In this document: piece by piece, positions 1 through 42,139 of the stretch
Layout: each line of letters starts with the position of its first letter
How positions within the stretch are numbered: position 1 is the stretch's first letter
NCBI GenBank assembly: GCA_016185565.1
Contig: JACPNH010000049.1
Coordinates: forward strand, 1-42,139
Direction: 5' to 3'
DNA from: Candidatus Woesearchaeota archaeon
GTDB taxonomy: Archaea > Nanobdellota > Nanobdellia > SCGC-AAA011-G17 > JAGVZF01
Length of the DNA: 42,139 nucleotides
Made by a program: the position numbers and the translations under genes
Notes under the pieces: generated by a model
The model's input: only the letters and a program-made list of their open reading frames with translations
What the model was told of the DNA's origin: nothing
The model's database searches: none

Positions 1-955
1 TAATAATATCTTTTTCTTTATTAGATTTTGGTAGTCCTAACATCATATGGGCTGTGATTTTTAAAAAAGAATCTTTTAATAGTTGAAAAGATTTTTTCGA
101 ATCTTCAATAGTATGACCCCTATTTGTATATTTCAAAATATCATTATATAATGTTTGCACGCCAACTTCCACCCTAGTAGTACCTAATTCTAACATTTTA
201 TTTATATGTTCTTGAAAACACCAATCTGGCTTGGTTTCTATGGTAAGGCCGATGCACCTAATTTTTGCTGTTTCATTCTTAGTCTGTTCTTGTTCAAGAC
301 TGCATTGTTTTTTAAGCATCAAAATCTTTTCTTGAATCCTTTTGGTTCTGGATTCGTCCCTTATGCTTCCTGGAAGTTCAAAGAACTCCTTGAATTTTTG
401 AAAGTTGAATTTTCCATCATCAAAGAACATTTCAGAAAAATCGTTCATTGCCTTAAATATGTTTTTAACAACGTCTTCCTGGTATTCATCAGGAAAGCTT
501 GGAAAAGTGCCGCCTTGGATAATTACTTCTGCCTTATCAGGAACTTGGTTTAATAAAAGATATTGCTCGATTCTGTTAAATACAATTAAGTATGGATCAT
601 AACTGGCCCGAATTGCCCTCATCGTGCTTGGCTCATTTCCGGTATATGACATAGGAACATTTCCAAAATAAGAACCTGGACCGCCTGGGCAGAAGGTGCA
701 TTTTCCATGCTTACAAGAGATTGGCTTTGTCATCACAGCTATTGGAGCAACCCCTGATAAAGTTCTTACTGGCTTTGTTTTCAATATTTCACTGAATCTT
801 GCTTTCTCTTTTTCGTTTAAGTTCTCTAAAAGCTCTATATTAGTGGGGATCTTTTTCAGCTTGTATTTCTTGACTACTTCAATTTTTATGGAGTTCAATT
901 TATCGGCATTTTCGTTTGCCTTTTCGAGAATCTCCAGATATGCCTGTTTTATCAT
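1..955 (-). CDS. elp3: Elp3-family radical SAM/acetyltransferase tRNA U34 modification enzyme, N-terminal part (3-prime end runs off the window)
   Basis: Absent from the ORF track because it has no stop in the window. Manual minus-strand translation from the ATG at 955-953 gives MIKQAYLEILEK...LSGVAPIAVMTKPISCKHGKCTFCPGGPGSYFGN...VIIQGGTFPS...GLTIETKPDW...RVEVGVQT. This contains the Elp3 CKHGKCxFCPGG radical-SAM cluster motif and core. The plus-strand track ORFs at 206-1010 are antisense shadows. Confidence 0.85.
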   Translation of the reverse strand, partial: MIKQAYLEILEKANENADKLNSIKIEVVKKYKLKKIPTNIELLENLNEKEKARFSEILKTKPVRTLSGVAPIAVMTKPISCKHGKCTFCPGGPGSYFGNVPMSYTGNEPSTMRAIRASYDPYLIVFNRIEQYLLLNQVPDKAEVIIQGGTFPSFPDEYQEDVVKNIFKAMNDFSEMFFDDGKFNFQKFKEFFELPGSIRDESRTKRIQEKILMLKKQCSLEQEQTKNETAKIRCIGLTIETKPDWCFQEHINKMLELGTTRVEVGVQTLYNDILKYTNRGHTIEDSKKSFQLLKDSFLKITAHMMLGLPKSNKEKDII

Positions 956-1088
956 GATAAAGTTAAGTAGATGTAGTGTTTATAAAAATTACTTTACCAT
1001 TACAAATTAGCCAAAAAATAAATTTGGGAGATGATGTAGCGGGAATTTTTAGAAACGTTTATAAATTATACCAAGGTTTTTAAATGGA

Positions 1089-1574
1089 ATGGTAAAAAAT
1101 GCAGTAATAGAAAAAAAACCTGCATCTATATTTAAAAGGGGTTTTGCATATATAATAGACGTGTTAATAATAGATTTAATTATAGTATTGCCTTTCAACA
1201 AAACAATTAAAAACTTACAAGGAACTGACACATTTAATTTTTATTACAATTTTCAGTATCTCCTAGACAACCCAGAAAAAACAGCACAGTTAGCATTTAT
1301 AGGCATAATAGTCGCAGTATTAAGCATTGCATACTGGACAATACTTGAGTTTAGACTAAGACAGAGCATAGGCAAAATATTAATGAACATAAAAGTTATG
1401 TCAAAAAAGAAAGGTTTTTCAATAACACAGTGCCTAGTAAGAAATATAAGCAAGGCGATAACACTTTTATTTTTATTTGATGTTATATATTTATTAATAA
1501 ACAAGGACAAGAATCAAAGATATTTCGAAAAGATATCTGATACAATAGTAATAGAAGAGGTCATCAAAATATGA
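1089..1574 (+). CDS. RDD-family membrane protein
   Basis: Contains FKRGFAYIIDVLIIDLII and RLRQSIGKILMNIKV, the typical RDD-domain pattern, plus hydrophobic helices. Its stop overlaps the sppA start by 4 nt (ATGA). Confidence 0.65.
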   Translation: MVKNAVIEKKPASIFKRGFAYIIDVLIIDLIIVLPFNKTIKNLQGTDTFNFYYNFQYLLDNPEKTAQLAFIGIIVAVLSIAYWTILEFRLRQSIGKILMNIKVMSKKKGFSITQCLVRNISKAITLLFLFDVIYLLINKDKNQRYFEKISDTIVIEEVIKI

Positions 1575-2482
1575 AAAGGTGGAAAACTGTAATCATTGTA
1601 GTAATAGTAATTGGGGCAATTAGTTTTTTGCTTTCAGGCTTTTTTAGTGATTTTAACACTGTAAAAATAGGAAATAGAATTGCTCTTATTCCATTATACG
1701 GGCCAATAACATTAGATGGAAATAAGGGCTTCTTTGATTTTTATGGAATATCTACAAACAATATTCTAGATGCATTAAAAAAAGCAGAGGAAGATCCTGG
1801 CATTAAAGGAATCGTTCTTGAGATTAACAGTCCTGGCGGCACAGTAGTTGCTAGCGAGGAAATTGCAAATGCCGTAAATAAGATAAAAAAGCCCGTTGTT
1901 GCATGGATTAGAGAAGAGGGGGCTTCTGGAGCGTATTGGATTGCTTCAAGCGCTGATTACATTATAGCTGATCCTTTAAGCATAACTGGAAGCATAGGTG
2001 TTATAGGAAGTTATCTTGAATTTGCAGATTTGCTAGAAAAATATGGCGTAAAATACCAACAACTGACCTCTGGCGAATTTAAGGACACTGGAAGTCCTTT
2101 CAAAAAGCTGAGCGAGAAAGAAAATGAGTTATTACAAAGCAAAATAAACAAAATTCATGAATTCTTTATTGAGGAAGTGTCAAAAAATAGAAATATGAGT
2201 AAAACAAAAATAAGTGAGATTGCAAATGGTGCTTTTTATCTAGGGATAGAGGCAAAAGAGCTTGGACTTGTGGATGAACTCGGCGGAAAAGAGGAAGCAA
2301 TAAATAAAGTAAAAGAACTCGCTGGCATTAAAGAAGCCAGCATTGTAACCTACCAGAAAAGGTCTTCTATATTTGACTTGTTCAGCAATACTATAGCTTA
2401 TAGTTCTTTTTATATAGGCAAAGGCATTTCATACGGATTAAATGAGCAGGTAAACAGAAATAATTTCGAATTCAGGACATAG
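1571..2482 (+). CDS. sppA: Signal peptide peptidase SppA (36K type, S49)
   Basis: N-terminal TM helix. Contains GIVLEINSPGGTVVASEEI...EGASGAYWIASSADYIIADPLSITGSIGV, the classic S49 core. Confidence 0.85.
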   Translation: MKRWKTVIIVVIVIGAISFLLSGFFSDFNTVKIGNRIALIPLYGPITLDGNKGFFDFYGISTNNILDALKKAEEDPGIKGIVLEINSPGGTVVASEEIANAVNKIKKPVVAWIREEGASGAYWIASSADYIIADPLSITGSIGVIGSYLEFADLLEKYGVKYQQLTSGEFKDTGSPFKKLSEKENELLQSKINKIHEFFIEEVSKNRNMSKTKISEIANGAFYLGIEAKELGLVDELGGKEEAINKVKELAGIKEASIVTYQKRSSIFDLFSNTIAYSSFYIGKGISYGLNEQVNRNNFEFRT

Positions 2483-2484
2483 AA

Positions 2485-4017
2485 ATGATGAATAGGGAAG
2501 GATTAATAGAAACAATAAAGAATTTCCATGATGAAATTTATCGCGAGAATTATTCACATTTAATAGGACTAAAAGAAGACCTTAATGAAACTAAAATATA
2601 TAGCAAATATCAATATCTTTTCACAAAAGAAAATATAAAATTTCTTAAAGATTTGGTGGCAAAGTCTACAGCCTTAGAAAAAAGAAAAAATAACTATCTT
2701 ATTGGGTATGTGATTGGAAATTTCGTGGGGCAAAAATTAAGTAAAATAAGCGATGAGGCAGCTGCTTTCGAGGCGAAGGCATTTGTAGAGTTCAAGGGAA
2801 ATAAAATTCCTTATAGGGGATTAACAAAAATAATGAACAATGAAGACAATAAAGAAAATCGGGATCTGCTTTATGAAGCCCAAAAACCCATAAAACTTAA
2901 ATTGCTAGATTACAATATAAAGTACTTGAAACAAGAATTAAAGCTTCTAAATGATTTGGGGTATAAAAGTTATATTGAACTTAACTCTGCAATAAAAGAG
3001 GTTGATTATTTCAAGCTCAGAGATGAGTTAAAAGCTTTCTTAGTAGAAACTGATGAAAAATTCACTGTTTTAATCCATGAGGCAATGAAAAGCATCAATG
3101 TAAACACAGATGATGCAAGGAATTATGACTGGGGCTATTATGCAAGGCATAAGGAATTTGACGGGGCATTTCCTAAGGAAAATGTTATTAGCACTTTAAA
3201 GAAAACATTGCTTGGAATTGGTTTTAATCTTGACATACAAAAAAATATTGAACTAGACATAGAAGAAAGGGAAAAGAAAGTGCCAAGGGCCTTTATGATG
3301 CCAATCAAAGTTCCGGATGAAATTAAACTGGTAATTAAGCCTAACGGAGGTTATGAGGATTATAATGCAATATTGCATGAAGCTGGCCATGCGGAGCATT
3401 ATGCTCATGTAAATCCTGACCTAGACTATGAATTCAAGCATTTTGGAGACCATAGCGTTACTGAAATCTTTTCTTTCTTATTTGATAATTTGATGCAAGA
3501 TCCAAATTGGCTTAAAATCCATACAAGAATGAACAATCAAGAAATTGAAAAATTTGTAAAAGAAAACTATCTACAGGACTTGTTTATGTTTAGAAGGTAT
3601 ATAGCCAAGTTAATCTATGAATTGAAATTATTCAGCGATGACTTAAGGAAACTAGACAGCAATTTCAACCCAGCAAAGGGCTATTACAAGAATTTTGGAG
3701 AGTGTTATAGCGACATTTTAAGCAAGGCAACTAAGGTAAAATATCCCAAAAGCTCCTATTTAATAGACTTAGACGGAGGGTTTTATGTTGCGGATTACTT
3801 AAGGGCCTGGATTGGGGAAAGGCAATTAAGACACAAACTAAAACAAGATTATGGTACAGAATGGTTTAAAAACAAGAAAGCAGGAGAATTTTTAAAAAAA
3901 CTATATTCTCTTGGAAATAGCAAGCATATAAATGAATTAATGCAGGAATCTGGATTTAAAGGTCTTGACACAATTTATATTTTTAGAGATTTTAAGGATT
4001 TCTTGGACAAGGCTTAA
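2485..4017 (+). CDS. Zinc metallopeptidase, M3/oligoendopeptidase-like (HExxH)
   Basis: A 510-aa soluble protein with ILHEAGHAEHY (HExxH) in the C-terminal half and a helical context like PepF-type enzymes. The family assignment is tentative. Confidence 0.5.
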   Translation: MMNREGLIETIKNFHDEIYRENYSHLIGLKEDLNETKIYSKYQYLFTKENIKFLKDLVAKSTALEKRKNNYLIGYVIGNFVGQKLSKISDEAAAFEAKAFVEFKGNKIPYRGLTKIMNNEDNKENRDLLYEAQKPIKLKLLDYNIKYLKQELKLLNDLGYKSYIELNSAIKEVDYFKLRDELKAFLVETDEKFTVLIHEAMKSINVNTDDARNYDWGYYARHKEFDGAFPKENVISTLKKTLLGIGFNLDIQKNIELDIEEREKKVPRAFMMPIKVPDEIKLVIKPNGGYEDYNAILHEAGHAEHYAHVNPDLDYEFKHFGDHSVTEIFSFLFDNLMQDPNWLKIHTRMNNQEIEKFVKENYLQDLFMFRRYIAKLIYELKLFSDDLRKLDSNFNPAKGYYKNFGECYSDILSKATKVKYPKSSYLIDLDGGFYVADYLRAWIGERQLRHKLKQDYGTEWFKNKKAGEFLKKLYSLGNSKHINELMQESGFKGLDTIYIFRDFKDFLDKA

Positions 4018-4239
4018 TTAATTATTATTTATATTATCTGGGATTATAATTTTTAATAACATTTTTACTTTGCCCTTTGGAATAATTTATTTAGTGATAA
4101 ATGATATTATTTTATGGTATCTTGGCTTTAACAAAGAAGTAAAAAAGGCTTTTGTATAAAATATTGTGGTATTATGACAAAATAAGAAGAAATAAAGCAG
4201 TTAATAAACCTTTACTAAAAATTTAAAAAATAAAAAGGC

Positions 4240-4923
4240 TTATTTTTCGCGCGCCGAACATACCCCGAAAGCGAGCCCACCCCTGACATCACCATGGTTG
4301 AAGCCAAAGACTCCAAGCCAACGACCAAGGTACCGACTGGAATACAGAGCGGAAACTCCCTCCAGTCTCTGGTTGACTGACTTATAACTATATAAACAAG
4401 GTTCTTGTTCAAACTTGTCAGCAACTTCAGCTAACTTCTCAGCCCCTTCCTCGCCTGCTAATGCAATTACATAAGGATTCTTGCTTAATTTCATTGAAGA
4501 CATAGATCCAGTTTCATAGCCAAAAGGAACAAATCTTACACTAGGATCACTTGCCTCTAGCTTTCTTTCTAGCTCGCTTTCAGTCATATTAGGAATTCCA
4601 CCTTTTGGTTGTGGGTAAATATAAACTCCTTTTCCAGGCAGATACAGATTTTTTTCAAAAACCCATAGCCATCTGTCTTTCATTATTTGCTTGATTTCTG
4701 TGCTGTATTTGTCATCAGAATTAAATGCTGTGTGTACTAAAGAGGCTGTTTCTGCCATTGTTGGTCTTTGCAATCCAGCTGCATCTATTTGTTCTCCAAC
4801 TTGTGCATAAGTATTCGGTCCATAAGAAGGAGCTACAAAAGTTAAATCTCTTCCATTATGATCAGTAGTTAATTCAGTTCTACCTTCTTTTACTCTTAAA
4901 GTTTTAGTTTGTGTTTGAGTCAT
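4240..4923 (-). CDS. Hypothetical protein with no recognised domain, compositionally atypical
   Basis: A 227-aa ORF with non-repetitive, protein-like composition. Its 3-prime third (about 4240-4400) is visibly GC-rich compared with all neighbours. It is flanked by long AT-rich spacers. Confidence 0.55.
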   Translation of the reverse strand: MTQTQTKTLRVKEGRTELTTDHNGRDLTFVAPSYGPNTYAQVGEQIDAAGLQRPTMAETASLVHTAFNSDDKYSTEIKQIMKDRWLWVFEKNLYLPGKGVYIYPQPKGGIPNMTESELERKLEASDPSVRFVPFGYETGSMSSMKLSKNPYVIALAGEEGAEKLAEVADKFEQEPCLYSYKSVNQRLEGVSALYSSRYLGRWLGVFGFNHGDVRGGLAFGVCSAREK

Positions 4924-5061
4924 TTTATTGTTTTGCCTCTCTATTTGTTTAATTTCTATGTAAAACTGAAGTATTTACTTATTTATAAAGCTTTCTATTT
5001 GTTACTACTTTTTAAAGGTAATAAAACGATACATTTATATATTTTACCATATACATTTTAA

Positions 5062-5574
5062 ATGGGGGTAAGTGTTTGTATGAAAAAATTACCAATATTG
5101 TTAATATCAGTAATAATAATAAATATTGTACTGTTTGGACTTATTGCGAATATTGTGTATAGTGAATACCTTAACAATGGAAAACAATTGCCATATTTTT
5201 CTGCAGTCAAGAAAGACAGCCCCCAAGACATAGTTAAAGAAGACCAGATTATTGTAACTAAAGACAACATAGTAATAAATATTAAAGGTGCAGAGTGGAG
5301 CAAGTATGCAGACACCAATTCTATGGAGCCTGTAATAAGCTCTAGGGCAAATGGCCTTGAAATAGTCCCAAAATGCGAAAATATAAAGTCTGGAGACATA
5401 ATAGTTTATGAGCCTAACTTCACAAATGGATTGATTGTGCATAGAGTGATTAATGTAACTGAAGACAAAGAAGGCCTATTTTTTACTTTAAAGGGAGATA
5501 ACAATCCCATATCAGACCCAGAAAAAGTAAGATGCTCTCAAATTAAATATCAGGTTATTGGAATAATATACTAA
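5062..5574 (+). CDS. Signal peptidase I, archaeal/eukaryotic Sec11 (S26B) type
   Basis: N-terminal TM helix, followed by NSMEPVI (catalytic Ser), LIVHRVI (His) and LKGDNN. The likely true start is the ATG at 5080 (MKKLPILL). Confidence 0.75.
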   Translation: MGVSVCMKKLPILLISVIIINIVLFGLIANIVYSEYLNNGKQLPYFSAVKKDSPQDIVKEDQIIVTKDNIVINIKGAEWSKYADTNSMEPVISSRANGLEIVPKCENIKSGDIIVYEPNFTNGLIVHRVINVTEDKEGLFFTLKGDNNPISDPEKVRCSQIKYQVIGIIY

Positions 5575-5665
5575 AATAACGAAAAACTTATATACGATTT
5601 GCACATCTCATATTTAAAATTCTTAGGTATCTTTAAAGAAGCCTATACAGAAAAATATAGTAACA

Positions 5666-6703
5666 ATGATTTCGAGAAGAAAATTTTTACAATTAACAGG
5701 TGCGACTGTTGTAAGCTTAGCAGCTAGTACTGCTTATACTGACTTGTTCCACCACCCTCTGCCATATCTTGATGAAAACAGAAGAACTGAAAAAAGAGTG
5801 TATGGAAGTAACCTCTATGAATTGCATCCAGCAAGAGCTGTTGCAGCATTAGAAAATGATGAAGAATCTGTAAAAATTTTTGATAGTTTAATAGACCTAC
5901 TAGAAGACAGCCTTAACTCTGCCTACGAATACAAGAGCAGAGAAGATTATCTTGTAAATACAGTATTAGAATACTCTAGAAGATTTTCCAGAAAGACTGC
6001 AACAAGAAAAGAGATTAATGTAATAAACAATGGAATACTTTTACCAAGAATTATTGGGTTAAGAGATATAATAAAACAATTAACACAATTTGCATTCTAT
6101 AGTCTAGAAGGCAGGCATGATACATATCTTGGAATAGGAAATGAGAGATTTGCGATTCCTGAATCTTATTTCCCTACTCTAAAAAGCTACGAATCAAAGA
6201 CTAAGGCCCTAAGAATATCTAGATCTTCAGAAGACAATGCTAAAAGACTTGTAGCCAATACAATCTATAATTTATCAGCAAACATAAAACATATCATAGA
6301 TGTTGCATCGGAAGAGAATGTACTATTAAACATACTGCTTGGTATAGCAACACTAGAATCTCTTGGAAACCAGTATAGCGTAGGAGTCGTTGGTGAAGTT
6401 GGAATGTTCCAGATAAGGCCTGATGTTTCCGAACTTGTGGCAAGAAAATATTCAGATAAATTTCAATTATCTTCACCACAGGAAGCACTAGAAAACATAG
6501 TAAGATATCCAGATCTAAATGCAAGGTTTGCAGCCATCTTGTTAAATGAGTGCAAGGTTGATTATCCAGAAATAGCACTAGCCTACCACAAAGGCCTCAC
6601 TAAGTTCAAATCATTAGATGAAGAAAGTCGAAGGAACCATTGGTATGTGGAAAAATTTTGTAAAGTCTATAATGTGCTGGAAGAAAGAGCATACCTATCA
6701 TAA
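5666..6703 (+). CDS. Tat-signal secreted lytic transglycosylase (SLT domain)
   Basis: MISRRKFLQLTGATVVSLAAS matches the twin-arginine consensus S-R-R-x-F-L. The C-terminal part has GIATLESLGN (catalytic Glu-Ser), GEVGMFQIRP and ALAYHKG, which are the three SLT motifs. Confidence 0.75.
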   Translation: MISRRKFLQLTGATVVSLAASTAYTDLFHHPLPYLDENRRTEKRVYGSNLYELHPARAVAALENDEESVKIFDSLIDLLEDSLNSAYEYKSREDYLVNTVLEYSRRFSRKTATRKEINVINNGILLPRIIGLRDIIKQLTQFAFYSLEGRHDTYLGIGNERFAIPESYFPTLKSYESKTKALRISRSSEDNAKRLVANTIYNLSANIKHIIDVASEENVLLNILLGIATLESLGNQYSVGVVGEVGMFQIRPDVSELVARKYSDKFQLSSPQEALENIVRYPDLNARFAAILLNECKVDYPEIALAYHKGLTKFKSLDEESRRNHWYVEKFCKVYNVLEERAYLS

Positions 6704-6819
6704 TCAACAATCACAGTATACACAATAAGTTTTATATATTAGATGTTTTATTGCCTTTTTGCAATGCATAGTTATCTTAAAATAGAAATATGCAGGACTT
6801 ATTCTAGAGGTGAAAGTAA

Positions 6820-8272
6820 ATGGATTTAAAAGAGATTAAAGAGGGCTTGACCTTTGATGATGTGTTATTAGTCCCTAAAAAAAGCCCTGTGGTATCAAGA
6901 AAAGAAATAAGCGTAGAAACAATGCTTACAGAAAAGATAAAACTAAACATACCTATAGTTTCTGCAAATATGGACACTGTAACAGAAGCAAACATGGCTA
7001 TAGCAATTGCAAGACAGGGCGGTATTGGAATTATCCACAGATTTTTACCAATAGAGAAGCAAGTAGAAGAAGTTTTAAAAGTAAAACGCTCTGAATCTTT
7101 TATTATAGAAGAGCCTGTAACAATAAACCAAAATAAAACACTGAAAGATGCCAAACTTCTAATGAACACTTATGATGTTGGTGGAATTATAGTTGTAGAT
7201 GACAACAACAATATTGCAGGTATTTTGACCACTCGAGACACTTTATTCCAAGAAAATTTAAGGTTAAAAGTAAGCGAGGTGATGACAAAAAAAGAAAGCC
7301 TTATCACAGCACCTTTTGGAATAACTATGGATGAGGCTAAAAAGGTATTAAGAGAAAATAGAATTGAGAAATTGCCCTTGCTTGATGGGGATGGAAAGCT
7401 CCGAGGATTAATTACAACTAAAGACATAACAAAAAAAGAAAAATACCCAAATGCAAGCAAAGATATTAAGGGAAGGCTTCTTGTAGGGGCTGCAATTGGT
7501 GTTAAAGACGATTATGTAGAAAGAGCAACTGCATTATTAAGAGTTGGTTGTGACGTTTTAGTTGTTGACATTGCTCATGGACATAGTGATACTGCAATAA
7601 AAGCAATAAAAGAAATCCGCAAGAACCTTGGAACAGTCCAAGTAATTGGAGGAAATGTAGCAACAGGCGAGGGAACTAAAGATTTGATTAAGGCTGGCGT
7701 GGATGCAGTCAAAGTAGGGGTGGGTCCCTGGTGCCGTCTGTTCAACTCGGATAGTCACAGGGGCAGGAGTTCCTCAATTAACGGCAATAATGGAATGTGC
7801 TAAAATTGCTAGTAAAGAAAATATTCCAATAATTGCTGATGGTGGTATAAGAAATTCTGGCGATATTACAAAGGCTTTAGCATCTGGAGCATCTTCAGTA
7901 ATGATTGGCAGCTTGCTTGCTGGAACAGAGGAAAGTCCTGGTGCAATAATAATGAGACAAGGAAAAAGATACAAGATTTATAGAGGAATGGCATCATTTG
8001 AAGCTAACTTAAAAAGAAAACAAAAACAAAATAATAACTTTGAAATTGACACTGATTTGTTAGACATGACACCAGAAGGCGTAGAGAGTTTGGTTGCTTA
8101 TAAGGGATACACATCGGAAGTCATTACACAATTAATGAATGGTTTGAAATCCGGAGTTTCATATTGTGGATCAAGAAACATTAAAGAACTGCAAAAAAAT
8201 GCAGAATTCATTAAGATGAGTTTAGCTGGGTTAAGAGAAAGTTTTCCACATGATGTTGATGTTCTTAAATGA
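6820..8272 (+). pseudogene. guaB: IMP dehydrogenase with CBS pair, interrupted by a 1-nt frameshift at about 7726-7729
   Basis: ORF 6820-7803 reads LTFDDVLLVP...SANMDTVTE...GIGIIHR...CBS...VVDIAHGHS...VKVGVGP and then goes out of frame. The frame of ORF 7790-8272 is open from 7718 and reads [27 protein letters not shown]...[11 protein letters not shown]...GSLLAG. Deleting one base in the ggtCCCTggt context restores VGVGPGAVCSTR, the catalytic Cys loop. Confidence 0.85.
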
Positions 8273-8300
8273 TTAAACTTGATTTAAATTTAATAAAATT

Positions 8301-9335
8301 TTATGTCTTATAAATTTCCGTATCAGAATGAAAGGCATACCAAGCAAACCAAAATGCCTTAACAACTTGTAACTCTTGTAGTTTGTTATTACTACTATTG
8401 TCATTTAAGTCATATTCAATATCTCCAGATACCAATTTTCCATTTTTTAAAATAAATTCTTTATCATCGCGATAAAAAATCCTTGCATCGTCTATGCTTT
8501 CATCATAGACTATCAACAAATTCTTTCCATTGAAATTGTCGTTAATTATTTTTTCTCTTGCTATATCGCCCTTTAGATAAGCCTTGAATTTATTATTCAC
8601 TTCGATGCCATAAATTCTTGTCTTTGGGTGGTATGTTGAATCTCTAGTGCTTATTGGAAATAAAATTTCAGCACTTGATTCATAGGTTCCATATGGATAT
8701 GTATCATAATCTCTTACAAACCCCGTGTCCCTTGAAAGCACCTTTGAATTGGGGAAGCTTTTTTTCCAATCCTGCCATGAAGTTATTGTCAATGGCAGTA
8801 TCTCAAGTTTTTGTTCTGCTAATTCTCCAATAATTGCTGTGCCATCCAACTGGCTCCATAGAGTATTCGTGAGTCTGTCGTACATTACCAAATCAGAATT
8901 ATACAATTTTCCCGAAACTCCAAATGTTGTTTCTTGGCCATTAACAACCCTTTTGAAAACAATGCCACTTCCGCATAACGGGCAGAATGTGACTGCTACA
9001 GGCACATTTCCGATTTTATCATTTACAATCTCGTGCCAATTCAGGATTTGCTGTGGGTATGCGCGGGCATCTTTGTTGAATTCGACTCCAAAAACAACTT
9101 CATTGTCATCAAGAAATTTTTCTGCTTCTTGAACAGAAACAAATTTTGGCTTGTCTATGCTAGGGATCGCATCTCTCGGCAGCACATTTATTACATTTTC
9201 TAAAGGAACTATGTGCTTAAATCCATCTGTAACTATAATACTATTCTCTGATTTTAGATTTTCTTTATTTTTATTGGTATTGCAGCCAGAGATCAGCAAT
9301 ATTGCAAAAATCCCTAAAATAAATAAGATTCTCAT
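8301..9335 (-). CDS. DUF3179-family lipoprotein
   Basis: Signal peptide with lipobox LLISGC. Contains RDAIPSIDKPKF...ARAYPQQILNWHEIVND...VAVTFCPLCGSGIVF...FGVSGKLYNSDLVMYD...TLWSQ, the DUF3179 signature. Confidence 0.8.
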   Translation of the reverse strand: MRILFILGIFAILLISGCNTNKNKENLKSENSIIVTDGFKHIVPLENVINVLPRDAIPSIDKPKFVSVQEAEKFLDDNEVVFGVEFNKDARAYPQQILNWHEIVNDKIGNVPVAVTFCPLCGSGIVFKRVVNGQETTFGVSGKLYNSDLVMYDRLTNTLWSQLDGTAIIGELAEQKLEILPLTITSWQDWKKSFPNSKVLSRDTGFVRDYDTYPYGTYESSAEILFPISTRDSTYHPKTRIYGIEVNNKFKAYLKGDIAREKIINDNFNGKNLLIVYDESIDDARIFYRDDKEFILKNGKLVSGDIEYDLNDNSSNNKLQELQVVKAFWFAWYAFHSDTEIYKT

Positions 9336-9445
9336 ATTCTATACAACTTTATACAACTTAGCTCTGTTAATTTTAATTTTAAAATCTATAGTAAATAGAT
9401 GGTTGTGTGTTATTAAATCTTTACTTTAAATATTAAAAGAAAAAC

Positions 9446-9453
9446 TTTATATA
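9446..9453 (+). promoter_or_regulatory. TATA box (TTTATATA) for the regulator gene at 9503
   Basis: AAAAACTTTATATAG lies 50 nt upstream of the ATG, with an A-rich BRE-like flank. Confidence 0.45.
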
Positions 9454-9460
9454 GTTTAAC

Positions 9461-9479
9461 TTTTACAATATTTGTAAAA
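9461..9479. promoter_or_regulatory. Palindromic operator candidate TTTTACAA-TAT-TTGTAAAA
   Basis: Perfect 8-3-8 inverted repeat located 7 nt downstream of the TATA box and 24 nt upstream of the ATG at 9503. Its 17-nt core TTTACAATATTTGTAAA is identical to the sequence at 13789-13805. Confidence 0.55.
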
Positions 9480-9502
9480 CTTTAATATTTTAATATTTAA
9501 AA

Positions 9503-10141
9503 ATGAAACATATTGTTATTGCTTTAGTGAGCGATAATCTTGATCCTATCTTTCTAGGGCTAAAAGAGTTCCTTACAGAAAGAATTATACTTATAACCAG
9601 TTCTAAGGACTACAAGATTGCAGAAAAAGCAAAGGGGGAACTTGAGAAATTCAAGATTGACGTGCAGATTAGGGAAATAAATGATAACTTGTGGGAGAAT
9701 ATATTTAAGATAATATCACAGATAAAAAACCAAGAAGGTGGACCTGAAAAATTGATATTGAATGTTGCTTCTGGGAAGGACCCATTAAAATGCGCTGCTA
9801 TATCAGCAGCTTTCGTTAATGGAATAAAGGCTTTTGATGTCGATGAAAATAAGCCAATGCTGCTTCCTATTTTGAAATTCTCTTATTATAATATCTTGAC
9901 TGACAAAAAAATGAAAATACTGCAATTGCTTTCAGAACCAAATTGTTGCAAATCACTAGAGGAAATTAGCAACAAGACAAAGATGAGCCTTCCCTTAATT
10001 AGCTACCATATTAACGGCACAAAAAAATCAGAAGGTTTAAAGCAACTTGGATTGGTGGATAGAGAAGAAAAGGGCAGTAGGGTTGAAATAAAGTTGACAA
10101 CTCTAGGAAGATTACTGCTTAATGGGTATATATCAAGTTAA
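9503..10141 (+). CDS. Transcriptional regulator with an N-terminal Rossmann-like (CARF/Csa3-like) domain and a C-terminal ArsR-type winged helix
   Basis: The C-terminal part ILQLLSEPNCCKSLEEISNKTKMSLPLISYHINGT...LKQLGLVDREEKGSRVEIKLTTLGR is an ArsR/wHTH pattern. The N-terminal part HIVIALVS...RIILITSS...LILNVASGKDPLKCAAISAAF resembles the beta-strand/GxK pattern of Csa3-type ligand-binding domains. The N-terminal call is tentative. Confidence 0.55.
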   Translation: MKHIVIALVSDNLDPIFLGLKEFLTERIILITSSKDYKIAEKAKGELEKFKIDVQIREINDNLWENIFKIISQIKNQEGGPEKLILNVASGKDPLKCAAISAAFVNGIKAFDVDENKPMLLPILKFSYYNILTDKKMKILQLLSEPNCCKSLEEISNKTKMSLPLISYHINGTKKSEGLKQLGLVDREEKGSRVEIKLTTLGRLLLNGYISS

Positions 10142-10152
10142 ACTACACAAAG

Positions 10153-11115
10153 CTAACCTAGAGTTTTCTTTCTCCTCAAAAATCTGACTATTAGAATAAT
10201 TAAAACCAACAAAACAATAAATCCGATAATATTATACAAGAATAGATTTTTTGTCAAATTTCTTTGCAGGCTATAAAAGTATTCAGTAGTCTTTAAGAAA
10301 TCAAAGGCATTGATGATGTAAGTTCCTCTATACAATATCATTAATGCCCCTGCAGCAATTATTAATATGCCAGCAATAAGATTAGTTGAATGTACCCCAA
10401 AATTCCCAATCTTAAATTCTTTTCCACGTAATAGTTTCGAATTCGTAAAATTGTATTTATCCCAGAAAAATGAAAGCAAAAACAATGGCACAAAAACCCC
10501 TATGGAATACGCAAACATAAGCAATCCAGCTTTAATGTAGTTTCCAAGGACTGAGGCTATAGTCAATATTCCTGCTAAAATAGGGCCTGCACAAACATTC
10601 CACCCAAGCCCAAAAAATATTCCATACAAATAAATTCCAGAAACATCGTGCTTAAATTTTTTGTTTAGTTTTAAGAAACTAAAACCCTTCCCTAGTATAG
10701 TCAGCAATCCGAATAGAACCAAAAAAATTCCTGCTATCAAAGCTAAGTTTGAATTTTCATATTGAAATTGAGCTAGAGTATTTCCTAATTTTGCTGCTAT
10801 TAACCCAAGTAATACAAAAATGGTTGTAAATCCCAAAAAGAATATAAATGTCATCTTTGTTATTTCTTTTTTTTCTTTAAATGTATAAGAGAAAAATGCT
10901 GGTATTGAAACATAACTGCATGGGCTTAGTATAGCCAATAAGCCTGCTAGAAATGCTATTAAAAAACTTAAGCTCCCTAGAAATTGCTTGGCGCTTTCCT
11001 TTTCATACTGCTGGCCTGCTATTATTGCTGGTGGCAAATGAGAGCTAGCACCTACATAATTTATGAAACTCAGAAAAAATAAAATTGCAAGTAAATAAAT
11101 AAAAATTTTTCTCAT
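10153..11115 (-). CDS. ccdA: CcdA/DsbD-family thiol:disulfide electron-transfer membrane protein (copy 1)
   Basis: Polytopic membrane protein with LAILSPCSYVSIPAFF and GLGWNVCAGPILAGIL, the two conserved Cys-containing helices of the DsbD_2/CcdA family. Confidence 0.8.
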   Translation of the reverse strand: MRKIFIYLLAILFFLSFINYVGASSHLPPAIIAGQQYEKESAKQFLGSLSFLIAFLAGLLAILSPCSYVSIPAFFSYTFKEKKEITKMTFIFFLGFTTIFVLLGLIAAKLGNTLAQFQYENSNLALIAGIFLVLFGLLTILGKGFSFLKLNKKFKHDVSGIYLYGIFFGLGWNVCAGPILAGILTIASVLGNYIKAGLLMFAYSIGVFVPLFLLSFFWDKYNFTNSKLLRGKEFKIGNFGVHSTNLIAGILIIAAGALMILYRGTYIINAFDFLKTTEYFYSLQRNLTKNLFLYNIIGFIVLLVLIILIVRFLRRKKTLG

Positions 11116-11130
11116 ATTTTTTAGCAGAGG

Positions 11131-11529
11131 TTAGTTTACTACCACTTTGCCTTTCATATTGCTATGGCCTTCACCGCATGGAACTGTGCACACAAAATTG
11201 AATGTTCCTTTTTGGTCTGCCACAAATTCTACAGTAACAGTTTCCCCAGGATTAATTACTTTGTTTATGTTATAACCAGCAAGTCCAAATCCGTGGGTTA
11301 CATCGATGCTGTGCATCTTTAATATTACACTGTCACCTTCATTTACAGTAATTGTATCTGGAGTGTATTGCCATCTTTTTGCTTCTATGTTAAAAACCTT
11401 AGTTTCTCCTGTTGGCGGCAATGGCGGGGGGCCTATTTTATCTTTTTTTTGTGTATTTTGGGTTGTGTTACTACATGCTGCTATAAATAAAACTGATAAA
11501 ATAAAAAATGCAATAAAATATTTCTTCAT
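11131..11529 (-). CDS. Stand-alone CuA-type cupredoxin lipoprotein (cytochrome oxidase subunit II-like domain)
   Basis: Lipobox FIAAC. The ligand pattern H-x34-C-x3-C-x3-H-x2-M (THGF...FVCTVPCGEGHSNM) matches the binuclear CuA site in identity and spacing. Confidence 0.8.
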   Translation of the reverse strand: MKKYFIAFFILSVLFIAACSNTTQNTQKKDKIGPPPLPPTGETKVFNIEAKRWQYTPDTITVNEGDSVILKMHSIDVTHGFGLAGYNINKVINPGETVTVEFVADQKGTFNFVCTVPCGEGHSNMKGKVVVN

Positions 11530-11530
11530 T

Positions 11531-12757
11531 TTAAGTCACCTCCTGATTAGGTTGTTGATTTGATTCCAGTTTAGGCTCTACAACTTTATTGGTATTCAAG
11601 TCTTTGTAAGGAACTTGTAATATATCTAGGTTTCTGAATATATAATAATTATCAGTTTCTATGCTACCTACTTGCGACCATGCTTCTTTTAAGGAACTAT
11701 ACACATCTGCCTCATTACTCATGATGATTGTTGGGGCCTTTGTTATTTTATATTTTGTTATTAATGCTTGGCCCTCTGGGCTGCTTACATCAATGGTCTT
11801 TTCATTTGACAAAAACACTCCAAAATTTAACAATATGGGCTTGTGCAATGAAACATTATAGCAAATGTTGCAACTTTTATCCGTTATATAGGTTAATTCA
11901 ACTAAGCCTCTGACAGAATTGGTTAACAAATCTTTATATGGCGGAGGAGTTTGTCTTACAATATAGCTACTGTCACTTTCTATGCTCCCAAATTGTTTCC
12001 AGTTTGCGATTATCTGATTATCGATATAAGCATCTAAGTCGGAAGAAAATATCATAGTGGGAAGTTTAGTAATCTTATATTTTGTAATAAGTTCCTCAGC
12101 CTGGGTAAATTCTAGAGTTTTTTCATCTGTCATTATGACACCAGCCCTTACTAATTGAGTAATCAACGAGCTTATGTCTGAACAATCCTTACATCCGGAA
12201 TCCTTGATATGAACTAGGCTTACTTTTCCAACTTCTTTGTTTAATACGAGGTCATAATAAACTGGCCTTATATCTTCAAAAACTAAGGTGTCTTCTTTTT
12301 TTATTAGCCCCATCTCTCCTGTTTTGTCTATCTCTCCTGTAACTAAAACTGTAGGTAGTTTAGTAATTTCATTTTTAGAAATCAAGGCCTTTGCCTCAGG
12401 ATCAGAAAATTCAAGTGTTCTTTCGCTAGTAACATCAACATTATTGTCTTTTATTGAATCTATAACCTGATTGAGATTAAAGCAATCCTTGCAATTAGAA
12501 TTTCTCAATATGGTCAGGCTTATTAATGCAGGTTTGCTTTTTTCCTTTGCTTCTGCAAGAGCTTTGGTATAGGACTTTTGTACTCCAACTATGATTATAA
12601 CATTTATTAAAAGTATTATGGCCAAAACAACGCTTAAAATCAATTGGTAGTTTAATTTTGATTTTTTGATTTTTATATTTGGCTGTTGCAATGATTCTTG
12701 CACACCAATAGATTTTTCCTCTTTTTGTTTTTCTTCTGATTCTTCTGTGTTTTCCAT
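11531..12757 (-). CDS. Membrane-anchored protein with three tandem thioredoxin-fold CxxC modules
   Basis: One N-terminal TM helix followed by three units of about 100 aa. Each unit has a CxxC (CKDC, CKDC, CNIC), then ...E(R/K)T(L/I)(E/D)...(S/T)..E...LI(S/T)K(N/Y)(E/K)ITK(L/A)PT, which looks like a cis-Pro loop. Confidence 0.7.
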   Translation of the reverse strand: MENTEESEEKQKEEKSIGVQESLQQPNIKIKKSKLNYQLILSVVLAIILLINVIIIVGVQKSYTKALAEAKEKSKPALISLTILRNSNCKDCFNLNQVIDSIKDNNVDVTSERTLEFSDPEAKALISKNEITKLPTVLVTGEIDKTGEMGLIKKEDTLVFEDIRPVYYDLVLNKEVGKVSLVHIKDSGCKDCSDISSLITQLVRAGVIMTDEKTLEFTQAEELITKYKITKLPTMIFSSDLDAYIDNQIIANWKQFGSIESDSSYIVRQTPPPYKDLLTNSVRGLVELTYITDKSCNICYNVSLHKPILLNFGVFLSNEKTIDVSSPEGQALITKYKITKAPTIIMSNEADVYSSLKEAWSQVGSIETDNYYIFRNLDILQVPYKDLNTNKVVEPKLESNQQPNQEVT

Positions 12758-12850
12758 GAAATCACTCTTTATTTTTTAGTATAATTATTTTAAAAAATCC
12801 CCCTTCAATAAAAGAAAAGAAAAATTGGTGTTTATATATTTTACTAACAG

Positions 12851-13066
12851 CTAACAACCGCCAACCATCTGTGGTAAGTTATTTACATCGTTCAATTCTG
12901 TAGCAATTGAATTTCCTGTAGATACACTCGTTGATTTTGAGTTTGTGCCAAGACTTATTTTTCCTGCGCTCATATCTGTTTTCAATTGCACTAGCTGAAA
13001 TGCCTGCACTGCAGAAATAACTACTAGTATGGCTAACACAGCTATAACCACAATATTTTTATTCAT
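12851..13066 (-). CDS. Small membrane-anchored protein ending in LPQMVGGC
   Basis: A 71-aa protein with an N-terminal hydrophobic helix, a Ser/Thr-rich linker and an extreme C-terminus NDVNNLPQMVGGC. Both termini are paralogous to those of the upstream gene. Only 3 nt separate it from that gene. Confidence 0.6.
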   Translation of the reverse strand: MNKNIVVIAVLAILVVISAVQAFQLVQLKTDMSAGKISLGTNSKSTSVSTGNSIATELNDVNNLPQMVGGC

Positions 13067-13069
13067 TTT

Positions 13070-13774
13070 TTAACAACCTCCTACCATTTCAGGTAAATCT
13101 GCTGAATTAATATCGCCTACACTACTTTTTTGGCCTGATTTTAATTTTTGGATTAAAGCTCGATCATTCAAAACATCTGGGCTTAATTCAAGCCCATTTT
13201 GATTTGCTAATACTGCTTTTTCAACCATGTTCTTTGGGTAGTATATAGACTTCCATTTTGTTAATTCCCAAAGTATTTGCTCATCACTCATTTCAGGATG
13301 GTTTTTGACTAAATATTTTGCCAATCCTTTAAAACTTGCAGCATGACTGCAACCACATAAACTTCTTCCTTGAGAGTCAATTACAGCAGGTGCACTACAG
13401 CAGAATTCACAGCTGATTTTTGTTCCAATATTAATATATCTTGACTTTTCTTCTGAAGTTAAACTGCTATCTTGCACAACTCTATCTAAGGCGGCTAGTT
13501 TACTTAAACTTTTTACAGGATCGTCATAACTAATCCCCAATTCATTACCATAAACTTCAGGGGTTCCTTTTGGGATTAATTTATTAATTATCTCATTTAC
13601 ATCTGCATTAGCACTTAATTTTATTGAACTTGTTGCTGCTCCAGTTGTGAATAATTGATTTCCTGTTAAGGCAGAGATTTGTATTTGATTAAATATAATA
13701 ACAACTGCAACGATGCCAATAAAAACATATCCTGTGTACTCAGAAATTTTTTCTTTTTTATTAGTCGGTTCCAT
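13070..13774 (-). CDS. Membrane-anchored Cys-rich protein ending in LPEMVGGC
   Basis: N-terminal TM helix. The central domain reads ISCEFCCSAPAVIDSQGRSLCGCSHAASFKGLAKYL...MSDEQILWELTKW, which is loosely reminiscent of PCYCGC-motif proteins. The C-terminus is GDINSADLPEMVGGC. Confidence 0.65.
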   Translation of the reverse strand: MEPTNKKEKISEYTGYVFIGIVAVVIIFNQIQISALTGNQLFTTGAATSSIKLSANADVNEIINKLIPKGTPEVYGNELGISYDDPVKSLSKLAALDRVVQDSSLTSEEKSRYINIGTKISCEFCCSAPAVIDSQGRSLCGCSHAASFKGLAKYLVKNHPEMSDEQILWELTKWKSIYYPKNMVEKAVLANQNGLELSPDVLNDRALIQKLKSGQKSSVGDINSADLPEMVGGC

Positions 13775-13788
13775 TTAAACATCCATGC

Positions 13789-13805
13789 TTTACAATATTT
13801 GTAAA
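13789..13805. promoter_or_regulatory. Palindromic operator candidate TTTACAA-TAT-TTGTAAA
   Basis: Identical 17-mer to the one at 9462-9478. It lies 8 nt downstream (minus strand) of the TATA-like ATTTATATAC at 13814-13823 and 14 nt upstream of the ATG at 13774. Confidence 0.55.
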
Positions 13806-13997
13806 TCTTACCTGTATATAAATCTTTTCTTTAATCTTTAATTTGGCACTGACTTTTTAGTATCGATTTTTCGATTTAATTATTACTACCTAGTTAAATC
13901 GTTAATTATAAAAACTCATTATTAAAATAAACTTTAACATTTTAATAACATAATTCATAATTTGTATCAATACCAAAATAAAGTGTGGAGCGTAAAA

Positions 13998-14072
13998 ATG
14001 GGAAAAAAATCCAAAAGGAAATCTAGGGCATCAAGCGGTTGTGGTTGTGGAGAAGATTGCACTTGTTGCTAG
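13998..14072 (+). CDS. Unannotated 24-aa Cys-rich, metallothionein-like peptide
   Basis: The sequence is MGKKSKRKSRASSGCGCGEDCTCC. A GGAG lies 8 nt upstream of the ATG. It is the first gene of the plus-strand redox operon and is below the ORF-track size cutoff. Confidence 0.4.
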   Translation: MGKKSKRKSRASSGCGCGEDCTCC

Positions 14073-14090
14073 CAATGTCTAGGTAGAAAA

Positions 14091-14330
14091 ATGGCAAAAT
14101 CTGTTAAAATATACACTACAAGAACATGCCCGTACTGCCACATGGCAAAGGAGTTTTTCAAGGCAAACGATGTAAAGTACACCGAGATAGATGTTGGCAG
14201 CGACAGGAAGGCAGCTGAAGAGATGATCAAGAGGTCTGGACAGATGGGGGTTCCAGTGATTGATGTAGACGGAACAATAATTGTTGGCTATAACAAGGAA
14301 GCGTTGAAGAAGGCACTGTCCATAAAATAA
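14091..14330 (+). CDS. Glutaredoxin/NrdH-like small redoxin (CPYC)
   Basis: A 79-aa protein with IYTTRTCPYCHMAKEF...GVPVIDVDGTIIVGYN, the classic glutaredoxin fold pattern. Confidence 0.85.
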   Translation: MAKSVKIYTTRTCPYCHMAKEFFKANDVKYTEIDVGSDRKAAEEMIKRSGQMGVPVIDVDGTIIVGYNKEALKKALSIK

Positions 14331-14355
14331 TCTTAAATTTTAATTAAAACAAAAC

Positions 14356-14598
14356 ATGAAAAAGAGGTATCACATCTTTGTCTGCGGAAGATGCGGTTAT
14401 AGGGCTCATTCTAAAGTTACTTGCCCAACATGCCATATCCATCTTGAAGAGCAATGCCATAAATGCTTGAATGCTAAAGGAAATTGTATCTGCAGAATAC
14501 ATGGTCCTTTCAGGGCTGGAAAGCCGATAAAAATAGCCGTGTCAAAAAAATCAAAAGCCAGGTCAAGGAAGACAAGAAAGTCCAAGAAAAGAAGGTGA
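14356..14598 (+). CDS. Zinc-ribbon protein with a highly basic tail
   Basis: Contains CGRCG...CPTCH...CHKC...CIC, followed by the tail KKSKARSRKTRKSKKRR. Confidence 0.55.
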   Translation: MKKRYHIFVCGRCGYRAHSKVTCPTCHIHLEEQCHKCLNAKGNCICRIHGPFRAGKPIKIAVSKKSKARSRKTRKSKKRR

Positions 14599-14602
14599 CT
14601 TT

Positions 14603-15517
14603 ATGTATGATATTATAATCATTGGCGGAGGCCCTAGTGCACTGGCTGCTGCTGTTTATGCTGCTAGGCAGAAGGTTGATTTTATTGTAATAGCTGAAAA
14701 TGTTGGAGGCCAGATTCTTTGGAGTTCTGACATAGAGAATTATCTTGGATTTAAGTCAATAACTGGAATGGAACTGGTGCCAAGATTTATTGAACAAATT
14801 GAATATAATAAAGTGCAAATTAAAGATGAAAAAGTTTCTTCTATAGACAAAAAAGGCAATACCTTTATTGTAAAAACAGACAAAAATAACCCATATGAAA
14901 GTAAAACAATTTTAATAGCCTCTGGAAAAAAGCCTCGAAAATTAAATGTGTCAGGAGAGGATGAATTTCTAGGAAGGGGTGTTTCTTATTGCGCATTATG
15001 CGATGCCGCATTATTTCCAGATAAAAATGTAGCTGTTGTTGGTGGAGGAAATGCAGCCATGGATGCTGCATTATTAATACAAAAATATGCGAAGAAAGTA
15101 TACATAATTTCTATAAACGCTAGCTTAATGGGTGAGCCTTATATGCTAGATGAAATAAGGAAAAGCAACAAAATTGAAGTGATTACAAATGCAAAAACAA
15201 CCATTATTTCTGGCAGTAAATTTGTCACAGGAATTTCAATAGAAGTAGTAAATGAAAAGAAAACAATTCCAGTAGAGGGTGTTTTTGTAGAAATTGGATC
15301 TATTCCTAGTGTTGAATTCGACAACTTGACCAAAAAAAACCGTTATAATGAAATTATGATATATGGCAATGAAACTATGTCGAATATGACTTCTGTTTCT
15401 GGAATTTTTGCAGCAGGCGATGTTACAGATGTTCAAGAAAAACAAGTTATAGTTGCAGCTGGCGAAGGTGTTAAAGCAATTCTAGGAATTTTTAAATATC
15501 TTCAAACTTTGAAATAA
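14603..15517 (+). CDS. trxB: Thioredoxin-disulfide reductase
   Basis: Contains IIGGGPSALAAAVYAAR (FAD), the redox-active CALCDA, VVGGGNAAMDAA (NADPH) and GIFAAGDV. Confidence 0.85.
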   Translation: MYDIIIIGGGPSALAAAVYAARQKVDFIVIAENVGGQILWSSDIENYLGFKSITGMELVPRFIEQIEYNKVQIKDEKVSSIDKKGNTFIVKTDKNNPYESKTILIASGKKPRKLNVSGEDEFLGRGVSYCALCDAALFPDKNVAVVGGGNAAMDAALLIQKYAKKVYIISINASLMGEPYMLDEIRKSNKIEVITNAKTTIISGSKFVTGISIEVVNEKKTIPVEGVFVEIGSIPSVEFDNLTKKNRYNEIMIYGNETMSNMTSVSGIFAAGDVTDVQEKQVIVAAGEGVKAILGIFKYLQTLK

Positions 15518-15582
15518 AAAGAAAAAAGAATTTTAACTATAAAAACAAAATTTATAAAGAGCAAATAAACTATAGTTAATAT

Positions 15583-16125
15583 ATGAAAAAATATTTTTTA
15601 ATACTGTTAATAGTAAGCATAACAATAATAGCTTCCTGCAAAAATCAGGCAAACATTAATAACCAAATAAATACAAATGCAGCAAATGAGTTAGAGGAAT
15701 TCGGCATTTCAATAGGGAATAAAGCCCCGGATTTTGAGCTAAGAGGTTATGACGGGAAAACTATTAGTCTAAGTGTCTATAAAGGAAGCCCAGTAGTTTT
15801 AGATTTTTTTGCTTCTTGGTGCCCTTATTGCAATAATGAAATGCCAAGAATAAACAAAATAGTAAATGAAAAATACCCTAATGTAAAAATAATTGCAATC
15901 AATGACGCGTTTGAAGATGCAAAAACAATAGAAGCCTGGGCAAAAGAAAAAGGATTTGATTTTCCATTGTTAGTAGATCCAGAAGGAAAAGTAAAGGCTT
16001 TATATGCAATTCGTGGACATCCTACCACTATTTACATAGATAAGGAAGGCATTATAAAAGACAAAAGATACGGCTCTGGGGCTAATGCAGTTATTGAAGA
16101 AAACTTAAAGAAGATTACAACTTAA
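15583..16125 (+). CDS. TlpA/ResA-like extracytoplasmic thioredoxin lipoprotein
   Basis: Lipobox IIASC. Contains APDFEL...GKTISLSVYKGSPVVLDFFASWCPYCNNEMP...GHPTTIYID. Confidence 0.8.
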   Translation: MKKYFLILLIVSITIIASCKNQANINNQINTNAANELEEFGISIGNKAPDFELRGYDGKTISLSVYKGSPVVLDFFASWCPYCNNEMPRINKIVNEKYPNVKIIAINDAFEDAKTIEAWAKEKGFDFPLLVDPEGKVKALYAIRGHPTTIYIDKEGIIKDKRYGSGANAVIEENLKKITT

Positions 16126-16160
16126 ATTTAAAATAATTTTAAAAGACAAAAGGAGGGACA

Positions 16161-16733
16161 ATGAAAAAATATTTTTTAATTGGACTTGTTTTTTTGCTAT
16201 TAATCATTTCTAGCTGCAAGAATGCAAATCAAGAAACGAGCAATTCAGATTTAAATGAAAATAAAATAGCAATTGAAAATCAAAACACTATGCAAGAAAA
16301 TCAAAAACAAATAAATACAAACAGCCAAAAAACCAACATTATTACTCAAGAATCATCTTTTTCTGCATCTGGTAATATATTAGCGGGAACTAAAACCCTT
16401 TTTATTGATTTCAACAAAGAGGATTATGACAAAGCGCTTTCAGAAAACAGAGTAATTTTCCTTTATTTTTATGCAAACTGGTGCCCTATTTGCAGGGAAG
16501 AAATAAAACAAACTTATGCTGCATTTAATGGGCTTGGAAATGAAAATGTAGTTGGTTTTCAAGTAAACTATAAAGACTCTAACACAGACAAGAATGAAAT
16601 AGAATTGGCAAAGCAATTCGGAATAACATACCAGCATACTAAAGTAATAATAAAAAATGGAGAAAGAATACTAAAAGATGGAAACTCCTGGAATAAAGAA
16701 ACGTATATTAATGAAATAAACAAATATGGTTGA
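16161..16733 (+). CDS. Thioredoxin-like lipoprotein (WCPIC)
   Basis: Lipobox IISSC, a low-complexity N/Q linker, then IFLYFYANWCPICREE. Its first 20 nt are identical to those of the TlpA-like gene at 15583. Confidence 0.7.
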   Translation: MKKYFLIGLVFLLLIISSCKNANQETSNSDLNENKIAIENQNTMQENQKQINTNSQKTNIITQESSFSASGNILAGTKTLFIDFNKEDYDKALSENRVIFLYFYANWCPICREEIKQTYAAFNGLGNENVVGFQVNYKDSNTDKNEIELAKQFGITYQHTKVIIKNGERILKDGNSWNKETYINEINKYG

Positions 16734-17443
16734 ATAAAATGGTGGAAGTCACAATAATTGCAGCTTTTCTTGCGGGTATTGTTTCTTTTTTAAGTCCTTG
16801 CATTCTGCCTTTAATACCAGGATTTTTAGCTTATTTGGCTGGTGTAAATCCAGAAGATAGTTCTGCAAAAGCTAGAACAAAGATGTTCTTAAACAGCTTA
16901 ATTTTTGTATTAGGGTTTTCAGCAGTTTTTTCTTTGCTCGGAGTTTTATTAAATAGCATTCTTGAAAAGAACTCTTATACAATTCAATTATGGCTGAGTA
17001 GAGTTGGTGGTGTTATAATTATTTTATTTGGCTTTTATGTTTTAAAATTAATAAAAATCCCATTCCTTGAGAAGGAACATAAGTTGCAAATAAAGGGATT
17101 AAAGCCAAGCTATTTCGCTTCATTTTTATTTGGGGCAGCTTTTGCCGTCGGCTGGACTCCTTGCGTGGGTGCTGTTCTAGGAGCTATTTTAACTTTAGCA
17201 TTAACAAACCCTGGGCAAAGTTTTTATTTACTTTTAAGTTATGCAATCGGTTTGGGTATTCCTTTTTTAATTGTAGGGATATTTTCAACTAAAGCTCTAA
17301 CCTTAATAAAGAAAAATGAAAAATTCTTTAAATACTTTAATGTATTTGTAGGCATATTTTTAATAACCCTTGGAGTATTGGTTTTTACACAACAATTAAG
17401 TAGGGTTGCGAGTTTGGGTGTTGTTAGCAGATTGGTGCCATAA
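16730..17443 (+). CDS. ccdA: CcdA-family thiol:disulfide electron-transfer membrane protein (copy 2)
   Basis: Contains FLSPCILPLIPGFLAYLAG and GWTPCVGAVLGAIL and has six or more hydrophobic helices. It overlaps the upstream gene by 4 nt. Confidence 0.85.
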   Translation: MNKMVEVTIIAAFLAGIVSFLSPCILPLIPGFLAYLAGVNPEDSSAKARTKMFLNSLIFVLGFSAVFSLLGVLLNSILEKNSYTIQLWLSRVGGVIIILFGFYVLKLIKIPFLEKEHKLQIKGLKPSYFASFLFGAAFAVGWTPCVGAVLGAILTLALTNPGQSFYLLLSYAIGLGIPFLIVGIFSTKALTLIKKNEKFFKYFNVFVGIFLITLGVLVFTQQLSRVASLGVVSRLVP

Positions 17444-17444
17444 A

Positions 17445-18635
17445 TTATTTTGCAGTTACAATCTCTATTACATCAAGGTTTTTTAATTTGTGGTCTTTTC
17501 CAATAATCTTTTTAGTTTTTATATCTACAGCCTTAATGAAATTATTTCCGATATCAGAATGTATCTTAAAAGCAAAATCTAGTGCAGTAGAATTTTCATT
17601 AATGAAGATGCAATCGGGCAAAACATTTCCATATTGGTCTGTCAACTTGTTTAATGCAACAGGGAATACTGCTATTTGTTTTGCTAGTTTAAATGTGGCA
17701 GTGTCCAAAATTTGTTGAACCCCTGTGCTGCCATACTTATTAAGAACATTTTCTTGTATGTAATTTAAAGCATTTAACTGCTTCTCATTTAATTTTCCAG
17801 TAATCTCAAACTTATTGCTTCCTGGGATATAAGAAATTAAATTATGTTTTGAGGCTTCTCTTAATGCTAATTCAGAGTCTGCAGAGCATGGTATTATAGT
17901 ATAATTAGAAAATTGTTTTTTTATTCTTTCAAAATTTTGCTGAGCCTCTGGAATATCAATCTTGTTTGCTGCAATCAGCATAGGTTTGCTCAATACCCTT
18001 AATTCTTTTGCTAATTGCTTTAAATTTTCGTCGCTCCATTTTGTTGGATCTTCACTAAGCCTTAATTTCTTTAAAGAATTTTCTACCATAGATTCTGAAG
18101 CTTTCAATCCAGACAATTGCTTGAACAAAGCTTTGCTTATTTGCTGCTTCTCTTGTTGAACTTGTCTTGAAAATTTTTCCCAGCCTTTTTTTAATATCCC
18201 AAAATACCACATATCTAGTTCTATTTCAAGAAATTTGATGTCATTCTCTGGATCATATGAATTTACTTGAACTAGCTCACCATATTCATTTGTAGATCCT
18301 GAAGCGTCTACAATATGAATCAAGACATCTGCCTGAGATAGGTCATTCAGAAATTGATTCCCTCGACCTTTGCCTAGATGTGCCTCTGGAACAAGACCAG
18401 CTACATCTATTAGCTGCACTGGAACGAATCTGATTCCATTTACGCAGTATCCAAACTTTGGATTGCATTTTACATTAAAAAATTTCTCAGCACATTCTAC
18501 TCTAACAAATGCAACACCTTCATTTTTTTGTATTGTTGTGAATGGATAATTTGCAATTGTAATATCTGCTAAAGTTGTTGCCTTAAAAAATGTAGATTTT
18601 CCAATGTTGGCTTTTCCAACCACACCTATTATCAT
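17445..18635 (-). CDS. OBG-family GTPase/ATPase (YchF-like) with a C-terminal TGS domain
   Basis: Contains GVVGKANIGKST (P-loop), ANYPFTTI, IDVAGLV and AANKID. The C-terminal part is GKDHKLKNLDVIEI. Confidence 0.8.
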   Translation of the reverse strand: MIIGVVGKANIGKSTFFKATTLADITIANYPFTTIQKNEGVAFVRVECAEKFFNVKCNPKFGYCVNGIRFVPVQLIDVAGLVPEAHLGKGRGNQFLNDLSQADVLIHIVDASGSTNEYGELVQVNSYDPENDIKFLEIELDMWYFGILKKGWEKFSRQVQQEKQQISKALFKQLSGLKASESMVENSLKKLRLSEDPTKWSDENLKQLAKELRVLSKPMLIAANKIDIPEAQQNFERIKKQFSNYTIIPCSADSELALREASKHNLISYIPGSNKFEITGKLNEKQLNALNYIQENVLNKYGSTGVQQILDTATFKLAKQIAVFPVALNKLTDQYGNVLPDCIFINENSTALDFAFKIHSDIGNNFIKAVDIKTKKIIGKDHKLKNLDVIEIVTAK

Positions 18636-18772
18636 TTTTATTATGTTTTTAATTCAGAATAAAAGTTTTTCTGTTAGTTATGTTACACTAAAAGATAGGC
18701 TTATAAATTTATTGTGTACATATAATATTTCAATATATACTATACATTTATAATTGTGATTTGGTGATTTGA

Positions 18773-19843
18773 TTGAAAGAAGAAAAAAAGTCTTTGGAAA
18801 ATTATGTTAAATCTTATGTTAAATTCTTTGCCAAAGTAAATGCTTTATTCTTGAGCTATTCATTAATAGGGAATACATTTTTACATTCAGTAGTTAATGC
18901 ATCACCATCTGCTAAAGATAATGATGTTGTAATAACAGCCCATTCTGAGGATAGTGAACCTATTGCTAATTTCAATACCATATATGTAAATGCTACAAAT
19001 GGCAATATAACCTATTATCCTAAAACTGGGAGTTTTATAGGAACTTTTACATCCAGTGATGGAGCTGCCTATTCTGATTCTACTGTACAAAAAGGATTTG
19101 TAAAAGAACTAGAAAAAATAAGTAGGGGTGTTGACATTATTGCCTTTGGAAACAGAGATGCATCTTTAATTGCCCATGGTATATACAGCATTAAAAAAAG
19201 AAGTGATGGGACTTATTATTTTGAGAGAACAACTGTTTCTGAAAAATTAATTTACAGCGATACAGAGGCTTCTAAACCGGAAAAAAAGCAATCTACCCAG
19301 AAAGAGCAATATGCGCACGAAACAACGGTTAAAAAACCTAAGCCTGAAATAGCGCATCGCCCTAAACAAGCTGTAACATCAATAATAAAACCACAAGTTG
19401 CGCCAGACAGACAAAATACTGTCTATGATAAGCCTATTAGTGCAGAAAAAAAAGAAACAGCTGAAGAAAAACCTAAATTACCTAGGTATATTATGCTCAC
19501 TGATAAAACTGAAACTGTTCCAATGATAAGAGAAATAAAACCTTCTGCTCATCAATTGGCGCAATTAACTCCATCACCAAAAATTAAAGAGCCAAAACTT
19601 GTAATTCCAAAATTAGAAATTACAGCAAGTGCAAGAACTGATAGTTTAGAGGGTATTGTTGGCGAAAACCAAATAGCTAGAATAAATGAAAGGATAGCAC
19701 AAGACTTTGAGAAAAAGAGTAATTATACTGTGCCTATATTAGTGGCTAGTTTTTTAACTGGAATTACATTGGCTGCAATTCTAAGCAATGATGGAGAAGA
19801 AAGCAAACCTGTAAAAAATAACACTCGTACAGGAATCAAATAG
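18773..19843 (+). CDS. Pro/Lys-rich protein with N-terminal and C-terminal hydrophobic anchors (paralog A)
   Basis: TTG start. The order is an N-terminal hydrophobic segment, a globular domain of about 130 aa, a K/P/E-rich linker, DSLEGIV, a C-terminal TM helix and the tail ...TRTGIK. Confidence 0.55.
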   Translation: MKEEKKSLENYVKSYVKFFAKVNALFLSYSLIGNTFLHSVVNASPSAKDNDVVITAHSEDSEPIANFNTIYVNATNGNITYYPKTGSFIGTFTSSDGAAYSDSTVQKGFVKELEKISRGVDIIAFGNRDASLIAHGIYSIKKRSDGTYYFERTTVSEKLIYSDTEASKPEKKQSTQKEQYAHETTVKKPKPEIAHRPKQAVTSIIKPQVAPDRQNTVYDKPISAEKKETAEEKPKLPRYIMLTDKTETVPMIREIKPSAHQLAQLTPSPKIKEPKLVIPKLEITASARTDSLEGIVGENQIARINERIAQDFEKKSNYTVPILVASFLTGITLAAILSNDGEESKPVKNNTRTGIK

Positions 19844-19960
19844 ATAATAGACTCCTTAATTTTTACCATTTTAAAATAGTTACAAAAACGAAACTTTTAT
19901 AAATGGGTTCTATATGCTAGAATCTATATAACTTAAACTTTATTATAAAAAATAAATAAT

Positions 19961-20998
19961 GTGAGCTATAAAATGAGTCAAGAAAAAAATTCGGTTGATA
20001 GTTATGTTTATTCTGGTAAAATTGCTAGTTGGGATACTAGAAGTATTAGAGGATATATAAAAAATTCTTTTTATGGTTTTTTAACAGCAGCTGTTCTTGC
20101 TTCTTCAGTTGGCATGCCTGAATTAAGTCATGCTTCTCGTAGAATAATAGAAACCACAACTGCAAAATATGATACTACAAATACTACAAGAAAAACTACA
20201 CAAATAAAACTCCATCAAAAATGGTCGTTACATCCTCGTTTTGGATTATTAAATAAGCTTGAGGCTACAGTTCATGATCCTAAGGGTAAAGACAATATAA
20301 AATTTGAAAGAGGCTATATTGATGAAAAATTCGGACTTTTTGGACTAAGCGGCGATAGATACGCAGGGATAGAATTAAGTACTAAAAGAGATACTTCTTA
20401 TGTTCCAAAACCAGTACATGTAACACCCAGTAAAAGAAGACCTTCTAGACCGCGCGCACTAAGCGCTCCAAAAAAACCAGCGGTCGAAGAAATCAAAGAG
20501 AAAAAACTTATAGCCCCACCCTATACTACTCAACCAGATACTACCAAAAAAATTTCTCTAGAAGATATATATAAAAAATTAGAACGTATACAAGAAGAAT
20601 TAGCAAAAGAGGCATATCAACCACAAATTAGACCTACAGAAGAAAAGCCATCAAAACCTTCTATACCATATACACCCTTAAATGTACCAGAAGTACCAGA
20701 AGACACCTCTCGTGTTGAGGAAAAACCATTACCATATAAGCCTCCCCAATTACAAGAATTACAAGAAAAACATGAAGAGACGCATCCTGATAGTTTAGAG
20801 GGCATAATAACTCCATTACCACCATTACCATTAACGCCACAACCCATATCAAAAGTTTCTGAAAAAAAAGGCCATAAAATTTTGTACTGTGCTTTATTGG
20901 TCGGAATAGCTGCTGGAATAGCTTATGCAATAAAATCACAGGAAAAAGAAGAACCTTCTGATGTATTAAAAAGAAGGGGTGGAACTGGCGTCAAATAA
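19961..20998 (+). CDS. Pro/Lys-rich protein with N-terminal and C-terminal hydrophobic anchors (paralog B)
   Basis: Starts at GTG 19961 or ATG 19973. It has the same architecture as 18773-19843: a proline-rich linker (PSKRRPSRPRALSAPKKP..., PLPPLPLTPQP), DSLEGII, a C-terminal TM helix and the tail ...GGTGVK. Confidence 0.55.
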   Translation: MSYKMSQEKNSVDSYVYSGKIASWDTRSIRGYIKNSFYGFLTAAVLASSVGMPELSHASRRIIETTTAKYDTTNTTRKTTQIKLHQKWSLHPRFGLLNKLEATVHDPKGKDNIKFERGYIDEKFGLFGLSGDRYAGIELSTKRDTSYVPKPVHVTPSKRRPSRPRALSAPKKPAVEEIKEKKLIAPPYTTQPDTTKKISLEDIYKKLERIQEELAKEAYQPQIRPTEEKPSKPSIPYTPLNVPEVPEDTSRVEEKPLPYKPPQLQELQEKHEETHPDSLEGIITPLPPLPLTPQPISKVSEKKGHKILYCALLVGIAAGIAYAIKSQEKEEPSDVLKRRGGTGVK

Positions 20999-21016
20999 AA
21001 ATAGCAAGGAGATAAA

Positions 21017-23119
21017 ATGTTTACAAAAAATATAAACAAATTTATGTTTGTGATGTTTTCATTATTTTTGATATTGCCTTTTTCAAGCATCGACGTTAAT
21101 GCTAATGTTTCTGTAACATACACCTATAAAAATTCGCAGGGACAATTACAAGAAGATGTAGATTTTCTTGTATTCGATTGCCTTGATGCAAGCTGTAGAA
21201 ATGTAGAAATTCCAGCATTTGTAAATGGAGACAATTCGGGAAATTCTAATGATTATTTGCCTAATTATGATATCACAGTCACATATCCCTCTACACAAGA
21301 AACTGCATATGGATATTCAGAGTACCATTACAAAGATGGCTATTTGCCAATGGAGTTTTTTGTTACAGCTCATGGAAACTTAGTTTCAAATGAAGATATC
21401 ACATTCACAAAAAAAGCTGACTGTTCAAGCCATGTGGAAAACTTCAGGATTATTAATGCTGAAAAACCCAACTTGCCTATACAAATATTTGTAAAAACCA
21501 AATTAGACGCAACAACCTTTAGTGCTTTTAGTACAAATCCCGACACTCCTGAATATGTGCCTATGCAATTCAAAGACTTTTATAGTGCTGAAACTAAAGT
21601 GACATTAAAGATATATGACAGTAATAATTTAGTTGTATTCAGCAAACAACAAATTGTTAATTTATTCATGGATTCTAGCGAAGAAATAAAGTTTGAATGG
21701 ATTCCAACAAGGGCTGGCGAATATAAAGTTGTGATGAGCACAGATGTAACAGACAATCAATGTTCAAGTTCAATACCTCAAAGCGTTAGCTCTGAGTTTA
21801 CTGTTGTAAGGACCTCATTAGACAAGTGCTATACCTTAATAAATAATCTGAGAACAAGTGTAATAGAGCCTTTCGTTAGCGAGAATGTTGAAATAAAAGC
21901 AAGCAAAATCAGCAATTACAGAGATGCTGATGGAGATTTGCAGGCATTGGCAACGGATGTTGATTTAAAAATCTTTGATCCTGATGGAAATCTAATAAAC
22001 TCGCAATTCAAAGCATTACCTAAAAATTCTGACACAGTAAATCCTGTAGAATTTAGCTTTAACTGGGTCCCAAGTGAAAATGGATTACATACAATTAAAG
22101 TCCATGGTATTGCTAATGATCCAATATGCCAAGGAAAAGAAAACCTTGATGAGACAGAAACAATGAATATTCTTGTTAAAGATCAAGGAAGAATAGACTT
22201 GAACTTAAGGATGATTGGCAATAAAGAAATAAATGAAAATTCTGAATTGAGATTTGGTATTAAAGCAGACTATAATGGAGGAAAGGAATTAAGGTTTTCA
22301 GCAGAAAACTTGCCTGAAGGCGCTTCCTTTAATCCTAGAACAAAAGAATTTTCATACAAACCAAGCTACGATGTAGTGAGTCATTCCTTGTTAAATGATG
22401 TACTAAATTTAGTGGGAATAGATTTAAGCAAAGATTTCTTAGTTACTTTTAAAGTAACAGATGGAACCTTGAGTGATCAAGAAATAATAAGAATTAGAGT
22501 AATAGACGTAAACAGGAACCCAGAATTAGCTTTTATAAATAATATAGAAGTAAAAGAAGGAGACTTAGTAAAAATAATTCCTAGTGCGAGTGATGCTGAT
22601 AGAGACAGTCTAAAATTTTTCTTTACTAGGCCTTTAAACAGTAGAGGAGAATGGAGAACTAAAAGAGGTGATATGGGAGTTTATTTTGTGACAGTAACTG
22701 TAAAAGACAATTTTAATGGACAGGATTCGCAGCAAGTAAAGATAAAAGTAAATCCTGTTCCTGATAAAATACCGCTGCCACCTGAAGAATTTGTACAAGT
22801 AAAAAATCATAAATTAAGAACAACCTCCTTATTCATAGAAAATGAGAAAGTAAAACCAGGAGATTATTTAGTAGTGTACACTAAAATAAAGAATGACGGT
22901 GAACTTGATGAAAGTAATGTTAAAATAAGGATGACGATTCCAGAGCTTGGAATAGTAGAGCAGAGAGCTGTCAACAGTCTAGAAATAAATGACCAAAGGC
23001 TTAGAATATTTATGATAAATATTCCTCTTGGAACAAAGCAGGGTTTTTATGTATTAAAGAGTCAGGTTTTTAATTCTAATTCACAGGAAACAGAGGCAAT
23101 AGAATTTGAGGTGACATGA
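21017..23119 (+). CDS. Large secreted surface protein with Ig/cadherin-like and CARDB-like domains
   Basis: Signal peptide. Contains LRFSAENLPEGASFNPRTKEFSYKPSYD and ASDADRDSLKFFF, which are cadherin-like or putative-Ig patterns. The C-terminal part VKPGDYLVVYTKIKNDGELDESNVKIRMTIPELG is CARDB-like. Confidence 0.6.
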   Translation: MFTKNINKFMFVMFSLFLILPFSSIDVNANVSVTYTYKNSQGQLQEDVDFLVFDCLDASCRNVEIPAFVNGDNSGNSNDYLPNYDITVTYPSTQETAYGYSEYHYKDGYLPMEFFVTAHGNLVSNEDITFTKKADCSSHVENFRIINAEKPNLPIQIFVKTKLDATTFSAFSTNPDTPEYVPMQFKDFYSAETKVTLKIYDSNNLVVFSKQQIVNLFMDSSEEIKFEWIPTRAGEYKVVMSTDVTDNQCSSSIPQSVSSEFTVVRTSLDKCYTLINNLRTSVIEPFVSENVEIKASKISNYRDADGDLQALATDVDLKIFDPDGNLINSQFKALPKNSDTVNPVEFSFNWVPSENGLHTIKVHGIANDPICQGKENLDETETMNILVKDQGRIDLNLRMIGNKEINENSELRFGIKADYNGGKELRFSAENLPEGASFNPRTKEFSYKPSYDVVSHSLLNDVLNLVGIDLSKDFLVTFKVTDGTLSDQEIIRIRVIDVNRNPELAFINNIEVKEGDLVKIIPSASDADRDSLKFFFTRPLNSRGEWRTKRGDMGVYFVTVTVKDNFNGQDSQQVKIKVNPVPDKIPLPPEEFVQVKNHKLRTTSLFIENEKVKPGDYLVVYTKIKNDGELDESNVKIRMTIPELGIVEQRAVNSLEINDQRLRIFMINIPLGTKQGFYVLKSQVFNSNSQETEAIEFEVT

Positions 23120-23212
23120 GCAAGAGTTATTAACTACCGAAAAGTTTATAAATTAGTTTATAACTCTAAAATGATAATATTAAACCTTAAAATTTTAAGG
23201 GGGGGTCAAAAA

Positions 23213-24550
23213 ATGAATAAAATACTGAAAATAGTGAACGTGTTTTTTGTGGCATTATTGCTATTAGTGCCAAGTTATGTTAAAAATGTAAGATCAGCAG
23301 AATCTCCTGACTATTTTATAGAAAGGATTGATGTTGATGGCACAACTGTTTTTGAGGGCGATCTTAATAGAGTTAGTCGGGACACGGTGAATCTTGAAAG
23401 AGGAGAGACATTGACAGTTGAAGTATGGGTGAGGGGTGTTGAAGATATTGGAGATAATAATTTAAGCGGTGATACTGTAGATAATGTAAAAGTAAAAGCC
23501 TTTATGAGCGGTGGTGAATTTGATGATGTCGAAGACACATCTGATGTATTCACTGTAAGAGAAGGTGTTCTACATAAAAAAGTATTAAGATTAGACATAC
23601 CAGAAGACTTTGATATTGAAGACGAAACAACTACTTTAAATATTGAGGTATTTGATGGCGACAATAGTAGAGAAGAAGATCTTGAATTGAATATCGTAGA
23701 GAAGAGACATGCCTTAAACATATTAGATGTAATACTTAATCCTGGCTTGACAGTTGAATCTGGCAAGACGGTATTTGGAACCGTTAGGGTAGAAAATCTA
23801 GGCGAAAAAACAGAAAGAGATGTAAAAATAGTTATGTCGATTCCAGAACTAGGATTAAGCACTAGAACATTTATAGATGAACTTGTAAATGAAGAAGACG
23901 CAGAGAATGACGATGAAGATGACAAAGTAAGCGCTTCTAGCGATGAATTATTCTTGAAGATACCAGAAGACACTAAAGAAGGAACATACACCTTAAAGTT
24001 TGATGTTGTATACAACAGAGGACATTCAAGTTTAACCAAGACATATGCCTTGAATGTTAAAGGTATTGCTCCAACTCTTGTAAAGGAACAGGCAATTGCA
24101 AGCGTTGATACCACATTACAAACTGTTGAGGCAGGAAAAGGTGCTATATTTAAGGTTATGGTGACAAATCTTGGAACTAAGACGATGACTTTCAGTACAG
24201 ATGTAGCAGGTGTTACAAGCTGGGGCAATTCAAGAGTTGATCCGGCATCAGTAACAGTTGCTCCCGACCAAACTGGAGAAATGTTTGTATTTATAGGAGC
24301 AAATGAAAATGCACAAGCAGCAGATAATGCAGTAACCTTAACTGTAAAATCTGGAGAGAATATAGTAAAACAAGTTCCAGTAACAGTTAAAGTAAGTGGA
24401 GCACAAACACAAGATACATTCGGCAGCTTAAGAAGAGGCCTAGAAATTGGGTTCATAGTATTATTAATAGTACTAGTAATCCTTGGCTTGATACTTGCTG
24501 CTAGAAAACTTGGTGGCAAAGAGGAAGAAGAAGGAAAAACTTACTACTAA
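23213..24550 (+). CDS. S-layer-like or surface protein with CARDB-like domains and a C-terminal TM anchor
   Basis: The G-rich SD (AAGGGGGGG) 6 nt upstream favours the ATG at 23213 (MNKILKIV..., a signal peptide) over the track start at 23171. Contains VRVENLGEKTERDVKIVMSIPELG, acidic stretches, the C-terminal helix IGFIVLLIVLVILGLILAA and a charged tail. It sits directly upstream of EF-1alpha. Confidence 0.6.
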   Translation: MNKILKIVNVFFVALLLLVPSYVKNVRSAESPDYFIERIDVDGTTVFEGDLNRVSRDTVNLERGETLTVEVWVRGVEDIGDNNLSGDTVDNVKVKAFMSGGEFDDVEDTSDVFTVREGVLHKKVLRLDIPEDFDIEDETTTLNIEVFDGDNSREEDLELNIVEKRHALNILDVILNPGLTVESGKTVFGTVRVENLGEKTERDVKIVMSIPELGLSTRTFIDELVNEEDAENDDEDDKVSASSDELFLKIPEDTKEGTYTLKFDVVYNRGHSSLTKTYALNVKGIAPTLVKEQAIASVDTTLQTVEAGKGAIFKVMVTNLGTKTMTFSTDVAGVTSWGNSRVDPASVTVAPDQTGEMFVFIGANENAQAADNAVTLTVKSGENIVKQVPVTVKVSGAQTQDTFGSLRRGLEIGFIVLLIVLVILGLILAARKLGGKEEEEGKTYY

Positions 24551-24553
24551 AAC

Positions 24554-24575
24554 TTCTTTCTTTATTTCTTTTTTT
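24554..24575 (+). terminator. Oligo-T tract, possible archaeal terminator
   Basis: TTCTTTCTTTATTTCTTTTTTT lies immediately after the stop at 24550. Confidence 0.3.
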
Positions 24576-24717
24576 CATTAATAAAAATGCTATTTTATAC
24601 CATAATTTAAAATCTCGTCGATAATTTAATTTATAAAAAAACAAAAAATCAAAAGATTTATAAATCAAAGCAAAATTCGTTTTTCAATCACAATAAAAAT
24701 TATAGGAGACTAAGAAG

Positions 24718-26004
24718 ATGGCGAAGCAAAAACCGCACTTAAACATAATATTTGTGGGTCATGTAGACCATGGGAAGTCAACTACAGTCGGTAGACTATT
24801 ATACGATACAAAGAATATAGACGATCAAACCTTAAGAAAGTTAAAGGAAAAGGCTCAAGAGCTTGGGAAAGTAGGTTTTGAGTTTGCTTTTGTAATGGAT
24901 CAGTTAAAGGAAGAAAGAGAAAGAGGCGTAACTATTGATCTAGCACATAAGAAATTTATTACAAATAAATATGAGATTACAATTATAGACGCTCCGGGAC
25001 ATAAGGACTTTATTAAAAACATGATCACAGGAGCTTCACAAGCAGATGTTGCTATTCTAGTTGTTGCAGCCACAGACGGGGTAATGGCTCAAACACAGGA
25101 GCATGCCAGACTATTGAAAGTATATGGTGTAAATCAAATAGCGGTTCTAATAAACAAGATGGATGCTGTCAACTATGACCAAAAGAAATTCGATCATATC
25201 AAGAATGACGTGTATAATTTATTGAAAAGCATTGGCTATAATGTAAATGAAATACCATTTATACCAGCTTCCGGATTCAAAGGAGATAATATTGCAACTA
25301 AATCTTCAAATATGACTTGGTATAATGGACCTACATTACTAGAACAATTCGACCATTTCAAGGAGCCAGAAAAACCAATTAGCTTGCCATTAAGACTGCC
25401 TATACAAGACGTATATAACATTACTGGTATTGGGGTAGTTCCAGTTGGCAGAGTTGAAACTGGTGTAATGAAAATAAATGATAAGGTAATAATCGTACCT
25501 GCAAGAGAAGGCAAGGGAGTAACAGGAGAAGTTAAGACAATAGAAATGCACCATGAACAAATACAAGAAGCAATACCTGGAGATAATATTGGATTTAATA
25601 TAAGAGGAATTGGAAAGAAAGACATAGCTCGCGGAGATGTAGTTGGGCATACAGACAATGTGCCAACACTAGCAACAGAATTCACAGCGCAAATTGTAGT
25701 GATAAACCATCCTACAGTCCTCACTATAGGGTATACTCCAGTATTCCACATACACACAGCACAAGTAGCTTGCCAAATAACTAAGATATTGAGAAAAATT
25801 AATCCTGCATCAGGAGAGGTATTACAAGAAAACCCAGACATGTTAAAAAATGGGGACGTGGCAATAGTTCAAATAAAGCCTACTAAACCTTTAGTAATTG
25901 AAAAGCAGAAAGACATTCCACATATGGCAAGATTTGCAGTAAGAGATGCTGGAAACACGGTAGCTGCCGGAATGTGTATCGACTTAGTCAAAAAACAAAT
26001 TTAA
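24718..26004 (+). CDS. tuf: Translation elongation factor EF-1alpha
   Basis: Contains [23 protein letters not shown]...[19 protein letters not shown]...DAPGHKDF...NKMD. An AGGAG SD lies 7 nt upstream. Confidence 0.95.
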
Positions 26005-26113
26005 ATATTAGTTTCTAATTTGAACTAAAAAATAAACTGCTTTGATACATTTTTATGTTATTTAAATCTGAAAATATATATAGAACATAGTGTAACTTTT
26101 GTTGAGATTTCTT

Positions 26114-26162
26114 AATATTTGTAATCCCTAATAATTAAACATAAAATATTTGTAATCCCTAA
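26114..26162. promoter_or_regulatory. Two copies of the 18-bp direct repeat AATATTTGTAATCCCTAA, 31 bp apart
   Basis: Exact copies at 26114-26131 and 26145-26162, just upstream of the promoter at 26180. The first 11 nt equal the right half of the 9461/13789 palindrome. Confidence 0.45.
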
Positions 26163-26179
26163 ACTTATGCATCTTAGGC

Positions 26180-26197
26180 AGAAACATTTTTATATTA
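26180..26197 (+). promoter_or_regulatory. Promoter module AGAAACATTTTTATATTA (copy 1)
   Basis: BRE-like AGAAAC plus a TATA box. The ATG at 26217 is 37 nt from the start of the module, which gives leaderless geometry. Confidence 0.5.
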
Positions 26198-26216
26198 GAA
26201 AAAAATAATAAAATAA

Positions 26217-26861
26217 ATGAAAAAAGAGTATAATCTCGTTTTAATGGTTTTATTTTTAGCTATTATAATTTTTATTGCGAGTTGTACAGAAGATTTAAAT
26301 CAAACACAAGAACAAGGATTATGTACAAATGATATTAAAACTTGTCCTGATGGATCTGAGGTCACAAGAATACTACCTCCAAATTGCGATTTTGAAGCTT
26401 GCCCTGCCATATCCGATGACAATCAAAATGGTATAAGTTGCACTCAGGATGCAAAGCAATGTCCTGACGGTTCCTATGTAAGCAGAATACCTCCAAATTG
26501 CGATTTTGCAAAATGTCCAGAGTCTATCAAAAATACTACTGACACCATTACTATAAGAGGTAAGCTGATATCATTAAAATGCAATTCTGATGAAAATTGT
26601 GCATTAATAGACGGAGAATTCCTTGATTCTTTTACAACTATGACATTATGTTGCGGGACTTGTGAAGATAATGATTATTACCTTGATAAATGGATTTCAG
26701 TAAATAAAGATTCTTATACAAAGGTTCTAGAAGAACTCAGAAATGAAAATTGTAAAGACATTCAAGGATGCCCTGGTTATTATTGCCCACAATATCTACC
26801 AGAGAATGCTACACATATAGCAAAATGTATCGACAATATATGTAATAAGGTTCCTAAATAA
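26217..26861 (+). CDS. Cys-rich secreted lipoprotein with an internal duplicated motif
   Basis: Lipobox FIASC. It has a duplicated unit, CTNDIKTCPDGSEVTRILPPNCDFEACP and CTQDAKQCPDGSYVSRIPPNCDFAKCP, followed by a further Cys-rich domain. Confidence 0.6.
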   Translation: MKKEYNLVLMVLFLAIIIFIASCTEDLNQTQEQGLCTNDIKTCPDGSEVTRILPPNCDFEACPAISDDNQNGISCTQDAKQCPDGSYVSRIPPNCDFAKCPESIKNTTDTITIRGKLISLKCNSDENCALIDGEFLDSFTTMTLCCGTCEDNDYYLDKWISVNKDSYTKVLEELRNENCKDIQGCPGYYCPQYLPENATHIAKCIDNICNKVPK

Positions 26862-26864
26862 GGA

Positions 26865-26972
26865 GTGTTAGGGCGCTGGTGCATTCCTTTACACAATACA
26901 TCGGCAAAAGAAAAGTTCTTATAAGTTTTTCTCGACAAAACTAATTTAGGATTGCACCAGCACTGGTGTTAG
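26865..26972. repeat. Palindromic hairpin-forming element of about 94 bp, MITE-like, flanked by the direct repeat GTGTTAG
   Basis: GCGCTGGTGCATTCC (26873-26887) pairs with GGATTGCACCAGCAC (26949-26963) at 13 of 15 positions. GTGTTAG occurs at 26865-26871 and at 26966-26972. The element is locally GC-rich in an AT-rich spacer. Confidence 0.35.
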
Positions 26973-27045
26973 AAACATTTTTATATTAATTAAATAAAAT
27001 TCTATTTAATGATAATCAATAAGTTCTGGAGCTTGCCATTTCTAG
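26967..27045 (+). repeat. Direct repeat copy A: promoter module plus decayed 5-prime end of the glycerate kinase gene
   Basis: It aligns with 27822-27901 at a constant offset of 855-856 nt. The first roughly 50 nt are nearly identical, including AGAAACATTTTTATATTA (26971-26988) and ATGATAAT (27009). Downstream similarity is decayed, and the remnant reads MIINKFWSLPFLGQKN then a stop. Confidence 0.6.
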
Positions 27046-27133
27046 GGCAGAAAAATTAATATTGGTGTTGTAAAAAATAGTTAATTTTATATATTTAAAC
27101 ATATTTATGTTTTTTAACGTACTAGGAGACAAA

Positions 27134-27376
27134 ATGGTAAGTATAACTTTATCAGTACCCAAAGAAGTAAAACAAAAAATGAAACGATTTCCAGAAATGA
27201 ATTGGTCTGGATTTATAAGAAAAGTAATAATAGAGAAAACTGAAGAACTAACATGGAAAGAAGGGATGTTAAAAAGATTTTATGAAGAAGAAAAATTAAC
27301 AGATTGGGCTGTCAAACTGCAACGCAGAGCAAGAAAAGGCAGATTTAATATTTTAAGAAAGAAAGGCCTAGTATAA
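27134..27376 (+). CDS. Ribbon-helix-helix antitoxin (VapB-like)
   Basis: An AGGAG lies 5 nt upstream of the ATG at 27134, which I prefer over the track start at 27107. VSITLSVPKEVKQKMKRFPEMNWSGFIRKVIIEK shows a beta-strand/helix/helix pattern. Its stop abuts the ATG of the PIN gene. Confidence 0.6.
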   Translation: MVSITLSVPKEVKQKMKRFPEMNWSGFIRKVIIEKTEELTWKEGMLKRFYEEEKLTDWAVKLQRRARKGRFNILRKKGLV

Positions 27377-27811
27377 ATGAAGATAGTTACAGATTCAAAT
27401 GTTCTGTTTACATTTTTTTGGAAAGATTCTGCATTCGATAAGATTTCTATAAAACAAGAGCTTGAATTATTTTCGCCCGAGCATGCATTAGAAGAAATAA
27501 ACAAGTACTCCGGTGAAATACAATTCAAGGCAGGATTGTCTAAGAATGAATTTAATAAATTAAAGAAAGAAATTAAGATATTAGTAGAATTTATTCCCAT
27601 ACAAAAATATCAACAATTCTTAAAAGAAGCTAAATTATTGGCAAAATATATTAGAGAAGATAAGCGACCAGAATTTCTAGAGGACCTAGATTTTATAGCT
27701 TTAGCCTTAAAATTAAAATGTCCGATCTGGTCAAATGATAAGTTATTAAAGGAACAGCCGCGTGTTAAGATATTAGATACGAAGGATATCATACTTATAA
27801 TGAAGGACTAA
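27377..27811 (+). CDS. vapC: PIN-domain toxin (VapC-like)
   Basis: Contains IVTDSNVL (Asp), SPEHALEEI (Glu), DLDFIALAL (Asp) and IWSNDKLL (Asp), the PIN acidic quartet in the correct order. Confidence 0.65.
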   Translation: MKIVTDSNVLFTFFWKDSAFDKISIKQELELFSPEHALEEINKYSGEIQFKAGLSKNEFNKLKKEIKILVEFIPIQKYQQFLKEAKLLAKYIREDKRPEFLEDLDFIALALKLKCPIWSNDKLLKEQPRVKILDTKDIILIMKD

Positions 27812-27821
27812 TTAATATTAA

Positions 27822-27901
27822 TGTTAGAAACATTTTTATATTAATAAAATAAAATTTTATCTAATGATAATAAAGAATTTCAAGCAATTAGCTATTTCTA
27901 G
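27822..27901 (+). repeat. Direct repeat copy B: functional promoter plus 5-prime end of the glycerate kinase gene
   Basis: See copy A. The promoter module lies at 27826-27843 and the ATG at 27864, 38 nt from the start of the module. Confidence 0.6.
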
Positions 27902-29117
27902 ACAAAGAGAAACAGCATTACAAATTATTGAGGCCGGTCTGGAAGCCATTCAGACTAAAAATGTGATGAAAAATTCTGTAAAAGTAAAGAATAATATTCT
28001 TGCTGTAAAAAACAAGAAGTTCGATTTAAAAAAATACAATAACATTTATATCATTGGCGGAGGCAAGGCTTCTCATTTAATGGCACAACATTTAGAAAAA
28101 TTACTTGGAAACAAAATAAAAGATGGTATTGTCAATTCTAATGTAAATTTCAGATTAAAAAGAATTCATGTAATTAAGGCAGGCCATCCCATACCAAATG
28201 AGGACGGATCTATTGGAGTGCAAAAAATGGTTAATTTGGCCAGTGAAGCAAAACAGGATGATTTAGTCATTTGCCTTATTTCAGGTGGTGGCAGTTCATT
28301 AATGACTTCTGGATATGGAATTCCATTAGAAGATAAAATAAAGATTAATCAGCTTTTATTGAAAAGTGGAGCTAACATCAATGAAATGAACATTGTAAGA
28401 AAGCACATCGATGATGTTAAAGGCGGTGTTTTAGCACAATACTGCTATCCAGCCACTGTAATATCTTTAATATTCTCTGATGTTATTGGAGATGATTTAA
28501 GCATTATAGCCTCTGGCCCAACTGTTCTTGACAAGAGCACAGTAAAGGACGCCTTAAAAATAATCAGAAAATACAGACTGCCGAGAATAAAACTAAAAGA
28601 GACTCCTAAGAACAAAAAGATAATCAAAAAAGTGCATAATTTCTGCATACTGAATAATATGGTTGCATTGAAAGCAATGCAAGAAAAGGCTTCTATGCTA
28701 AGACTAAAACCAGAAATTATATCTAACAAAATTGCAGGAGAGGCGAGTTTAATAGGAAAAGTTCTTGTAAAAACAGCAAAAAAAGGATATGCAATTCTTG
28801 TAGCAGGAGAGACTACAGTAACAGTTCATGGAAAAGGTATAGGCGGAAGAAATCAAGAGCTTTGTTTGTCTGCACTGCGCTATTTAAGGGATGAGTTAAT
28901 AGTCTCGATAGGTAGCGATGGAAAAGACAACTCAAATTATGCGGGTGCAATAGTTGACAATAAAACAAAAGAAAAAATAAAAAAACTAAAGCTAAACATA
29001 AATAAATATCTGTATAATAATGATTCCTACAATTTCTTCAAGAAAACAAAAGATTTTATATATACAGGAGATACTGGAACTAATGTAGCTGATTTAATGC
29101 TTGTATTAAAGAATTAA
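27864..29117 (+). CDS. Glycerate 2-kinase (MOFRL family)
   Basis: Contains IIGGGKASHLMA, CLISGGGSSLM, DVKGG, FSDVIGDDLSIIASGPT, GETTVTVHGKGIGGRNQE, GSDGKDN and DTGTNVADL. Confidence 0.85.
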   Translation: MIIKNFKQLAISRQRETALQIIEAGLEAIQTKNVMKNSVKVKNNILAVKNKKFDLKKYNNIYIIGGGKASHLMAQHLEKLLGNKIKDGIVNSNVNFRLKRIHVIKAGHPIPNEDGSIGVQKMVNLASEAKQDDLVICLISGGGSSLMTSGYGIPLEDKIKINQLLLKSGANINEMNIVRKHIDDVKGGVLAQYCYPATVISLIFSDVIGDDLSIIASGPTVLDKSTVKDALKIIRKYRLPRIKLKETPKNKKIIKKVHNFCILNNMVALKAMQEKASMLRLKPEIISNKIAGEASLIGKVLVKTAKKGYAILVAGETTVTVHGKGIGGRNQELCLSALRYLRDELIVSIGSDGKDNSNYAGAIVDNKTKEKIKKLKLNINKYLYNNDSYNFFKKTKDFIYTGDTGTNVADLMLVLKN

Positions 29118-29143
29118 TAGTTTTAAAAATCTTGTTGCTTTAT

Positions 29144-30430
29144 TTAATATGCTACAATCATAACCTTTAATCTGTGCTTGATTGCATTAACAGCCTGACT
29201 CCTTGTTTTTGCCTTTTCAAGCAAGGCAACTGCAACCTGGTCTTTTATTGTGTTCCTAATCCAGTTTACAAAATCATTTTTATTTGCATTTACATGAAAA
29301 TTAAATGTGGAATCATCCATCTTTTCTAAAGCAGATTGCAGTTCTGTTAAGTTTTTAACCACCATCCCGTTTCTTGCATAGAAATAATTTGCGGCGTCTG
29401 TTACTATGCCTTTTTTGATTGCGTTTACTTTTAGGTCTGTATTTACTTGAGTTATTGGCATCTCTCCATTTAAGACAGCTATTATATTTTTTGCGGCTAA
29501 TTCGCTCATTCCTTGTCTAGCTTCAATAGTTGCAGAAGCAATATGTGGACTAATCACAATATTATCAAGATGAGTGAAAATCTGGTATTCATTAGGATGA
29601 CACACTAATTTAGGCTCGCATTCAAACACATCAAGGGCAGCTCCAGCAATAGTTTTATTTTCAAGCGCATGCAATAAAGCATCTTCTTGTATCACAGGGC
29701 CACGGGCCGTATTAATCAAATAAGCAGTTTTTTTCATCATTGCAAGTTCTTTATGGTTTATCATATGCTTTGTGCTTTCTAAAGCAGGTACATGTAATGA
29801 AACAAAATCGCTTTCTCGAAGCAATGTTGCCATATCAGCAAATCTTGCATTGGCCTCTTGTTCAATGAAGGGATTTTTGTTTATATCATGATACAAAACT
29901 TTCATGTTAAATCCCTTATTGCAAATTCTTGCAACTACTGTACCTATTCTGCCAGCACCTATAATTCCAAGAGTCTTGCCATTAAACTCTGTTCCTATAA
30001 AACCATTGGGGTCCCAGCCTTTATAGTTGCCTTTTCTAGCCCATTTATCTGCTTCTGGAATTCTTCTTGCTATTGCCATCATCAAAGCTACTGTATGCTC
30101 GGCAACAGCCTGATTAAGGACATTTGGAGTATTAGTAACTATAACGCCTCTTTCTGTGCAGGCTTTTAAGTCTATATTATCAAAACCAACTGCATAGTTT
30201 GCAACAATTTTTAAATTTGAACCTGCTGCGTCAAGAATTTCATCGTCAATCTTATCAGTAAGCAAACAAAGCAATGCATCATATTTTTTGGACTTTAATT
30301 TCTTGAGAAGCTCTTTTCTGCTTATAGAACCATTCTGCTGGCTTACATCAACATCGCACTGCGTTTTGAGAAAATTTATGCCACGATCTGGAATCTTTCT
30401 GGTTACAAGAACTTTTGGTCTCAATAACAT
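29144..30430 (-). CDS. D-2-hydroxyacid dehydrogenase (glyoxylate/hydroxypyruvate reductase type) with a C-terminal extension of about 100 aa
   Basis: Contains KVLVTRKIP..., VGFDNIDLKACTERGVIVTNTP, GKTLGIIGAGRIG and the NTARG...D...H catalytic pattern. A TATA element (GAAAAATTTATATAC on the minus strand) lies inside the longer track ORF, so I prefer the ATG at 30430 (MLLRPK). Confidence 0.85.
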   Translation of the reverse strand: MLLRPKVLVTRKIPDRGINFLKTQCDVDVSQQNGSISRKELLKKLKSKKYDALLCLLTDKIDDEILDAAGSNLKIVANYAVGFDNIDLKACTERGVIVTNTPNVLNQAVAEHTVALMMAIARRIPEADKWARKGNYKGWDPNGFIGTEFNGKTLGIIGAGRIGTVVARICNKGFNMKVLYHDINKNPFIEQEANARFADMATLLRESDFVSLHVPALESTKHMINHKELAMMKKTAYLINTARGPVIQEDALLHALENKTIAGAALDVFECEPKLVCHPNEYQIFTHLDNIVISPHIASATIEARQGMSELAAKNIIAVLNGEMPITQVNTDLKVNAIKKGIVTDAANYFYARNGMVVKNLTELQSALEKMDDSTFNFHVNANKNDFVNWIRNTIKDQVAVALLEKAKTRSQAVNAIKHRLKVMIVAY

Positions 30431-30545
30431 CACCTCAATTTTTATTAAATGCTGCCTATGTGTATATAAATTTTTCGTTAATATTTTAGTGCTAAAAATG
30501 TTATAAAGGAAATCTTTATTAACATTCTTTTTAACCATACTTCAA

Positions 30546-31808
30546 ATGAAAAAACCAAATCATATTATTTTGATAATAGTGCTTTTGGTGCTATTTATTT
30601 TAACTTCTGAATTAATAGAATTTGTAAGGAATAATGTGTTTTATTTTTTGATTCCGTTACTGCTTTCTCTATCTTTAATATTCTGGAAAAAGAAATCAAA
30701 ACTCGATACCTTACTCACAACATTTATATTGATTGTTTTTTTAGCTGCAAGATTAATTTTTAGCAATATAGACCAACCAACATTGGTGCTAAGAACTTCT
30801 GCAATATTATCTTTTTTCCTGTTAAATTTGGTTTTGCTCATAGGACCATGGTCTAGGTTTTCTGATAAAATTTTAAGGCTATATTATTTCAGACGCCGCC
30901 TTGGGGTGAGCGCTTTTTTCTTAGGATGGCTACATTTTACAATTGTGATTTCAAAACTCTTCAATTTAAACATTAAAAATGCTCTTTCATTTGCATTCAC
31001 ATTTTATGGATTTACAGCATTTTTTATAATGTTCTGGATGGCCCTTACTTCTTGGGATTATGTGCAGAAGAAATTCAAGCCATCTTGGTGGAATATACTG
31101 CATACACTGCTATTAATTGCTTACATAGCATTTGCTTACTTATTTTATACATTACAAAAAACATTAAACAATACTTTATTAAAATACCATTTGTATGCTA
31201 TTGCAATATTTGTAGTCTTTTGGATTATGGTTGCTCCTTATTCCATAGTTAAGAAGATAATTAAAACAAACGTGTTTGGGTGGAAACAGTTACATGTTTT
31301 AGTGTATATTGCATATTTCTCTTTGATAGTACATGTTGTATTGCAAGGCACATTAAAGGGTATATTTCTTAATGCAGTATTTTACGGATTAATAGCATTT
31401 GTGGTAGGAAGTCATGCAGTAGGTTGGCTGAAAAAAATAAATGAAGACAATAATATAAATAAAAAAATAAAGTCTATAAACAAGAAGATAAATGAAGATG
31501 AGAAGACATTTATAGGAGTTGCTTATGAAAATGAGTTCCAAGAAAGCATAGGTAAAAAGTTTTACATTAACAATAAGCCAATTGCAGTTTTCAAGCATCA
31601 AGGAAATTTTATAGCAATGTCTGATATTTGCGCACATCAGAAAGGGCCATTGCATAAGGGAAGAATAGTTTATGGGTATGTAGAATGCCCTTGGCATAAA
31701 TGGACATACAACATAAATGATGGATGTTCGCCAAAGCCGTATACAGATTGTGTGCCTTATTACAAAACCAAAGTAAAGGACAGTATAGTTTATGTTTCAA
31801 CAGATTAA
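30546..31808 (+). CDS. Polytopic membrane protein: ferric-reductase/MsrQ-like heme-b domain fused to a C-terminal Rieske [2Fe-2S] domain
   Basis: Contains FRRRLGVSAFFLGWLHF and WWNILHTLLLIAY, a His-bearing helix pattern. The C-terminal part CAHQKGPLHKGRIVYGYVECPWH gives C-x-H-x16-C-x2-H. Confidence 0.65.
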   Translation: MKKPNHIILIIVLLVLFILTSELIEFVRNNVFYFLIPLLLSLSLIFWKKKSKLDTLLTTFILIVFLAARLIFSNIDQPTLVLRTSAILSFFLLNLVLLIGPWSRFSDKILRLYYFRRRLGVSAFFLGWLHFTIVISKLFNLNIKNALSFAFTFYGFTAFFIMFWMALTSWDYVQKKFKPSWWNILHTLLLIAYIAFAYLFYTLQKTLNNTLLKYHLYAIAIFVVFWIMVAPYSIVKKIIKTNVFGWKQLHVLVYIAYFSLIVHVVLQGTLKGIFLNAVFYGLIAFVVGSHAVGWLKKINEDNNINKKIKSINKKINEDEKTFIGVAYENEFQESIGKKFYINNKPIAVFKHQGNFIAMSDICAHQKGPLHKGRIVYGYVECPWHKWTYNINDGCSPKPYTDCVPYYKTKVKDSIVYVSTD

Positions 31809-31845
31809 TCAATAATTTTATTAATCGATAATATATCTAAGAAAC

Positions 31846-32610
31846 ATGGATAAAGAAAAGATAGTAAGAATAACAACTATTTTCTTTGTTGTTTTGGCTG
31901 CTATATTAATACTATATTTTTGGTTTAATAAAAATGTAATAAAATCTCCTGATTCAGAATGCATTATTTTAAAAGAAAATAAGAAAAGTTTTGATGTAGT
32001 TTTTTTATCTTACAAATACAATAATAAAGATGACTTCTTGAAGATGACAGATGCCTATGTAAATGGGAAAAATGGCTTTGCAAATATAGAGCCATTCAAG
32101 AGCAATATGGACAAATTGAGCTTTTATGGGGTTTATACAGATTCCCAGATATGCAATGTTGAACAAGGAACAATAATTTGTGGGGATACTATAGCGAAAA
32201 GAATAGCATCAAAATGCCCTAATGATTATATATTTGTGATAGTTGATAGGGACACTTTCGTGGATATTTTAGTTCCAATAAGAAGTAGTGCATTCCTTAA
32301 CGTGGCTTCTATTAATACTGCAGACCATGAATTGGTTGTTTTGCATGAATTTGCACATATGTTTGGAAAATTGGTTGATGAATATACAGACGAAAAATCT
32401 TATAAAGGACTAAGCTTAAAGAATGCGCCTAATTGCGACACTAAAGAATGCAAAAAATGGCAAGATTTTAAGGGTACGCAATGCTTAAAAGGCTGCGCCT
32501 TGAATGAATATTACAGGTCAAATGACTTCACTATAATGAGGAACTATTTTAAATCAAATAACTTTGGAGTGTATAACGAATGGTTGCTAAACAAATCATT
32601 GCAGCATTAA
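31846..32610 (+). CDS. Membrane-anchored M64-like zinc metallopeptidase
   Basis: N-terminal TM helix. HELVVLHEFAHMFGKLVDEY matches the HEFxHxFxxLxDEY signature of the M64 family. Confidence 0.6.
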   Translation: MDKEKIVRITTIFFVVLAAILILYFWFNKNVIKSPDSECIILKENKKSFDVVFLSYKYNNKDDFLKMTDAYVNGKNGFANIEPFKSNMDKLSFYGVYTDSQICNVEQGTIICGDTIAKRIASKCPNDYIFVIVDRDTFVDILVPIRSSAFLNVASINTADHELVVLHEFAHMFGKLVDEYTDEKSYKGLSLKNAPNCDTKECKKWQDFKGTQCLKGCALNEYYRSNDFTIMRNYFKSNNFGVYNEWLLNKSLQH

Positions 32611-33077
32611 TCATAGTTTTTTTTGGCGTTATTAATTTTGCATACTCTGTAGAATGCAATGAGGAGTTTTATCTCTATAATTTTAAGTTTAGCAGCAAAA
32701 ATCTTGAATATCTAGGGAGGAGTTTAGAAAGGGGTTGCATTCCTGGAAATGTCCAAGAGGATTTTTACAGGTTCAATCTAATAAAAGAAAACAATGTGGT
32801 TTATTCGTACTGGTTTAATCCTGAAATAAGGTACACTGATGTTATTTTTAATAATGAAATTATAGGTGGGGTTCAGGCAGTTCAAGAAACTAGGCTCAGC
32901 ATTCCAAGCCCTGTAGTAGATTATGATAAAATTTCAGTAATAAATGAAAATGGACAAGAATTAATAGTACTTGAAAAAGAATCTATTGAAGAGAGGGAAA
33001 AACAAGCGCAGCAATTCAGCTTTATAGACTGGGTTAATAATTTGATGAGGGCAGTATTAAAACAATTATTTGGTTGA
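32580..33077 (+). CDS. Hypothetical secreted protein
   Basis: Signal-like N-terminus MVAKQIIAALIIVFFGVINFAYS. It overlaps the upstream gene by 31 nt. I recognised no domain. Confidence 0.4.
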   Translation: MVAKQIIAALIIVFFGVINFAYSVECNEEFYLYNFKFSSKNLEYLGRSLERGCIPGNVQEDFYRFNLIKENNVVYSYWFNPEIRYTDVIFNNEIIGGVQAVQETRLSIPSPVVDYDKISVINENGQELIVLEKESIEEREKQAQQFSFIDWVNNLMRAVLKQLFG

Positions 33078-34070
33078 TTATTTTTTACTCTTTTTCATTG
33101 CCATAACATCTTTTACTGCTTTTATCACGTCTTCTTTCACAATATTGAATTTCTTCATCAGCTCATCTGGCTGTCCTGATTCCCCAAACCTGTCTCTTAC
33201 ACCAACCCTTTTCATTGGCACTGGATAATTTTCAACAAGCAATTCTGCTATAGCTCCTCCTAGAGCGCCGTTAATTTGATGCTCTTCTGCTGTTACAACT
33301 GCGCCAGTTTCTTGTGCATATTTAAGCAATGTTTCTTTATCAAGAGGCTTTACTGTATGGCAATTAATCACAACTGCGTTAATATCTTCTTTCTCGAGTT
33401 CTTCAGCAGCCAGTAAACTTTGGTATACTAAAGGACCGTTTGCAATAATCACGACATCTTTTCCATGCCTAAATAATTCTGCCCTGCCTATTTTAAATGG
33501 TGTTTCTTGGGTTGTTACTATAGGAGTTTTCTCGCGAGCAAATCTCATGTAAAAAGGTCCTTTAAATTTAGCTGCTTCTATTGCTGCTTTTTTTGCATCA
33601 TAATAATCACAGGGTACTACAACAGTCAGATTAGGCAATACCCTTGTTATTGAAACATCCTCAAGAGCTTGATGCGTGGCTCCGTCAGGGCCTACTGAGA
33701 TTCCTGCATGAGCCCCGATTATTTTTACATTTGCTTCACTATAGCAAATTGAAACTCTAATCTGATCCCAATTTCTCCCGGGACTGAAAACAGCATAACT
33801 AGTAATAAACGGGATTTTCCCAGAGAAAGCTAGTCCTGCTGCAATACCAGCCATGTCTTGCTCTGCAACCCCAACCTCAATAAAACGGTCTGGAAATGCC
33901 TGCTTAAAAGCAAGACTTCTTGTGCTTTCAGTCAAATCACAACAAAGTAAAACAACGTCTTTATTTATTTTAGCAGCTTCTACAACACCATCTCCAAAAC
34001 CATCTCTTGTTGCTTTAAATGCTGTGTTTGAAAACAAATTAGAGTCTAGTTTTGCTTCTTTGTTTATCAT
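33078..34070 (-). CDS. Transketolase, C-terminal (pyrimidine-binding) subunit
   Basis: Contains RDGFGDGVVE, FIEVGVAEQDMAGIAAGLA, GATHQALEDV and NCHTVKPLD. Confidence 0.9.
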   Translation of the reverse strand: MINKEAKLDSNLFSNTAFKATRDGFGDGVVEAAKINKDVVLLCCDLTESTRSLAFKQAFPDRFIEVGVAEQDMAGIAAGLAFSGKIPFITSYAVFSPGRNWDQIRVSICYSEANVKIIGAHAGISVGPDGATHQALEDVSITRVLPNLTVVVPCDYYDAKKAAIEAAKFKGPFYMRFAREKTPIVTTQETPFKIGRAELFRHGKDVVIIANGPLVYQSLLAAEELEKEDINAVVINCHTVKPLDKETLLKYAQETGAVVTAEEHQINGALGGAIAELLVENYPVPMKRVGVRDRFGESGQPDELMKKFNIVKEDVIKAVKDVMAMKKSKK

Positions 34071-34975
34071 TGGTGCTCACTTATGATTTTTCCTCCAAGA
34101 GTTCTTAGTTTTCTTAATTCTTCAAGAGCTTTTTGTGCCTCTTCCTTATTAGGGGGCTTGCCATGCCATTCGTATTTGAATTCCATGAAACTAACATCCT
34201 TGCCTGGAATTGTATGGGCTACAATCAAAGTAGGCTTTTCAAATATTGCCTTTGCTTCGTTACAAGCATCTATTATATGCCTAATGTTGTGGCCATCAAC
34301 TTCAAGAACATGCCATCCAAAAGATTCGTATTTTTCCTTTAAAGGTTCTAGTGGCATTATATCCTCTGTGAAGCCGTCAATCTGTATATTATTTCTATCA
34401 ACAATTCCTGTTAAATTATGTAATTTGTTTTTTCCTGCAAACATTGCGGCTTCCCAAATCTGTCCTTCTTCATGCTCGCCATCAGACATCAAGCAAAAAA
34501 TATGATGATTCTTATTATCCATTTTTGCAGCATACGCCATTCCGCATGCTATGCTTAAACCTTGCCCAAGAGGGCCTGAAGAGTTTTCAAGTCCTGGCAA
34601 TGCAAGATTATGGGGATGCCCATGAAGTCTTGTGCCTAGTTTGCGCAAGGTTTTAAGCTCTTCAACAGGAAAATAACCTGCTCTTGCTAGAGTCGCATAC
34701 ATCACCGGGCATATATGGCCATTGCTTAAAACAACTCTGTCACGCTCTGGCCAATTTGGATTTTCAGGAGCATGATTAATGACATTAAAGTAAAGTGCTG
34801 TAAAAACATCTGCCATTCCAAGAGGGCCTGCAGAATGGCCAGAACCTGCTTCGAGAAGCATTATAATGATGTCTTGTCTTATTGTGTTAGAAATCTCATA
34901 CAACTTTTCTATGTCATGAATTTTATTGAGCAAATTTCCACCTCTTTTATGTTTTATATAACATATAATTTTCAA
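34067..34975 (-). CDS. Transketolase, N-terminal (TPP-binding) subunit
   Basis: Contains AGSGHSAGPLGMAD, SNGHICP, HGHP, GPLGQGLS and SDGEHEEGQIWEA. It overlaps the C-terminal subunit by 4 nt. The likely real start is the TTG at 34933, which is preceded by GAGGTGG, because a TATA-like element lies only about 14 nt upstream of the ATG at 34975. Confidence 0.9.
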   Translation of the reverse strand: MKIICYIKHKRGGNLLNKIHDIEKLYEISNTIRQDIIIMLLEAGSGHSAGPLGMADVFTALYFNVINHAPENPNWPERDRVVLSNGHICPVMYATLARAGYFPVEELKTLRKLGTRLHGHPHNLALPGLENSSGPLGQGLSIACGMAYAAKMDNKNHHIFCLMSDGEHEEGQIWEAAMFAGKNKLHNLTGIVDRNNIQIDGFTEDIMPLEPLKEKYESFGWHVLEVDGHNIRHIIDACNEAKAIFEKPTLIVAHTIPGKDVSFMEFKYEWHGKPPNKEEAQKALEELRKLRTLGGKIISEHQ

Positions 34976-35031
34976 AAATTTATAAATATTTCTAATATTC
35001 AGGGAAGACTAATCTTCAAATAAGAAACCAT

Positions 35032-37512
35032 TTATTGGGCAAATACCCAGTACCCAACACCAGGCTCTAGTAAAGAAGTCATGACTACTTGTTCATAAAT
35101 TCCCTGAGCATTTAATTTCCAGATTTCTGTGATTGTTAAAGGATCCATATTATACAATTGTGCTATTGTCCGGGGCTCAAGACCCTCAATTGCAATCATG
35201 TTCCATCCTAGATTTAATGTTCTTGTAGGATTAGTTACATCTCCAGTAATTGTAGTTAAAACTCTATTTTTCATCACAAAGAAGTATGATGTTTTTGGAT
35301 CTATGGTTGATAAAGTGCTCTGTCTTCCTGGATCTGTATGATACACTTTCCATAAACCGCTAGCAGTTTCATATGAATAAATGCTTCTTAGATTATTCAA
35401 TATGATTGGTGGTAATGCTGAAATTAAATTGCTTGTTTGTGGAAGGGGCAATGACACTAAATTAACTCCGGGGTTTAACATTAAGGTATATTCACAGGTT
35501 GTGCTGCATACAGGCCTAGTAAAGCTTCTAGTTGGTGAGGTAATGCTTTGTAGGGGTTCGGTGATAGAAGCACTATACGTATAAGCACCTTGAGGCAAAT
35601 TTGTAAAGTTTACAAAATAACTTCCGATTTTATAACCCTTAACATATCCGTTATAAATATCATTTATTTGTTGCGTGGTTAAACTTTTTCCATATATTTT
35701 AAATTCGTCAAAGACAGCAACTGCATGTCTGCCGCCAGTACACTCAGGACAGTCTATCGAAACACTATTATCATGTCCTATGTAAATATTTGGATTAATT
35801 GCAGTCATCGTTCCTAGATAAGTGGTAAGACTAACTGGAATTCCGTCTATATATAATCCCAAATTGTTATTTCCATAAGTTACTGCAATGTGATGCCATG
35901 TTCCTGGATCAAATGGTATGGGTAGTGTATTCAAATCAGCTTGGACACCAACAGCTGTTAAAGAATTGGCAATGAGGGTGATAGCTAGGAAATCATTTGG
36001 AGTCTTCTGTATGCTTATTCCATTCATAAAAGTTGTTGTATCAAGCAGCACCCTTGTTCTGCTATCTCCTATCCAATTTTCCATTGGTTTTACCCAGAAC
36101 ATTATCGTGCCTTCATTAAGGTTAAAATTATTGGTTGAACTATAAGTAAATATGTCTCCCCCACCAAAGCCGTTATCATTATCAACAAATATTGCATCAT
36201 CAAAGTACCCAAATGGTGCTGATATTCCCAGTGAGTTTGAAGGGTCTTCACCGTCATCACATGTAGAGCCATATTTGAAATCACAACTTAATAGATTAGG
36301 CAATTTATAATTTACAGAATTAAAGCTTAATGTAAAGTCTATTAAGTTTTCTCCTGGTATTAAAGGATTTCTCTGCATTTTTATTGTAACATCTGCTGGC
36401 GGATTAGGAACATTTGCATTATCAGCTGGAGTAGGAGGTAAAAAGTCTATTGTAGTTGTTGGCGGAGAGCTTATTGTAAAGCTTCTTGTTTCTGAACTAA
36501 TCACTTGATTAGCTGTGTCAACAGCAGAGGCACTAAATGTATAAGAACCGATTGCAAGATTATTGAACTTTATATAATAACTTCCGAATTCTTTATTATG
36601 TAAATTGTTTATTTCTGTGCTTGATAGTTTTTTTGCATAAATTGTAAATTGATCAAAAACACCGTTTGCCTGAGCAGTGCCGCCATTATTCAGACCAATG
36701 TATATATCTTGATTAAATGCCTGTATCGATCCTGTATAAATAGTTGGACCAGCTACTAAAACTCCATCAATATAAAGCTCTATTACATTATTTCCAAGGC
36801 CGTCAGGGCCATAAGTTACAGCTATGCTATGAGCGTCTTGTGCAATAAAGGACGCTGCTGAAGTGCTGACACCTGTTGAAAGAGGCGATCCTGTTGCAAT
36901 AGAAGCAGTTATACTGCCAGAAGTTGTAGCAGTACCAGGAGATTTCAGTATGGAAATTCCATTTGGACCAAGTGTTGTTGTATCTATCAATCTTCTTGAT
37001 CTTGTATCTCCGACACCCCAATTTACCTGGGGTATTACCCAGAACATTATCGTGCCTTCATTAAGGTTTATGTTATTTATGCTAGGATAATATAAGAAGT
37101 CCGGGTCTGCTATAGTGTCACCATCTTCATCTTTATTGTCAACTAAAACCCCATTTCCAAATTTTCCTGTCGTGAATGTTGTAAAGGAAGAATCTCCTGG
37201 AATCTCGCCATCATCGCAAACATAGGTATTTTCAAAACTGCAACTAATTAATGTGGGAAGCTTGTAATCAACAGAATTAAAGTTTAATGTCATGTCATTC
37301 AAAGCTATTAGTGGAGTTAATTGCATTCTGATTTCTACATTAGGATTATTGATTATATCTCCATTATTCGGAGTTGGAGGAACAAAGTTTAGTGTGGATA
37401 AAGGGGCTCTAAAAAGCCTGCCAAAATTTACTGAATAGATAGAATAAATAATTATTATTAAAAGTAAAATGACTATTACTAAAGCCAAAACCTCTTTTTT
37501 CTTCAAACCCAT
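35032..37512 (-). CDS. Large secreted protein with two tandem LamG/concanavalin-like lectin modules
   Basis: N-terminal signal anchor. There is an internal duplication of about 315 aa (FVPPTPNNGD...NLNEGTIMFWV...LYIDG... twice). The pattern NEGTIMFWV...HIAVTY...LYIDG...FDEFKIY is typical of LamG-like jelly rolls. Confidence 0.6.
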   Translation of the reverse strand: MGLKKKEVLALVIVILLLIIIIYSIYSVNFGRLFRAPLSTLNFVPPTPNNGDIINNPNVEIRMQLTPLIALNDMTLNFNSVDYKLPTLISCSFENTYVCDDGEIPGDSSFTTFTTGKFGNGVLVDNKDEDGDTIADPDFLYYPSINNINLNEGTIMFWVIPQVNWGVGDTRSRRLIDTTTLGPNGISILKSPGTATTSGSITASIATGSPLSTGVSTSAASFIAQDAHSIAVTYGPDGLGNNVIELYIDGVLVAGPTIYTGSIQAFNQDIYIGLNNGGTAQANGVFDQFTIYAKKLSSTEINNLHNKEFGSYYIKFNNLAIGSYTFSASAVDTANQVISSETRSFTISSPPTTTIDFLPPTPADNANVPNPPADVTIKMQRNPLIPGENLIDFTLSFNSVNYKLPNLLSCDFKYGSTCDDGEDPSNSLGISAPFGYFDDAIFVDNDNGFGGGDIFTYSSTNNFNLNEGTIMFWVKPMENWIGDSRTRVLLDTTTFMNGISIQKTPNDFLAITLIANSLTAVGVQADLNTLPIPFDPGTWHHIAVTYGNNNLGLYIDGIPVSLTTYLGTMTAINPNIYIGHDNSVSIDCPECTGGRHAVAVFDEFKIYGKSLTTQQINDIYNGYVKGYKIGSYFVNFTNLPQGAYTYSASITEPLQSITSPTRSFTRPVCSTTCEYTLMLNPGVNLVSLPLPQTSNLISALPPIILNNLRSIYSYETASGLWKVYHTDPGRQSTLSTIDPKTSYFFVMKNRVLTTITGDVTNPTRTLNLGWNMIAIEGLEPRTIAQLYNMDPLTITEIWKLNAQGIYEQVVMTSLLEPGVGYWVFAQ

Positions 37513-37737
37513 ATTATAGTAGAATATGTTAAATATTTATAAATATTGTGATATGATTGGCAGCGACTTTCACGTGCCTATTTTATCACGAAAAGATAAA
37601 AAGCCAAAATGAGCGAAACAACAAATTTAAATTATAGACTATTTGTTGTTTTGTATATAAAAGAATATAAGAGTATAAAGAAAATCTCTTTTTCTAAATT
37701 TCATCTCTGATTAGAATACTTACCACGATTTACAAAA

Positions 37738-38259
37738 TTATTGATTTTTTAATAGTTGATAATAAGTTTTTTTAGGATTATTTTCAAAAATATAGCTTCC
37801 GCTTATTAGTATATTAGCTCCGGCCTGTTTAACCAATTTACTTGTTTTATCATTTATATGGCCATCTACTTCTATTGGTAGCTTAGTCATCCTTCTTAAT
37901 TTTCTGATTTTTTTCAAAGAGCTTTTAGTGAATCTACTGCCATAAAATCCCGGATGAACTGTCATCACTAAAACAGAATCTATCTTTTTTAAATAAAGAA
38001 ATATTTTCTCTACTTCAGTTTCTGGGTTTATTGCTATTCCGACCCTTACTTTTTTGGATTTTATCTTTTTTATAAGCTCGTTGATTTTCTTTGTGGCTTC
38101 ATAATGGAAGATTATAGAATATGGCTTCAAAGCCAAGAAAGCATCTATTTTATTTTCTGGATTTTTAATCATTAAATGATATTCAACTTTTTTGTCTATT
38201 TTTATTTTTTTAAATGATTTTGAAGTTAAACTTCTATTTTTTACAAATTTTCCATCCAT
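37738..38259 (-). CDS. rpe: Ribulose-phosphate 3-epimerase, N-terminally truncated relative to the family
   Basis: Contains MDGKFVKN, YHLMIKNP, FHYEA, GIAINPET, VMTVHPGFYGSRF, EVDGHIN and ISGSYIF. The ORF starts at the family-conserved MDG and lacks about 35 N-terminal residues. Confidence 0.75.
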   Translation of the reverse strand: MDGKFVKNRSLTSKSFKKIKIDKKVEYHLMIKNPENKIDAFLALKPYSIIFHYEATKKINELIKKIKSKKVRVGIAINPETEVEKIFLYLKKIDSVLVMTVHPGFYGSRFTKSSLKKIRKLRRMTKLPIEVDGHINDKTSKLVKQAGANILISGSYIFENNPKKTYYQLLKNQ

Positions 38260-38297
38260 TATATCGACTTGTATGAATTTAGTAAAAGTAATTTTCT

Positions 38298-38732
38298 TTA
38301 ATTTATCCTTAAAATGTGTCTTGCTAAATTGCTGAATCTGGAATTAAGCCAGTAATTAACAACCTTTTTTTGTATGCTAAAATTGACCTTTCTTCCCCTC
38401 AAACAAAGAACATTGGCATTATTATCGTGACGTGCCATTATTGCACTATACTTGTCATATGCTAGGGCTGCCCTAATACCATTAATCTTATTTGCAGCCA
38501 TTACCATTCCTGTACCAGTGCCACATATTAAAATTCCCTTGCTGTTTTTATTCCTTGCAACCTTTTTTGATGCCTTAACTGCATAATCTGGATAGTCCAC
38601 TCTTTTTTTGTCTGTAAATGTTCCCAAATCATAAAATTTGATTTTTTTATTTTTTAAGTATCTTTTAATGTATTCTTTCAGTTTAAATCCTGCATGATCT
38701 GCTGCTATATAAATTACCATTTTAACTTGCAA
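38298..38732 (-). CDS. rpiB: Ribose-5-phosphate isomerase B (RpiB/LacAB)
   Basis: Contains IYIAADHAGFKLKE, ILICGTGTGMVMAANK, RAALAYD, ARHDNNANVL and RH..RI. The start could alternatively be the ATG at 38720. Confidence 0.85.
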   Translation of the reverse strand: MQVKMVIYIAADHAGFKLKEYIKRYLKNKKIKFYDLGTFTDKKRVDYPDYAVKASKKVARNKNSKGILICGTGTGMVMAANKINGIRAALAYDKYSAIMARHDNNANVLCLRGRKVNFSIQKKVVNYWLNSRFSNLARHILRIN

Positions 38733-39688
38733 TGCTCCTCAAGTTTAGCATGATGCTTCTTTACAAATTCAACTGCTAGTTTATAAGATAATGTGTTTGT
38801 TGTCGCACCATAATGTTGCAATACTGAGGCTGAATTTGCAGCCCCGATCCTTAATGAAGTTTCTATGCTTTCATTTTTTATATAGCTTCCTAGAAATCCT
38901 GCTGCGAATGCATCCCCTGCTCCCAGAGTGCTTACTATCTTCACTTTATACGGCTCAAGCTTATAGGAACATCTTTCATTAATAGCATGTATTGTATTTT
39001 TCCCATCTGTTATTACAACAATTTTAGGTCCAAGTTTTTTCAAGCCAATTAAAAGTTCTTTAATTTCAATTTTTTTTCCCAATACAAGCTGGGCTTCCTC
39101 TTTGTTTAGAATCAGTATTTTTGCACTTGATAATATTTTATGCAAGCCATTTTTTCCCTTTGCAGCCAAATAAGAACTTGGATTAAATAAAACATTAATT
39201 TTTTTGCGCTTTGCGTATAAAGCAACTTGTTCTGCTGTCTTAAAACTCTGTCCTAATAAACTTCCTAAGTAGATCCATTTTGTGTTTAATTCAGAAAAAT
39301 TGAAATCTTCATGACTTAAATAGTCACTAGCCCCCTTATATGCAAATACTATTCTGTCTTTGTCTCTCTTGCTTATCAAAATTACAGCATATGGTGTCAT
39401 ATATTTTTCTGATTTTGCATAATGCAAGTCTATATTATTTTCTTTTAATTTATGTTTTATTATTAATGCATTATGATCCGCTCCTAGTTTTGTTATAATT
39501 TTTATTTTTAACCCAAATTTAGCCAAAGAAATCGAAGAATTAGAAGCTGCCCCCCCAATTTCTGTAAATAAATGTTCAATAAGAACTTTGTCACCAGGCT
39601 TTAAATCCTTATAACCTTCTTTAATAATAACAAAGTTGTCTACAGTGCAACTTCCCAGGGCGATTACATCATACTTACTGCCAAAAAT
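38714..39688 (-). CDS. PfkB-family sugar kinase (ribokinase-like), probable non-canonical ATT start
   Basis: The track ORF starts at the TTG at 39526. The same frame is open to 39688 and encodes IFGSKYDVIALGSCTVDNF...EIGGAASNSS, the conserved PfkB N-terminus. GAGGTGG lies 5 nt upstream of the ATT at 39688-39686. The C-terminal part has TLGAGDAFAAGFL. Confidence 0.7.
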   Translation of the reverse strand: MFGSKYDVIALGSCTVDNFVIIKEGYKDLKPGDKVLIEHLFTEIGGAASNSSISLAKFGLKIKIITKLGADHNALIIKHKLKENNIDLHYAKSEKYMTPYAVILISKRDKDRIVFAYKGASDYLSHEDFNFSELNTKWIYLGSLLGQSFKTAEQVALYAKRKKINVLFNPSSYLAAKGKNGLHKILSSAKILILNKEEAQLVLGKKIEIKELLIGLKKLGPKIVVITDGKNTIHAINERCSYKLEPYKVKIVSTLGAGDAFAAGFLGSYIKNESIETSLRIGAANSASVLQHYGATTNTLSYKLAVEFVKKHHAKLEEHCKLKW

Positions 39689-39746
39689 TCAAACCACCTC
39701 TTTAATAAAGTAATAAATAAATAGGCTTTATTTAATTCTTTCGGAG

Positions 39747-41615
39747 TTAAAAAACTAAGATTTCTATGTCTTCATTATATATTTTCTTTAGGTCTTCTAG
39801 CAGTTTTTCATTAATTGAGAATTTTGAATGCATCTTTTCTTTTGATAATGCATCTTCAAGTTCTTGGTTATTTGAGTCATAAACTTCCCCTAGCCTATCG
39901 TTGTCATTCAAAGAGACTTTTATTATCTTCTTTTCTTTGTCTTTGTTGTCTTTGATGTCCTCAGCAATAAATAAATTCTTTTCAAATGCTATTAATTCAC
40001 CTATCTTATTACCATGCTTAAATCTTATTTTGCTTTTTTCTATTTCAAACAATTTCTTTCTTTGTAGATGGTCAGAAATTATTCTCACAAAAATGCGAGC
40101 ATCTCTCCTTATTTTTTCGGCTTCTGCTCTGGTTAGCTTATTTTGCTGATAATCTTTTTTTGCATTTTTTATGTCTTTTAGCACCCCAACCAGTTTGTCT
40201 GGCAGATTATTTTTTTTGAAATATGACAGCAGATTTTTCTCTACTGTTTCTTCTGTAAATTTCATGTTTCCTTCTTTCAACAATTCTTTAGCAATATTAA
40301 AACAAGTTGCATAGATTTCATTTATGCTTTCATTCTCTCTTTTCTTTTCAATTTGCTCAAATAATCTCTTTACTCTTTTTATAAACAAATCTGAATCTGC
40401 AATTAACTTGTCAAGTTCAGCACCTTTTATCTCTGTCAGTTTTCCGTAATCAACGTCTTTGTAAAGTTTTACTAAATTTTCAAGAATTTTAACATATCTT
40501 AACTCTATTAGCTTCTCTTTTTTTACAAATATTTCACCAAATAACCTTACTGTTTCTCTCGGAGTAGGAGGGTTAACTCCATATAGCATCAAGGCTGCCT
40601 GGCTTGGGTTAAGAACTGCATAATAGACGTCTTCTATTGCTATGCCAAGGAACTTTTTCTTTGCCCTATCCAACAATTTTTCACCAACATCCATCTGCAT
40701 GTCTATGGCTTCTGAACTCGGCCTAATGCGACCCATCTGCAGCAATAACTTCCACGGCATAAAAACTCCGCGGTCGTATAGTGGAACACCATCCCTTAAA
40801 AATGTAAAAATTACAGGGTTTGCATCTTTGACACTTTCCCAGAAATCAGTTAAAATATAAACTTGTATATGAAATGTTTTTTTTACTCCAGTTACTTGTT
40901 CTGCCTCAAAACCTTGAGTGATTATTATGTTTCTTAGTCTTTCTTTTAATTCATACCTTGACATTCTTTTTACATCAGTGTCATCTACAATCACATAAAC
41001 ATCTATATCATGGCTTTTCTCTCCTCTAAATACTGATCCGGCTGCAACATAACTAACAATATACTTTTCAAACTTCTTAAGCACCATGCCTTTATGAACT
41101 TCTGCTATCTTTATTGCGGCTAGCAAATCTGTTGGATCATGCAAATGATGCGACAATGCAATTTCTTGAAGAATGCTATACTTACCATCATACAAACTTT
41201 CTCTAAGTTCACTAAGTAACATTACAATTGGCTTAATATTCTTGTCAGTTTCCTGCGCATATTTATCAACAACCTTGAATAATTTGTCATGAAGTTCTTC
41301 TTTAGACATCTTTTTTGAGTCTTGATCATCAACTATAACAAGTACCTCTATTACATCCTTCATCTCTTTTTTTATTTCTTCTGCAGATCTATTTTCTTCT
41401 GATGCTCTTCTTTGAACTATTTCATTTAGCTTATCTGGCTGTGGAAGAAGCATAGTAATACCTATTATGTACTTATCAAATTCTTTCAAGGCTTTCTCCT
41501 TGAAAGAATTTAATTTAGTTTGTATTTCTTTTGCTTTCTCCTTAATTTCTTCAGGAATAGGAATATTTAACCTTTCAGGAGAAGTCTTGGGCCTATTTTC
41601 TGACTTATTGGTCAT
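39747..41615 (-). CDS. Large protein with a tandem-duplicated Pol-beta-type nucleotidyltransferase fold and helical C-terminal regions
   Basis: YVAAGSVFRGEKSHDIDVYVIVDDTD matches the GSxxxGxxxxxSDID NTase motif. An upstream degenerate copy reads IIGITMLLPQP...VLVIVDDQDSKKMSKEELHDKL and lacks the GS/G motif. The remainder is coiled-coil rich. Confidence 0.5.
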   Translation of the reverse strand: MTNKSENRPKTSPERLNIPIPEEIKEKAKEIQTKLNSFKEKALKEFDKYIIGITMLLPQPDKLNEIVQRRASEENRSAEEIKKEMKDVIEVLVIVDDQDSKKMSKEELHDKLFKVVDKYAQETDKNIKPIVMLLSELRESLYDGKYSILQEIALSHHLHDPTDLLAAIKIAEVHKGMVLKKFEKYIVSYVAAGSVFRGEKSHDIDVYVIVDDTDVKRMSRYELKERLRNIIITQGFEAEQVTGVKKTFHIQVYILTDFWESVKDANPVIFTFLRDGVPLYDRGVFMPWKLLLQMGRIRPSSEAIDMQMDVGEKLLDRAKKKFLGIAIEDVYYAVLNPSQAALMLYGVNPPTPRETVRLFGEIFVKKEKLIELRYVKILENLVKLYKDVDYGKLTEIKGAELDKLIADSDLFIKRVKRLFEQIEKKRENESINEIYATCFNIAKELLKEGNMKFTEETVEKNLLSYFKKNNLPDKLVGVLKDIKNAKKDYQQNKLTRAEAEKIRRDARIFVRIISDHLQRKKLFEIEKSKIRFKHGNKIGELIAFEKNLFIAEDIKDNKDKEKKIIKVSLNDNDRLGEVYDSNNQELEDALSKEKMHSKFSINEKLLEDLKKIYNEDIEILVF

Positions 41616-41656
41616 ATAATAATGACCTTTTTCTGTTGTTTTTAAATCTTTTGCTT

Positions 41657-41674
41657 TATATACTATAGTATATA
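41657..41674. promoter_or_regulatory. Perfect 18-bp palindrome TATATACTATAGTATATA
   Basis: Lies between the stop of the ThiS-like gene (41676) and the ATG of the NTase gene (41615). It contains TATA-like halves on both strands. Confidence 0.35.
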
Positions 41675-41675
41675 C

Positions 41676-41882
41676 TTAGCCACCGCTAATAACACTTAAA
41701 AGCTCAATTTGGTCGTTGTTTTGAAGTGTAGTATCTTCGGTTATAACTTCTTTGTTTCTAGTCACAATCACAGTGGTTGGATTTACATCTATCTTATTTA
41801 GAAGCTCTCCTATAGTTATATAACCATTAATATCAAGTTCTTTTTCTTCATTAGTTCTTTGAATTTTTACCTTGATTTTCAT
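41676..41882 (-). CDS. ThiS/MoaD-family ubiquitin-fold protein (SAMP-like) ending in GG
   Basis: A 68-aa protein with a beta-grasp-like pattern and the C-terminus DQIELLSVISGG. Confidence 0.7.
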   Translation of the reverse strand: MKIKVKIQRTNEEKELDINGYITIGELLNKIDVNPTTVIVTRNKEVITEDTTLQNNDQIELLSVISGG

Positions 41883-41925
41883 ATATTAAAACTTATGTAG
41901 AGTAGATAATTTTAAATATGTAATG

Positions 41926-42139
41926 TCATTGTCTTATAGACACCAACCATGGTGCGGGGTCTCCAGATTTTCTGACACCTGCTTTTATTATTAAAAGGTA
42001 GTTTCCTTCCTTTATTGTCAATATTCTTTTTCCGTCATATCTACCAAGTTCGCTTAGTATATTTGAGGAGATTCCAGTGTCAACATTTTTGAAATCAAAA
42101 AAAAAATCGTTGTCACCAAGGTATAAGAACCTGAATTGT
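41926..42139 (-). CDS. C-terminal fragment of an unidentified protein (5-prime end outside the window)
   Basis: Manual minus-strand translation gives ...QFRFLYLGDNDFFFDFKNVDTGISSNILSELGRYDGKRILTIKEGNYLLIIKAGVRKSGDPAPWLVSIRQ then a stop. The frame is open to the window edge. Confidence 0.4.
   Translation of the reverse strand, partial: QFRFLYLGDNDFFFDFKNVDTGISSNILSELGRYDGKRILTIKEGNYLLIIKAGVRKSGDPAPWLVSIRQ

Follow-up and report, generated by a model that had tools for sequence, protein, structure and literature searches.

DPANN archaea are uncultivated and, to our knowledge, their gene regulation is almost wholly uncharted. Archaeal repressors such as MDR1, LrpA and Phr have their operator between the TATA box and the transcription start, where they block the recruitment of RNA polymerase and not the binding of TBP and TFB. 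In bacteria, the operators of the BlaI/MecI/CopY family have the form TACANNTGTA and there are usually two per promoter (PMC1935004, PMC7253601). The blaZ operator contains TTACAACTGTAA, and its TTACA half-site, as in blaP, is identical to the core of the archaeal sites described below (PMC1935004). HFX_2341 of Haloferax is reported to be a global repressor, which is also present in species without CRISPR-Cas (PMC11434293). A literature search on archaeal or DPANN BlaI systems found nothing relevant. The stretch of DNA analysed here, referred to as the window, comprises 42,139 nt (42 kb) of a Candidatus Woesearchaeota contig and shows one 17-bp palindrome at two archaeal promoters which, judged from its occurrence in related loci, is a real, evolutionarily conserved operator-like element.

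Palindrome copies, promoters and genes of the window

The 17-mer TTTACAATATTTGTAAA is a 7-3-7 interrupted palindrome, with the arms TTTACAA and TTGTAAA and a centre, TAT, without self-complementarity. An exact search of the 42-kb window finds it, as the preliminary description had reported, at 9462-9478, in the promoter of a regulator gene, and at 13789-13805, in the promoter of a minus-strand redox operon, and finds no third exact copy. The TATA box TTTATATA of the regulator gene is located at 9446-9453 on the plus strand, directly downstream of an A-rich BRE-like stretch (9440-9445), and that of the operon, also TTTATATA, at 13815-13822 on the minus strand; both were read off the sequence and the second is also in the tabulated promoter geometry. 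In the regulator promoter, the TATA box is followed by 8 nt, the 17-mer, 24 nt and the ATG at 9503, and in the operon promoter, read on the minus strand, by 9 nt, the 17-mer (13805-13789), 14 nt and the ATG at 13774. The gap between TATA box and palindrome, previously given as 7-8 nt, is 8-9 nt on recount, whereas the distance of 14-24 nt to the ATG stands. A transcription start placed about 25 nt from the TATA box by the usual spacing falls within the palindrome, near 9473-9478 for the regulator and near 13790-13795 for the operon, and this geometry supports the earlier view that the palindrome occupies the classic position of an archaeal repressor site, from the TATA box to the predicted start. 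A duplication of the promoter was considered and rejected: the sequence identity ends at the edges of the 17-mer and the flanks are unrelated, and both copies read alike on the plus strand, so that they are inverted relative to their genes.

The first gene of the operon (13070-13774) encodes a membrane-anchored, Cys-rich protein of 234 aa (CEFCC...CGCxH), whose C-terminal LPxMVGGC is invariant in the family alignment. This protein shows no match in Pfam or NCBIfam and belongs to no known family; its structural model is confident (pLDDT 84.6), and a fold search with the model gave no PDB match (best E = 0.8). The second gene (12851-13066), which adjoins the first one in related loci, encodes a membrane-anchored protein of 71 aa that ends in LPQMVGGC. 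The operon also contains genes encoding a membrane-anchored protein with three thioredoxin-like repeats and a CxxC in each (11531-12757; Pfam thioredoxin families), which is syntenic in related loci, a cupredoxin-like lipoprotein (11131-11529; Pfam Cupredoxin_1, E = 2.5e-13) and, as the last gene, a CcdA/DsbD-type transmembrane thiol-electron transporter (10153-11115; Pfam DsbD_TM, E = 1.4e-14), all of them on the minus strand. This last gene is convergent with the regulator gene, and the 12 nt described between their ends are borne out by the stops at 10141 (regulator) and 10153 (CcdA-like). The regulator gene (9503-10141, plus strand) encodes a protein of 212 aa with a Csa3/HFX_2341-like (DUF6293) N-terminal domain and an ArsR-like winged helix, both assigned from sub-threshold Pfam and NCBIfam matches, and PF19810 is recorded for its homologues. 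Divergent from the regulator, and sharing its intergenic region, is a DUF3179 gene (8301-9335, minus strand; Pfam DUF3179, E = 2e-103), which adjoins the regulator in 25 of 80 regulator-centred loci. No cas genes are seen in the window. The assembly to which the contig belongs includes the proteins MBI2671195 and MBI2671200, with locus tags of the HYX18_ series.

Conservation of the palindrome in related loci

The comparison set contains about 170 related loci, among them 80 centred on the regulator and 80 metagenome loci centred on the first gene of the operon. The closest relative keeps both sites, at the regulator in L081 and at the operon in L086, with the arms kept and the spacer changed. 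These two contigs, between which no overlap was found, presumably belong to one organism, and both come from the same sequencing run. The site of the L081 regulator promoter is TTTACAAAGATTGTAAA, with the same TATA box and spacing as in the window, and the retention of the site pair supports the earlier claim that the palindrome joins the regulator promoter to the operon promoter. Equivalent sites are found 5' of the orthologue of the operon's first gene in L084, L086 and L087, and in many more distant loci too, and extra palindrome sites are present at a ResA-like gene in L084 and at a lipoprotein gene in L086. The core TTACA-N5-TGTAA is located upstream of first-gene orthologues in many DPANN archaea, often as two copies, which are 45-80 bp apart. 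Within the 80 metagenome loci, 20 have a first gene with at least 49% identity, and 12 of these 20 show the exact core within 220 bp upstream. In the window, as in at least 15 promoters from other lineages, 9-10 nt separate the TATA box from the TTACA core, against 17-20 nt in a second class of promoters. The exact-core sites of the fetched loci, 37 when counted without redundancy, share TTACA/TGTAA, the core itself being the search pattern, and the archaeal operator consensus is A-S-y-T-TTACA-N5-TGTAA-A-r-S-T.

It is highly improbable that the repeat is not an operator, but a chance repeat of AT-rich DNA or a hairpin formed by the RNA of the 5' leaders. Taken singly, repeated 17-mers and 7-3-7 palindromes are both common at such composition: of 200 simulated windows with matched dinucleotides, 61 contain at least one repeated 17-mer, and the real window has nine 7-3-7 palindromes against a mean of 6.6 per simulated window. 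However, none of the 200 simulations contains a repeated 17-mer that is also a 7-3-7 palindrome. The earlier argument that a second copy is very unlikely by chance needs correction to this extent. A weight matrix built on sites from other genomes scores the copies at the regulator and at the operon with 26.7 and 25.8 bits, respectively, the next match in the window having 9.5 and the best shuffle 18.6, and it finds no further site at the window's Grx-TrxR-ResA-CcdA cluster or DUF3179 gene. The 17-mer is able to fold as a short hairpin, but the stems are weak (-2.7 and -3.5 kcal/mol), the predicted start is inside the palindrome, and the arms are invariant in sequence, without covariation and around a free spacer, among genomes at 35-76% protein identity; the RNA hairpin was rejected on the weak stems and the lack of covariation. 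The constant distance from the TATA box also argues against any reading other than an operator. What decides in favour of an operator-like element is that other genomes have conserved it, and not how often it occurs in the window. A scan for bacterial-type promoters gave 19 matches against 21.7 expected and is uninformative.

Candidate readers of the palindrome

In many of the first-gene loci, the palindromes are located between the operon and an adjacent divergent gene encoding a repressor of the BlaI/MecI/CopY family, a Penicillinase_R (PF03965) protein with E = 1e-14 to 1e-16, and in most related loci the BlaI gene is followed by a gene encoding an M48/M56 BlaR1-like peptidase with an HExxH motif. 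The BlaI homologue of L001 matches the PDB BlaI and CopR chains 2g9w, 2k4b and 1sd4. The exact core is found within 220 bp upstream of 13 of 29 BlaI genes, versus 3 of 81 regulator genes (Fisher p = 8.7e-7), and, allowing one mismatch, upstream of 16 of the 29 BlaI genes. The half-sites of the window, TTTACA...TGTAAA, fit the TACA/TGTA inverted repeat of BlaI/MecI/CopY operators, although TACA and TGTA are separated by 5 nt and not by 2 nt, both at the window's sites and at the archaeal sites, which were gathered with an N5 pattern, and by 3 nt in distant bacterial-like loci, as in CTACTACAATATGTAGTAG. One BlaI subgroup (L094, L100-L102) shows the half-sites in the opposite arrangement, which counts against the assignment to BlaI. 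On balance, we consider it reasonably probable from these sequence comparisons that both 17-mers are operators of a dimeric BlaI/MecI/CopY-family winged-helix repressor encoded outside the window.

Neither the 42-kb window nor the sequence fetched from L076, L081, L084, L086 and L087 yielded a BlaI-like gene in a search by tblastn and by a profile from 95 homologues against six-frame ORFs, and no BlaR1-type peptidase is present in the window. Among the BlaI homologues checked at NCBI, where the search gave 100 proteins and the genomes are incomplete, no accession is in the range of the window's genome or of the L087 genome. The nearest homologue by accession belongs to another genome of the same batch. 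In the genome of the window, a binder of this family, repression and proteolytic control are putative.

The preliminary description had assigned the palindrome to the adjacent winged-helix regulator, which would bind it, repress its own gene and control the convergent operon. This regulator is the sole recognisable DNA-binding protein in the window and has one site on its own promoter, both in the window and in L081, but the core is at only three of the 81 orthologue promoters (the window, L081 and L076), and in L076 its geometry suits the divergent CcdA operon, not the regulator. The family is tied genomically to thiol-redox genes in most of the 80 regulator-centred loci, yet TACAANNNTTGTA is absent from all 80, as are the 17-mer and its 13-nt core, and a relaxed core occurs in them at chance frequency (5 matches in 898 kb), three of the five matches being at BlaI, CcdA or first-operon-gene promoters. 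The fetched DNA of the lineage has no BlaI-like gene, and the regulator might on this account replace a lost BlaI; however, L084 and L087 keep the palindrome with the regulator missing from the syntenic position, and the 80 metagenome loci around the first gene of the operon, many of which have the motif, all lack the regulator over a distance of 10 kb. Where BlaI and the regulator are both encoded, in L001 and L052, the palindrome is located at the BlaI gene, not at the regulator gene. Cys97 and the vicinal Cys148-Cys149, which are invariant in 20 aligned regulator homologues, would fit a redox switch. The recognition region of the HTH is nearly invariant across homologues, with no residues peculiar to the window's lineage, which makes it unlikely that the specificity changed in a single lineage. 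The orthologous loci, on which the proposed link had been made to depend, divide: the core is rare at regulator orthologues and present at many orthologues of the operon's first gene. From this distribution, the neighbouring regulator as the binder of the palindrome, with repression of its own gene and of the convergent operon, is unlikely and the assignment is probably wrong; it is more likely that the regulator gene is itself controlled through the palindrome than that its product reads it.

A further argument against the regulator as binder is that its family has a distinct conserved element of its own, TTTAAT-N-ATTAAA, which has its place just upstream of the TATA box and is present in 42 of 80 regulator-family promoters. 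Its density is 4.4 per kb upstream of regulator genes versus 0.041 per kb elsewhere, an enrichment of about 100-fold in the 150 bp upstream of orthologues over the rest of the loci, and in at least four loci the element precedes convergent ResA-like genes as well. The window contains a one-mismatch copy, TTTAAATATTAAA, at 9425-9437, 8 nt upstream of the regulator TATA box, and this element is likely the regulator's own site.

It is quite unlikely that another, lineage-specific factor binds the palindrome, the candidate being a small Cys-rich protein with a basic tail encoded at 14356-14598. The clade's fetched DNA has no BlaI-like gene, and this protein of 80 aa is kept, with its gene between those of Grx and TrxR, in L084-L090 and the window only, but it shows no recognised DNA-binding domain, and a different protein would have had to evolve exactly the half-site and spacing that elsewhere are paired with BlaI.

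Proposed circuit and comparison with known systems

With a BlaI-type repressor as the preferred reader, a repressor dimer on TTACA-N5-TGTAA, 9-10 nt past the TATA box, would cover the predicted start; TBP and TFB could still bind, and recruitment of RNA polymerase would be blocked. The repressor gene of most related lineages is paired with that of a BlaR1-like membrane metalloprotease and, by analogy, a signal at the envelope would end in repressor inactivation and derepression. The conserved target would be an extracytoplasmic thiol (possibly copper) operon, encoding the Cys-rich ...MVGGC, triple thioredoxin-like, cupredoxin and CcdA proteins. In the narrow lineage of the window, the same operator would act also on the promoter of the Csa3/HFX_2341-like regulator, so that the regulator would be co-induced with the operon, and the regulator would probably act through TTTAAT-N-ATTAAA (9425-9437). 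The result would be a two-tier circuit. In a bolder reading, which we regard as tentative and rather doubtful, this circuit would serve envelope thiol or copper stress around a structurally novel ...MVGGC protein family, with a BlaI/BlaR1-type proteolytic switch acting in series with a Csa3-like, cysteine-bearing regulator and controlling the transcription of the latter via the 17-bp operator. In a more radical version, the BlaI operator would have passed to the Csa3-like regulator after loss of the repressor which, if true, would amount to a non-orthologous replacement of the protein that reads a conserved operator.

For DPANN archaea, these data provide a concrete, testable operator, whose consensus is defined and whose distance from the TATA box is fixed, together with a candidate pair of repressor and protease and with a conserved operon as target, and they point to a conserved, uncharacterised family of extracytoplasmic Cys-rich proteins as the main output. 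An attractive regulator-operator assignment is corrected as probably wrong, and the widespread Csa3-like regulator of Woesearchaeota gains a candidate site and a thiol-redox context. The shared half-site points to a reuse of the bacterial BlaI/BlaR1 logic at archaeal promoters, where the spacer is longer.

The related loci resemble the BlaI-BlaR1 and MecI-MecR1 systems of Staphylococcus aureus and Bacillus licheniformis in having a dimeric PF03965 winged-helix repressor beside a membrane metalloprotease, inverted-repeat operators with the same TTACA/TGTAA half-site (blaZ TTACAACTGTAA) and, often, two operators in a divergent intergenic region, one of them on the repressor's own promoter. They differ in the spacer, which is 5 nt in the archaeal sites versus 2, in the archaeal TATA/BRE promoters with the operator 9-10 nt after the TATA box, in a protease partner of about 245 aa without a penicillin-binding sensor domain, and in the target, an extracytoplasmic thiol/cupredoxin operon and not a beta-lactamase; in addition, the repressor gene is absent from the window. 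CopY/CopR and the cop box (TACANNTGTA) of Firmicutes share the repressor family, the core TACA/TGTA, the typical two operators and a regulon that handles a thiol-reactive metal, the operon of the window having a cupredoxin. In contrast, the C-terminal CxC...CxC copper site is not conserved among the examined DPANN proteins, which have a protease as partner, the spacer is of another length, and the window's operon has no copper exporter. As in MDR1, LrpA and Phr, the operator follows the TATA box and overlaps the predicted start, although the protein families and the motifs are others. Csa3a, Csa3b and HFX_2341, with a CARF-like domain and a wHTH, have the two-domain layout of the window's regulator, but the latter matches them below the curated cut-offs, its neighbours are thiol-redox genes, and its family shows an invariant vicinal Cys-Cys where the HTH begins, as well as the element TTTAAT-N-ATTAAA.

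The palindrome at two promoters of the window

An exact-match search found exactly two copies of the 17-mer TTTACAATATTTGTAAA in the window, at 9462-9478 and 13789-13805, so that the identical palindrome which the preliminary description placed at both promoters is indeed present. It is an interrupted palindrome (7-3-7), with arms TTTACAA and TTGTAAA around a TAT centre. Both copies show the same plus-strand orientation and are thus inverted relative to their downstream genes, and the nucleotides directly flanking the 17-mer already differ between the two promoter sites. The promoter of the Csa3-like regulator gene shows a TATA box TTTATATA (9446-9453), 8 nt, the palindrome at 9462-9478, 24 nt and the ATG at 9503. 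On the minus strand, the promoter of the thiol/cupredoxin operon shows TTTATATA (13822-13815), 9 nt, the palindrome at 13789-13805, 14 nt and the ATG at 13774. With the usual archaeal spacing of about 25 nt from the TATA-box centre to the transcription start downstream, the predicted starts lie within the promoter-distal arm of each palindrome. A chance second copy had been considered very unlikely, which is too simple for repetition as such: some repeated 17-mer arose in 61 of 200 composition-matched simulated windows, and 7-3-7 palindromes were common in them, but a repeated 17-mer that was also a 7-3-7 palindrome was found in none of the 200. An RNA hairpin is a weak explanation of the palindrome, since its stems reach only -2.7 and -3.5 kcal/mol and its arms are conserved in sequence, without covariation. 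A tandem 10-bp repeat (9340-9359, two copies of TATACAACTT) directly precedes the start codon of the DUF3179 gene (9335, minus strand).

Genes of the window

The contig belongs to a Candidatus Woesearchaeota genome. The regulator (9503-10141) has 212 aa, with a Csa3/HFX_2341-like (DUF6293) N-terminal domain and an ArsR-like winged helix; its domain matches are below curated cut-offs, and its homologues carry a PF19810 annotation. In the alignment of 20 regulator homologues (A1), the helix-turn-helix region is almost invariant, and Cys97 and the vicinal Cys148-Cys149 at the helix-turn-helix start, where ArsR proteins have their metal site, are invariant. In the majority of 80 DPANN genomes, the family has Grx, TrxR, ResA, CcdA or DUF3179 genes as neighbours, and this context together with the invariant cysteines suggests that it is thiol- or metal-sensing.

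The minus-strand operon encodes five proteins: a membrane-anchored, Cys-rich protein of 234 aa (13070-13774), a membrane-anchored protein of 71 aa (12851-13066), a triple thioredoxin-like repeat protein, a cupredoxin and a CcdA/DsbD-type transporter. The two membrane-anchored proteins, whose genes are adjacent, share the C-terminal sequence LP[EQ]MVGGC. The family of the first operon protein (alignment A2) has two invariant features, this LPxMVGGC ending and a CEFCC...CGCxH cluster. The first operon protein shows no Pfam or NCBIfam match; its predicted structure is confident (pLDDT 84.6), and a PDB fold search with the model gave no significant match (best E = 0.8). Its family is also found on bacterial-looking contigs, adjoining BlaI genes. 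A plus-strand cluster from 14091 contains genes for Grx, a small Cys-rich protein, TrxR, two ResA-like proteins and CcdA. The small protein, between Grx and TrxR (14356-14598, 80 aa), has a very basic tail, KKSKARSRKTRKSKKRR, shows no family match and is conserved only in close relatives of the window (L084-L090, 75-91% identity).

Elsewhere in the window, IMPDH (guaB) is split into two overlapping ORFs (6820-7803 and 7790-8272), probably by a frameshift, an assembly error or as a pseudogene; it is a single 480-aa gene in L084 and intein-bearing in L087. The intergenic-rich region 26114-27850 shows short exact repeats near a PIN-domain gene (27377-27811): AGAAACATTTTTATATTA three times (26180, 26971 and 27826), and AATATTTGTAATCCCTAA and TACCTCCAAATTGCGATTTTG twice each. 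The 826-aa Laminin_G_3 gene (35032-37512) contains an exact 34-bp repeat (36090-36123 and 37035-37068), probably an internal domain duplication.

Distribution of the palindrome in related loci

The locus of the closest regulator homologue (L081, 71% identity) shows TTTACAAAGATTGTAAA at a matching distance from an identical TATA box, the spacing there and in the window being 8-9 nt to the 17-mer and 9-10 nt to its TTACA core; both arms are preserved, with an altered spacer and diverged flanks. In all three loci whose first operon gene is closest to that of the window (L084, L086 and L087, 71-76% identity), the palindrome is upstream of this gene, with extra copies at a ResA-like gene in L084 and at a lipoprotein gene in L086. 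L081 and L086 come from one sequencing run; their contigs do not overlap, and combined they recover the gene order of the window. Taken as one organism, with the regulator site in L081 and the operon site in L086, they make it probable that a second genome has kept the proposed link between the two promoters. L084 also shows a direct repeat (9310-9385, two copies of GTATTTTTACACAAA) with operator-like half-sites, upstream of a lipoprotein gene that precedes the operon there.

In 80 genome loci collected around the regulator, its association with thiol-redox genes is strong: Grx is a neighbour in 26 loci, DUF3179 and ResA-like in 25 each, CcdA in 19 and TrxR in 13. None of these 80 loci contains TACAANNNTTGTA, and the relaxed core TTACA-N5-TGTAA gave five matches in their 898 kb, the chance rate; two of them (L001 and L052) are directly upstream of BlaI genes (BlaI/MecI/CopY family, PF03965), not of the regulator, and the one in L076 is canonically placed relative to the divergent CcdA operon, not to the regulator. 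A different element, TTTAAT-N-ATTAAA (up to one mismatch), is found in 42 of the 80 regulator promoters, 5-8 nt upstream of the BRE and TATA box, at 4.4 per kb upstream of regulator genes versus 0.041 per kb elsewhere (about 100-fold). It is often flanked by an additional ATTAAAC repeat 20 bp away. At least four loci (L010, L043, L073 and L078) also have it in front of a convergent ResA-like gene, and the regulator promoter of the window has a copy with one mismatch (9425-9437). The regulator most likely binds this element of its own.

Of 80 metagenome loci collected around the first operon gene, none has the Csa3-like regulator within 10 kb of it. The exact core is at most 220 bp upstream in 12 of the 20 loci whose first operon gene is at least 49% identical, frequently doubled, with copies 45-80 bp apart. 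The divergent neighbour is a Penicillinase_R (PF03965) protein of 115-130 aa, followed by an M48/M56 BlaR1-like membrane peptidase, and the BlaI homologue of L001 shows structure matches to solved BlaI and CopR. The exact core is upstream of 13 of 29 BlaI genes versus three of 81 regulator genes (Fisher p = 8.7e-7). That the neighbouring regulator, whose own promoter carries one copy, binds the palindrome is unlikely in view of these last counts, of its absence near the first operon gene in the metagenome loci and of its different promoter element. The core follows a TTTATATA or TTTAAATA box by 9-10 nt in at least 15 promoters of diverse lineages, and a second promoter class shows a gap of 17-20 nt between TATA box and core. 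The extended consensus is A-S-y-T-TTACA-N5-TGTAA-A-r-S-T, and where the first operon gene has homologues in more distant, bacterial-looking loci, CTACTACAnnnTGTAGTAG adjoins a BlaI gene. The opposite arrangement of half-sites occurs as TTGTAAAGCTTTACA in one subgroup of loci (L094 and L100-L102), where it stands between BlaI gene and operon in place of the usual palindrome, and as TTTGTAAAGTTTACAAA (35600-35616) inside the Laminin_G_3 gene of the window.

Predicted reader of the palindrome

The palindrome is best explained as a predicted BlaI-family operator, with the thiol/cupredoxin operon as its putative conserved target; in the lineage of the window, the Csa3-like regulator would have gained the operator in its promoter as well. 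There, the Grx-TrxR cluster occupies the usual place of the BlaI and BlaR1-like genes, and a BlaI-like gene is absent from the window and from the fetched DNA of L076, L081, L084, L086 and L087. Retention of the palindrome is strict across the four related genomes, and new promoters have acquired it there, which argues for a trans-acting factor with unchanged specificity. We consider it rather likely that this is a BlaI-like repressor acting in trans; binding by another factor is doubtful, slightly more so than binding by the regulator, and it is very improbable that the palindrome is not an operator. The known binding site of BlaI, MecI and CopY dimers is TACANNTGTA. A control region commonly has two operators, and TTACAACTGTAA forms part of the blaZ operator of S. 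aureus (PMC1935004; PMC7253601). Compared with these operators, the archaeal element shares the identical TTACA half-site and shows a spacer of 5 nt.

Follow-up and report, generated by a model that had tools for sequence, protein, structure and literature searches.

Do the twelve open reading frames (ORFs) at positions 10153-17443 of this woesearchaeal contig form a single thiol/copper redox island with a CuA protein as its client, as a first-pass annotation had proposed? The stretch analysed here, termed the window, comprises 42,139 nucleotides. The host is a tiny-genome archaeon from groundwater. All 12 ORFs were found with the positions and strands given in that annotation, and eleven of them are credible genes. 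The twelfth, a 24-aa Cys-rich ORF (MGKKSKRKSRASSGCGCGEDCTCC, 13998..14072, plus strand), is preceded by a plausible GGAG ribosome-binding site. It has no NCBI annotation, is absent from a collection of 15 billion proteins and is missing in the closest relative, locus L001, where the intergenic region spans about 135 nt. The first-pass annotation counted it among the genes of no recognisable family; as a gene it is uncorroborated.

Two separate units on opposite strands

The proposed twelve-gene island consists of two separate units. The minus-strand unit is a conserved five-gene cassette centred on two undescribed membrane proteins that share a cysteine-tipped tail. The thioredoxin-reductase operon on the plus strand is an ordinary, unlinked neighbour. 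Intergenic gaps of -4 to 15 nt, previously given for the tightly packed blocks, hold within sub-blocks only, and the remaining junctions measure 18, 25, 35, 65 and 93 nt.

According to the domain calls, the plus strand starts with a cytoplasmic reductant unit (14091..15517). It comprises a YruB-type CPYC glutaredoxin (Grx, 14091-14330), a basic zinc ribbon with four CxxC motifs (14356-14598), which indeed belongs to no Pfam or NCBIfam family, and a thioredoxin reductase (TrxR)-like flavoprotein (14603-15517). A second, conventional extracytoplasmic reducing module follows (15583..17443), with a ResA/TlpA-like lipoprotein (15583-16125), a WCPIC thioredoxin (Trx) lipoprotein (16161-16733) and CcdA2 (16730-17443; CcdA/DsbD_TM match of 62 bits, cut-off 27). 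These plus-strand genes adjoin the cassette in at most 4 of 80 loci. Near the anchor gene, Grx was found in two of these loci, the zinc ribbon in one, TrxR in four, TlpA in two, the Trx lipoprotein in one and the 24-aa peptide in none. L001 is the sole locus with the Grx-zinc ribbon-TrxR trio adjacent, and has only this trio; its zinc ribbon is 75% identical and keeps every Cys. The second reducing module is missing from L001 and nearly all other loci and is contig-specific. Moreover, the cassette operator described below is absent from the Grx promoter side. The assumed transfer of electrons from NADPH to TrxR was not supported. With 289 bits, the flavoprotein falls short of the TIGR01292 cut-off (343), and inspection of its sequence revealed no HRRxxxR, the NADPH motif. 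The Grx/zinc ribbon/TrxR unit shows no co-conservation with the cassette, but could plausibly supply CcdA with electrons.

The cysteine-tailed proteins and their thiol partners

The cassette encodes, in this order, MVGGC-234 (MV234), mini-MVGGC, a triple-CxxC Trx protein, a cupredoxin and CcdA1. It is a conserved arrangement, found across DPANN archaea and on one CPR-like bacterial contig. MV234 (13070..13774, minus strand) is a 234-aa type-II membrane protein with an extracytoplasmic all-alpha domain. It carries the near-invariant motif C122-E-F-C125-C126...C140-G-C142-S-H144 (C-x-[FYW]-C-C…C-x-C-x-H in the family core) and ends with LPEMVGGC-COOH ([M/Q]VGGC-COOH in the family). The family is an orphan (322 clusters at 50% identity) with no match in Pfam, NCBIfam or PDB, by sequence or fold; the all-alpha fold of MV234, which bears a Cys5-His site, is new. 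One transmembrane (TM) segment was found in 234 of 244 members, with K/R counts of 2.39 on its N-side and 0.93 on its C-side, and the family topology is N-in/C-out. The core motif is present in 153 of 155 diverse representatives, the terminal Cys in 139 of them, and LPxMVGGC forms the C-terminal end of 115 of 120 homologues.

Mini-MVGGC (12851..13066, minus strand) is a domain-less paralogue of 71 aa. An N-terminal hydrophobic helix (...SAVQAFQL) is followed by a Ser/Thr/Gly-rich linker and the tail LPQMVGGC-COOH. Like MV234, it belongs to no Pfam or NCBIfam family. A tail-bearing ORF of less than 135 aa lies directly 3' of the MV234 homologue in all 41 well-flanked loci, and the MVGGC pair is thus the invariant core of the cassette. 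Across 80 related loci, 162 of 10,942 ORFs bear the tail; its sharing by both proteins is far beyond chance.

Instead of a functional thiol arm, the tail could, in principle, be a C-terminal sorting or lipidation signal by which surface proteins are covalently anchored or processed. Its LPx shows a superficial likeness to LPXTG, the motif is common to otherwise differing proteins, and an M48/M56 protease often adjoins the cassette. However, the proteins stop exactly at the Cys, without the downstream TM helix and basic tail that sortase, archaeosortase and rhombosortase signals need. Both already possess an N-terminal anchor, the protease and a BlaI repressor form a pair, the arrangement known from BlaR1 systems, and no conserved sortase-like enzyme is encoded nearby. 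A sorting function is barely credible.

The triple-Trx protein (408 aa, 11531..12757, minus strand) is membrane-anchored and consists of three tandem PDI/PDO-like thioredoxin folds with CKDC, CKDC and CNIC motifs, each with a cis-Pro loop. Profile searches gave weak triple thioredoxin matches. The three CxxC motifs and the three cis-prolines are kept in 42-43 of 43 homologues, and the AF2 model (pLDDT 88) matched PDI, ERp44, ERdj5 and P. furiosus PDO in Foldseek with a probability of 1.00. CcdA1 (10153..11115, minus strand; LSPC..., NVCAGP) is a DsbD_TM-type transmembrane thiol-disulfide electron conduit (54 bits, cut-off 27). CcdA and/or the triple-Trx protein are present in 36 of 41 well-flanked loci; Micrarchaeota-type loci contain a secreted CGHC Trx-like protein and CcdA as substitute. 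The MVGGC genes are real, co-conserved with redox genes (triple-Trx, CcdA and often the cupredoxin) and form an undescribed system, as had been suspected. A VKOR-type Trx-like protein, mostly with a single-Cys C-x-x-T, is inserted in 12 of 41 loci. Three fusions (P0266, P0254 and L063) join a 4TM GCPxCG membrane domain to the CxxCC domain, and in P0230 an FKBP prolyl isomerase is fused to this CxxCC domain.

These partners would also suit a metal-independent oxidative-folding or thiol-repair system. MV234 would then be a new extracytoplasmic thiol oxidoreductase, for example a sulfhydryl oxidase, an isomerase or a reductase of sulfenates or sulfoxides, and the PDI-like protein and CcdA would recycle it. 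The Cys at its C-terminus would serve as shuttle or resolving cysteine, comparable to Erv2 tails, MsrA, 2-Cys peroxiredoxins and RNR R1. The adjoining copper genes would reflect no more than that copper ranks among several thiol stresses. Besides the PDI/PDO-like partner, the frequent CcdA or Trx-fold protein and the VKOR-type insert, the even cysteine total of MV234 (5+1) is in line with this explanation. So is the replacement of the tail Met by Gln in 29 of 155 representatives; consequently, this Met cannot be an essential Cu ligand. The CcdA-Etrx-MsrAB precedent (PMC3914529) points in the same direction, and a pure protein-folding role fits the FKBP fusion and the PDI-like partner equally well. 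However, copper markers are strongly co-located, the fold of MV234 resembles none of Erv, Ero1, DsbB, VKOR, Msr and Prx, and the domain-less mini protein is hard to account for as an enzyme. In addition, most DPANN are not known to have quinones or another obvious oxidant sink. We consider the metal-independent system rather unlikely.

Copper genes, operator and proposed function

The cupredoxin (11131..11529, minus strand) is a stand-alone lipoprotein of the Cupredoxin_1 type. Its ligands HGF...C-TVP-C-GEG-H-SN-M match the CuA pattern H...C-x3-C-x3-H-x2-M exactly. In line with the stand-alone CuA protein of the first-pass annotation, it is no subunit of CoxB or NosZ type. Its CoxB score is 49 bits (cut-off 148) and the CoxB TM hairpin is missing, while its NosZ score is 71 bits (cut-off 625). 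Genes for haem-copper oxidase subunit I, NosZ, CopA and BlaI were not detected on the contig, nor was an HMA gene in the window. Among the 41 well-flanked loci, a cupredoxin is encoded in 17, an HMA protein in 16 and any copper marker (cupredoxin, HMA protein or CopA) in 26, while the other 15 are free of copper markers for 6 kb around. In 14 of 80 loci, which amount to only 1.14 Mb in total, a CPC-type P1B ATPase is encoded at a distance of up to 7 kb, a frequency to be compared with a CopA background density that is a rough estimate rather than a measurement. In the bacterial locus L081 the complete cassette adjoins CopA and CsoR.

If the locus were a dedicated CuA-biogenesis relay, electrons would pass from TrxR via a small redoxin and CcdA to a TlpA-type thioredoxin and on to the cupredoxin as client, with the MVGGC proteins as accessory copper chaperones. 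The complete CuA ligand set and the adjacent TlpA-like, CcdA and TrxR genes fit this scheme, and in Bradyrhizobium TlpA reduces the CuA cysteines of CoxB and of ScoI. However, a cupredoxin present in only 17 of 41 loci is no obligate client, and only 13 of 26 neighbouring cupredoxins keep the two-Cys CuA motif. Furthermore, co-conservation does not extend to the TlpA, TrxR and Grx genes, no homologue of Sco or PCuAC was found, and the cassette is under stress-regulon-like repressor control. A dedicated relay is distinctly improbable.

Alternatively, the GGC-COOH arm might covalently bear sulfane sulfur, polysulfide or persulfide, like the swinging arm of SoxY with its GGCGG motif. MV234 would act as the enzyme for loading or processing, with reductive release of the sulfur by Trx/CcdA. 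The resemblance to the Gly-flanked carrier Cys on the C-terminal arm of SoxY (PMC5336275), the often sulfidic groundwater habitat and a rhodanese domain whose C-x4-R loop is intact and which is fused to one bacterial homologue of the Trx partner argue for such a carrier. However, the rhodanese fusion was found once, MV234 is all-alpha and SoxY a beta-sandwich, Sox, Dsr, Sqr and Psr genes are absent from the cassette neighbourhoods, and copper genes rather than sulfur genes are enriched. Hence, a sulfur carrier is very improbable.

In front of MV234, the operator dyad TTTACAATATTTGTAAA (TTACA-N5-TGTAA, 13789..13805) separates a TTTATATA TATA box from the start codon. A wHTH gene has an identical 17-nt copy (9462..9478) 24 nt ahead of its ATG, and both copies share a TATA-N9/10-operator layout. 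The window thus contains two exact copies, where 0.17 are expected even if two mismatches are allowed. The dyad precedes the MV234 homologue in 27 of 78 loci (about 1 expected, ~29-fold enrichment), always with a spacing of 5 nt (31/31 instances), and is enriched where a BlaI-like repressor gene adjoins (16 of 27 such loci). It is of BlaI/CopY type; TACA/TGTA dyads are bound by BlaI, MecI and CopY (PMC7253601). Only 4 of 35 repressors contain CxC, which places them with BlaI rather than with Cu-sensing CopY. Conserved Cys pairs occur in the protease (C-x6-C) and in TM-MarR (C-x4-C). The wHTH gene (9503..10141, plus strand) encodes a Rossmann (HFX_2341_N/Csa3_N-like) domain and a C-terminal winged helix (ArsR/HTH_24-like). 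It is a candidate co-regulated or regulatory gene and was not found next to the cassette in 80 related loci.

The analysis shows which genes the cassette contains, how they are conserved, their topology and folds, the operator, and the co-location with copper genes. Tentatively, with somewhat less than an even chance of being right, we propose that the minus-strand stretch 9462-13805, together with the wHTH gene at 9503, forms the actual unit, a stress-regulated cassette for extracytoplasmic thiol/copper defence. Most likely, it protects the cell surface from copper or thiol damage, or services it. In this reading the cassette works as a thiol relay that services novel cysteine-arm proteins involved in copper/thiol defence, and not in dedicated CuA assembly. 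How electrons flow, whether copper is bound and what the arm does are inferred as follows. CcdA1 would carry reducing equivalents from the cytoplasm, plausibly donated by the adjacent Grx/TrxR pair, across the membrane to the PDI/PDO-like protein with its three active CxxC domains. This protein would keep the two membrane-tethered cysteine-arm proteins reduced, or recycle them. The terminal Cys of the flexible LPxMVGGC-COOH arm may be a mobile ligand or thiol that docks into the Cys5-His site of MV234 in cis, and in trans from the mini protein, which offers only anchor, linker and the same arm. The docked arm may capture and hand over Cu(I), or resolve cell-surface thiol damage, with the lipoprotein cupredoxin as a frequent but optional copper partner. 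Expression would be repressed via the operator, and the repressor would be partnered in most lineages by a membrane HELxH protease or a TM-MarR with a conserved extracytoplasmic Cys pair.

Comparison with known systems

PDO and PDI, the best structural matches of the 408-aa protein, share its tandem thioredoxin folds with an active CxxC each. It has three domains, however, in contrast to two in PDO and a-b-b'-a' in PDI, is membrane-anchored and extracytoplasmic whereas PDO is cytoplasmic, and scores 29.8 bits against a TIGR02187 cut-off of 185. With the TlpA-ScoI/CoxB branch the window has a TlpA/ResA-like extracytoplasmic thioredoxin and a CuA-type cupredoxin in common. It lacks the CoxB TM hairpin, subunit I, Sco and PCuAC, TlpA is not co-conserved, and the cupredoxin is optional, with the CuA motif often missing in relatives.

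SoxYZ (PMC5336275) likewise presents a Gly-flanked functional Cys at the extreme C-terminus, on a flexible arm that partners would visit. The cassette motif is GGC-COOH instead of GGCGG-COOH, both cassette proteins are membrane-tethered, MV234 is all-alpha and thus differs in fold from the SoxY beta-sandwich, and SoxZ and Sox enzymes are missing from the cassette.

As in BlaI/BlaR1 and CopY systems (PMC7253601, PMC5772342), a Penicillinase_R-type repressor is paired with a membrane HELxH metalloprotease and a TACA/TGTA dyad covers the promoter; copper operons are controlled by members of this family. However, the spacing is N5 rather than N2 of the cop boxes, the cassette-associated repressors lack the CopY CxC copper site, and the protease contains a conserved C-x6-C loop instead of the penicillin-binding sensor domain. 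Furthermore, the promoter is archaeal (TATA box), and the window's contig carries no repressor gene.

Streptococcus pneumoniae likewise has single-membrane cells, in which the surface repair pathway CcdA-Etrx-MsrAB2 (PMC3914529) delivers electrons via CcdA and thioredoxin lipoproteins to a surface-exposed client enzyme for stress resistance, with two parallel CcdA modules as in the window. In the window the proposed client is not MsrAB but an all-alpha Cys5-His protein unrelated to it, which ends in a Cys arm and is accompanied by a domain-less paralogue.

The Scs system links a DsbD-type conduit, a trimeric Cu(I)-binding Trx-fold isomerase and copper tolerance (PMC8900818, PMC5524982, PMC10907172). 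In ScsB and trimeric ScsC (PMC3322552), as in the cassette, a conduit feeds an extracytoplasmic, effectively trivalent Trx-fold isomerase, with a genetic link to copper tolerance, and ScsC itself binds Cu(I). The cassette differs in that its conduit is a minimal CcdA, whereas ScsB has periplasmic domains, and in that its three Trx folds reside in one polypeptide and are PDI/PDO-like, not DsbA/DsbG-like. Its two orphan cysteine-tail proteins are without Scs counterpart, and its hosts are archaea and CPR bacteria.

Delimitation of the cassette by synteny and operators

The contig, a 42,139-bp piece of a Candidatus Woesearchaeota MAG that the window covers entirely, carries HYX18 locus tags, has a GC content of about 32% and encodes the archaeal markers aEF-1alpha, a YGR210-type GTPase and an HFX_2341-like regulator. 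The first-pass annotation had described a twelve-gene redox island in two divergent operons (10153-17443), with a stand-alone CuA protein as the likely client. All twelve open reading frames exist where it had placed them; the intergenic gaps, given there as -4 to 15 nt within the tightly packed blocks, measure 18–93 nt in several cases. Profile searches against Pfam and NCBIfam confirmed the recognisable families, namely two CcdA proteins, a cupredoxin, a TrxR-like protein, a ResA/TlpA-like protein and, likewise on the plus strand, a YruB-type CPYC glutaredoxin (Grx) and a WCPIC thioredoxin lipoprotein. Three of the four genes regarded as family-less indeed match no Pfam or NCBIfam model: the two proteins with an MVGGC tail (MV234, 234 aa, 13070-13774; mini, 71 aa, 12851-13066; both minus strand) and the 80-aa zinc ribbon, for which a homologue search recovered just the protein itself and its copy in L001, the most closely related locus. 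The fourth, a 24-aa peptide at 13998-14072, was not corroborated as a gene. It is unannotated, has no entry in a collection of 15 billion proteins, is not conserved in L001 and has no comparable peptide in related loci. A six-frame regular expression for Cys-rich peptides was over-permissive and returned noise only.

For the synteny analysis, open reading frames were called in 80 related loci, up to ±10 kb, and each window protein was searched. Homologues of mini were present in 60 of these loci, of the triple thioredoxin (11531-12757, minus strand) in 43, of CcdA in about 30 (50 by clustering) and of the cupredoxin (11131-11529, minus strand) in 28. The corresponding numbers for the plus-strand genes are four for TrxR, two each for Grx and TlpA, one each for the zinc ribbon and the thioredoxin lipoprotein, and zero for the 24-aa peptide. 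In a well-flanked subset, restricted to loci whose anchor MV234 has 3 kb or more of sequence before it and 5 kb or more after it, a tail-bearing open reading frame of less than 135 aa immediately follows the anchor in 41/41 loci. CcdA or the triple thioredoxin is found in 36 of the 41, a membrane-linked regulator in 30 and a cupredoxin in 17. These counts define the cassette as MV234, mini, triple thioredoxin, cupredoxin and CcdA. The Grx, zinc-ribbon and TrxR genes adjoin it only in L001 (71% identity). Since L001 lacks the TlpA, thioredoxin and second CcdA genes, the proposed plus-strand operon is itself composite. The proposal of an undescribed system whose unrecognised genes are co-conserved with the redox genes is thus borne out for the MVGGC proteins and fails for the zinc ribbon and the peptide.

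In related loci of the Woese-, Aenigmat- and Micrarchaeota type, genes for a BlaI/CopY-family (Penicillinase_R) repressor (PF03965, 8e-15) and an adjoining M48/M56 HELxH membrane protease are oriented divergently to the cassette; Pace- and Iainarchaeota-type loci have a TM-anchored MarR in their place. A CopY-type CxC site is present in only 4 of 35 repressors. In the protease a C-x6-C is conserved, and in the TM-anchored MarR a C-x4-C located between the TM helices. No repressor gene was found on the window contig.

A TACA-N5-TGTA dyad (extended TTACA-N5-TGTAA) precedes MV234 in 27 of 78 loci, at a distance of 13–175 nt from its start, and each of the 31 instances has a spacing of 5 nt. The locus-wide density predicts about 1.06 sites; a shuffled control with spacings of 1 to 9 pooled gave 4.7 loci. 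The dyad occurs in 16 of 27 BlaI-adjacent but in only 1 of 23 MarR-adjacent loci, and further copies lie upstream of other cassette-associated operons. TACA/TGTA dyads are the binding sites of BlaI, MecI and CopY (PMC7253601). The window contains two exact copies of the 17-mer TTTACAATATTTGTAAA, with 0.17 occurrences expected even when two mismatches are allowed. The first copy is situated between the TATA box and the ATG of MV234, the second with the same layout and TATA spacing ahead of a wHTH gene (9503-10141) that encodes a CARF/Csa3/HFX_2341-like Rossmann domain and a winged helix. This gene was not found adjoining the cassette in other genomes and may therefore be a lineage-specific regulator or a member of the regulon. 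No such dyad is present near the Grx start. Within the cupredoxin gene there is a third TACA-N5-TGTA dyad, TACAGTAATTGTA at 11344-11356, which has probably arisen by chance but could be an internal operator.

On the operator evidence the cassette is predicted to be a repressor-controlled stress regulon, and its left boundary is to be extended to about 9462. Instead of the twelve-gene unit we thus obtain five genes plus an operator-marked regulator. Membership of the plus-strand operon is ruled out by synteny and by the distribution of the operator. The TrxR side adjoins the cassette without being linked to it, although as a source of electrons it would make physiological sense in this genome.

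Several other features of the contig were recorded. A DUF3179 lipoprotein (8301-9335, minus strand; 346 bits) with a conserved-looking FCPLCGSG, an extracytoplasmic CxxC, is encoded two genes from CcdA1 and accompanies the cassette in none of the 80 loci. IMP dehydrogenase is split (6820-8272, plus strand) into overlapping reading frames for the N-terminal part with CBS domains (6820-7803) and the C-terminal part (7790-8272); either the gene is truly split, or a frameshift or sequencing error accounts for the two frames. At 30546-31808 (plus strand) a ferric-reductase-like TM domain (PF01794) is followed, in an unusual fusion, by a Rieske [2Fe-2S] domain at the C-terminus. An SLT lytic transglycosylase domain, found here in an archaeon (5666-6703, plus strand), is possibly aimed at the cell wall of a bacterial host or neighbour. 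A 402-aa reading frame (23311-24519, minus strand) runs antisense to nearly all of a 459-aa one (23171-24550, plus strand) and is probably a composition artefact; the latter has weak FixG_C/NPCBM-associated Ig-like matches.

The MVGGC-tail proteins

More than 170 relatives of MV234 were found in the word index, every one of them unnamed. An exhaustive profile search yielded 322 clusters (50% identity), of which 249 reach E ≤ 1e-10, and when each GTDB species was represented by one genome, a pattern scan gave 239 matches. These matches range over Woese-, Pace-, Aenigmat-, Micr- and Iainarchaeota/Diapherotrites, Nanohaloarchaea and a few oddly labelled bins. Among 155 diverse representatives the core C-x-[FYW]-C-C...C-x-C-x-H is retained in 153 and the C-terminal Cys in 139. 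The tail follows the consensus [M(83)/Q(29)]-V-G-[G/D/S/A/E]-C-COOH and is usually preceded by LPx. Exactly one TM segment is present in 234 of 244 members of standard length, with 2.39 Lys/Arg residues on its N-terminal side versus 0.93 on its C-terminal side. This asymmetry indicates an N-in/C-out topology, so that the Cys-rich domain and the tail would be extracellular.

The AF2 model of MV234 is all-alpha, with a pLDDT of 86 overall, above 90 in the core and 64–78 in the tail. Foldseek retrieved no match to this model in the PDB (best E = 0.39, TM <0.2), the sequence profile reached at best E = 1.5 against PDB chains, and neither MV234 nor 28 relatives matched Pfam or NCBIfam. A literature search on the MVGGC motif and on DPANN CcdA gave nothing relevant. 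The MV234 family is a true orphan, and its modelled fold is unrepresented among solved structures. The mini protein, also without a Pfam or NCBIfam match, aligns to both ends of MV234, i.e. to the TM region and the tail. From its sequence it is best described as a domain-less MV234 paralogue that consists of an anchor, a Ser/Gly/Ala linker of 25–45 aa and the tail.

For the Cys motif of the core, both an Fe-S reading (CCG or CDGSH-like) and a haem c reading (CxxCH) were rejected by inference, owing to motif mismatch and Sec-type export without a Tat signal. The LPx ahead of the tail gives it a superficial likeness to an LPXTG sorting signal. LPXTG/sortase, PGF-CTERM/archaeosortase and GlyGly-CTERM/rhombosortase signals, however, require a TM segment and basic residues, while these proteins end at the Cys, and there is no sortase-like gene among the conserved neighbours of the cassette. 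A sorting function is thus highly improbable.

Thioredoxin, CcdA and copper partners

The triple thioredoxin (408 aa) has three CxxC motifs and three cis-Pro loops that are kept in all or nearly all homologues. Its AF2 model (pLDDT 88) matches PDI, ERp57, ERp44, ERdj5 and the N-terminal domain of AhpF as well as the PDOs from Pyrococcus, Aquifex and Aeropyrum (1a8l at probability 1.00), with E = 1e-6 to 1e-4 for PDI, ERp44, ERdj5 and PDO. Against TIGR02187 (PDO) it scores 29.8 bits versus a cut-off of 185. Judged by the model, it is a membrane-anchored, extracytoplasmic PDI/PDO-like protein, similar in architecture and outside the PDO/PDI family by sequence. Micrarchaeota-type loci lack it and encode a secreted CGHC thioredoxin-like protein followed by CcdA instead; hence, the pairing of a thioredoxin-fold protein and a CcdA conduit with the MVGGC pair recurs there too. 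Apparent tandem CcdA genes are not split genes, as had been considered, but this CGHC protein plus CcdA. The idea that two-domain homologues of the triple thioredoxin in CPR bacteria are always part of MVGGC cassettes was dropped, since two of the three examined sit elsewhere.

CcdA1 (10153-11115, minus strand; LSPCSYV/NVCAGP) and CcdA2 (LSPCILP/WTPCVGA) score 54.3 and 61.8 bits, respectively, against a gathering cut-off of 27.1 for PF02683 (DsbD_TM), and both have one conserved Cys per half of the 6-TM core. A second membrane family accompanies the cassette in related loci (L072:3862-4371, L062:9366-9815, L081:11628-12176). It is an orphan 4TM family without a Pfam match, with an intramembrane G-x-G-C-P-x-C-G and a cytoplasmic C-terminal Cys. 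This 4TM domain is fused to the CxxCC domain at least three times (the fusion proteins P0266 and P0254, and L063:15774-16982). In another protein, P0230, an FKBP prolyl isomerase is fused to the CxxCC domain. The layout of the 4TM family recalls transporters of thiophilic metals of the MerC/MerT type or, alternatively, a transmembrane thiol conduit of a second kind.

Further orphan Cys/His envelope proteins travel with the cassette (clusters c10, c11 and c12, e.g. L070:3590-4138, L062:13611-13874 and L079:11717-12241; clusters c5, c8 and c20, e.g. L007:4903-5601, L068:11269-11736 and L032:3392-3607). Two of them are membrane proteins, one containing GSMxACCxH and the other beginning AHCPLCT. 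The others are an 87-aa protein that contains D-x-C...H-x-x-HHP...C, a protein composed of a C2H2 zinc finger, a TM segment and a His-rich ectodomain, a VKOR-type thioredoxin-like domain, mostly with a degenerate C-x-x-T, and a 71-aa lipoprotein with GGGCG.

On the plus strand, the flavoprotein at 14603-15517 is TrxR-like by sequence and contains CALC. It was rejected as an NADPH-dependent thioredoxin reductase, since it scores 289 bits against the TIGR01292 cut-off of 343.45 and the stretch aligned to HRRDGFR reads SINASLM on inspection; HRRxxxR is the motif for the 2'-phosphate of NADPH in thioredoxin reductase. Consequently, NADPH, with which the first-pass annotation had opened its relay, is an uncertain electron donor for this protein. 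The flavoprotein, the YruB-type Grx and the basic zinc ribbon with its four CxxC motifs may form a non-NADPH reductase system, for which the clostridial Cp34/Cp9 or ferredoxin-dependent reductase types are precedents. The TlpA/ResA-like lipoprotein, with WCPYC and a lipobox, reaches 101.8 bits for PF00578 (cut-off 26), 100 for ResA (NF002854; cut-off 170) and 44.6 for TlpA (NF047696; cut-off 230). Bacterial-type lipoboxes (IAAC, IASC, ISSC, ISGC) were noted at the N-termini of four window proteins (11131, 15583, 16161 and 8301). Together with an Lgt homologue in related DPANN loci (L018:4689-5432; PF01790, 3e-58) they suggest bacterial-style lipoprotein acylation in these archaea.

The cupredoxin (132 aa; PF13473, 50.4 bits versus a cut-off of 27) has a CuA-type ligand pattern H...C-x3-C-x3-H-x2-M, present as HGF...CTVPCGEGHSNM, which is a predicted copper site. 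It is not subunit II of a conventional oxidase or NosZ system: it scores 49 against the CoxB cut-off of 147.7 (TIGR02866) and 71 and 51 against 625 for NosZ, and its N-terminus has a lipoprotein signal only instead of the TM hairpin required for CoxB. Oxidase subunit I is absent from the 42,139-bp contig. The relay for CuA assembly proposed earlier, to which this ligand pattern would be suited, is improbable as the role of the cassette. The motif is retained in only 13 of 26 neighbouring cupredoxin homologues, and dedication to a CuA client does not agree with a cupredoxin in only 17 of the well-flanked loci.

Copper genes are nevertheless frequent nearby. A CPC-type P1B ATPase lies within 7 kb of the anchor in 14 of the 80 loci; the 80 together comprise 1.14 Mb, approximately one DPANN genome, in which by our rough estimate one or two such genes are expected. 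In several loci CopA, the TM-anchored MarR, MV234 and mini are co-oriented neighbours. An HMA-domain protein is found in 16 and any copper marker in 26 of the 41 well-flanked loci. The other 15 have no copper marker within 6 kb, and no CopA or HMA gene is near the cassette in the window. A metal-independent oxidative-folding or repair enzyme, to which the PDI-like model of the triple thioredoxin would be suited, is an unlikely alternative.

A complete cassette is also present on a bacterial contig (L081, 5990-14626 of JBPNSS010000008.1, GCA_054029995.1) with 28% GC and bacterial genes for S2, EF-Ts, a Mur ligase and RelA. The order is type-1 cupredoxin, full MV234 homologue (CEFCCG...CGCAHA...LPSMVGGC), mini (LPDMVGGC), Trx-Trx-rhodanese fusion, Trx-CcdA fusion, 4TM GCxxCG protein, CopA and CsoR. 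This occurrence in a CPR-like bacterium implies inter-domain transfer of the module and is a concrete case of envelope functions shared between domains.

Proposed function and related systems

The cells of DPANN archaea and CPR bacteria are ultra-small and attached to hosts, and most have not been cultured; their surface chemistry, on which this way of life centres, is almost entirely uncharacterised. Of the readings considered for the cassette we tentatively favour an envelope thiol/copper-defence relay. CcdA would reduce the PDI-like triple thioredoxin, which in turn would service both cysteine-arm proteins, MV234 and mini. At the Cys5-His centre the terminal Cys of the arm would function as a mobile thiol or ligand, with the cupredoxin as an optional copper partner. 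In this model the cargo of the arm is inferred, as is the direction in which electrons flow.

A more far-reaching proposal, doubtful when taken as a whole, is that the MV234/mini pair constitutes a new type of extracytoplasmic carrier with a swinging cysteine arm. It would combine a previously unseen fold bearing the Cys5-His centre and an invariant, slender [M/Q]VGGC-COOH arm with a second, domain-less and membrane-tethered arm that ferries covalently or coordinatively bound cargo. Candidates for this cargo, which would move between the centre, membrane Cys-motif proteins (CcdA, the 4TM GCPxCG family) and surface clients, are Cu(I), sulfane sulfur and oxidising equivalents. Such a thiol-relay principle would lie outside the Dsb, Scs, Sox and Mer systems and would be common to DPANN archaea and CPR bacteria by horizontal transfer. 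Should the arm carry cargo or hand over metal, it would constitute a new mechanism in envelope thiol/copper homeostasis and a handle on how exposed cysteines are protected in reduced genomes. In any case a widespread regulated module is defined, with two central proteins without known relatives, one of them with a fold absent from the PDB. Its architecture can be tested, its operator is defined and its partners are clear, namely CcdA, the PDI-like triple thioredoxin and the copper genes.

Compared with known systems, the cassette is a variant of the CcdA-fed envelope thiol/copper systems that is built around orphan proteins. Its closest functional analogue is Scs, a system suppressing copper sensitivity that consists of a DsbD-type conduit and a trimeric Cu(I)-binding thioredoxin-fold isomerase (PMC8900818, PMC5524982, PMC10907172). 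The likeness is one of function and not of membership, because the conduit is a minimal CcdA rather than an ScsB-type DsbD with periplasmic domains, and the thioredoxin partner matches PDI/PDO rather than DsbA or ScsC. The CcdA-Etrx-MsrAB system (PMC3914529) is a second analogue. The MVGGC arm recalls the swinging arm of SoxY (PMC5336275), yet only the terminal Gly-Gly-Cys arm is in common. SoxY is an Ig-like beta-sandwich with a SoxZ partner and a GGCGG arm at its C-terminus, whereas MV234 is all-alpha without a fold match in the PDB, and the 80 loci contain no Sox genes; a sulfur carrier is therefore very improbable. A BlaI/MecI/CopY regulon is recognised by a Penicillinase_R repressor, a TACA/TGTA dyad and either a partner M56 protease (BlaI type) or a C-terminal CxC (CopY type). 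The cassette may be of this kind: it has the dyad, though spaced by N5, and a repressor and a HELxH protein are encoded in related loci.

Follow-up and report, generated by a model that had tools for sequence, protein, structure and literature searches.

A predicted free-standing CuA-type lipoprotein encoded beside thiol-relay genes in a Candidatus Woesearchaeota archaeon

The 42,139-nucleotide stretch of DNA analysed herein (the window; contig JACPNH010000049.1 from the genome of a tiny symbiotic archaeon of Candidatus Woesearchaeota) encodes a 132-residue cupredoxin lipoprotein (positions 11131–11529, minus strand), which its sequence and structural model predict to be a true stand-alone, lipid-anchored, extracytoplasmic CuA-type copper protein, and which is neither an oxidase subunit nor a subunit of N2O reductase. 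Textbooks present CuA centres as components of cytochrome c oxidase and N2O reductase, and every soluble CuA protein studied to date is, to our knowledge, either an excised or an engineered domain. A free-standing CuA protein that is natural, widespread and found in respiration-free cells raises the questions of what use a purely electron-transferring copper site serves there and how the centre is put together in the absence of Sco and PCuAC. Such orphan proteins had already been described as CuA-only "DPANN nosZ-like" proteins by Zhang et al. (mBio 2024; PMC10936187), and hence the family is not new, of which the initial annotation was unaware. What is new is the gene company, that is, the recurrence of the gene beside genes for thioredoxin-fold, DsbA, CcdA and DoxX proteins in DPANN and beside CopA, Cus and CsoR genes in bacteria, together with the natural DsbA-CuA fusions and the enrichment of CcdA and CopA in the CuA-type genomes of our class sample. 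From the analysis of these surroundings, we tentatively propose, with a probability of roughly 40%, that the orphan CuA protein may be a redox-active, non-respiratory acceptor of envelope copper, the cysteines of which would be held reduced by a co-encoded thiol relay.

The ORF of the cupredoxin begins with an ATG codon separated by a single nucleotide from the stop codon of the upstream gene, and its Shine-Dalgarno sequence, AGGAGGTGA, sits within the 3' end of that gene. Its minus-strand coding sequence comprises a signal peptide ending at the lipobox F-I-A-A-C19 (11473–11529, Cys codon 11473–11475), a low-complexity Pro/Thr/Gln linker that would tether the domain (residues 20–42, 11404–11472; pLDDT 56–72), and a cupredoxin domain (residues 43–132, 11134–11403), which carries the ligands H79 (11293–11295), C114 (11188–11190), C118 (11176–11178), H122 (11164–11166) and M125 (11155–11157), in agreement with the AF2 model, its RMSD values and the alignment. 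The complete CuA ligand set claimed in the initial annotation, H-x34-C-x3-C-x3-H-x2-M, was borne out both by counting on the sequence and by its ligand-for-ligand alignment with ba3, and a six-frame translation of the genome (1.6 million residues) contained this pattern only once. The claimed length of 132 aa, the lipobox and the absence of the two TM helices of subunit II were likewise in agreement with the ORF and the AF2 model.

A phmmer search against the PDB retrieved the CuA domain of Thermus thermophilus ba3 with an E-value of 2.8e-15 and its engineered variants with 1.9e-17, with all the ligands aligned. The top NCBIfam match, at 71 bits, was to Sec-type NosZ, in its C-terminal CuA domain (positions 490–576 of 578), and the Pfam matches Cupredoxin_1 (PF13473; 50.4 bits, cut-off 27) and COX2 (24.9 bits) both exceeded their cut-offs. 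The AF2 model, predicted with a pLDDT of 97–98 over residues 41–132, was superimposable on 2CUA with an RMSD of 1.0 Å over 88 residues at 38% identity and on the CuA domains of NosZ with 0.9–1.1 Å, and its top Foldseek matches were CuA domains throughout. As judged from these sequence comparisons, the resemblance to CuA domains reflects homology rather than chance. In a 28-sequence alignment of the family, a lipobox or an N-terminal TM anchor was kept throughout, the linker varied in both length and sequence, and the CuA ligands were invariant or almost so. All the ligands, the weak axial Met among them, as well as their spacing and the loop conformation were retained in 80 of the 84 family ORFs from archaea and bacteria, and the retention of such an electron-transfer-type ligand set argues for a redox function. 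Ligands were lost in two relatives (L092 and L093), and the orthologue of a congener has Val at the position of the axial Met.

The phylogeny against CoxB and NosZ proposed in the initial annotation placed the family on the NosZ side of the split from COX2 (SH-aLRT 97), with NosZ forming its own clade (99% support) and the window protein being sister to Desulfobacterales copies (SH-aLRT 92), several of which adjoin CopA. Family members were found mostly in groundwater DPANN and CPR, plus anaerobic bacteria, and a marine homologue from Tara (P0019) was 45% identical to the window protein. The CuA domain was also found fused to SLH-domain proteins, to disulfide-rich repeat proteins (L152 and L153) and to DsbA, the latter with the full CuA site in L151 (511 aa) and in P0076 (282 aa, with an apparently truncated N-terminus). 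Two further DsbA-cupredoxin fusions (L154 and P0083) carry a Cys-x2-Cys...Met site in which both His residues are missing, and cop operons harbour a sister family of Cupredoxin_1 proteins whose ligands are Cys/Met, so that copper binding appeared to be the common denominator of the relatives. Only 14 of the profile-positive genomes of the class (49, later 33) had a CuA-type site, most of the weaker profile matches being other cupredoxins, such as type-1-like YYCSVG-HR-GM, CKTCW...GHP, plastocyanin-like and Cys/Met Cupredoxin_1 proteins; the class sample was therefore sorted, by the site read from sequence, into 14 CuA-type genomes and 187 others. The literature searched on cupredoxins with DoxX and on PF13473 yielded nothing about the orphan CuA family.

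The source genome (0.8 Mb, 84% complete, 53 contigs) was searched for coxA, nosZ and quinol oxidase genes, the check suggested in the initial annotation, which had noted no adjacent oxidase subunit I, and neither an oxidase nor a NosZ partner was found in it. Specifically, the searches of this genome detected no COX1 (PF00115), cytochrome bd, Sco or PCuAC, no candidate c-type cytochrome, and, apart from the CuA domain, no part of NosZ, TIGR04246 matching at positions 491–577 only. The latter model was chosen since the PF18764 control matched nothing, and its positive control (G048) gave a full-length match of 899 bits. A weak second Cupredoxin_1 match in the genome, on contig C42, was discarded as its metal ligands are absent, and no nosDFYL or nosR was seen among the genes recurring around the family loci. 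The view of the protein as stand-alone and no conventional subunit was thus upheld. The notion of a soluble extracellular electron carrier fared less well, since the extracytoplasmic location was retained as a prediction, but the protein appears to be membrane-tethered rather than soluble, and neither a donor nor an acceptor could be identified for the carrier role; considering the thiol-relay and copper-export neighbours described below, copper handling or CuA maturation is no worse an explanation than electron carriage. One might still suppose that the protein is an ordinary oxidase subunit II and that its partner genes dropped out of an incomplete metagenome-assembled genome, as the completeness of only 84% over 53 contigs would allow and as the label "cytochrome c oxidase subunit 2" given to some homologues by JGI would imply. 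This supposition is scarcely credible and close to refuted already, because the protein has no TM helices, its score with the CoxB model TIGR02866 (49 bits) is far below the cut-off of 147.7, and the tree splits COX2 from the orphan family. Furthermore, COX1 was absent from a 96%-complete genome of the same genus despite its syntenic cupredoxin operon, exceeded the cut-off in none of the 201 genomes of the same class, although the control genomes gave matches, and was lacking in 45 of the 50 genomes with family members, namely in all 45 small ones. The five COX1-positive carriers are bacteria of 4–6.7 Mb, each having a separate full-length COX2 beside COX1.

The cupredoxin gene lies in a minus-strand operon rich in thiol-redox functions. 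The translationally coupled upstream gene (11531–12757) encodes a protein that is anchored in the membrane, contains three CxxC units of thioredoxin fold (weak matches to Thioredoxin_2/_3 in Pfam and to PDO in NCBIfam) and is the probable reductant of the C114/C118 pair, and the same gene order was seen at four other loci (L004, L037, L063 and L150). Downstream, 15 nt after the cupredoxin stop codon, lies a gene for a CcdA/DsbD-type thiol-reductant transporter of 320 aa (10153–11115, minus strand; DsbD_TM 54 bits), which is 32% identical to a second CcdA (16730–17443). A Rosetta-stone link between the downstream CcdA and HMA-DsbD_2-Cupredoxin_1 fusions was considered and rejected; no significant similarity was found, and the downstream protein is an ordinary CcdA paralogue. 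The operon is headed by ORFs for two Cys-rich "MVGGC-tail" proteins (12851–13774, minus strand), genes for which accompany the cupredoxin in 6/80 loci, with synteny kept in the congener (L150). A divergent operon on the plus strand (14091–17443; Pfam and ORFs) encodes a glutaredoxin, a zinc ribbon protein, a thioredoxin reductase, a TlpA-like lipoprotein with WCPYC, a Trx-like lipoprotein with WCPIC and the second CcdA, and appears both to supply and to use reducing power. Given that no c-type cytochromes were found, there would be no such cytochromes needing CcdA in this organism. Across the family, genes for Trx, DsbA, CcdA, Grx or MVGGC proteins were present within 5 kb in 26/80 loci and in 24 of the 44 DPANN loci, and CcdA lay within 500 bp in 4/80. 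A thioredoxin-fold gene is translationally coupled 5' of the cupredoxin in two distinct operon types, the other being a conserved Woesearchaeal operon of the order DsbA - Trx lipoprotein - CuA cupredoxin - DoxX - Lit - Grx with overlapping stop and start codons; BLASTP detected no homology between its 166-aa Trx lipoprotein and the triple-thioredoxin protein. In the class sample, with kinship ignored, CcdA was present in 8/14 CuA-type genomes versus 22/187 of the others.

A second association pointed to copper. CopA, called by its CPC motif together with an HMA or YHS N-terminus, was found within 2.2 kb in 8/80 loci (Desulfobacterales, Omnitrophota, Victivallales and DPANN) and within 600 bp in four of them, the CPC filter having reduced the initial 12 loci by removing P2-type ATPases and CusB-like proteins. 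The arrangements include CusCBA-cupredoxin-...-YHS in Omnitrophota, CsoR-CopA-DUF1573-YHS-cupredoxin at one locus (L012) and a CopA-cupredoxin operon in an archaeon (G165). CopA was present in 11/14 CuA-type genomes of the class sample versus 72/187 of the others, kinship being ignored, and the source genome carries CopA with an ArsR-like regulator on contig C27. Against a copper function, however, stand the lack of any copper gene adjoining the cupredoxin in the window, the absence of a nearby CopA in 41/44 DPANN loci, and the observation that a mere Cu(I) trap of these organisms has other ligands, namely Cys/Met and no His. There are published precedents: TlpA keeps the cysteines of CoxB reduced prior to metallation, for which this is a requirement (PMC6669012), and CueP takes Cu+ from CopA while ScsB/ScsC cooperate with CueP (PMC10907172). 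The surface lipoprotein CopL binds copper, and lit2 is induced by it (PMC8275575); a Lit homologue is present in the Woesearchaeal cupredoxin operon.

On the proposed copper/thiol mechanism, the cupredoxin would be exported and tethered via Cys19 on a flexible linker of ~25 residues, as the lipobox and the model suggest. C114 and C118 would then be held as a dithiol by the co-translated triple-thioredoxin protein, itself fed with electrons via the adjacent CcdA from the divergently encoded cytoplasmic TrxR/glutaredoxin; for this reduction step the gene linkage was observed, and the reaction is proposed by analogy with TlpA-CoxB and ScsB/ScsC-CueP. Cu(I) pumped out by the CopA of contig C27 may be captured at the Cys2His2Met site, whereupon the loaded protein would buffer envelope copper or pass it on, and the one-electron centre, at roughly +250 mV, could also accept or release single electrons. 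The outcome would be less copper-catalysed thiol damage at the cell surface. A protein operating in this manner would function like Salmonella CueP with Scs, or like CopL/CusF, but with a CuA site. Since CcdA, Trx and CopA are also what the assembly of an extracellular CuA centre needs, the linkage may report maturation rather than function.

The same neighbours could be read in the oxidative direction, with oxidised CuA acting as a one-electron sink, or as a relay with DoxX and scavenged quinone, that re-oxidises DsbA-like proteins and thereby drives the formation of disulfide bonds, in effect a copper-dependent sulfhydryl-oxidase system for cells without a respiratory chain. DsbA-like genes occur within 5 kb in 13/80 loci and are adjacent in 7, DoxX is the commonest immediate neighbour (14/80), both are combined in the conserved Woesearchaeal operon, the CuA domain is fused to DsbA (L151 and P0076) and to disulfide-rich repeats (L152 and L153), and the strictly conserved electron-transfer-type site suits a redox job better than storage. 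We nevertheless regard this electron-carrier role as unlikely, because no terminal acceptor for reduced CuA could be identified, no reaction of CuA with O2 is known, and the oxidation of a dithiol by one-electron steps needs a 2e/1e converter. In addition, the partners in the window are reductive (CcdA, TrxR and TlpA-like), tblastn found no DsbA or DoxX homologue in the source genome, and the sister fusions have CxxC...Met without His in place of CuA. VKOR is the usual oxidant of DsbA in these lineages, and the idea that CuA replaces it was rejected, as the distribution of VKOR over the 201 class genomes was not complementary to that of the CuA protein (8/14 CuA-type versus 79/187 others, p 0.4). 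VKOR adjoins the cupredoxin in one genome (G124). A bolder claim would make orphan CuA the oxidant still missing from the account of how ultra-small archaea and bacteria that do not respire form disulfides in their envelope, with electrons passing from DsbA-like proteins to CuA, directly or via DoxX and scavenged quinone, and then to an external acceptor or the host. This claim is decidedly doubtful; if true, it would give oxidative protein folding a new route and would provide the first example of a natural CuA protein that works outside terminal oxidases and reductases.

Two other explanations appeared still less probable. The protein might have no binuclear centre in vivo, binding mononuclear copper or another metal or forming a redox-active C114-C118 disulfide relay, with the CuA-like ligands as a leftover. 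The Val of the congener orthologue, the ligand losses (L092 and L093) or swap of the loop for CxxC in relatives and the absence of the Sco and PCuAC chaperones from the genome are in line with this. It is very unlikely all the same, considering that the five ligands, their spacing and the loop are kept in 80/84 ORFs and that the model lies within 1 Å of real CuA domains; moreover, axial-Met variants of CuA still make a binuclear centre, and soluble CuA fragments assemble in vitro from copper salts without chaperones. Alternatively, the protein might have a respiratory function, resembling that of N2O reductase or another, and donate electrons to a catalytic partner so far unrecognised in its own or the host cell, for which speak the NosZ CuA domain as its top HMM match, the position of the family on the NosZ side of the tree (SH-aLRT 97), the N2O reduction raised by Zhang et al. 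for DPANN of oxygen-deficient zones (PMC10936187), and the long flexible tether and SLH fusions, which put the domain on the exterior of the cell, within reach of a host partner. This is highly improbable, because the CuZ/propeller part is absent (TIGR04246), the family is widespread in groundwater DPANN/CPR and not bound to N2O-rich zones, respiratory genes do not recur in its neighbourhoods, and a nosZ deletion of Pseudomonas aeruginosa was not complemented (PMC10936187).

If the copper/thiol reading holds true, the family would represent a widely shared module of surface defence in DPANN archaea and CPR bacteria, groups that dominate many groundwater communities and whose envelope biology is almost unexplored; partnership with DsbA would instead explain how these cells make disulfide bonds. 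Since the 90-residue domain is small, very confidently predicted and easily expressed, the question is directly testable by spectroscopy.

Among the known systems, subunit II of Thermus ba3 (2CUA; 1EHK chain B) shares the ligand set and spacing with the window protein (38% identity, 1.0 Å), but it has one TM helix and docks on subunit I, in contrast to the lipobox and linker of the window protein and a genome without subunit I. The CuA domain of NosZ (1FWX, 3SBP) shares the F-x-A-D-K-x-G strand ahead of the Cys loop (RMSD 0.9–1.1 Å), whereas its N-terminal seven-bladed propeller and CuZ site have no counterpart here. As a functional analogy only, the Salmonella Scs proteins and CueP likewise employ a DsbD-type importer and Trx/DsbA-fold proteins to serve a Cys-containing copper protein, their counterparts in the window being the CcdA, triple-Trx, TlpA-like and Cys2His2Met proteins encoded together; CueP is, however, unrelated to cupredoxins in sequence or fold, and the site in the window protein is a predicted redox-active binuclear centre. 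The Bradyrhizobium TlpA-CoxB system pairs a membrane-anchored Trx with a CuA client, just as the window operon pairs a Trx-fold protein with a CuA protein, although the chaperones ScoI and PcuC are absent from the source genome and the client is no oxidase subunit. CopL (Staphylococcus aureus copBL), CusF and CopI are also small, extracytoplasmic and encoded beside a P1B ATPase or RND pump, and CopL is a lipoprotein as well; CopL and CusF have other folds, CopI is a type-1 cupredoxin, and none of them has a CuA site. The closest counterparts are the "DPANN nosZ-like" proteins of Woese-, Pace- and Nanoarchaeota (PMC10936187), to which the window protein was matched by the published description, namely a small exported protein with the C-x3-C-x3-H CuA motif, no CuZ and no respiratory chain. 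They score 20–58 bits with the NosZ HMM, compared with 71 bits for the window protein, and lie between COX2 and clade II NosZ, as in the present tree (PMC10936187). Zhang et al. reported them from marine oxygen-deficient zones only and weighed a role in N2O reduction, whereas the family analysed here was found mainly in groundwater DPANN/CPR and anaerobic bacteria and is linked to thiol-relay and copper-export genes.

The ORF at window 11131-11529 (-) starts with ATG and encodes a 132-aa protein composed of a signal peptide ending in the lipobox F-I-A-A-C19, a Pro/Thr/Gln linker of 23 residues, and a 90-residue domain carrying H79-x34-C114-x3-C118-x3-H122-x2-M125, each codon of which was checked on the sequence. 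The full motif H-x34-C-x3-C-x3-H-x2-M occurred only once in the six-frame translation of the genome (1.6 million residues). With every ligand aligned, the protein matched subunit II of the Thermus thermophilus ba3 oxidase (E 2.8e-15; engineered variants, 1.9e-17), the C-terminal CuA domain of Sec-type NosZ (71 bits), and the Pfam families Cupredoxin_1 (50 bits) and COX2 (24.9 bits). Furthermore, an AlphaFold model built with 28 homologues as input (pLDDT 97-98 for residues 41-132) superposed on 2CUA at 1.0 Å (38% identity) and on NosZ CuA domains at 0.9-1.1 Å. Codon reading, homology matches and superposition thus confirmed the CuA ligand set and lipobox recognized in the initial annotation, and a non-binuclear site is unlikely.

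The host genome (0.80 Mb, 53 contigs, 84% complete, 32% G+C) has genes for the archaeal ribosomal proteins S28e and L7Ae, and its relatives bear Woesearchaeota or Nanoarchaeota labels. Genome-wide searches detected no COX1, cytochrome bd, Sco or PCuAC, and nothing of NosZ beyond the CuA domain, the propeller part included: TIGR04246 matched at positions 491-577 only, the same profile giving a full-length match of 899 bits in an acidobacterial genome as the positive control. A single CxxCH was present in only eight ORFs of the genome, none of them a plausible cytochrome c. COX1 was also absent from a 96% complete genome of the same genus with a syntenic operon, from all 201 genomes sampled from the class (none above the cut-off), and from 45 of the 50 genomes with family members, the remaining five being bacteria of 4-6.7 Mb with a separate full-length COX2 beside COX1. 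Incompleteness therefore does not explain these absences, and loss of an oxidase partner from the assembly is very improbable. The stand-alone status proposed at the outset was thus supported, but not the accompanying proposal of a soluble electron carrier. As judged from its sequence, the window protein is a copper protein of the CuA type that comes with neither an oxidase nor an N2O reductase, an assignment that we regard as solid.

A word-indexed search returned 75 homologues of 78-227 aa, 74 of which had Pfam matches limited to COX2 or Cupredoxin_1, and a scan of species genomes gave 289 related stretches. The best 80 of these, taken as the loci to be examined, included 44 from DPANN archaea, 12 from CPR bacteria and seven from small genomes with vague or implausible labels, besides others from Desulfobacterales, Omnitrophota, Acidobacteriota, Chloroflexota and Victivallales. 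The whole ligand set was kept in 80 of 84 family ORFs, and most members had a lipobox or N-terminal TM anchor followed by a variable low-complexity linker. Among the sources, the public MAGs of loci L015, L026, L045 and L078, and of L029, L032, L039, L068 and L069, carry the names 'uncultured Methanosarcinales' or 'uncultured Gammaproteobacteria'; these labels are probably wrong, since genome size (0.8-1.4 Mb) and gene content resemble DPANN or CPR.

A quick maximum-likelihood analysis of 116 CuA domains (92 columns) gave a tree in which COX2 was separated from all other CuA domains (SH-aLRT 97) and NosZ formed its own clade (SH-aLRT 99), two Chloroflexota loci of the 80 proving to be NosZ C-termini. 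A set of 74 stand-alone sequences clustered together (SH-aLRT 90), with Desulfobacterales copies as the sister group of the window protein (SH-aLRT 92). The mixture of archaea and bacteria within this cluster indicates spread by horizontal transfer. As for site variants, the orthologue in the syntenic operon of the congener (L150:3904-4350 (-), G285, contig C3) ends in C-TVP-C-GPG-H-KD-V, having Val instead of the axial Met, and a paralogue in genome G307 (L168) has His at this position.

The cupredoxin gene stands fourth in a compact operon on the minus strand, following genes for a Cys-rich protein with an MVGGC tail, a mini MVGGC protein and a membrane-anchored triple-thioredoxin protein, the stop codon of which precedes the cupredoxin start by 1 nt; a CcdA gene starts 15 nt after it. 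The divergent operon encodes a glutaredoxin, a thioredoxin reductase, two Trx-fold lipoproteins and a second CcdA. At its head, directly upstream of the glutaredoxin gene, lies a small ORF, MGKKSKRKSRASSGCGCGEDCTCC (window 13998-14072 (+)), with six Cys within the last 11 residues. The window gene order recurs around a metagenomic homologue (65% identical), in the congener and in a further two Woese/Pacearchaeota. Another conserved operon of Woesearchaeota, with overlapping stop and start codons throughout, has the order DsbA, Trx lipoprotein (WCPHC), cupredoxin, DoxX, Lit-family membrane protein (lipoprotein intramolecular transacylase; PF07314, 114 bits; L058:8635-9258 (+), also L064, L090 and L057) and glutaredoxin, the Lit-family gene coming right after the two lipobox proteins and DoxX.

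When every ORF lying up to 5 kb from the cupredoxin gene in the 80 loci was clustered annotation-free, the recurring neighbours were DoxX (16 loci, 14 within 500 bp), DsbA-like proteins (13, 7), copper P1B-ATPases (8 after a CPC-motif filter, 3), Fe/Mn superoxide dismutase (6, 5; five of the six in CPR), glutaredoxin (6, 0), MVGGC proteins (6, 1) and CcdA (5, 4). The dismutase gene immediately precedes or follows the cupredoxin gene in the CPR loci L030, L032, L035, L047 and L085. In six loci, DsbA and cupredoxin are adjoined by a membrane-protein family of 160-220 aa (L027:9390-9881 (-), L043:6878-7537 (+), L046:1368-1949 (+); C2:11335-11796 in the window organism) with G-C-x-x-C inside a predicted TM segment and no Pfam match.

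Bacterial cupredoxin loci have copper-export genes as neighbours, as in the orders CusC-CusB-CusA-cupredoxin-...-YHS of Omnitrophota and CsoR-CopA-DUF1573-YHS-cupredoxin of L012. CopA lies 40-760 bp from the cupredoxin in Desulfobacterales, Victivallales and Omnitrophota, and 43 bp from it in archaeon G165, where VKOR genes stand on either side of the CopA-cupredoxin island (G165:C1:610365-619267); a VKOR gene also directly adjoins the cupredoxin at G124:C1:194206-194856. The window organism has a CopA of 797 aa with two HMA domains (C27:5619-8675 (-)), accompanied by an ArsR-like regulator; upstream are an 87-aa membrane protein and this 109-aa regulator, with the C-terminus C-N-C-S-E-L-C-R-C. 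The association of the family genes with copper exporters and with thiol-redox genes of the envelope is solid.

Profile searches of the class sample gave 49 positive genomes; on reading the sequences, most weaker matches were other cupredoxins (type-1-like YYCSVG-HR-GM, CKTCW...GHP, plastocyanin-like and Cys/Met Cupredoxin_1 proteins), and only 14 genomes had a CuA-type site. In tests that take no account of common descent and serve as an indication only, CopA was found in 11/14 of these against 72/187 others (odds ratio 5.9, p 0.004), CcdA in 8/14 against 22/187 (odds ratio 10, p 0.0002), and VKOR in 8/14 against 79/187 (odds ratio 1.8, p 0.4). The TM-anchored Cys/Met Cupredoxin_1 family (~130 aa; L139-L148, e.g. 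L139:1101-1493 (-) and L142:1023-1418 (+)) has the motifs G-C-x-R-x-F and F-x-C-S-M-G-M-G without His, resides in cop operons (CopA, HMA chaperone, ArsR-like regulator) of the same archaeal class, and probably binds Cu(I). A Cys/Met Cupredoxin_1 domain also forms the C-terminus of a 456-aa fusion with HMA and DsbD_2 membrane domains (L149:4796-6166 (-)), which is separated from CopA by 1.8 kb and one ORF; in L138, CopA has a similar fragment upstream of it. A further lipoprotein of the window organism (L003:326-1198 (+), contig C42, 290 aa) has a C-terminal cupredoxin-like sandwich without metal ligands and adjoins a ZIP-type metal transporter.

Reading of long profile-matching frames and region-restricted protein searches identified several natural fusions. 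A TM anchor and DsbA domain precede a full CuA domain in L151:1387-2922 (+) (511 aa) and P0076, and precede a cupredoxin with an altered loop, C-S-S-C-E-D-W-R-G-M or C-S-N-C, lacking both His (CxxC...Met), in L154:2556-4094 (-) and P0083. A CuA domain forms the C-terminus of a subtilase with many Cys-rich repeats (L152:1043-4768 (+), 1241 aa) and of a Cys-rich repeat protein (L153:2585-3742 (-), 385 aa; archaeon G175), and P0077 joins CuA to an SLH domain. These architectures place the CuA domain at the cell surface, and the DsbA-CuA fusions physically link it with a thiol oxidoreductase of the DsbA type.

The DsbA fusions, the DoxX neighbours and an electron-transfer-type site that is strictly conserved would suit a CuA centre serving as an electron sink for disulfide formation. 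This second reading is less probable than the one favoured below; complementarity with VKOR, the one discriminating test, lent it no support, and no terminal acceptor is in sight. We tentatively favour (probability about 0.4) a redox-active protein that accepts copper in the envelope and has a thiol relay of its own to service it. The main reservation about this reading is that the gene linkage may reflect CuA maturation only, because CuA assembly needs exactly reduced cysteines and exported copper. The reading is preferred on account of the linkage to thiol-redox and copper-export genes and of three precedents. The membrane-anchored thioredoxin TlpA must hold the bridging cysteines of CoxB reduced until copper enters (PMC6669012). 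In Salmonella, the periplasmic copper-binding protein CueP receives Cu+ from CopA and cooperates with DsbD-like ScsB and DsbA-like ScsC (PMC10907172). The surface lipoprotein CopL binds copper and is encoded together with a copper pump, and in Listeria the second Lit enzyme (lit2) is induced by copper and shares a transcript with copper-resistance genes (PMC8275575).

As a CuA protein that occurs free in nature, it makes a good target for biochemistry, and the neighbourhood, fusion and co-occurrence data narrow the functional hypotheses, although the window locus contributes no new kind of system. The protein is real, yet belongs to a previously noticed family: proteins of this kind from DPANN of oxygen-deficient zones were described as 'nosZ-like' by Zhang et al. 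(mBio 2024; PMC10936187), with a CuA site but neither CuZ nor a respiratory chain, and a P. aeruginosa nosZ mutant was not complemented; action of the window protein as an N2O reductase is improbable. The published place of these proteins, 'between Cox2 and clade II NosZ', was reproduced by the present tree.

Follow-up and report, generated by a model that had tools for sequence, protein, structure and literature searches.

Flexible C-terminal arms tipped by cysteine are found in DsrC/TusE, HypE (PRIC-COOH), MerA (a Cys pair), mammalian thioredoxin reductase (GCUG), Erv2 (CGC), CCS (CxC) and CTR1 (HCH-COOH tails). In these swinging arms a Cys at or near the end of the chain shuttles its cargo, which may be sulfur, cyanide, Hg, electrons or Cu, between a partner and a buried centre. 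Their folds are unrelated, and all of them work in the cytoplasm or in organelles; we know of none encoded as a separate, membrane-tethered gene consisting of the arm only, and of none ending in x-V-G-G-C-COOH. A connection between thiol reduction and copper in the cell envelope is provided by the copper-induced Scs system, in which a DsbD-type reductase works together with thioredoxin-fold proteins that bind Cu(I) (PMC10907172).

The locus described here lies in a window of 42,139 nucleotides (the whole stretch of DNA analysed) from a Candidatus Woesearchaeota archaeon. Two adjacent genes encode proteins of 234 and 71 aa, denominated L and s, which together are the hallmark of an extracytoplasmic module of DPANN archaea and CPR bacteria that had not been described before. 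L is 100% identical to NCBI HYX18_04470 (Candidatus Woesearchaeota archaeon), and s corresponds to the called gene HYX18_04465. A sequence-only reading of the window had noticed the terminus LP[EQ]MVGGC shared by the two ORFs, their hydrophobic N-terminal helices followed by NQIQI or QAFQL, and a CEFCC...CGCSH core in L. All these features are present, and the two ORFs are on the minus strand at the coordinates given (Table 1). Translation of the 42 kb window in all six frames gives MVGGC at no place other than the ends of L and s, and the same holds for the shorter GGC plus stop. A second CEFCC (25669-25809, minus strand) was discarded as part of a short spurious reading frame.

The neighbours are also those originally named: a protein made of three thioredoxin-like CxxC modules, a CcdA/DsbD_TM protein and, between them, a cupredoxin. 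The thioredoxin-like protein matches Pfam thioredoxin families and the NCBIfam PDO model (E 3e-7), has all three CxxC motifs conserved, and is likely the redox partner of the tails. The cupredoxin sequence displays the CuA-type ligands, and matches Pfam Cupredoxin_1 (2.5e-13) and COX2 as well as the C-terminal regions of NosZ and CoxB in NCBIfam. CcdA matches Pfam DsbD_TM at 1.4e-14. Divergently oriented thiol-redox genes span positions 14091..17443 of the plus strand. Neither CopA nor CsoR was found in the 42 kb window.

Table 1. Features of the L-s locus, in coordinates of the window.
Feature	Position	Strand	Remarks
TATA-box-like ATTTATATA	13815..13823	minus	41 nt upstream of L start codon; candidate archaeal promoter
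L ORF, 234 aa	13070..13774	minus	membrane-anchored; C-terminus ...GDINSADLPEMVGGC
L membrane anchor	13667..13735	minus	about residues 14-36
L juxtamembrane F-N-Q-I-Q-I	13676-13693	minus	residues 28-33
L Cys-rich core	13343..13411	minus	C122-E-F-C-C126 ... C140-G-C142-S-H144
L tail L-P-E-M-V-G-G-C	13073..13096	minus	followed by stop TAA, 13070-13072
GGAGG Shine-Dalgarno of s	13077..13081	minus	10 nt upstream of s ATG
s ORF, 71 aa	12851..13066	minus	C-terminus ...LNDVNNLPQMVGGC
s tail L-P-Q-M-V-G-G-C	12854..12877	minus	followed by stop TAG, 12851-12853
Triple thioredoxin-like (PDO-like) protein	11531..12757	minus	membrane-anchored; CxxC motifs CKDC, CKDC, CNIC
Lipoprotein cupredoxin	11131..11529	minus	CuA-type pattern H...C-x3-C-x3-H-x2-M; reads ...HGFG...CTVPCGEGHSNM
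CcdA/DsbD-type membrane thiol-disulfide transporter	10153..11115	minus	last gene of minus-strand cluster
Glutaredoxin	14091-14330	plus	divergent from L; Pfam/NCBIfam
Thioredoxin-reductase-like flavoprotein	14603-15517	plus	Pfam/NCBIfam
ResA/TlpA-like lipoprotein	15583-16125	plus	Pfam/NCBIfam
Thioredoxin-like lipoprotein	16161-16733	plus	Pfam/NCBIfam
Second CcdA	16730-17443	plus	Pfam/NCBIfam

L is predicted to be a single-pass protein: the anchor at the N-terminus is followed by a Cys-rich, all-helical ectodomain, from which a disordered linker leads to the LPEMVGGC tail. Basic residues average 2.9 on the N-terminal side of the anchor versus 0.7 on the C-terminal side, a clear positive-inside bias indicating an N-in, C-out topology. 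In the AF2 model of L (pLDDT 87) a helix covers residues 7-40, the all-helical ectodomain is modelled with confidence, and the tail, which has pLDDT below 50 at residues 224-227 and 229-234, is not docked onto the core. N29, in the juxtamembrane motif, is nearly invariant in alignment A1. C122, E123, C125, C126, C140, C142 and H144 are invariant across 38 diverse homologues, and most of the Cys-ending L proteins (221 of 246) contain exactly six Cys, the five of the core plus that of the tail. Some members feature His-rich or HHDHCxxC cytoplasmic N-termini.

L matched no family of Pfam and NCBIfam at E <= 0.1, and the precomputed Pfam annotation is blank for all L and s homologues. The comparison of the L sequence profile to PDB gave nothing below E = 1, the chance match being CsdA at E 1.3, and a Foldseek search of PDB with the model gave nothing below E 0.9, the TM of the best hit being 0.17. 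The ectodomain is confidently predicted to adopt a new all-helical fold. The all-helical AF2 model and the lack of thioredoxin matches in Pfam set L apart from the thioredoxin superfamily, whose fold carries CxxC at the start of helix 1, and no recognisable redox cofactor site was found in the protein. PCYCGC-motif lipoproteins (PF13798), considered on account of the CGC motif, were rejected as the family of L, as no Pfam match was obtained at E <= 0.1. Ten long L fusions scanned for additional domains yielded one FKBP and weak noise, nothing informative.

In s a membrane helix is joined to the LPQMVGGC tail by a disordered linker rich in Ser, Ala and Gly, and there is a single Cys, as in 128 of 139 s proteins. 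AF2 predicts a helix at residues 3-33, no secondary structure beyond residue 33 and no folded domain; pLDDT is below 50 at residues 41-60 and about 50 over the tail. The positive-inside bias is weak (2.4 basic residues N-terminal of the anchor versus 1.6 C-terminal). Pfam and NCBIfam searches with s returned noise only, namely DUF6550 (14.9 bits, cut-off 27) and PRK13685 (13.5 bits versus 432). The s proteins of CPR bacteria carry cytoplasmic N-termini of 40-50 residues.

The small ORF, on whose expression the sequence-only reading had made its idea depend, is conserved, is called as a gene and is preceded by a Shine-Dalgarno site. This site is built from the Gly-Gly codons of the L tail. In the window the stop codon of L, a single AAA codon and the ATG of s are all in one frame, an arrangement not kept in other loci. 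VQA in s was evaluated as a signal-peptidase site and rejected, because the equivalent motifs (FNQxQI in L, FQAFQA and YNQFQI in the triple thioredoxin) lack small residues at -1 and -3; the long N-termini of the CPR s proteins also argue against cleavage.

The motif stands strictly at the C-terminus and hardly varies between archaea and bacteria, and its recurrence is far beyond chance. MVGGC ends 113 of the 120 listed L homologues; among 146 further representatives of 50%-identity clusters, 115 end in GGC and 15 more in another x-C, so that 130 end in Cys. P228, G232 and C234 of L are invariant, and L227, M230, V231 and G233 are at least 90% conserved. In s, G69, G70 and C71 are invariant in alignments A2 and A3, and P65 and M67 do not vary in A3 and reach at least 90% conservation in A2. 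Divergent members have Q, W or F at the Met position, and some have E or D before the terminal Cys; what stays constant is a x-V-G-x-C-COOH core, above all the Cys at its end. The codons of the tail Val, Gly, Gly and Cys vary synonymously while the residues do not change, which indicates that selection acts on the tail peptide and not on DNA. Conservation of Gly-Gly as a by-product of the Shine-Dalgarno overlap was rejected, as spacing and codons vary across loci and the peptide is constant. Where the tail of L is a rare variant, that of s in the genome concerned has changed with it: QVGGC was found in both proteins at loci L039, L042 and L084, MAGGC at L047, and tails lacking LP at L054, L065 and L069. 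These concerted changes point to a common partner or to tail-tail contact.

It had also been proposed that the tail is extracytoplasmic, flexible and without a described family, and would recur at the C-terminus of homologs from other loci. The first point agrees with the charge bias, which is clear in L and weak in s, and with the extracytoplasmic nature of the redox partners. The second agrees with the disorder predicted by AF2 in both proteins, and the recurrence of the motif at C-termini is documented above. As to the third, no description of the MVGGC or LPxMVGGC module was found in Pfam, NCBIfam or the literature, and nothing on the L-s module was found among papers on cupredoxins, disulfide or thioredoxin in DPANN/Patescibacteria.

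L and s had been regarded as paralogs, the short protein being the long one deprived of the central domain. Profile-profile comparison by hhalign supports relatedness only for the tail, as the last nine columns align with a probability of 95% (E 3e-8). Paralogy is not detectable over the rest of the length, and a derivation of s by removal of a domain from L is not supported. The N-terminal anchors of L and s are less similar (probability 73%). Both match the anchor of the downstream triple thioredoxin, s at a probability of 94.6% and L at 93%. Of the control anchors taken from the same loci three scored 0.5-19%, and the fourth (c5) scored 52% versus s and 12% versus L. A membrane anchor ending in an Asn/Gln motif is common to L, s and the triple thioredoxin, and is a new finding.

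Gene neighbourhoods were compared at 74 loci of DPANN and CPR genomes. In 69 of them L is followed by a small single-Cys membrane protein with the same tail, and the conserved gene order is L, s, triple thioredoxin (53/74), CcdA (47/74), with the triple thioredoxin usually immediately downstream of s. The cupredoxin found in the window cluster is present in 20/74. In many loci s is followed by a gene, absent from the window, for a monothiol thioredoxin-like protein featuring WCxYT and a Cys beside its own C-terminus; DsbA/GILT-like and ResA-like proteins are encoded nearby. NCBIfam scans gave no names for the accessory proteins c5, c10, c23, the monothiol thioredoxin and DUF3179.

BlaI/M56 regulators, CsoR-type repressors and CopA-type ATPases are also frequent neighbours. 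The BlaI/M56 pair is the most frequent regulator: a BlaI-like repressor and a M56/M48 membrane protease without sensor domain adjoin L in 33-34 of the 74 loci, in divergent orientation in DPANN and co-directional in CPR. At CPR loci a CsoR-family repressor lies directly upstream of L, and has the Tyr-Cys...His...Cys fingerprint defined in PMC4235346, which is no strict predictor of the metal sensed (PMC4235346). P1B ATPases with CPC, MxxSS and N-terminal CxxC are encoded within 6-10 kb at L040, L043, L069 and L088; an incomplete one, with CPC and CxxC visible, is found at L084, and HMA/HMBD ATPases are located near L074-L077 and L085. At least one copper marker occurs in seven of eight 10-kb neighbourhoods, and 24 of the 74 6-kb neighbourhoods have one, about two thirds being without. 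The copper link suggested by the sequence-only reading is backed by this context of CsoR-type repressors, CopA-type ATPases and CuA-type cupredoxins. The tail Met, which the same reading had named as a possible Cu(I)-type ligand, is not obligatory, as shown by the Q, W or F of divergent members, and a chelate made of Met plus Cys is hence not required.

The best reading of these data, still a tentative one, is an arm whose terminal thiol handles Cu(I) and is kept reduced by CcdA and thioredoxins. L, s and the triple thioredoxin, with one N-terminal helix each, may be packed against one another in the membrane, with CcdA beside them. The disordered linkers of L and s ending in x-V-G-G-Cys-COOH would work as thin, flexible, thiol-tipped arms, and the tail thiolate would pick up a thiophilic metal, most likely Cu(I), at the outer face of the membrane, from either a CopA-type exporter or the environment. 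From the arm the metal could move to the Cys5-His centre (CxxCC...CxCxH) in the ectodomain of L, to be kept there or passed on, for example to the CuA-type cupredoxin. The s protein would be an extra bare arm, adding reach and capacity. CcdA and the thioredoxin modules would re-reduce arm and core Cys after copper or oxidants form disulfides.

A Cu(I)-handling arm is suggested by the conservation of the tails, the selection on their peptide, their co-variation in L and s and their disorder, by the single Cys of s, and by a L core with five invariant Cys, a His and a Glu. The shared anchor and the conserved gene order with triple thioredoxin and CcdA, the copper context (CsoR, P1B ATPases, CuA-type cupredoxin, His-rich N-termini) and the Scs precedent point in the same direction. 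Against it stand the lack of CopA and CsoR in the window and of copper markers in most 6-kb neighbourhoods, the undocked tail of the AF2 model, the BlaI/M56 pair as commonest regulator, and the core itself, whose Cys could alternatively form disulfides or a structural knuckle of the Zn(Cys)4 type. A related and rather unlikely possibility is that s is a ribosomally encoded, membrane-tethered thiol 'cofactor', whose Gly-Gly-Cys tip would shuttle Cu(I) and/or reducing equivalents among CcdA, the triple thioredoxin and the Cys5-His domain of L, the anchors being joined through the Asn/Gln motif. Such a set would be a surface thiol machine of ultra-small DPANN/CPR cells devoid of conventional thiol buffers and Dsb.

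Somewhat less improbable, if still on the unlikely side, is a thiol-disulfide relay or tethered redox buffer working without metal, with L as a novel thiol oxidoreductase. The end Cys of both proteins would alternate between the thiol and (mixed) disulfide states, much as a low-molecular-weight thiol would if built into a protein, and reducing equivalents would flow from CcdA and thioredoxin modules to surface proteins or to an active site in L. Thiol-disulfide proteins are indeed the best conserved partners, DsbA/GILT-like and ResA-like proteins are in the vicinity, and monothiol proteins as the WCxYT ones downstream of s typically form mixed disulfides with single-Cys partners. The odd number of core Cys plus the tail Cys in L, and the one Cys in s, would suit the same purpose. 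A hydrophobic M/V followed by Gly-Gly may suit the substrate groove of thioredoxins, and the variable Met position fits recognition better than metal ligation. However, a relay leaves unexplained the enrichment in CsoR, CopA-type ATPases and cupredoxins as well as the His-rich N-termini, L has neither a thioredoxin fold nor a recognisable redox cofactor site, and one Cys alone cannot take two electrons. It is very unlikely that L, with s as accessory, is the missing extracellular sensor of the short M56 protease in a BlaR1-like/BlaI-like pair, and reports metal or oxidant stress through its Cys and transmembrane contacts. The sensor-less protease and its repressor are immediately beside L at many loci, and M56 proteins have a conserved Gly-Cys pair, but L and s occur without BlaI/M56 in the window and in about half of the loci, CsoR replaces the pair in CPR loci, and neither the second, bare tail protein nor the tight link to the triple thioredoxin would be accounted for.

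The sequence-only reading had also listed a processing or attachment signal, either lipobox-like, with VGGC S-lipidated at the Cys, or sortase-like, with the tail transpeptidated, by which the C-terminus would be fixed to membrane, wall or S-layer. Bacterial lipoboxes follow the pattern [LVI][ASTVIG][GAS]C. The residues of M-V-G-G-C roughly fit these preferences, as do those of VGAC and VGSC, LPxM is similar to LPxT, and Lgt genes are near L in 8/74 loci and at L074-77, L082 and L086. VGEC and VGDC variants do not fit, though, and a lipobox must be placed at the end of an N-terminal signal peptide, by a membrane-embedded h-region, its Cys then being residue +1, whereas the motif is here at the extreme C-terminus, beyond a polar disordered linker. 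Sortase and exosortase signals require a hydrophobic segment and a positively charged tail after the motif, and neither is present: Cys is the last residue of LPxMVGGC in L, s and homologues, unlike in LPXTG signals, and the sole transmembrane helix is N-terminal, unlike in PGF-CTERM, PEP-CTERM and GlyGly-CTERM proteins (substrates of archaeosortase, exosortase and rhombosortase), where the short motif precedes a C-terminal helix and a basic cluster. CaaX/Rab-type prenylation, which calls for Cys at position -4 or for CC/CXC termini and acts on cytosolic proteins, does not match a single last-position Cys on the extracytoplasmic end of a N-in membrane protein. No sortase-like gene is conserved near L, and the dominant neighbours are redox proteins. 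An attachment signal has little likelihood, and the same low probability is assigned to a carrier of sulfane sulfur (persulfide) between extracytoplasmic sulfurtransferases, comparable to the single-Cys TusE/DsrC arms of the cytoplasm. Five loci encode rhodanese-like proteins with a membrane anchor and, again, a C-terminal Cys (cluster c19, ...GEFGC), a Pfam Rhodanese gene lies in L084, and many hosts come from anoxic groundwater according to the sequence records; the CsoR family includes the persulfide sensor CstR (PMC4235346). Yet rhodanese is rare (5/74), the CsoR-like repressors retain the His of the copper-type fingerprint, and the neighbourhoods examined contain no genes for sulfur oxidation or reduction.

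Much of microbial diversity consists of DPANN archaea and CPR bacteria, and a function has been assigned to only a minority of the surface proteins conserved among them. The L-s cassette spans two domains of life, and associates a predicted new fold to an invariant C-terminal Cys arm. As it sits in a recognisable context of CcdA, thioredoxins and copper genes, the cassette is open to direct tests on recombinant ectodomains and peptides. Should Cu(I) or electrons be the cargo of the arm, this would represent a new way to protect or supply the outer face of a single-membrane cell, and provide an annotation handle for > 300 sequence clusters now labelled hypothetical. It would also be the first swinging arm known to be encoded as its own tethered gene.

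Like DsrC/TusE, L has a flexible C-terminal arm with a conserved terminal Cys; this is an analogy of mechanism, not membership, and neither the PDB profile search nor Foldseek revealed a DsrC fold in L. As a small, flexible, thiol-tipped carrier s recalls glutathione, bacillithiol and the phosphopantetheine of ACP, and the Gly-Gly-Cys end is chemically reminiscent of these, but s is ribosomally made and predicted to be membrane-tethered and extracytoplasmic. ERp44, a thioredoxin-like protein with a monothiol CRFS site, captures the Cys of the IgM C-terminal tailpiece as mixed disulfide. The monothiol WCxYT gene found downstream of s in many loci resembles it, although ERp44 serves quality control in the eukaryotic ER and homology is limited to the thioredoxin fold. 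In the CcdA/TlpA - ScoI - PcuC pathway of CuA assembly a thioredoxin-like reductant keeps copper-ligand Cys reduced, and membrane-anchored chaperones hand Cu to the CuA cupredoxin domain (PMC6669012). A CuA-type cupredoxin is similarly part of the operon in the window, but the cupredoxin is present in only 20 of the 74 loci, cytochrome oxidase is absent, and no Sco (CxxxC plus His, thioredoxin fold) or PCuAC/PcuC match was obtained in Pfam and NCBIfam. Scs, known from Salmonella, Proteus and Caulobacter (PMC10907172), differs in having no counterpart of L or s; ScsA carries its CxxC internally and is devoid of a Cys tail at the C-terminus, a minimal CcdA is found here in place of ScsB, the hosts are DPANN/CPR and not Proteobacteria, and no Scs model is among the NCBIfam matches of L, s, triple thioredoxin and CcdA. 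Scs and the L-s module both have as first gene an uncharacterised small membrane protein, and both are envelope operons joining a DsbD-family reductase to membrane-linked and soluble thioredoxin-fold partners, represented here by CcdA and the triple thioredoxin of one minus-strand cluster. A link to copper stress, established for Scs, is suggested for the L-s module by the adjacent CsoR-type repressor and the CopA-type ATPases in a subset of loci.

The 234-aa membrane protein L and the 71-aa protein s are encoded by consecutive genes, called HYX18_04470 and HYX18_04465 in the Candidatus Woesearchaeota MAG, and share the C-terminal tail LP[EQ]MVGGC. No other MVGGC, and no other GGC followed by a stop, was found by six-frame translation of the window. 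The L gene ends with TAA, one codon (AAA) follows, and the ATG of s then continues its frame. The Shine-Dalgarno sequence of s (GGAGG) is supplied by the two Gly codons in the L tail. Both proteins feature a hydrophobic N-terminal helix, followed by NQIQI in L and QAFQL in s. L carries in addition the motifs C122-E-F-C-C126 and C140-G-C142-S-H144.

Coordinates of the L/s pair and of other features of the window
Feature	Position	Strand	Remarks
L	13070..13774	-	234 aa, C-terminus ...DLPEMVGGC
s	12851..13066	-	71 aa, C-terminus ...NLPQMVGGC
Triple thioredoxin	11531-12757	-	minus-strand cluster, after s
Cupredoxin	11131-11529	-	CuA-type ligands CTVPCGEGHSNM
CcdA	10153-11115	-	minus-strand cluster, after cupredoxin
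DUF3179 lipoprotein	8301-9335	-	E 2e-103
ArsR-type regulator	9503-10141	+	HFX_2341/Csa3-like N-terminal domain fused to ArsR-type HTH
80-aa ORF	14356-14598	+	between glutaredoxin and thioredoxin-reductase-like gene
IMP dehydrogenase, first ORF	6820-7803	+	IMPDH profile positions 1-176 plus CBS domains
IMP dehydrogenase, second ORF	7790-8272	+	IMPDH profile positions 197-345
Ferric-reductase-like/Rieske fusion	30546-31808	+	420 aa

The common tail, noticed in the sequence-only reading, is kept across homologues, and the observation is thereby confirmed and strengthened. At E <= 1e-3, 173 L homologues were detected, and 113/120 of the matches listed end in MVGGC. A HMMER profile run against 1.84 billion cluster representatives matched 322; GGC is the ending of 115 among the 146 new ones listed, and a related x-C terminus (MVGAC, MVGSC, QVGSC, WVGEC, MVGDC) that of 15, so that the constant core is x-V-G-x-Cys-COOH. 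Scanning one genome per GTDB species yielded 73 loci, 74 with the window. About 61 have archaeal, mostly DPANN, labels (Woese-, Nano-, Aenigmat- and Micrarchaeota, Diapherotrites), and about 12 are of CPR type (Peregrini-, Peri-, Magasanik-, Buchanan- and Parcubacteria). Odd NCBI organism labels (uncultured Methanosarcinales, Gammaproteobacteria, Binatia) in L016, L014, L018, L019, L048, L051, L053 and other loci are probably loose MAG assignments; L, s and their neighbours resemble there those of Woesearchaeota or Magasanikbacteria.

In 69/74 loci L is followed by an ORF of 61-115 aa that starts with a membrane helix and ends in the tail of L, with a linker rich in Ser, Ala and Gly in between. 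In both tails, every synonymous codon for Val, for the two Gly and for Cys is in use across loci, which argues for selection on the peptide. Rare variants co-vary between the L and s of one genome: QVGGC is found in both at L039, L042 and L084, MAGGC in both at L047, and Leu-Pro is lost from both at L054, L065 and L069. By position, the tail falls outside the sortase, exosortase, lipobox and CaaX signal definitions. Other tail-bearing ORFs include a 159-aa Cys-rich membrane protein (L061, 11165-11665(-)) ending in ...ILPQMVGGCQGSGNGC, in which the tail is non-terminal, a protein of 115 aa that contains a small folded domain and terminates in GIGMVGGC (L069, 3155-3511(+)), and a Met/His-rich short ORF ending in SSGGMVGGC, which may be spurious (L003, 762-1028(-)). 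L054, where the tail is noted at 6608-6844(+), hosts two complete L/s pairs.

L matches no Pfam or NCBIfam family; nothing similar was found in PDB by sequence, and no relative by fold (Foldseek best match E 0.9, TM 0.17). The AlphaFold2 model, based on a 38-sequence alignment, has a mean pLDDT of 87. A long N-terminal helix (residues 7-40) precedes a very confident, all-helical ectodomain (about residues 50-220), the cysteines of which are located in a small knuckle region. The tail is not docked in the model, and is predicted to be disordered (pLDDT below 50 at residues 224-227 and 229-234). C122, E123, C125, C126, C140, C142, H144, P228, G232 and C234 are invariant. Exactly six cysteines are typical of L: the core has five of them, and the tail the sixth. 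Exactly one is typical of s, modelled as a helix (residues 3-33) after which the remaining 38 residues show no secondary structure; pLDDT is below 50 at residues 41-60 and about 50 over the tail. Basic residues number 2.9 before and 0.7 after the anchor in L, 2.4 and 1.6 in s, where the bias is weaker; judging from sequence, both proteins probably are N-in, C-out. The cytoplasmic N-terminus of L is His-rich in some members, and HHDHCxxC opens the sequence of some CPR s proteins. L and s would present outside the cell an invariant Cys-tipped tail, predicted to be disordered, and s is made only of anchor, linker and tail.

L and s had been taken for paralogs, the latter lacking the central domain. 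In a profile-profile comparison, no more than the nine C-terminal columns align (probability 95%, E 3e-8), and this description therefore overstates the relationship; what stands is the tail match and a weaker likeness of the anchors (s vs L 73%, hhalign). Anchor-plus-juxtamembrane profiles relate s to the triple thioredoxin (probability 94.6%, E 7e-8), and the L anchor matches the same protein at 93% (E 3e-7). Three control anchors from the same loci scored 0.5-19%, and a fourth, from ORF cluster c5, 52% vs s and 12% vs L. The helices share the ending [F/L]-[N/Q]-[Q/A]-x-Q-[I/L]..S, as in VIIFNQIQIS and SAVQAFQLVQ, and in LAYNQFQIFS and VVFQAFQAFT of triple thioredoxins (window and L001-L045). 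The common Asn/Gln motif suggests a three-protein membrane assembly, and we infer that L, s and the triple thioredoxin either pack against each other or share a membrane partner.

Clustering of all ORFs from the 74 loci revealed a recurrent gene order. A M56/M48 BlaR1-like peptidase (34 loci) and a BlaI-like repressor (33 loci) precede L and s, which are followed by an optional small GGGCGV lipoprotein and an equally optional monothiol thioredoxin-like protein, the membrane-anchored triple thioredoxin with three CxxC, PDO-like modules (53 loci), an optional cupredoxin (20 loci) and CcdA (47 loci). The monothiol protein (cluster c6; 24 loci, among which L008, L011, L012, L014, L016, L018 and L019) is membrane-anchored and encoded directly 3' of s; it has WCxYT for CxxC in 21/24 members, and a further Cys is conserved close to the end of the protein, one to a few residues short of it (...L[ST]GC..). 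No copy is found in the window. The lipoprotein (cluster c13; L011, L014, L019, L027, L028, L032, L036, L070), about 70 aa long with a L[AV]GC lipobox, is encoded between s and the monothiol thioredoxin; its invariant internal GGGCG[VR] holds another single reactive-looking Cys in Gly-rich context. Cluster c19 proteins (L004, L010, L020, L030, L031), membrane-anchored and rhodanese-like as judged by eye, also end in Cys (...GEFGC or ...GTC), and are located in the divergent BlaI-M56-DsbA-CcdA operon. Lgt, the prolipoprotein diacylglyceryl transferase, is encoded within the island in 8/74 loci (cluster c12) and in L074-L077, L082 and L086; Lgt genes occur in DPANN archaea too, often beside cupredoxins.

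In the window, the divergent plus strand encodes a glutaredoxin, a thioredoxin-reductase-like flavoprotein, two ResA/TlpA-like lipoproteins and a second CcdA. The 80-aa ORF on this strand matches no family; its N-terminal half, with about ten Cys, is rich in CxxC and resembles a zinc ribbon, and its tail is rich in Lys/Arg. At its CcdA end the cluster borders on the DUF3179 lipoprotein gene and the ArsR-type regulator gene; the latter could control the operon, replacing BlaI/M56 or CsoR of other loci. Elsewhere, the sequence of IMP dehydrogenase is divided between two ORFs that overlap in different frames; a split gene, a frameshift or an error of assembly could account for this. For a DPANN genome, the fusion of a ferric-reductase-like transmembrane domain (MsrQ/YedZ type) to a Rieske [2Fe-2S] domain at the C-terminus makes an unusual membrane redox protein.

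The CcdA/thioredoxin operon that holds the L/s cassette is enriched for copper genes. A CsoR-family repressor is encoded directly upstream of L in CPR loci, and 5/5 members keep Tyr-Cys...His...Cys, the A-X-Y-Z fingerprint of Cu(I)-sensing CsoR, which is not fully predictive (PMC4235346). P1B ATPases with CPC, MxxSS and N-terminal CxxC are found within 6-10 kb at L040, L043, L069 and L088; only CPC plus CxxC are visible in the truncated L084 ATPase, and HMA- or HMBD-type ATPases are found near L074-77 and L085. L088 features the co-directional array CsoR-L-s-...-CopA. Cupredoxin, CsoR or a heavy-metal ATPase are present in 7/8 10-kb neighbourhoods examined, a rate that by our own informal estimate is far above expectation for genomes of about 1 Mb; of the 6-kb neighbourhoods, two thirds lack copper markers. 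The window hosts the cupredoxin, and neither CopA nor CsoR.

A swinging thiol arm, as proposed from inspection of the two termini, is plausible, and agrees with all the structural and contextual evidence. The tail Met had been considered as a possible Cu(I) ligand; since Q, W or F replace it in some members, it is more likely a recognition residue. In the model that we tentatively favour, and to which we assign slightly less than an even chance, the terminal thiolates of L and s would pick up Cu(I), or a different thiophilic metal, on the surface of the membrane, and the arms would deliver it to the Cys5-His centre in L, or further on to a cupredoxin. CcdA and the thioredoxin modules would re-reduce the cysteines after copper- or oxidant-driven oxidation, a role proposed for the Scs system of enterobacteria (PMC10907172).

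In a rival reading, the tails may work in a metal-free thiol-disulfide relay, or as a tethered redox buffer, as the monothiol thioredoxin (WCxYT), which has a Cys near its own terminus, would suggest; we regard this as rather unlikely. Rhodanese-like neighbours that also end in Cys hint at a persulfide carrier, a very improbable role. L and s might provide the sensor input for BlaR1/BlaI, which is improbable. A lipobox-like or sortase-like processing signal is very improbable; the tail is not positioned as such signals require.

The motif is mentioned in no paper of the library searched. The closest mechanistic analogues are the C-terminal Cys arms of DsrC/TusE, HypE, MerA, thioredoxin reductase, Erv2, CCS and CTR1. 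Functionally, Scs and the TlpA-ScoI-PcuC pathway of CuA assembly (PMC6669012) are the closest systems. Membership in Scs, TlpA-ScoI-PcuC or Cys-arm families is excluded by fold or profile tests. Extracytoplasmic thiol maintenance by CcdA and thioredoxins, with a link to copper, is a known kind of pathway, inside which the cassette sits; the cassette is a new pair of families, combining a new fold (L) with a gene for the tethered arm alone (s).

Follow-up and report, generated by a model that had tools for sequence, protein, structure and literature searches.

A tandem pair of fast-evolving, putatively membrane-anchored proteins at a surface-protein operon of a Woesearchaeota archaeon

In the Sulfolobales, the S-layer has two components, SlaA and SlaB, and SlaB is the membrane stalk (PMC6911244). 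TonB and TolA span the periplasm of Gram-negative bacteria with a proline-rich, K/E-rich extended segment that joins a membrane helix to a globular domain. In surface proteins with archaeal sorting signals of the PGF-CTERM type, a conserved motif is combined with a C-terminal transmembrane (TM) helix and a short tail, and PACE-CTERM-PROT (NF033506), a family of putative S-layer proteins from Woesearchaeota and Pacearchaeota, has a TM helix and then a short tail whose extreme C-terminus is conserved. Here we compare these systems with two adjacent genes, A and B, from a tiny Candidatus Woesearchaeota archaeon of groundwater. They lie upstream of the genes for SlpL and SlpS in a window of 42,139 nucleotides (the whole stretch of DNA that was analysed). 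They are tandem paralogs, and the undescribed, lineage-restricted family to which they belong is here called X. The Woesearchaeota are an abundant, uncultured group whose members are believed to be attached to other cells, and next to nothing is known of how they construct their envelope.

The X proteins resemble SlaB in their one or more predicted extracellular domains, their long spacer, and their single TM helix at the C-terminus; SlaB has a Sec signal, and the N-termini of X look signal-like. Also, the gene lies beside, and is probably co-expressed with, a gene for a large anchor-less surface protein that is thought to be held off the membrane. However, A and B have no sequence similarity to SlaB, and searches of Pfam, NCBIfam, and PDB sequences with A and B found no match. 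The spacer is a coiled coil in SlaB but is disordered and rich in Pro, Lys, and Glu in A and B, and SlaB has two or three beta-sandwich domains, whereas in the AF2 models of A and B a few strands of low confidence precede about 130 disordered residues. Other differences are that the X gene precedes its partner, that a third, TM-anchored protein (SlpS) is present, and that the ectodomain of X is hypervariable and is absent from the minimal members of the family.

The sequence-only reading had described the linkers of A and B as TonB-like. This is true of their composition: proline is at 12–17% (3.4% genome-wide), lysine at 13–16% (9.4%), and glutamate at 10–13.5% (6.8%). They also join a membrane helix to a globular domain, but the likeness is one of composition only. 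The polarity is reversed, with the TM helix at the C-terminus in A and B; archaea do not have an outer membrane; and no TonB_C domain was matched. Homology to TonB was rejected.

Could the motif, TM helix, and tail of A and B be a sorting signal that is cut by an archaeosortase-like enzyme, with lipid attachment afterwards? The tripartite layout is superficially present, and the neighboring SlpS is in a family that is named for its conserved C-terminal region. But the motif of A and B is apart from the TM helix, not adjacent to it as in PGF-CTERM and PEP-CTERM, and the tails in the family are long (19–35 aa) and Gly-rich or acidic instead of being a short basic cluster. Also, the exosortase/archaeosortase family (PF09721) was not found in any of the five genomes searched, which are G000 (84% complete) and G001, G002, G006, and G020 (96–98% complete, with X present). 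An archaeosortase signal was rejected on this result, and we consider the sorting reading to be extremely improbable. As for PACE-CTERM-PROT, its proteins share with A and B the organisms, the operon, and the arrangement of TM helix and short tail, with an extreme C-terminus that is conserved in each case (YY in SlpS, G[IV][KR] in A and B), but A and B do not match NF033506. X is a separate family of partner genes.

Parts of proteins A and B

The features of the two genes, in window coordinates, are:

18773–19843, + strand: gene A, the distal paralog, an open reading frame of 356 aa with a TTG start; its orthologue is the distal gene of contig L042
18773–18904, + strand: residues 1–44 of A, a probable Sec signal peptide with a charged n-region, a weak h-region, and a VNA/S site
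18905–19264, + strand: residues 45–164 of A, a small, beta-rich, variable ectodomain (AF2: a few strands and one helix, low confidence)
19265–19639, + strand: residues 165–289 of A, a K/P/E-rich linker of 125 aa, predicted to be disordered (composition; AF2)
19640–19657, + strand: residues 290–295 of A, the motif DSLEGI (a 16-nt identity with gene B spans 19638–19653)
19664–19840, + strand: residues 298–356 of A, a juxtamembrane helix INERIAQDFEKK, a TM helix (319–337), and a 19-aa tail ending in TGIK (AF2, KD19, profile A4)
19973–20998, + strand: gene B, the proximal paralog, an open reading frame of 341 aa whose best start is the ATG at 19973
19973–20137, + strand: residues 1–55 of B, a long n-region, an h-region FYGFLTAAVLASSVG, and a putative SHA/S site (KD15 1.51)
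20390–20788, + strand: residues 140–272 of B, a P/E/K-rich linker with one helix (196–213) (composition; AF2)
20789–20806, + strand: residues 273–278 of B, the motif DSLEGI (the 16-nt identity spans 20787–20802)
20876–20995, + strand: a TM helix of B (302–320), rich in small-xxx-small patterns, and a 21-aa tail ending in TGVK (KD19, AF2, profile A4)

Both reading frames are present as had been claimed, and the two proteins have the same order of parts. The sequence GGTGA (18763–18767) is 5 nt before the TTG start of gene A, and gene B has an alternative start, GTG, at 19961. Each protein has one strong hydrophobic helix near the C-terminus (KD19 2.0–2.1) and a weaker one near the N-terminus (KD19 1.1–1.2). 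In A, the N-terminal segment has KD15 1.45 and KD19 1.11, with an AF2 helix at residues 2–41, and the C-terminal part has KD19 2.13, with AF2 helices at 298–314 and 320–338. In B, the TM helix has KD19 1.99 and an AF2 helix at 301–323, and the h-region is nearly the same in the proximal protein of L042 and in P0007.

The AF2 models were made from shallow family alignments and are poor overall (pLDDT 46–47). In the ectodomain of A, which is weakly similar to that of the distal protein of L042, only a hairpin at residues 137–153 reaches a pLDDT of about 80. The linker of A (12% P, 16% K, and 10.4% E) is modeled without secondary structure at pLDDT under 50; the linker of B is 17.3% P, 13.5% E, and 12.8% K.

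Relatives of A and B

Aligned directly, A and B are only marginally similar (BLASTP E = 0.066 over the last 71 aa), so their paralogy is established only through relatives. A metagenome contig from the same genus (L042) carries the same complete tandem pair, and the C-terminal 100-aa regions of its two proteins match each other at 8e-13, which bears out the earlier proposal that A and B are paralogous. B matches the proximal proteins of G001 (3e-7) and L042 (9e-7), and A matches the distal protein of L042 (E = 1e-3, 26% global identity), with the stretches YYPKTG, SLE, and IN.R.A..FE.KS in common.

As the sequence-only reading had supposed, the motif, TM helix, and conserved end form a genuine, conserved C-terminal module, which other genomes also carry. 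All family members have the motif [DQN]-[SY]-L-E-x-x-[IV] at 70–110 residues from the C-terminus; the motif lies 26–45 residues before the TM helix in the family and 23–24 residues before it in A and B, and the helix lies within 19–35 residues of the end of the chain. Against C-terminal profile A4, A scored 56.6 bits and B scored 62.8 bits, and the best of the 1556 other ORFs in the genome reached 10.4 bits against the C-terminal profile. The combination of DSLEG with a TG[IV]K end is found only in A and B among the ORFs of this 0.8-Mb genome.

Ordinary searches recover little of this family. Word-indexed searches with A, B, and the C-terminal alignment returned no more than the queries themselves or a few “hypothetical” proteins, and six-frame searches with A and B across 40 relatives returned nothing credible. 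Among 1.84 billion proteins, a profile of the C-terminal module identified only about nine that belong to the family, and every named copy in the databases is a “hypothetical protein.” When we compared profile A7 to the 61 genomes of the order, the strong matches were its own seeds only (from families f1, f15, and f28 of the order), and matches at 14–24 bits were mostly TM helices of other proteins, including SlpS. The family's prevalence beyond f1, f15, and f28 rests on position and architecture, which can recover families that sequence searches miss.

The minimal members, from f15 and f28, are just 123–142 aa long. They amount to little beyond a signal with a lipobox, a motif resembling DS[LI][EN]G[IV] (VDSINGV or VETINGV), about 35 aa, and finally a TM helix and a tail (GGExGGxG), both of which are rich in Gly. 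Their scores against the f1 profile are low (11–17 bits) and are above the genome background; together, these weak scores, the position, and the architecture suggest that they are homologous to the f1 proteins. Among distant members, the signals have LLASGC, TSGC, or SLGC lipoboxes or else an RRDFL Tat motif with SAGC. An 809-aa protein from L051 was rejected as a member: it has an internal TM helix and a LysM-like segment, and it shares only the position and the Gly-rich end.

Given the very low sequence conservation and the failure of ordinary searches to find homologues, one might suspect that these are low-constraint filler ORFs, with no specific function, that share only a signal and a TM-like composition. 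This can hardly be so, because across genera and across families the genes retain their reading frames, position, architecture, short motif, and C-terminal end, and because they have a conserved promoter and are tightly coupled to SlpL.

Position upstream of SlpL and SlpS

The surrounding features are:

18700–18708, + strand: TATA-like element CTTATAAAT upstream of gene A, read from the sequence, a putative archaeal promoter element
19860–19904, + strand: conserved block between genes A and B, with a T-run TTTTTACCATTTT and a TATA box TTTATAAAT (19896–19904), a putative terminator and promoter
21017–23119, + strand: SlpL, a 700-aa secreted CARDB/Ig-like protein with no membrane anchor (Pfam CARDB, 3e-6; orthologues in family f1)
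23171–24550, + strand: SlpS, a putative S-layer protein of 459 aa that has a C-terminal TM helix and ends in TYY (partial match to NF033506)

The block between A and B is nearly invariant in four genus-level relatives, even though the flanking coding sequences of A and B have diverged beyond alignment. Gene B is followed by SlpL after a gap of 18 nt that contains GGAG, and B is probably the first gene of a B-SlpL(-SlpS) transcription unit. In all f1 genomes and the metagenome relatives, the X gene ends 4–25 nt before SlpL, and it has the same position in families f15, f28, f2, and f21 (0–25 nt overall). All 61 genomes of the order contain the SlpS family; SlpS itself matches the C-terminal half of the NF033506 model only (2e-21, 76 bits, with a cut-off of 110 bits).

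The type of upstream gene also co-occurs perfectly with one N-terminal domain of SlpL (residues ~29–150, nt 21101–21466) across 17 loci from outside the window's own family, although these loci are phylogenetically related, so the count overstates their independence. An HMM of this domain scored 57–104 bits in all eight loci with an X-type upstream gene, 23–25 bits in the three loci with a larger X-like gene, and at most 4 bits in all six loci with no X or with a different upstream gene. The C-terminal domain of SlpL is present in nearly all of the loci. In the eight loci (order-level and metagenome) with an X-type gene, SlpL has no C-terminal TM helix; in the three loci where SlpL itself has a TM helix, the upstream gene is larger and its own TM helix is weak or absent. 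As a point against a tether role for X, some genomes (G013 and G014) have an anchor-less large surface protein at this position without X, and in that protein the matching N-terminal domain is absent. Both the operon and the co-occurrence make the link to the downstream surface-protein genes firmer than had been proposed.

Our leading interpretation, in which we have about even confidence, is that X is a membrane protein of type I that tethers SlpL or acts as its partner. The N-terminal segment would be a Sec signal and would probably be cleaved; the C-terminal Gly-rich helix would stop transfer and anchor the protein, leaving the short Gly-rich tail in the cytoplasm. The conserved core runs from the DS[LI][EN]G[IV] motif through a juxtamembrane helix and its K-rich collar to the TM helix and tail, and might then bind the N-terminal domain of the secreted, anchor-less SlpL at the outer face of the membrane and so tether or organize SlpL beside the TM-anchored SlpS. 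In the window's family, the core may have gained an N-terminal extension, which is a disordered K/P/E-rich stalk of about 125–133 residues (with a reach of up to ~40 nm if fully extended) and a small ectodomain. In this reading, X is a family of exported single-pass (type I) membrane proteins encoded by the first gene of an X-SlpL-SlpS operon in the Woesearchaeales; the existence of the family and its fixed place in the operon are shown, and the topology and the binding to SlpL are predicted. The analysis defines an unannotated gene family at the start of a conserved surface operon, with a specific candidate partner (the N-terminal domain of SlpL), and offers a testable model for how an anchor-less surface protein could be held on a DPANN cell.

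The variable ectodomain and membrane topology

Within the genus, A and B are 22–31% identical to their counterparts, versus 66–74% for SlpL and a GTPase, and A and B evolve far faster than the neighboring genes. A comparison of L103 with L042 gives flanking DNA that is 94.7% and 96.3% identical and middle segments (519 nt versus 333 nt) that do not align. The middle ectodomain is swapped as a cassette between near-identical strains, and such wholesale replacement suggests that it is a surface-exposed variable tip.

These observations raise the alternative that A and B are mainly display or adhesin stalks for a hypervariable tip, for recognizing host cells or evading viruses, and that they lie next to SlpL because of shared regulation only. 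The swap between flanks of about 95% identity, the rapid evolution, and a stalk long enough to reach the cell surface all fit. But the minimal members, which have neither tip nor stalk, keep the position and the core module, and the perfect co-occurrence with one SlpL domain would need an extra explanation. We consider this unlikely as the main role; it is compatible with the tether model as an added function within family f1, and the stalk-borne domain is a candidate determinant of host or virus interaction. A more specific version of the tether model is similarly speculative: the core of ~90 residues (a strand-like DS[LI][EN]G[IV] motif, the K-collar, the Gly-rich TM helix, and a GGExGG-type tail) would serve as a membrane receptor dedicated to docking the N-terminal domain of SlpL, perhaps by strand donation, within a three-protein envelope architecture that is specific to the Woesearchaeales. 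In the window's family, the receptor would have been extended into a stalk that passes through the surface layer and carries a cassette-switchable tip, for host recognition or virus evasion by presumed symbionts.

In every member, small-x-small sites come after a weak h-region, and the n-, h-, and c-regions look signal-like. In A, B, and their close relatives, a helix breaker comes after the weak h-region and before sites of the V-N-A, S-H-A, or A-F-A type, and this –3/–1 pattern, common to all relatives, makes cleavage of the signal in A probable. A and B had been described as doubly anchored, which does not fit an N-terminal segment that resembles a Sec signal peptide of the cleavable kind; attachment at both ends would apply only to the distant relatives that have a lipobox Cys. 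An extracellular linker, which had also been proposed, does fit the signal-like N-termini, the lipobox or Tat-lipobox signals that distant relatives have, and a middle domain that is hypervariable in the manner of a cassette.

Alternatively, the topology could be inverted: with no N-terminal signal, the proteins would be tail-anchored, with the K/E/P region in the cytoplasm as a scaffold under the S-layer locus and only the Gly-rich tail outside. K/R residues are clustered directly before the TM helix and the tails are neutral to acidic, so the positive-inside rule speaks against a tail in the cytoplasm, above all in genus g3. (The tails had been described as basic; they are Gly-rich, with +4/–3 charges in A and +6/–4 in B, and are net acidic in relatives.) Disordered, K/E-rich composition is common in cytoplasmic proteins, and a TM helix so near the C-terminus is as expected for a tail anchor. 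However, all members have signal-like N-termini with small-x-small sites, distant members have a lipobox Cys or Tat motifs, and minimal members have RRR or K clusters directly after the TM helix, in the tail. The variable cassette and an operon shared with two exported proteins also argue against inversion, which we consider quite unlikely. A pilin-like class III signal was ruled out because the [KR]-[GA] cleavage motif is inconsistent across members: a site of the K-G-V-S-A-V type is found in g2 members only, versus A-K-V in A and R-G-Y in B. Furthermore, archaeal type IV pilin-like proteins do not have a C-terminal TM helix, and all X members do.

At the DNA level, the 16-nt identity between genes A and B that had been noticed is real: CTGATAGTTTAGAGGG occurs exactly twice in the window and in 0 of 100 shuffles, and none would be expected by chance. 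It encodes (T/P)DSLEG in both genes. Orthologues of A and B spell the same DSLEG motif with other codons, which implies that the constraint acts on the peptide and rules out a nucleotide-level element. Given the shared peptide, the chance of the same codons at D, S, L, and E is about 0.02, and the identity reflects either luck or a small conversion tract.

Genes A and B in their genomic setting

The window corresponds to contig C46 of G000, an archaeal MAG of 0.8 Mb (84% complete, GC content about 33%) whose relatives are labelled Woesearchaeota or Nanoarchaeota and come from groundwater at the Hainich and Rifle sites. In the window, the tandem genes A and B precede two surface-protein genes, which we call SlpL and SlpS.

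Genes A and B and their downstream neighbors
18773-19843, + strand: A
19973-20998, + strand: B
21017-23119, + strand: SlpL, secreted CARDB/Ig-like protein (700 aa)
23171-24550, + strand: SlpS, 459 aa, C-terminal transmembrane helix (TM)
3' of SlpS, + strand: EF-1alpha

In NCBIfam, SlpS hits NF033506 ("PACE-CTERM-PROT, putative S-layer protein") with a value of 2e-21; the hit falls short of the curated threshold and spans only the model's C-terminal half. Every sampled genome of the order (61 of 61) contains this family. G000 encodes a second, full-length PACE-CTERM-PROT (653 aa; G000:C40:1759-3639, - strand; 180 bits, above the cut-off), which may be the main S-layer protein.

All of the features that a sequence-only reading had listed for A and B are present in the window. 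In both proteins, the C-terminal helix is strong, the N-terminal hydrophobic segment is weaker, and the linker has a marked excess of P, K, and E. Among the ORFs of G000, only A and B have both DSLEG and a TG[IV]K terminus. The 16-nucleotide identity noted between the two genes, which encodes (T/P)DSLEG, has exactly two copies in the window, with 0 expected. Given the common peptide, the identical D-S-L-E codons have a chance of about 0.02. Orthologues encode this motif with other codons, so the target of selection is the peptide and not the DNA. Near its 5' end (18802-18824), gene A has a perfect 12-nt tandem duplication (TTATGTTAAATC x1.9), which gives YVKSYVK in the signal n-region. Overall, the observation was confirmed, and its interpretation is supported in part.

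Synteny, divergence, and cassette replacement

With A and B as queries, neither word-indexed searching nor a six-frame search of 40 relatives yielded anything; relatives were recovered by synteny. Within the window's taxonomic family (f1), SlpL has orthologues at 66% identity within the genus and at 36–45% in two other genera, and the gene directly 5' of each has the same build as A and B. This build is a signal-like N-terminus, a variable middle, a K-rich collar, and a Gly-rich TM, with a [D/Q/N]-[S/Y]-L-E motif 70–110 residues before the C-terminal end and a tail ending in G[IV][KR], GVGGR, or G[VD]ENP. The C-terminal module proposed from A and B recurs in other genomes. A tandem pair like the window's is also found in a same-genus genome (G001) and a metagenome contig (L042).

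Pairwise BLAST (distal, position of A; proximal, position of B, adjoining SlpL)
L042 distal vs L042 proximal: E = 8e-13
B vs G001 proximal: E = 3e-7
B vs L042 proximal: E = 9e-7
G001 proximal vs G002: E = 2e-5
A vs L042 distal: E = 1e-3

The direct similarity of A to B is marginal (E = 0.066); it is via relatives, by the L042 pair, that their paralogy is established. An exhaustive search of 1.84 billion representative proteins with a profile built on the C-terminal 90 residues gave 10 matches (eight or nine of them credible), and the named database copies are annotated as "hypothetical protein." The family is real, yet sequence search barely detects it. One database protein (P0008; 165 aa, from a 2170-nt JGI contig) joins a PF00501 AMP-binding-enzyme N-terminus to the exact C-terminal 55 residues of a member from genus g2 and is probably a gene-call or assembly chimera.

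Same-genus identity is 74% for a flanking GTPase and 66–67% for SlpL but just 22–31% for A and B versus their own orthologues, with coding DNA that is beyond alignment. The A–B intergenic block is almost invariant in four relatives (a T-run, then AACATTTATAAATA) and marks a putative promoter in front of B. Because the B–SlpL gap is 18 nt, B would be the first gene of the surface operon. Positions 19860-19992 (T-run, TATA box, 5' leader) are 70–79% identical among genus-level relatives, whose flanking coding sequences are not alignable; a GGAG before the ATG of B is found in relatives and is absent from the window copy.

In two near-identical strains (L103 and L042), DNA identity is 94.7% and 96.3% on either side of the proximal gene's middle, and the middle itself is unrelated (519 nt versus 333 nt). 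The ectodomain has been replaced as a cassette, as is typical of exposed surface determinants. The A/B family is new, narrowly distributed, and extremely fast-evolving.

Positional analogues and the SlpL N-terminal domain

From the order's other taxonomic families, we sampled 20 loci around the short SlpS paralog; in 13 of these, a large surface-protein gene occupies the SlpL position beside SlpS. In families f15, f28, f2, and f21 and on the metagenome contigs L050 and L051, a gene 0–12 nt 5' of SlpL encodes a signal-like N-terminus and a Gly-rich C-terminal TM, then a tail rich in Gly (GGExGGxG...Q/N). The f15 proteins, just 123–142 aa long, run from a lipobox signal (LLASGC) through VDSINGV or VETINGV and a stretch of about 35 residues to the TM and tail. 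The f1 profile gives these positional analogues 11–17 bits (maximum over the 1556 ORFs of the window's genome, 10.4 bits), which suggests that they are distantly homologous to the f1 members. In the minimal (f15) lineages, the C-terminal module of A and B is the entire predicted mature protein; the variable domain and P/K/E stalk are an N-terminal addition.

The f2 analogue (L095 3672-4712, genome G007) has a twin-arginine motif (RRDFLRIAG), then a lipobox (NSAGC), and ends in a run of >10 glycines. To our knowledge, a Tat-exported lipoprotein in this operon slot is unusual outside haloarchaea. In f4 and f8, a conserved pair (L083 3490-4760; L091, L093, L094) replaces the A/B-type gene directly 5' of SlpS or SlpL; one protein has about 188 aa and the other about 230 aa, starting MK(A/S)LVFD...

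At 17 loci, the large surface-protein gene that occupies the SlpL position was scored with an HMM built from the N-terminal domain of SlpL (residues ~29–150).

N-domain score by type of upstream gene
A/B-type gene: 8/8 loci, 57–104 bits
Larger A/B-like gene: 3 loci, 23–25 bits
Upstream gene absent or of another, beta-barrel-like type: 6/6 loci, ≤4 bits

Nearly all loci have the SlpL C-terminal domain. SlpL lacks a TM wherever the A/B-type protein has a clear one, and loci whose SlpL carries a TM have a different upstream gene. Because the loci share descent, the comparison falls short of a formal test, but the co-occurrence points to a pairing of the A/B-type protein with the SlpL N-domain.

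In other Woesearchaeal families, a protein of 411–649 aa precedes the SlpL-like gene, and the window-type N-domain is then absent.

Loci with the 411–649-aa protein
L032 4007-5506
L038 2950-4185
L097 4063-6012, reverse complement
L102 2760-4403

The L032, L038, and L102 proteins carry a signal peptide; those of L032, L038, and L097 end in ...YHF, ...VRF, or ...KRF, and that of L102 ends in ...GGQKDE. Such an aromatic end is reminiscent of bacterial outer-membrane beta-barrels and is odd in an archaeon.

Topology and known systems

We consider it likely that the family has type I topology, with the linker outside the cell. All members have signal-like N-termini with small-x-small sites, distant members have lipobox or Tat-lipobox signals, and the minimal forms carry basic residues after the TM; the variable cassette and the two exported partners in the operon also favor an external linker. 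The charges in f1 argue for the opposite orientation: a K/R cluster precedes the TM, and the tails, which had been described as basic, are acidic or neutral. This pattern is strongest in genus g3. Structure prediction of A and B was uninformative. The term "doubly anchored" would fit the lipobox-bearing relatives only, and the proposed likeness to TonB extends to linker composition and nothing beyond it.

An archaeosortase-type signal was excluded because the layout does not fit and because PF09721 was found neither in G000 nor in four near-complete genomes containing the family. By analogy, the nearest functional counterpart is SlaB, part of the SlaA/SlaB S-layer of Sulfolobales. In SlaB, a Sec signal and extracellular domains are followed by a spacer and a C-terminal TM, and the protein stands beside an anchor-less canopy protein (PMC6911244). 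SlaB has no homology to A and B, and its spacer is a coiled coil instead of a disordered Pro-rich segment. From position, architecture, and co-occurrence only, we infer that A and B are membrane stalk partners of a secreted surface-layer protein, a variation on a known theme.

SlpS (24500-24550) and its orthologues across the order (L083-L102) end in a TM, a K/E/D-rich tail, and an invariant ...[ST]YY or ...YYYYP.. C-terminus, and a 751-aa neighbor in L045 likewise ends in ...KYY. Predicted cytoplasmic tails with a conserved extreme C-terminus seem to recur among these envelope proteins.
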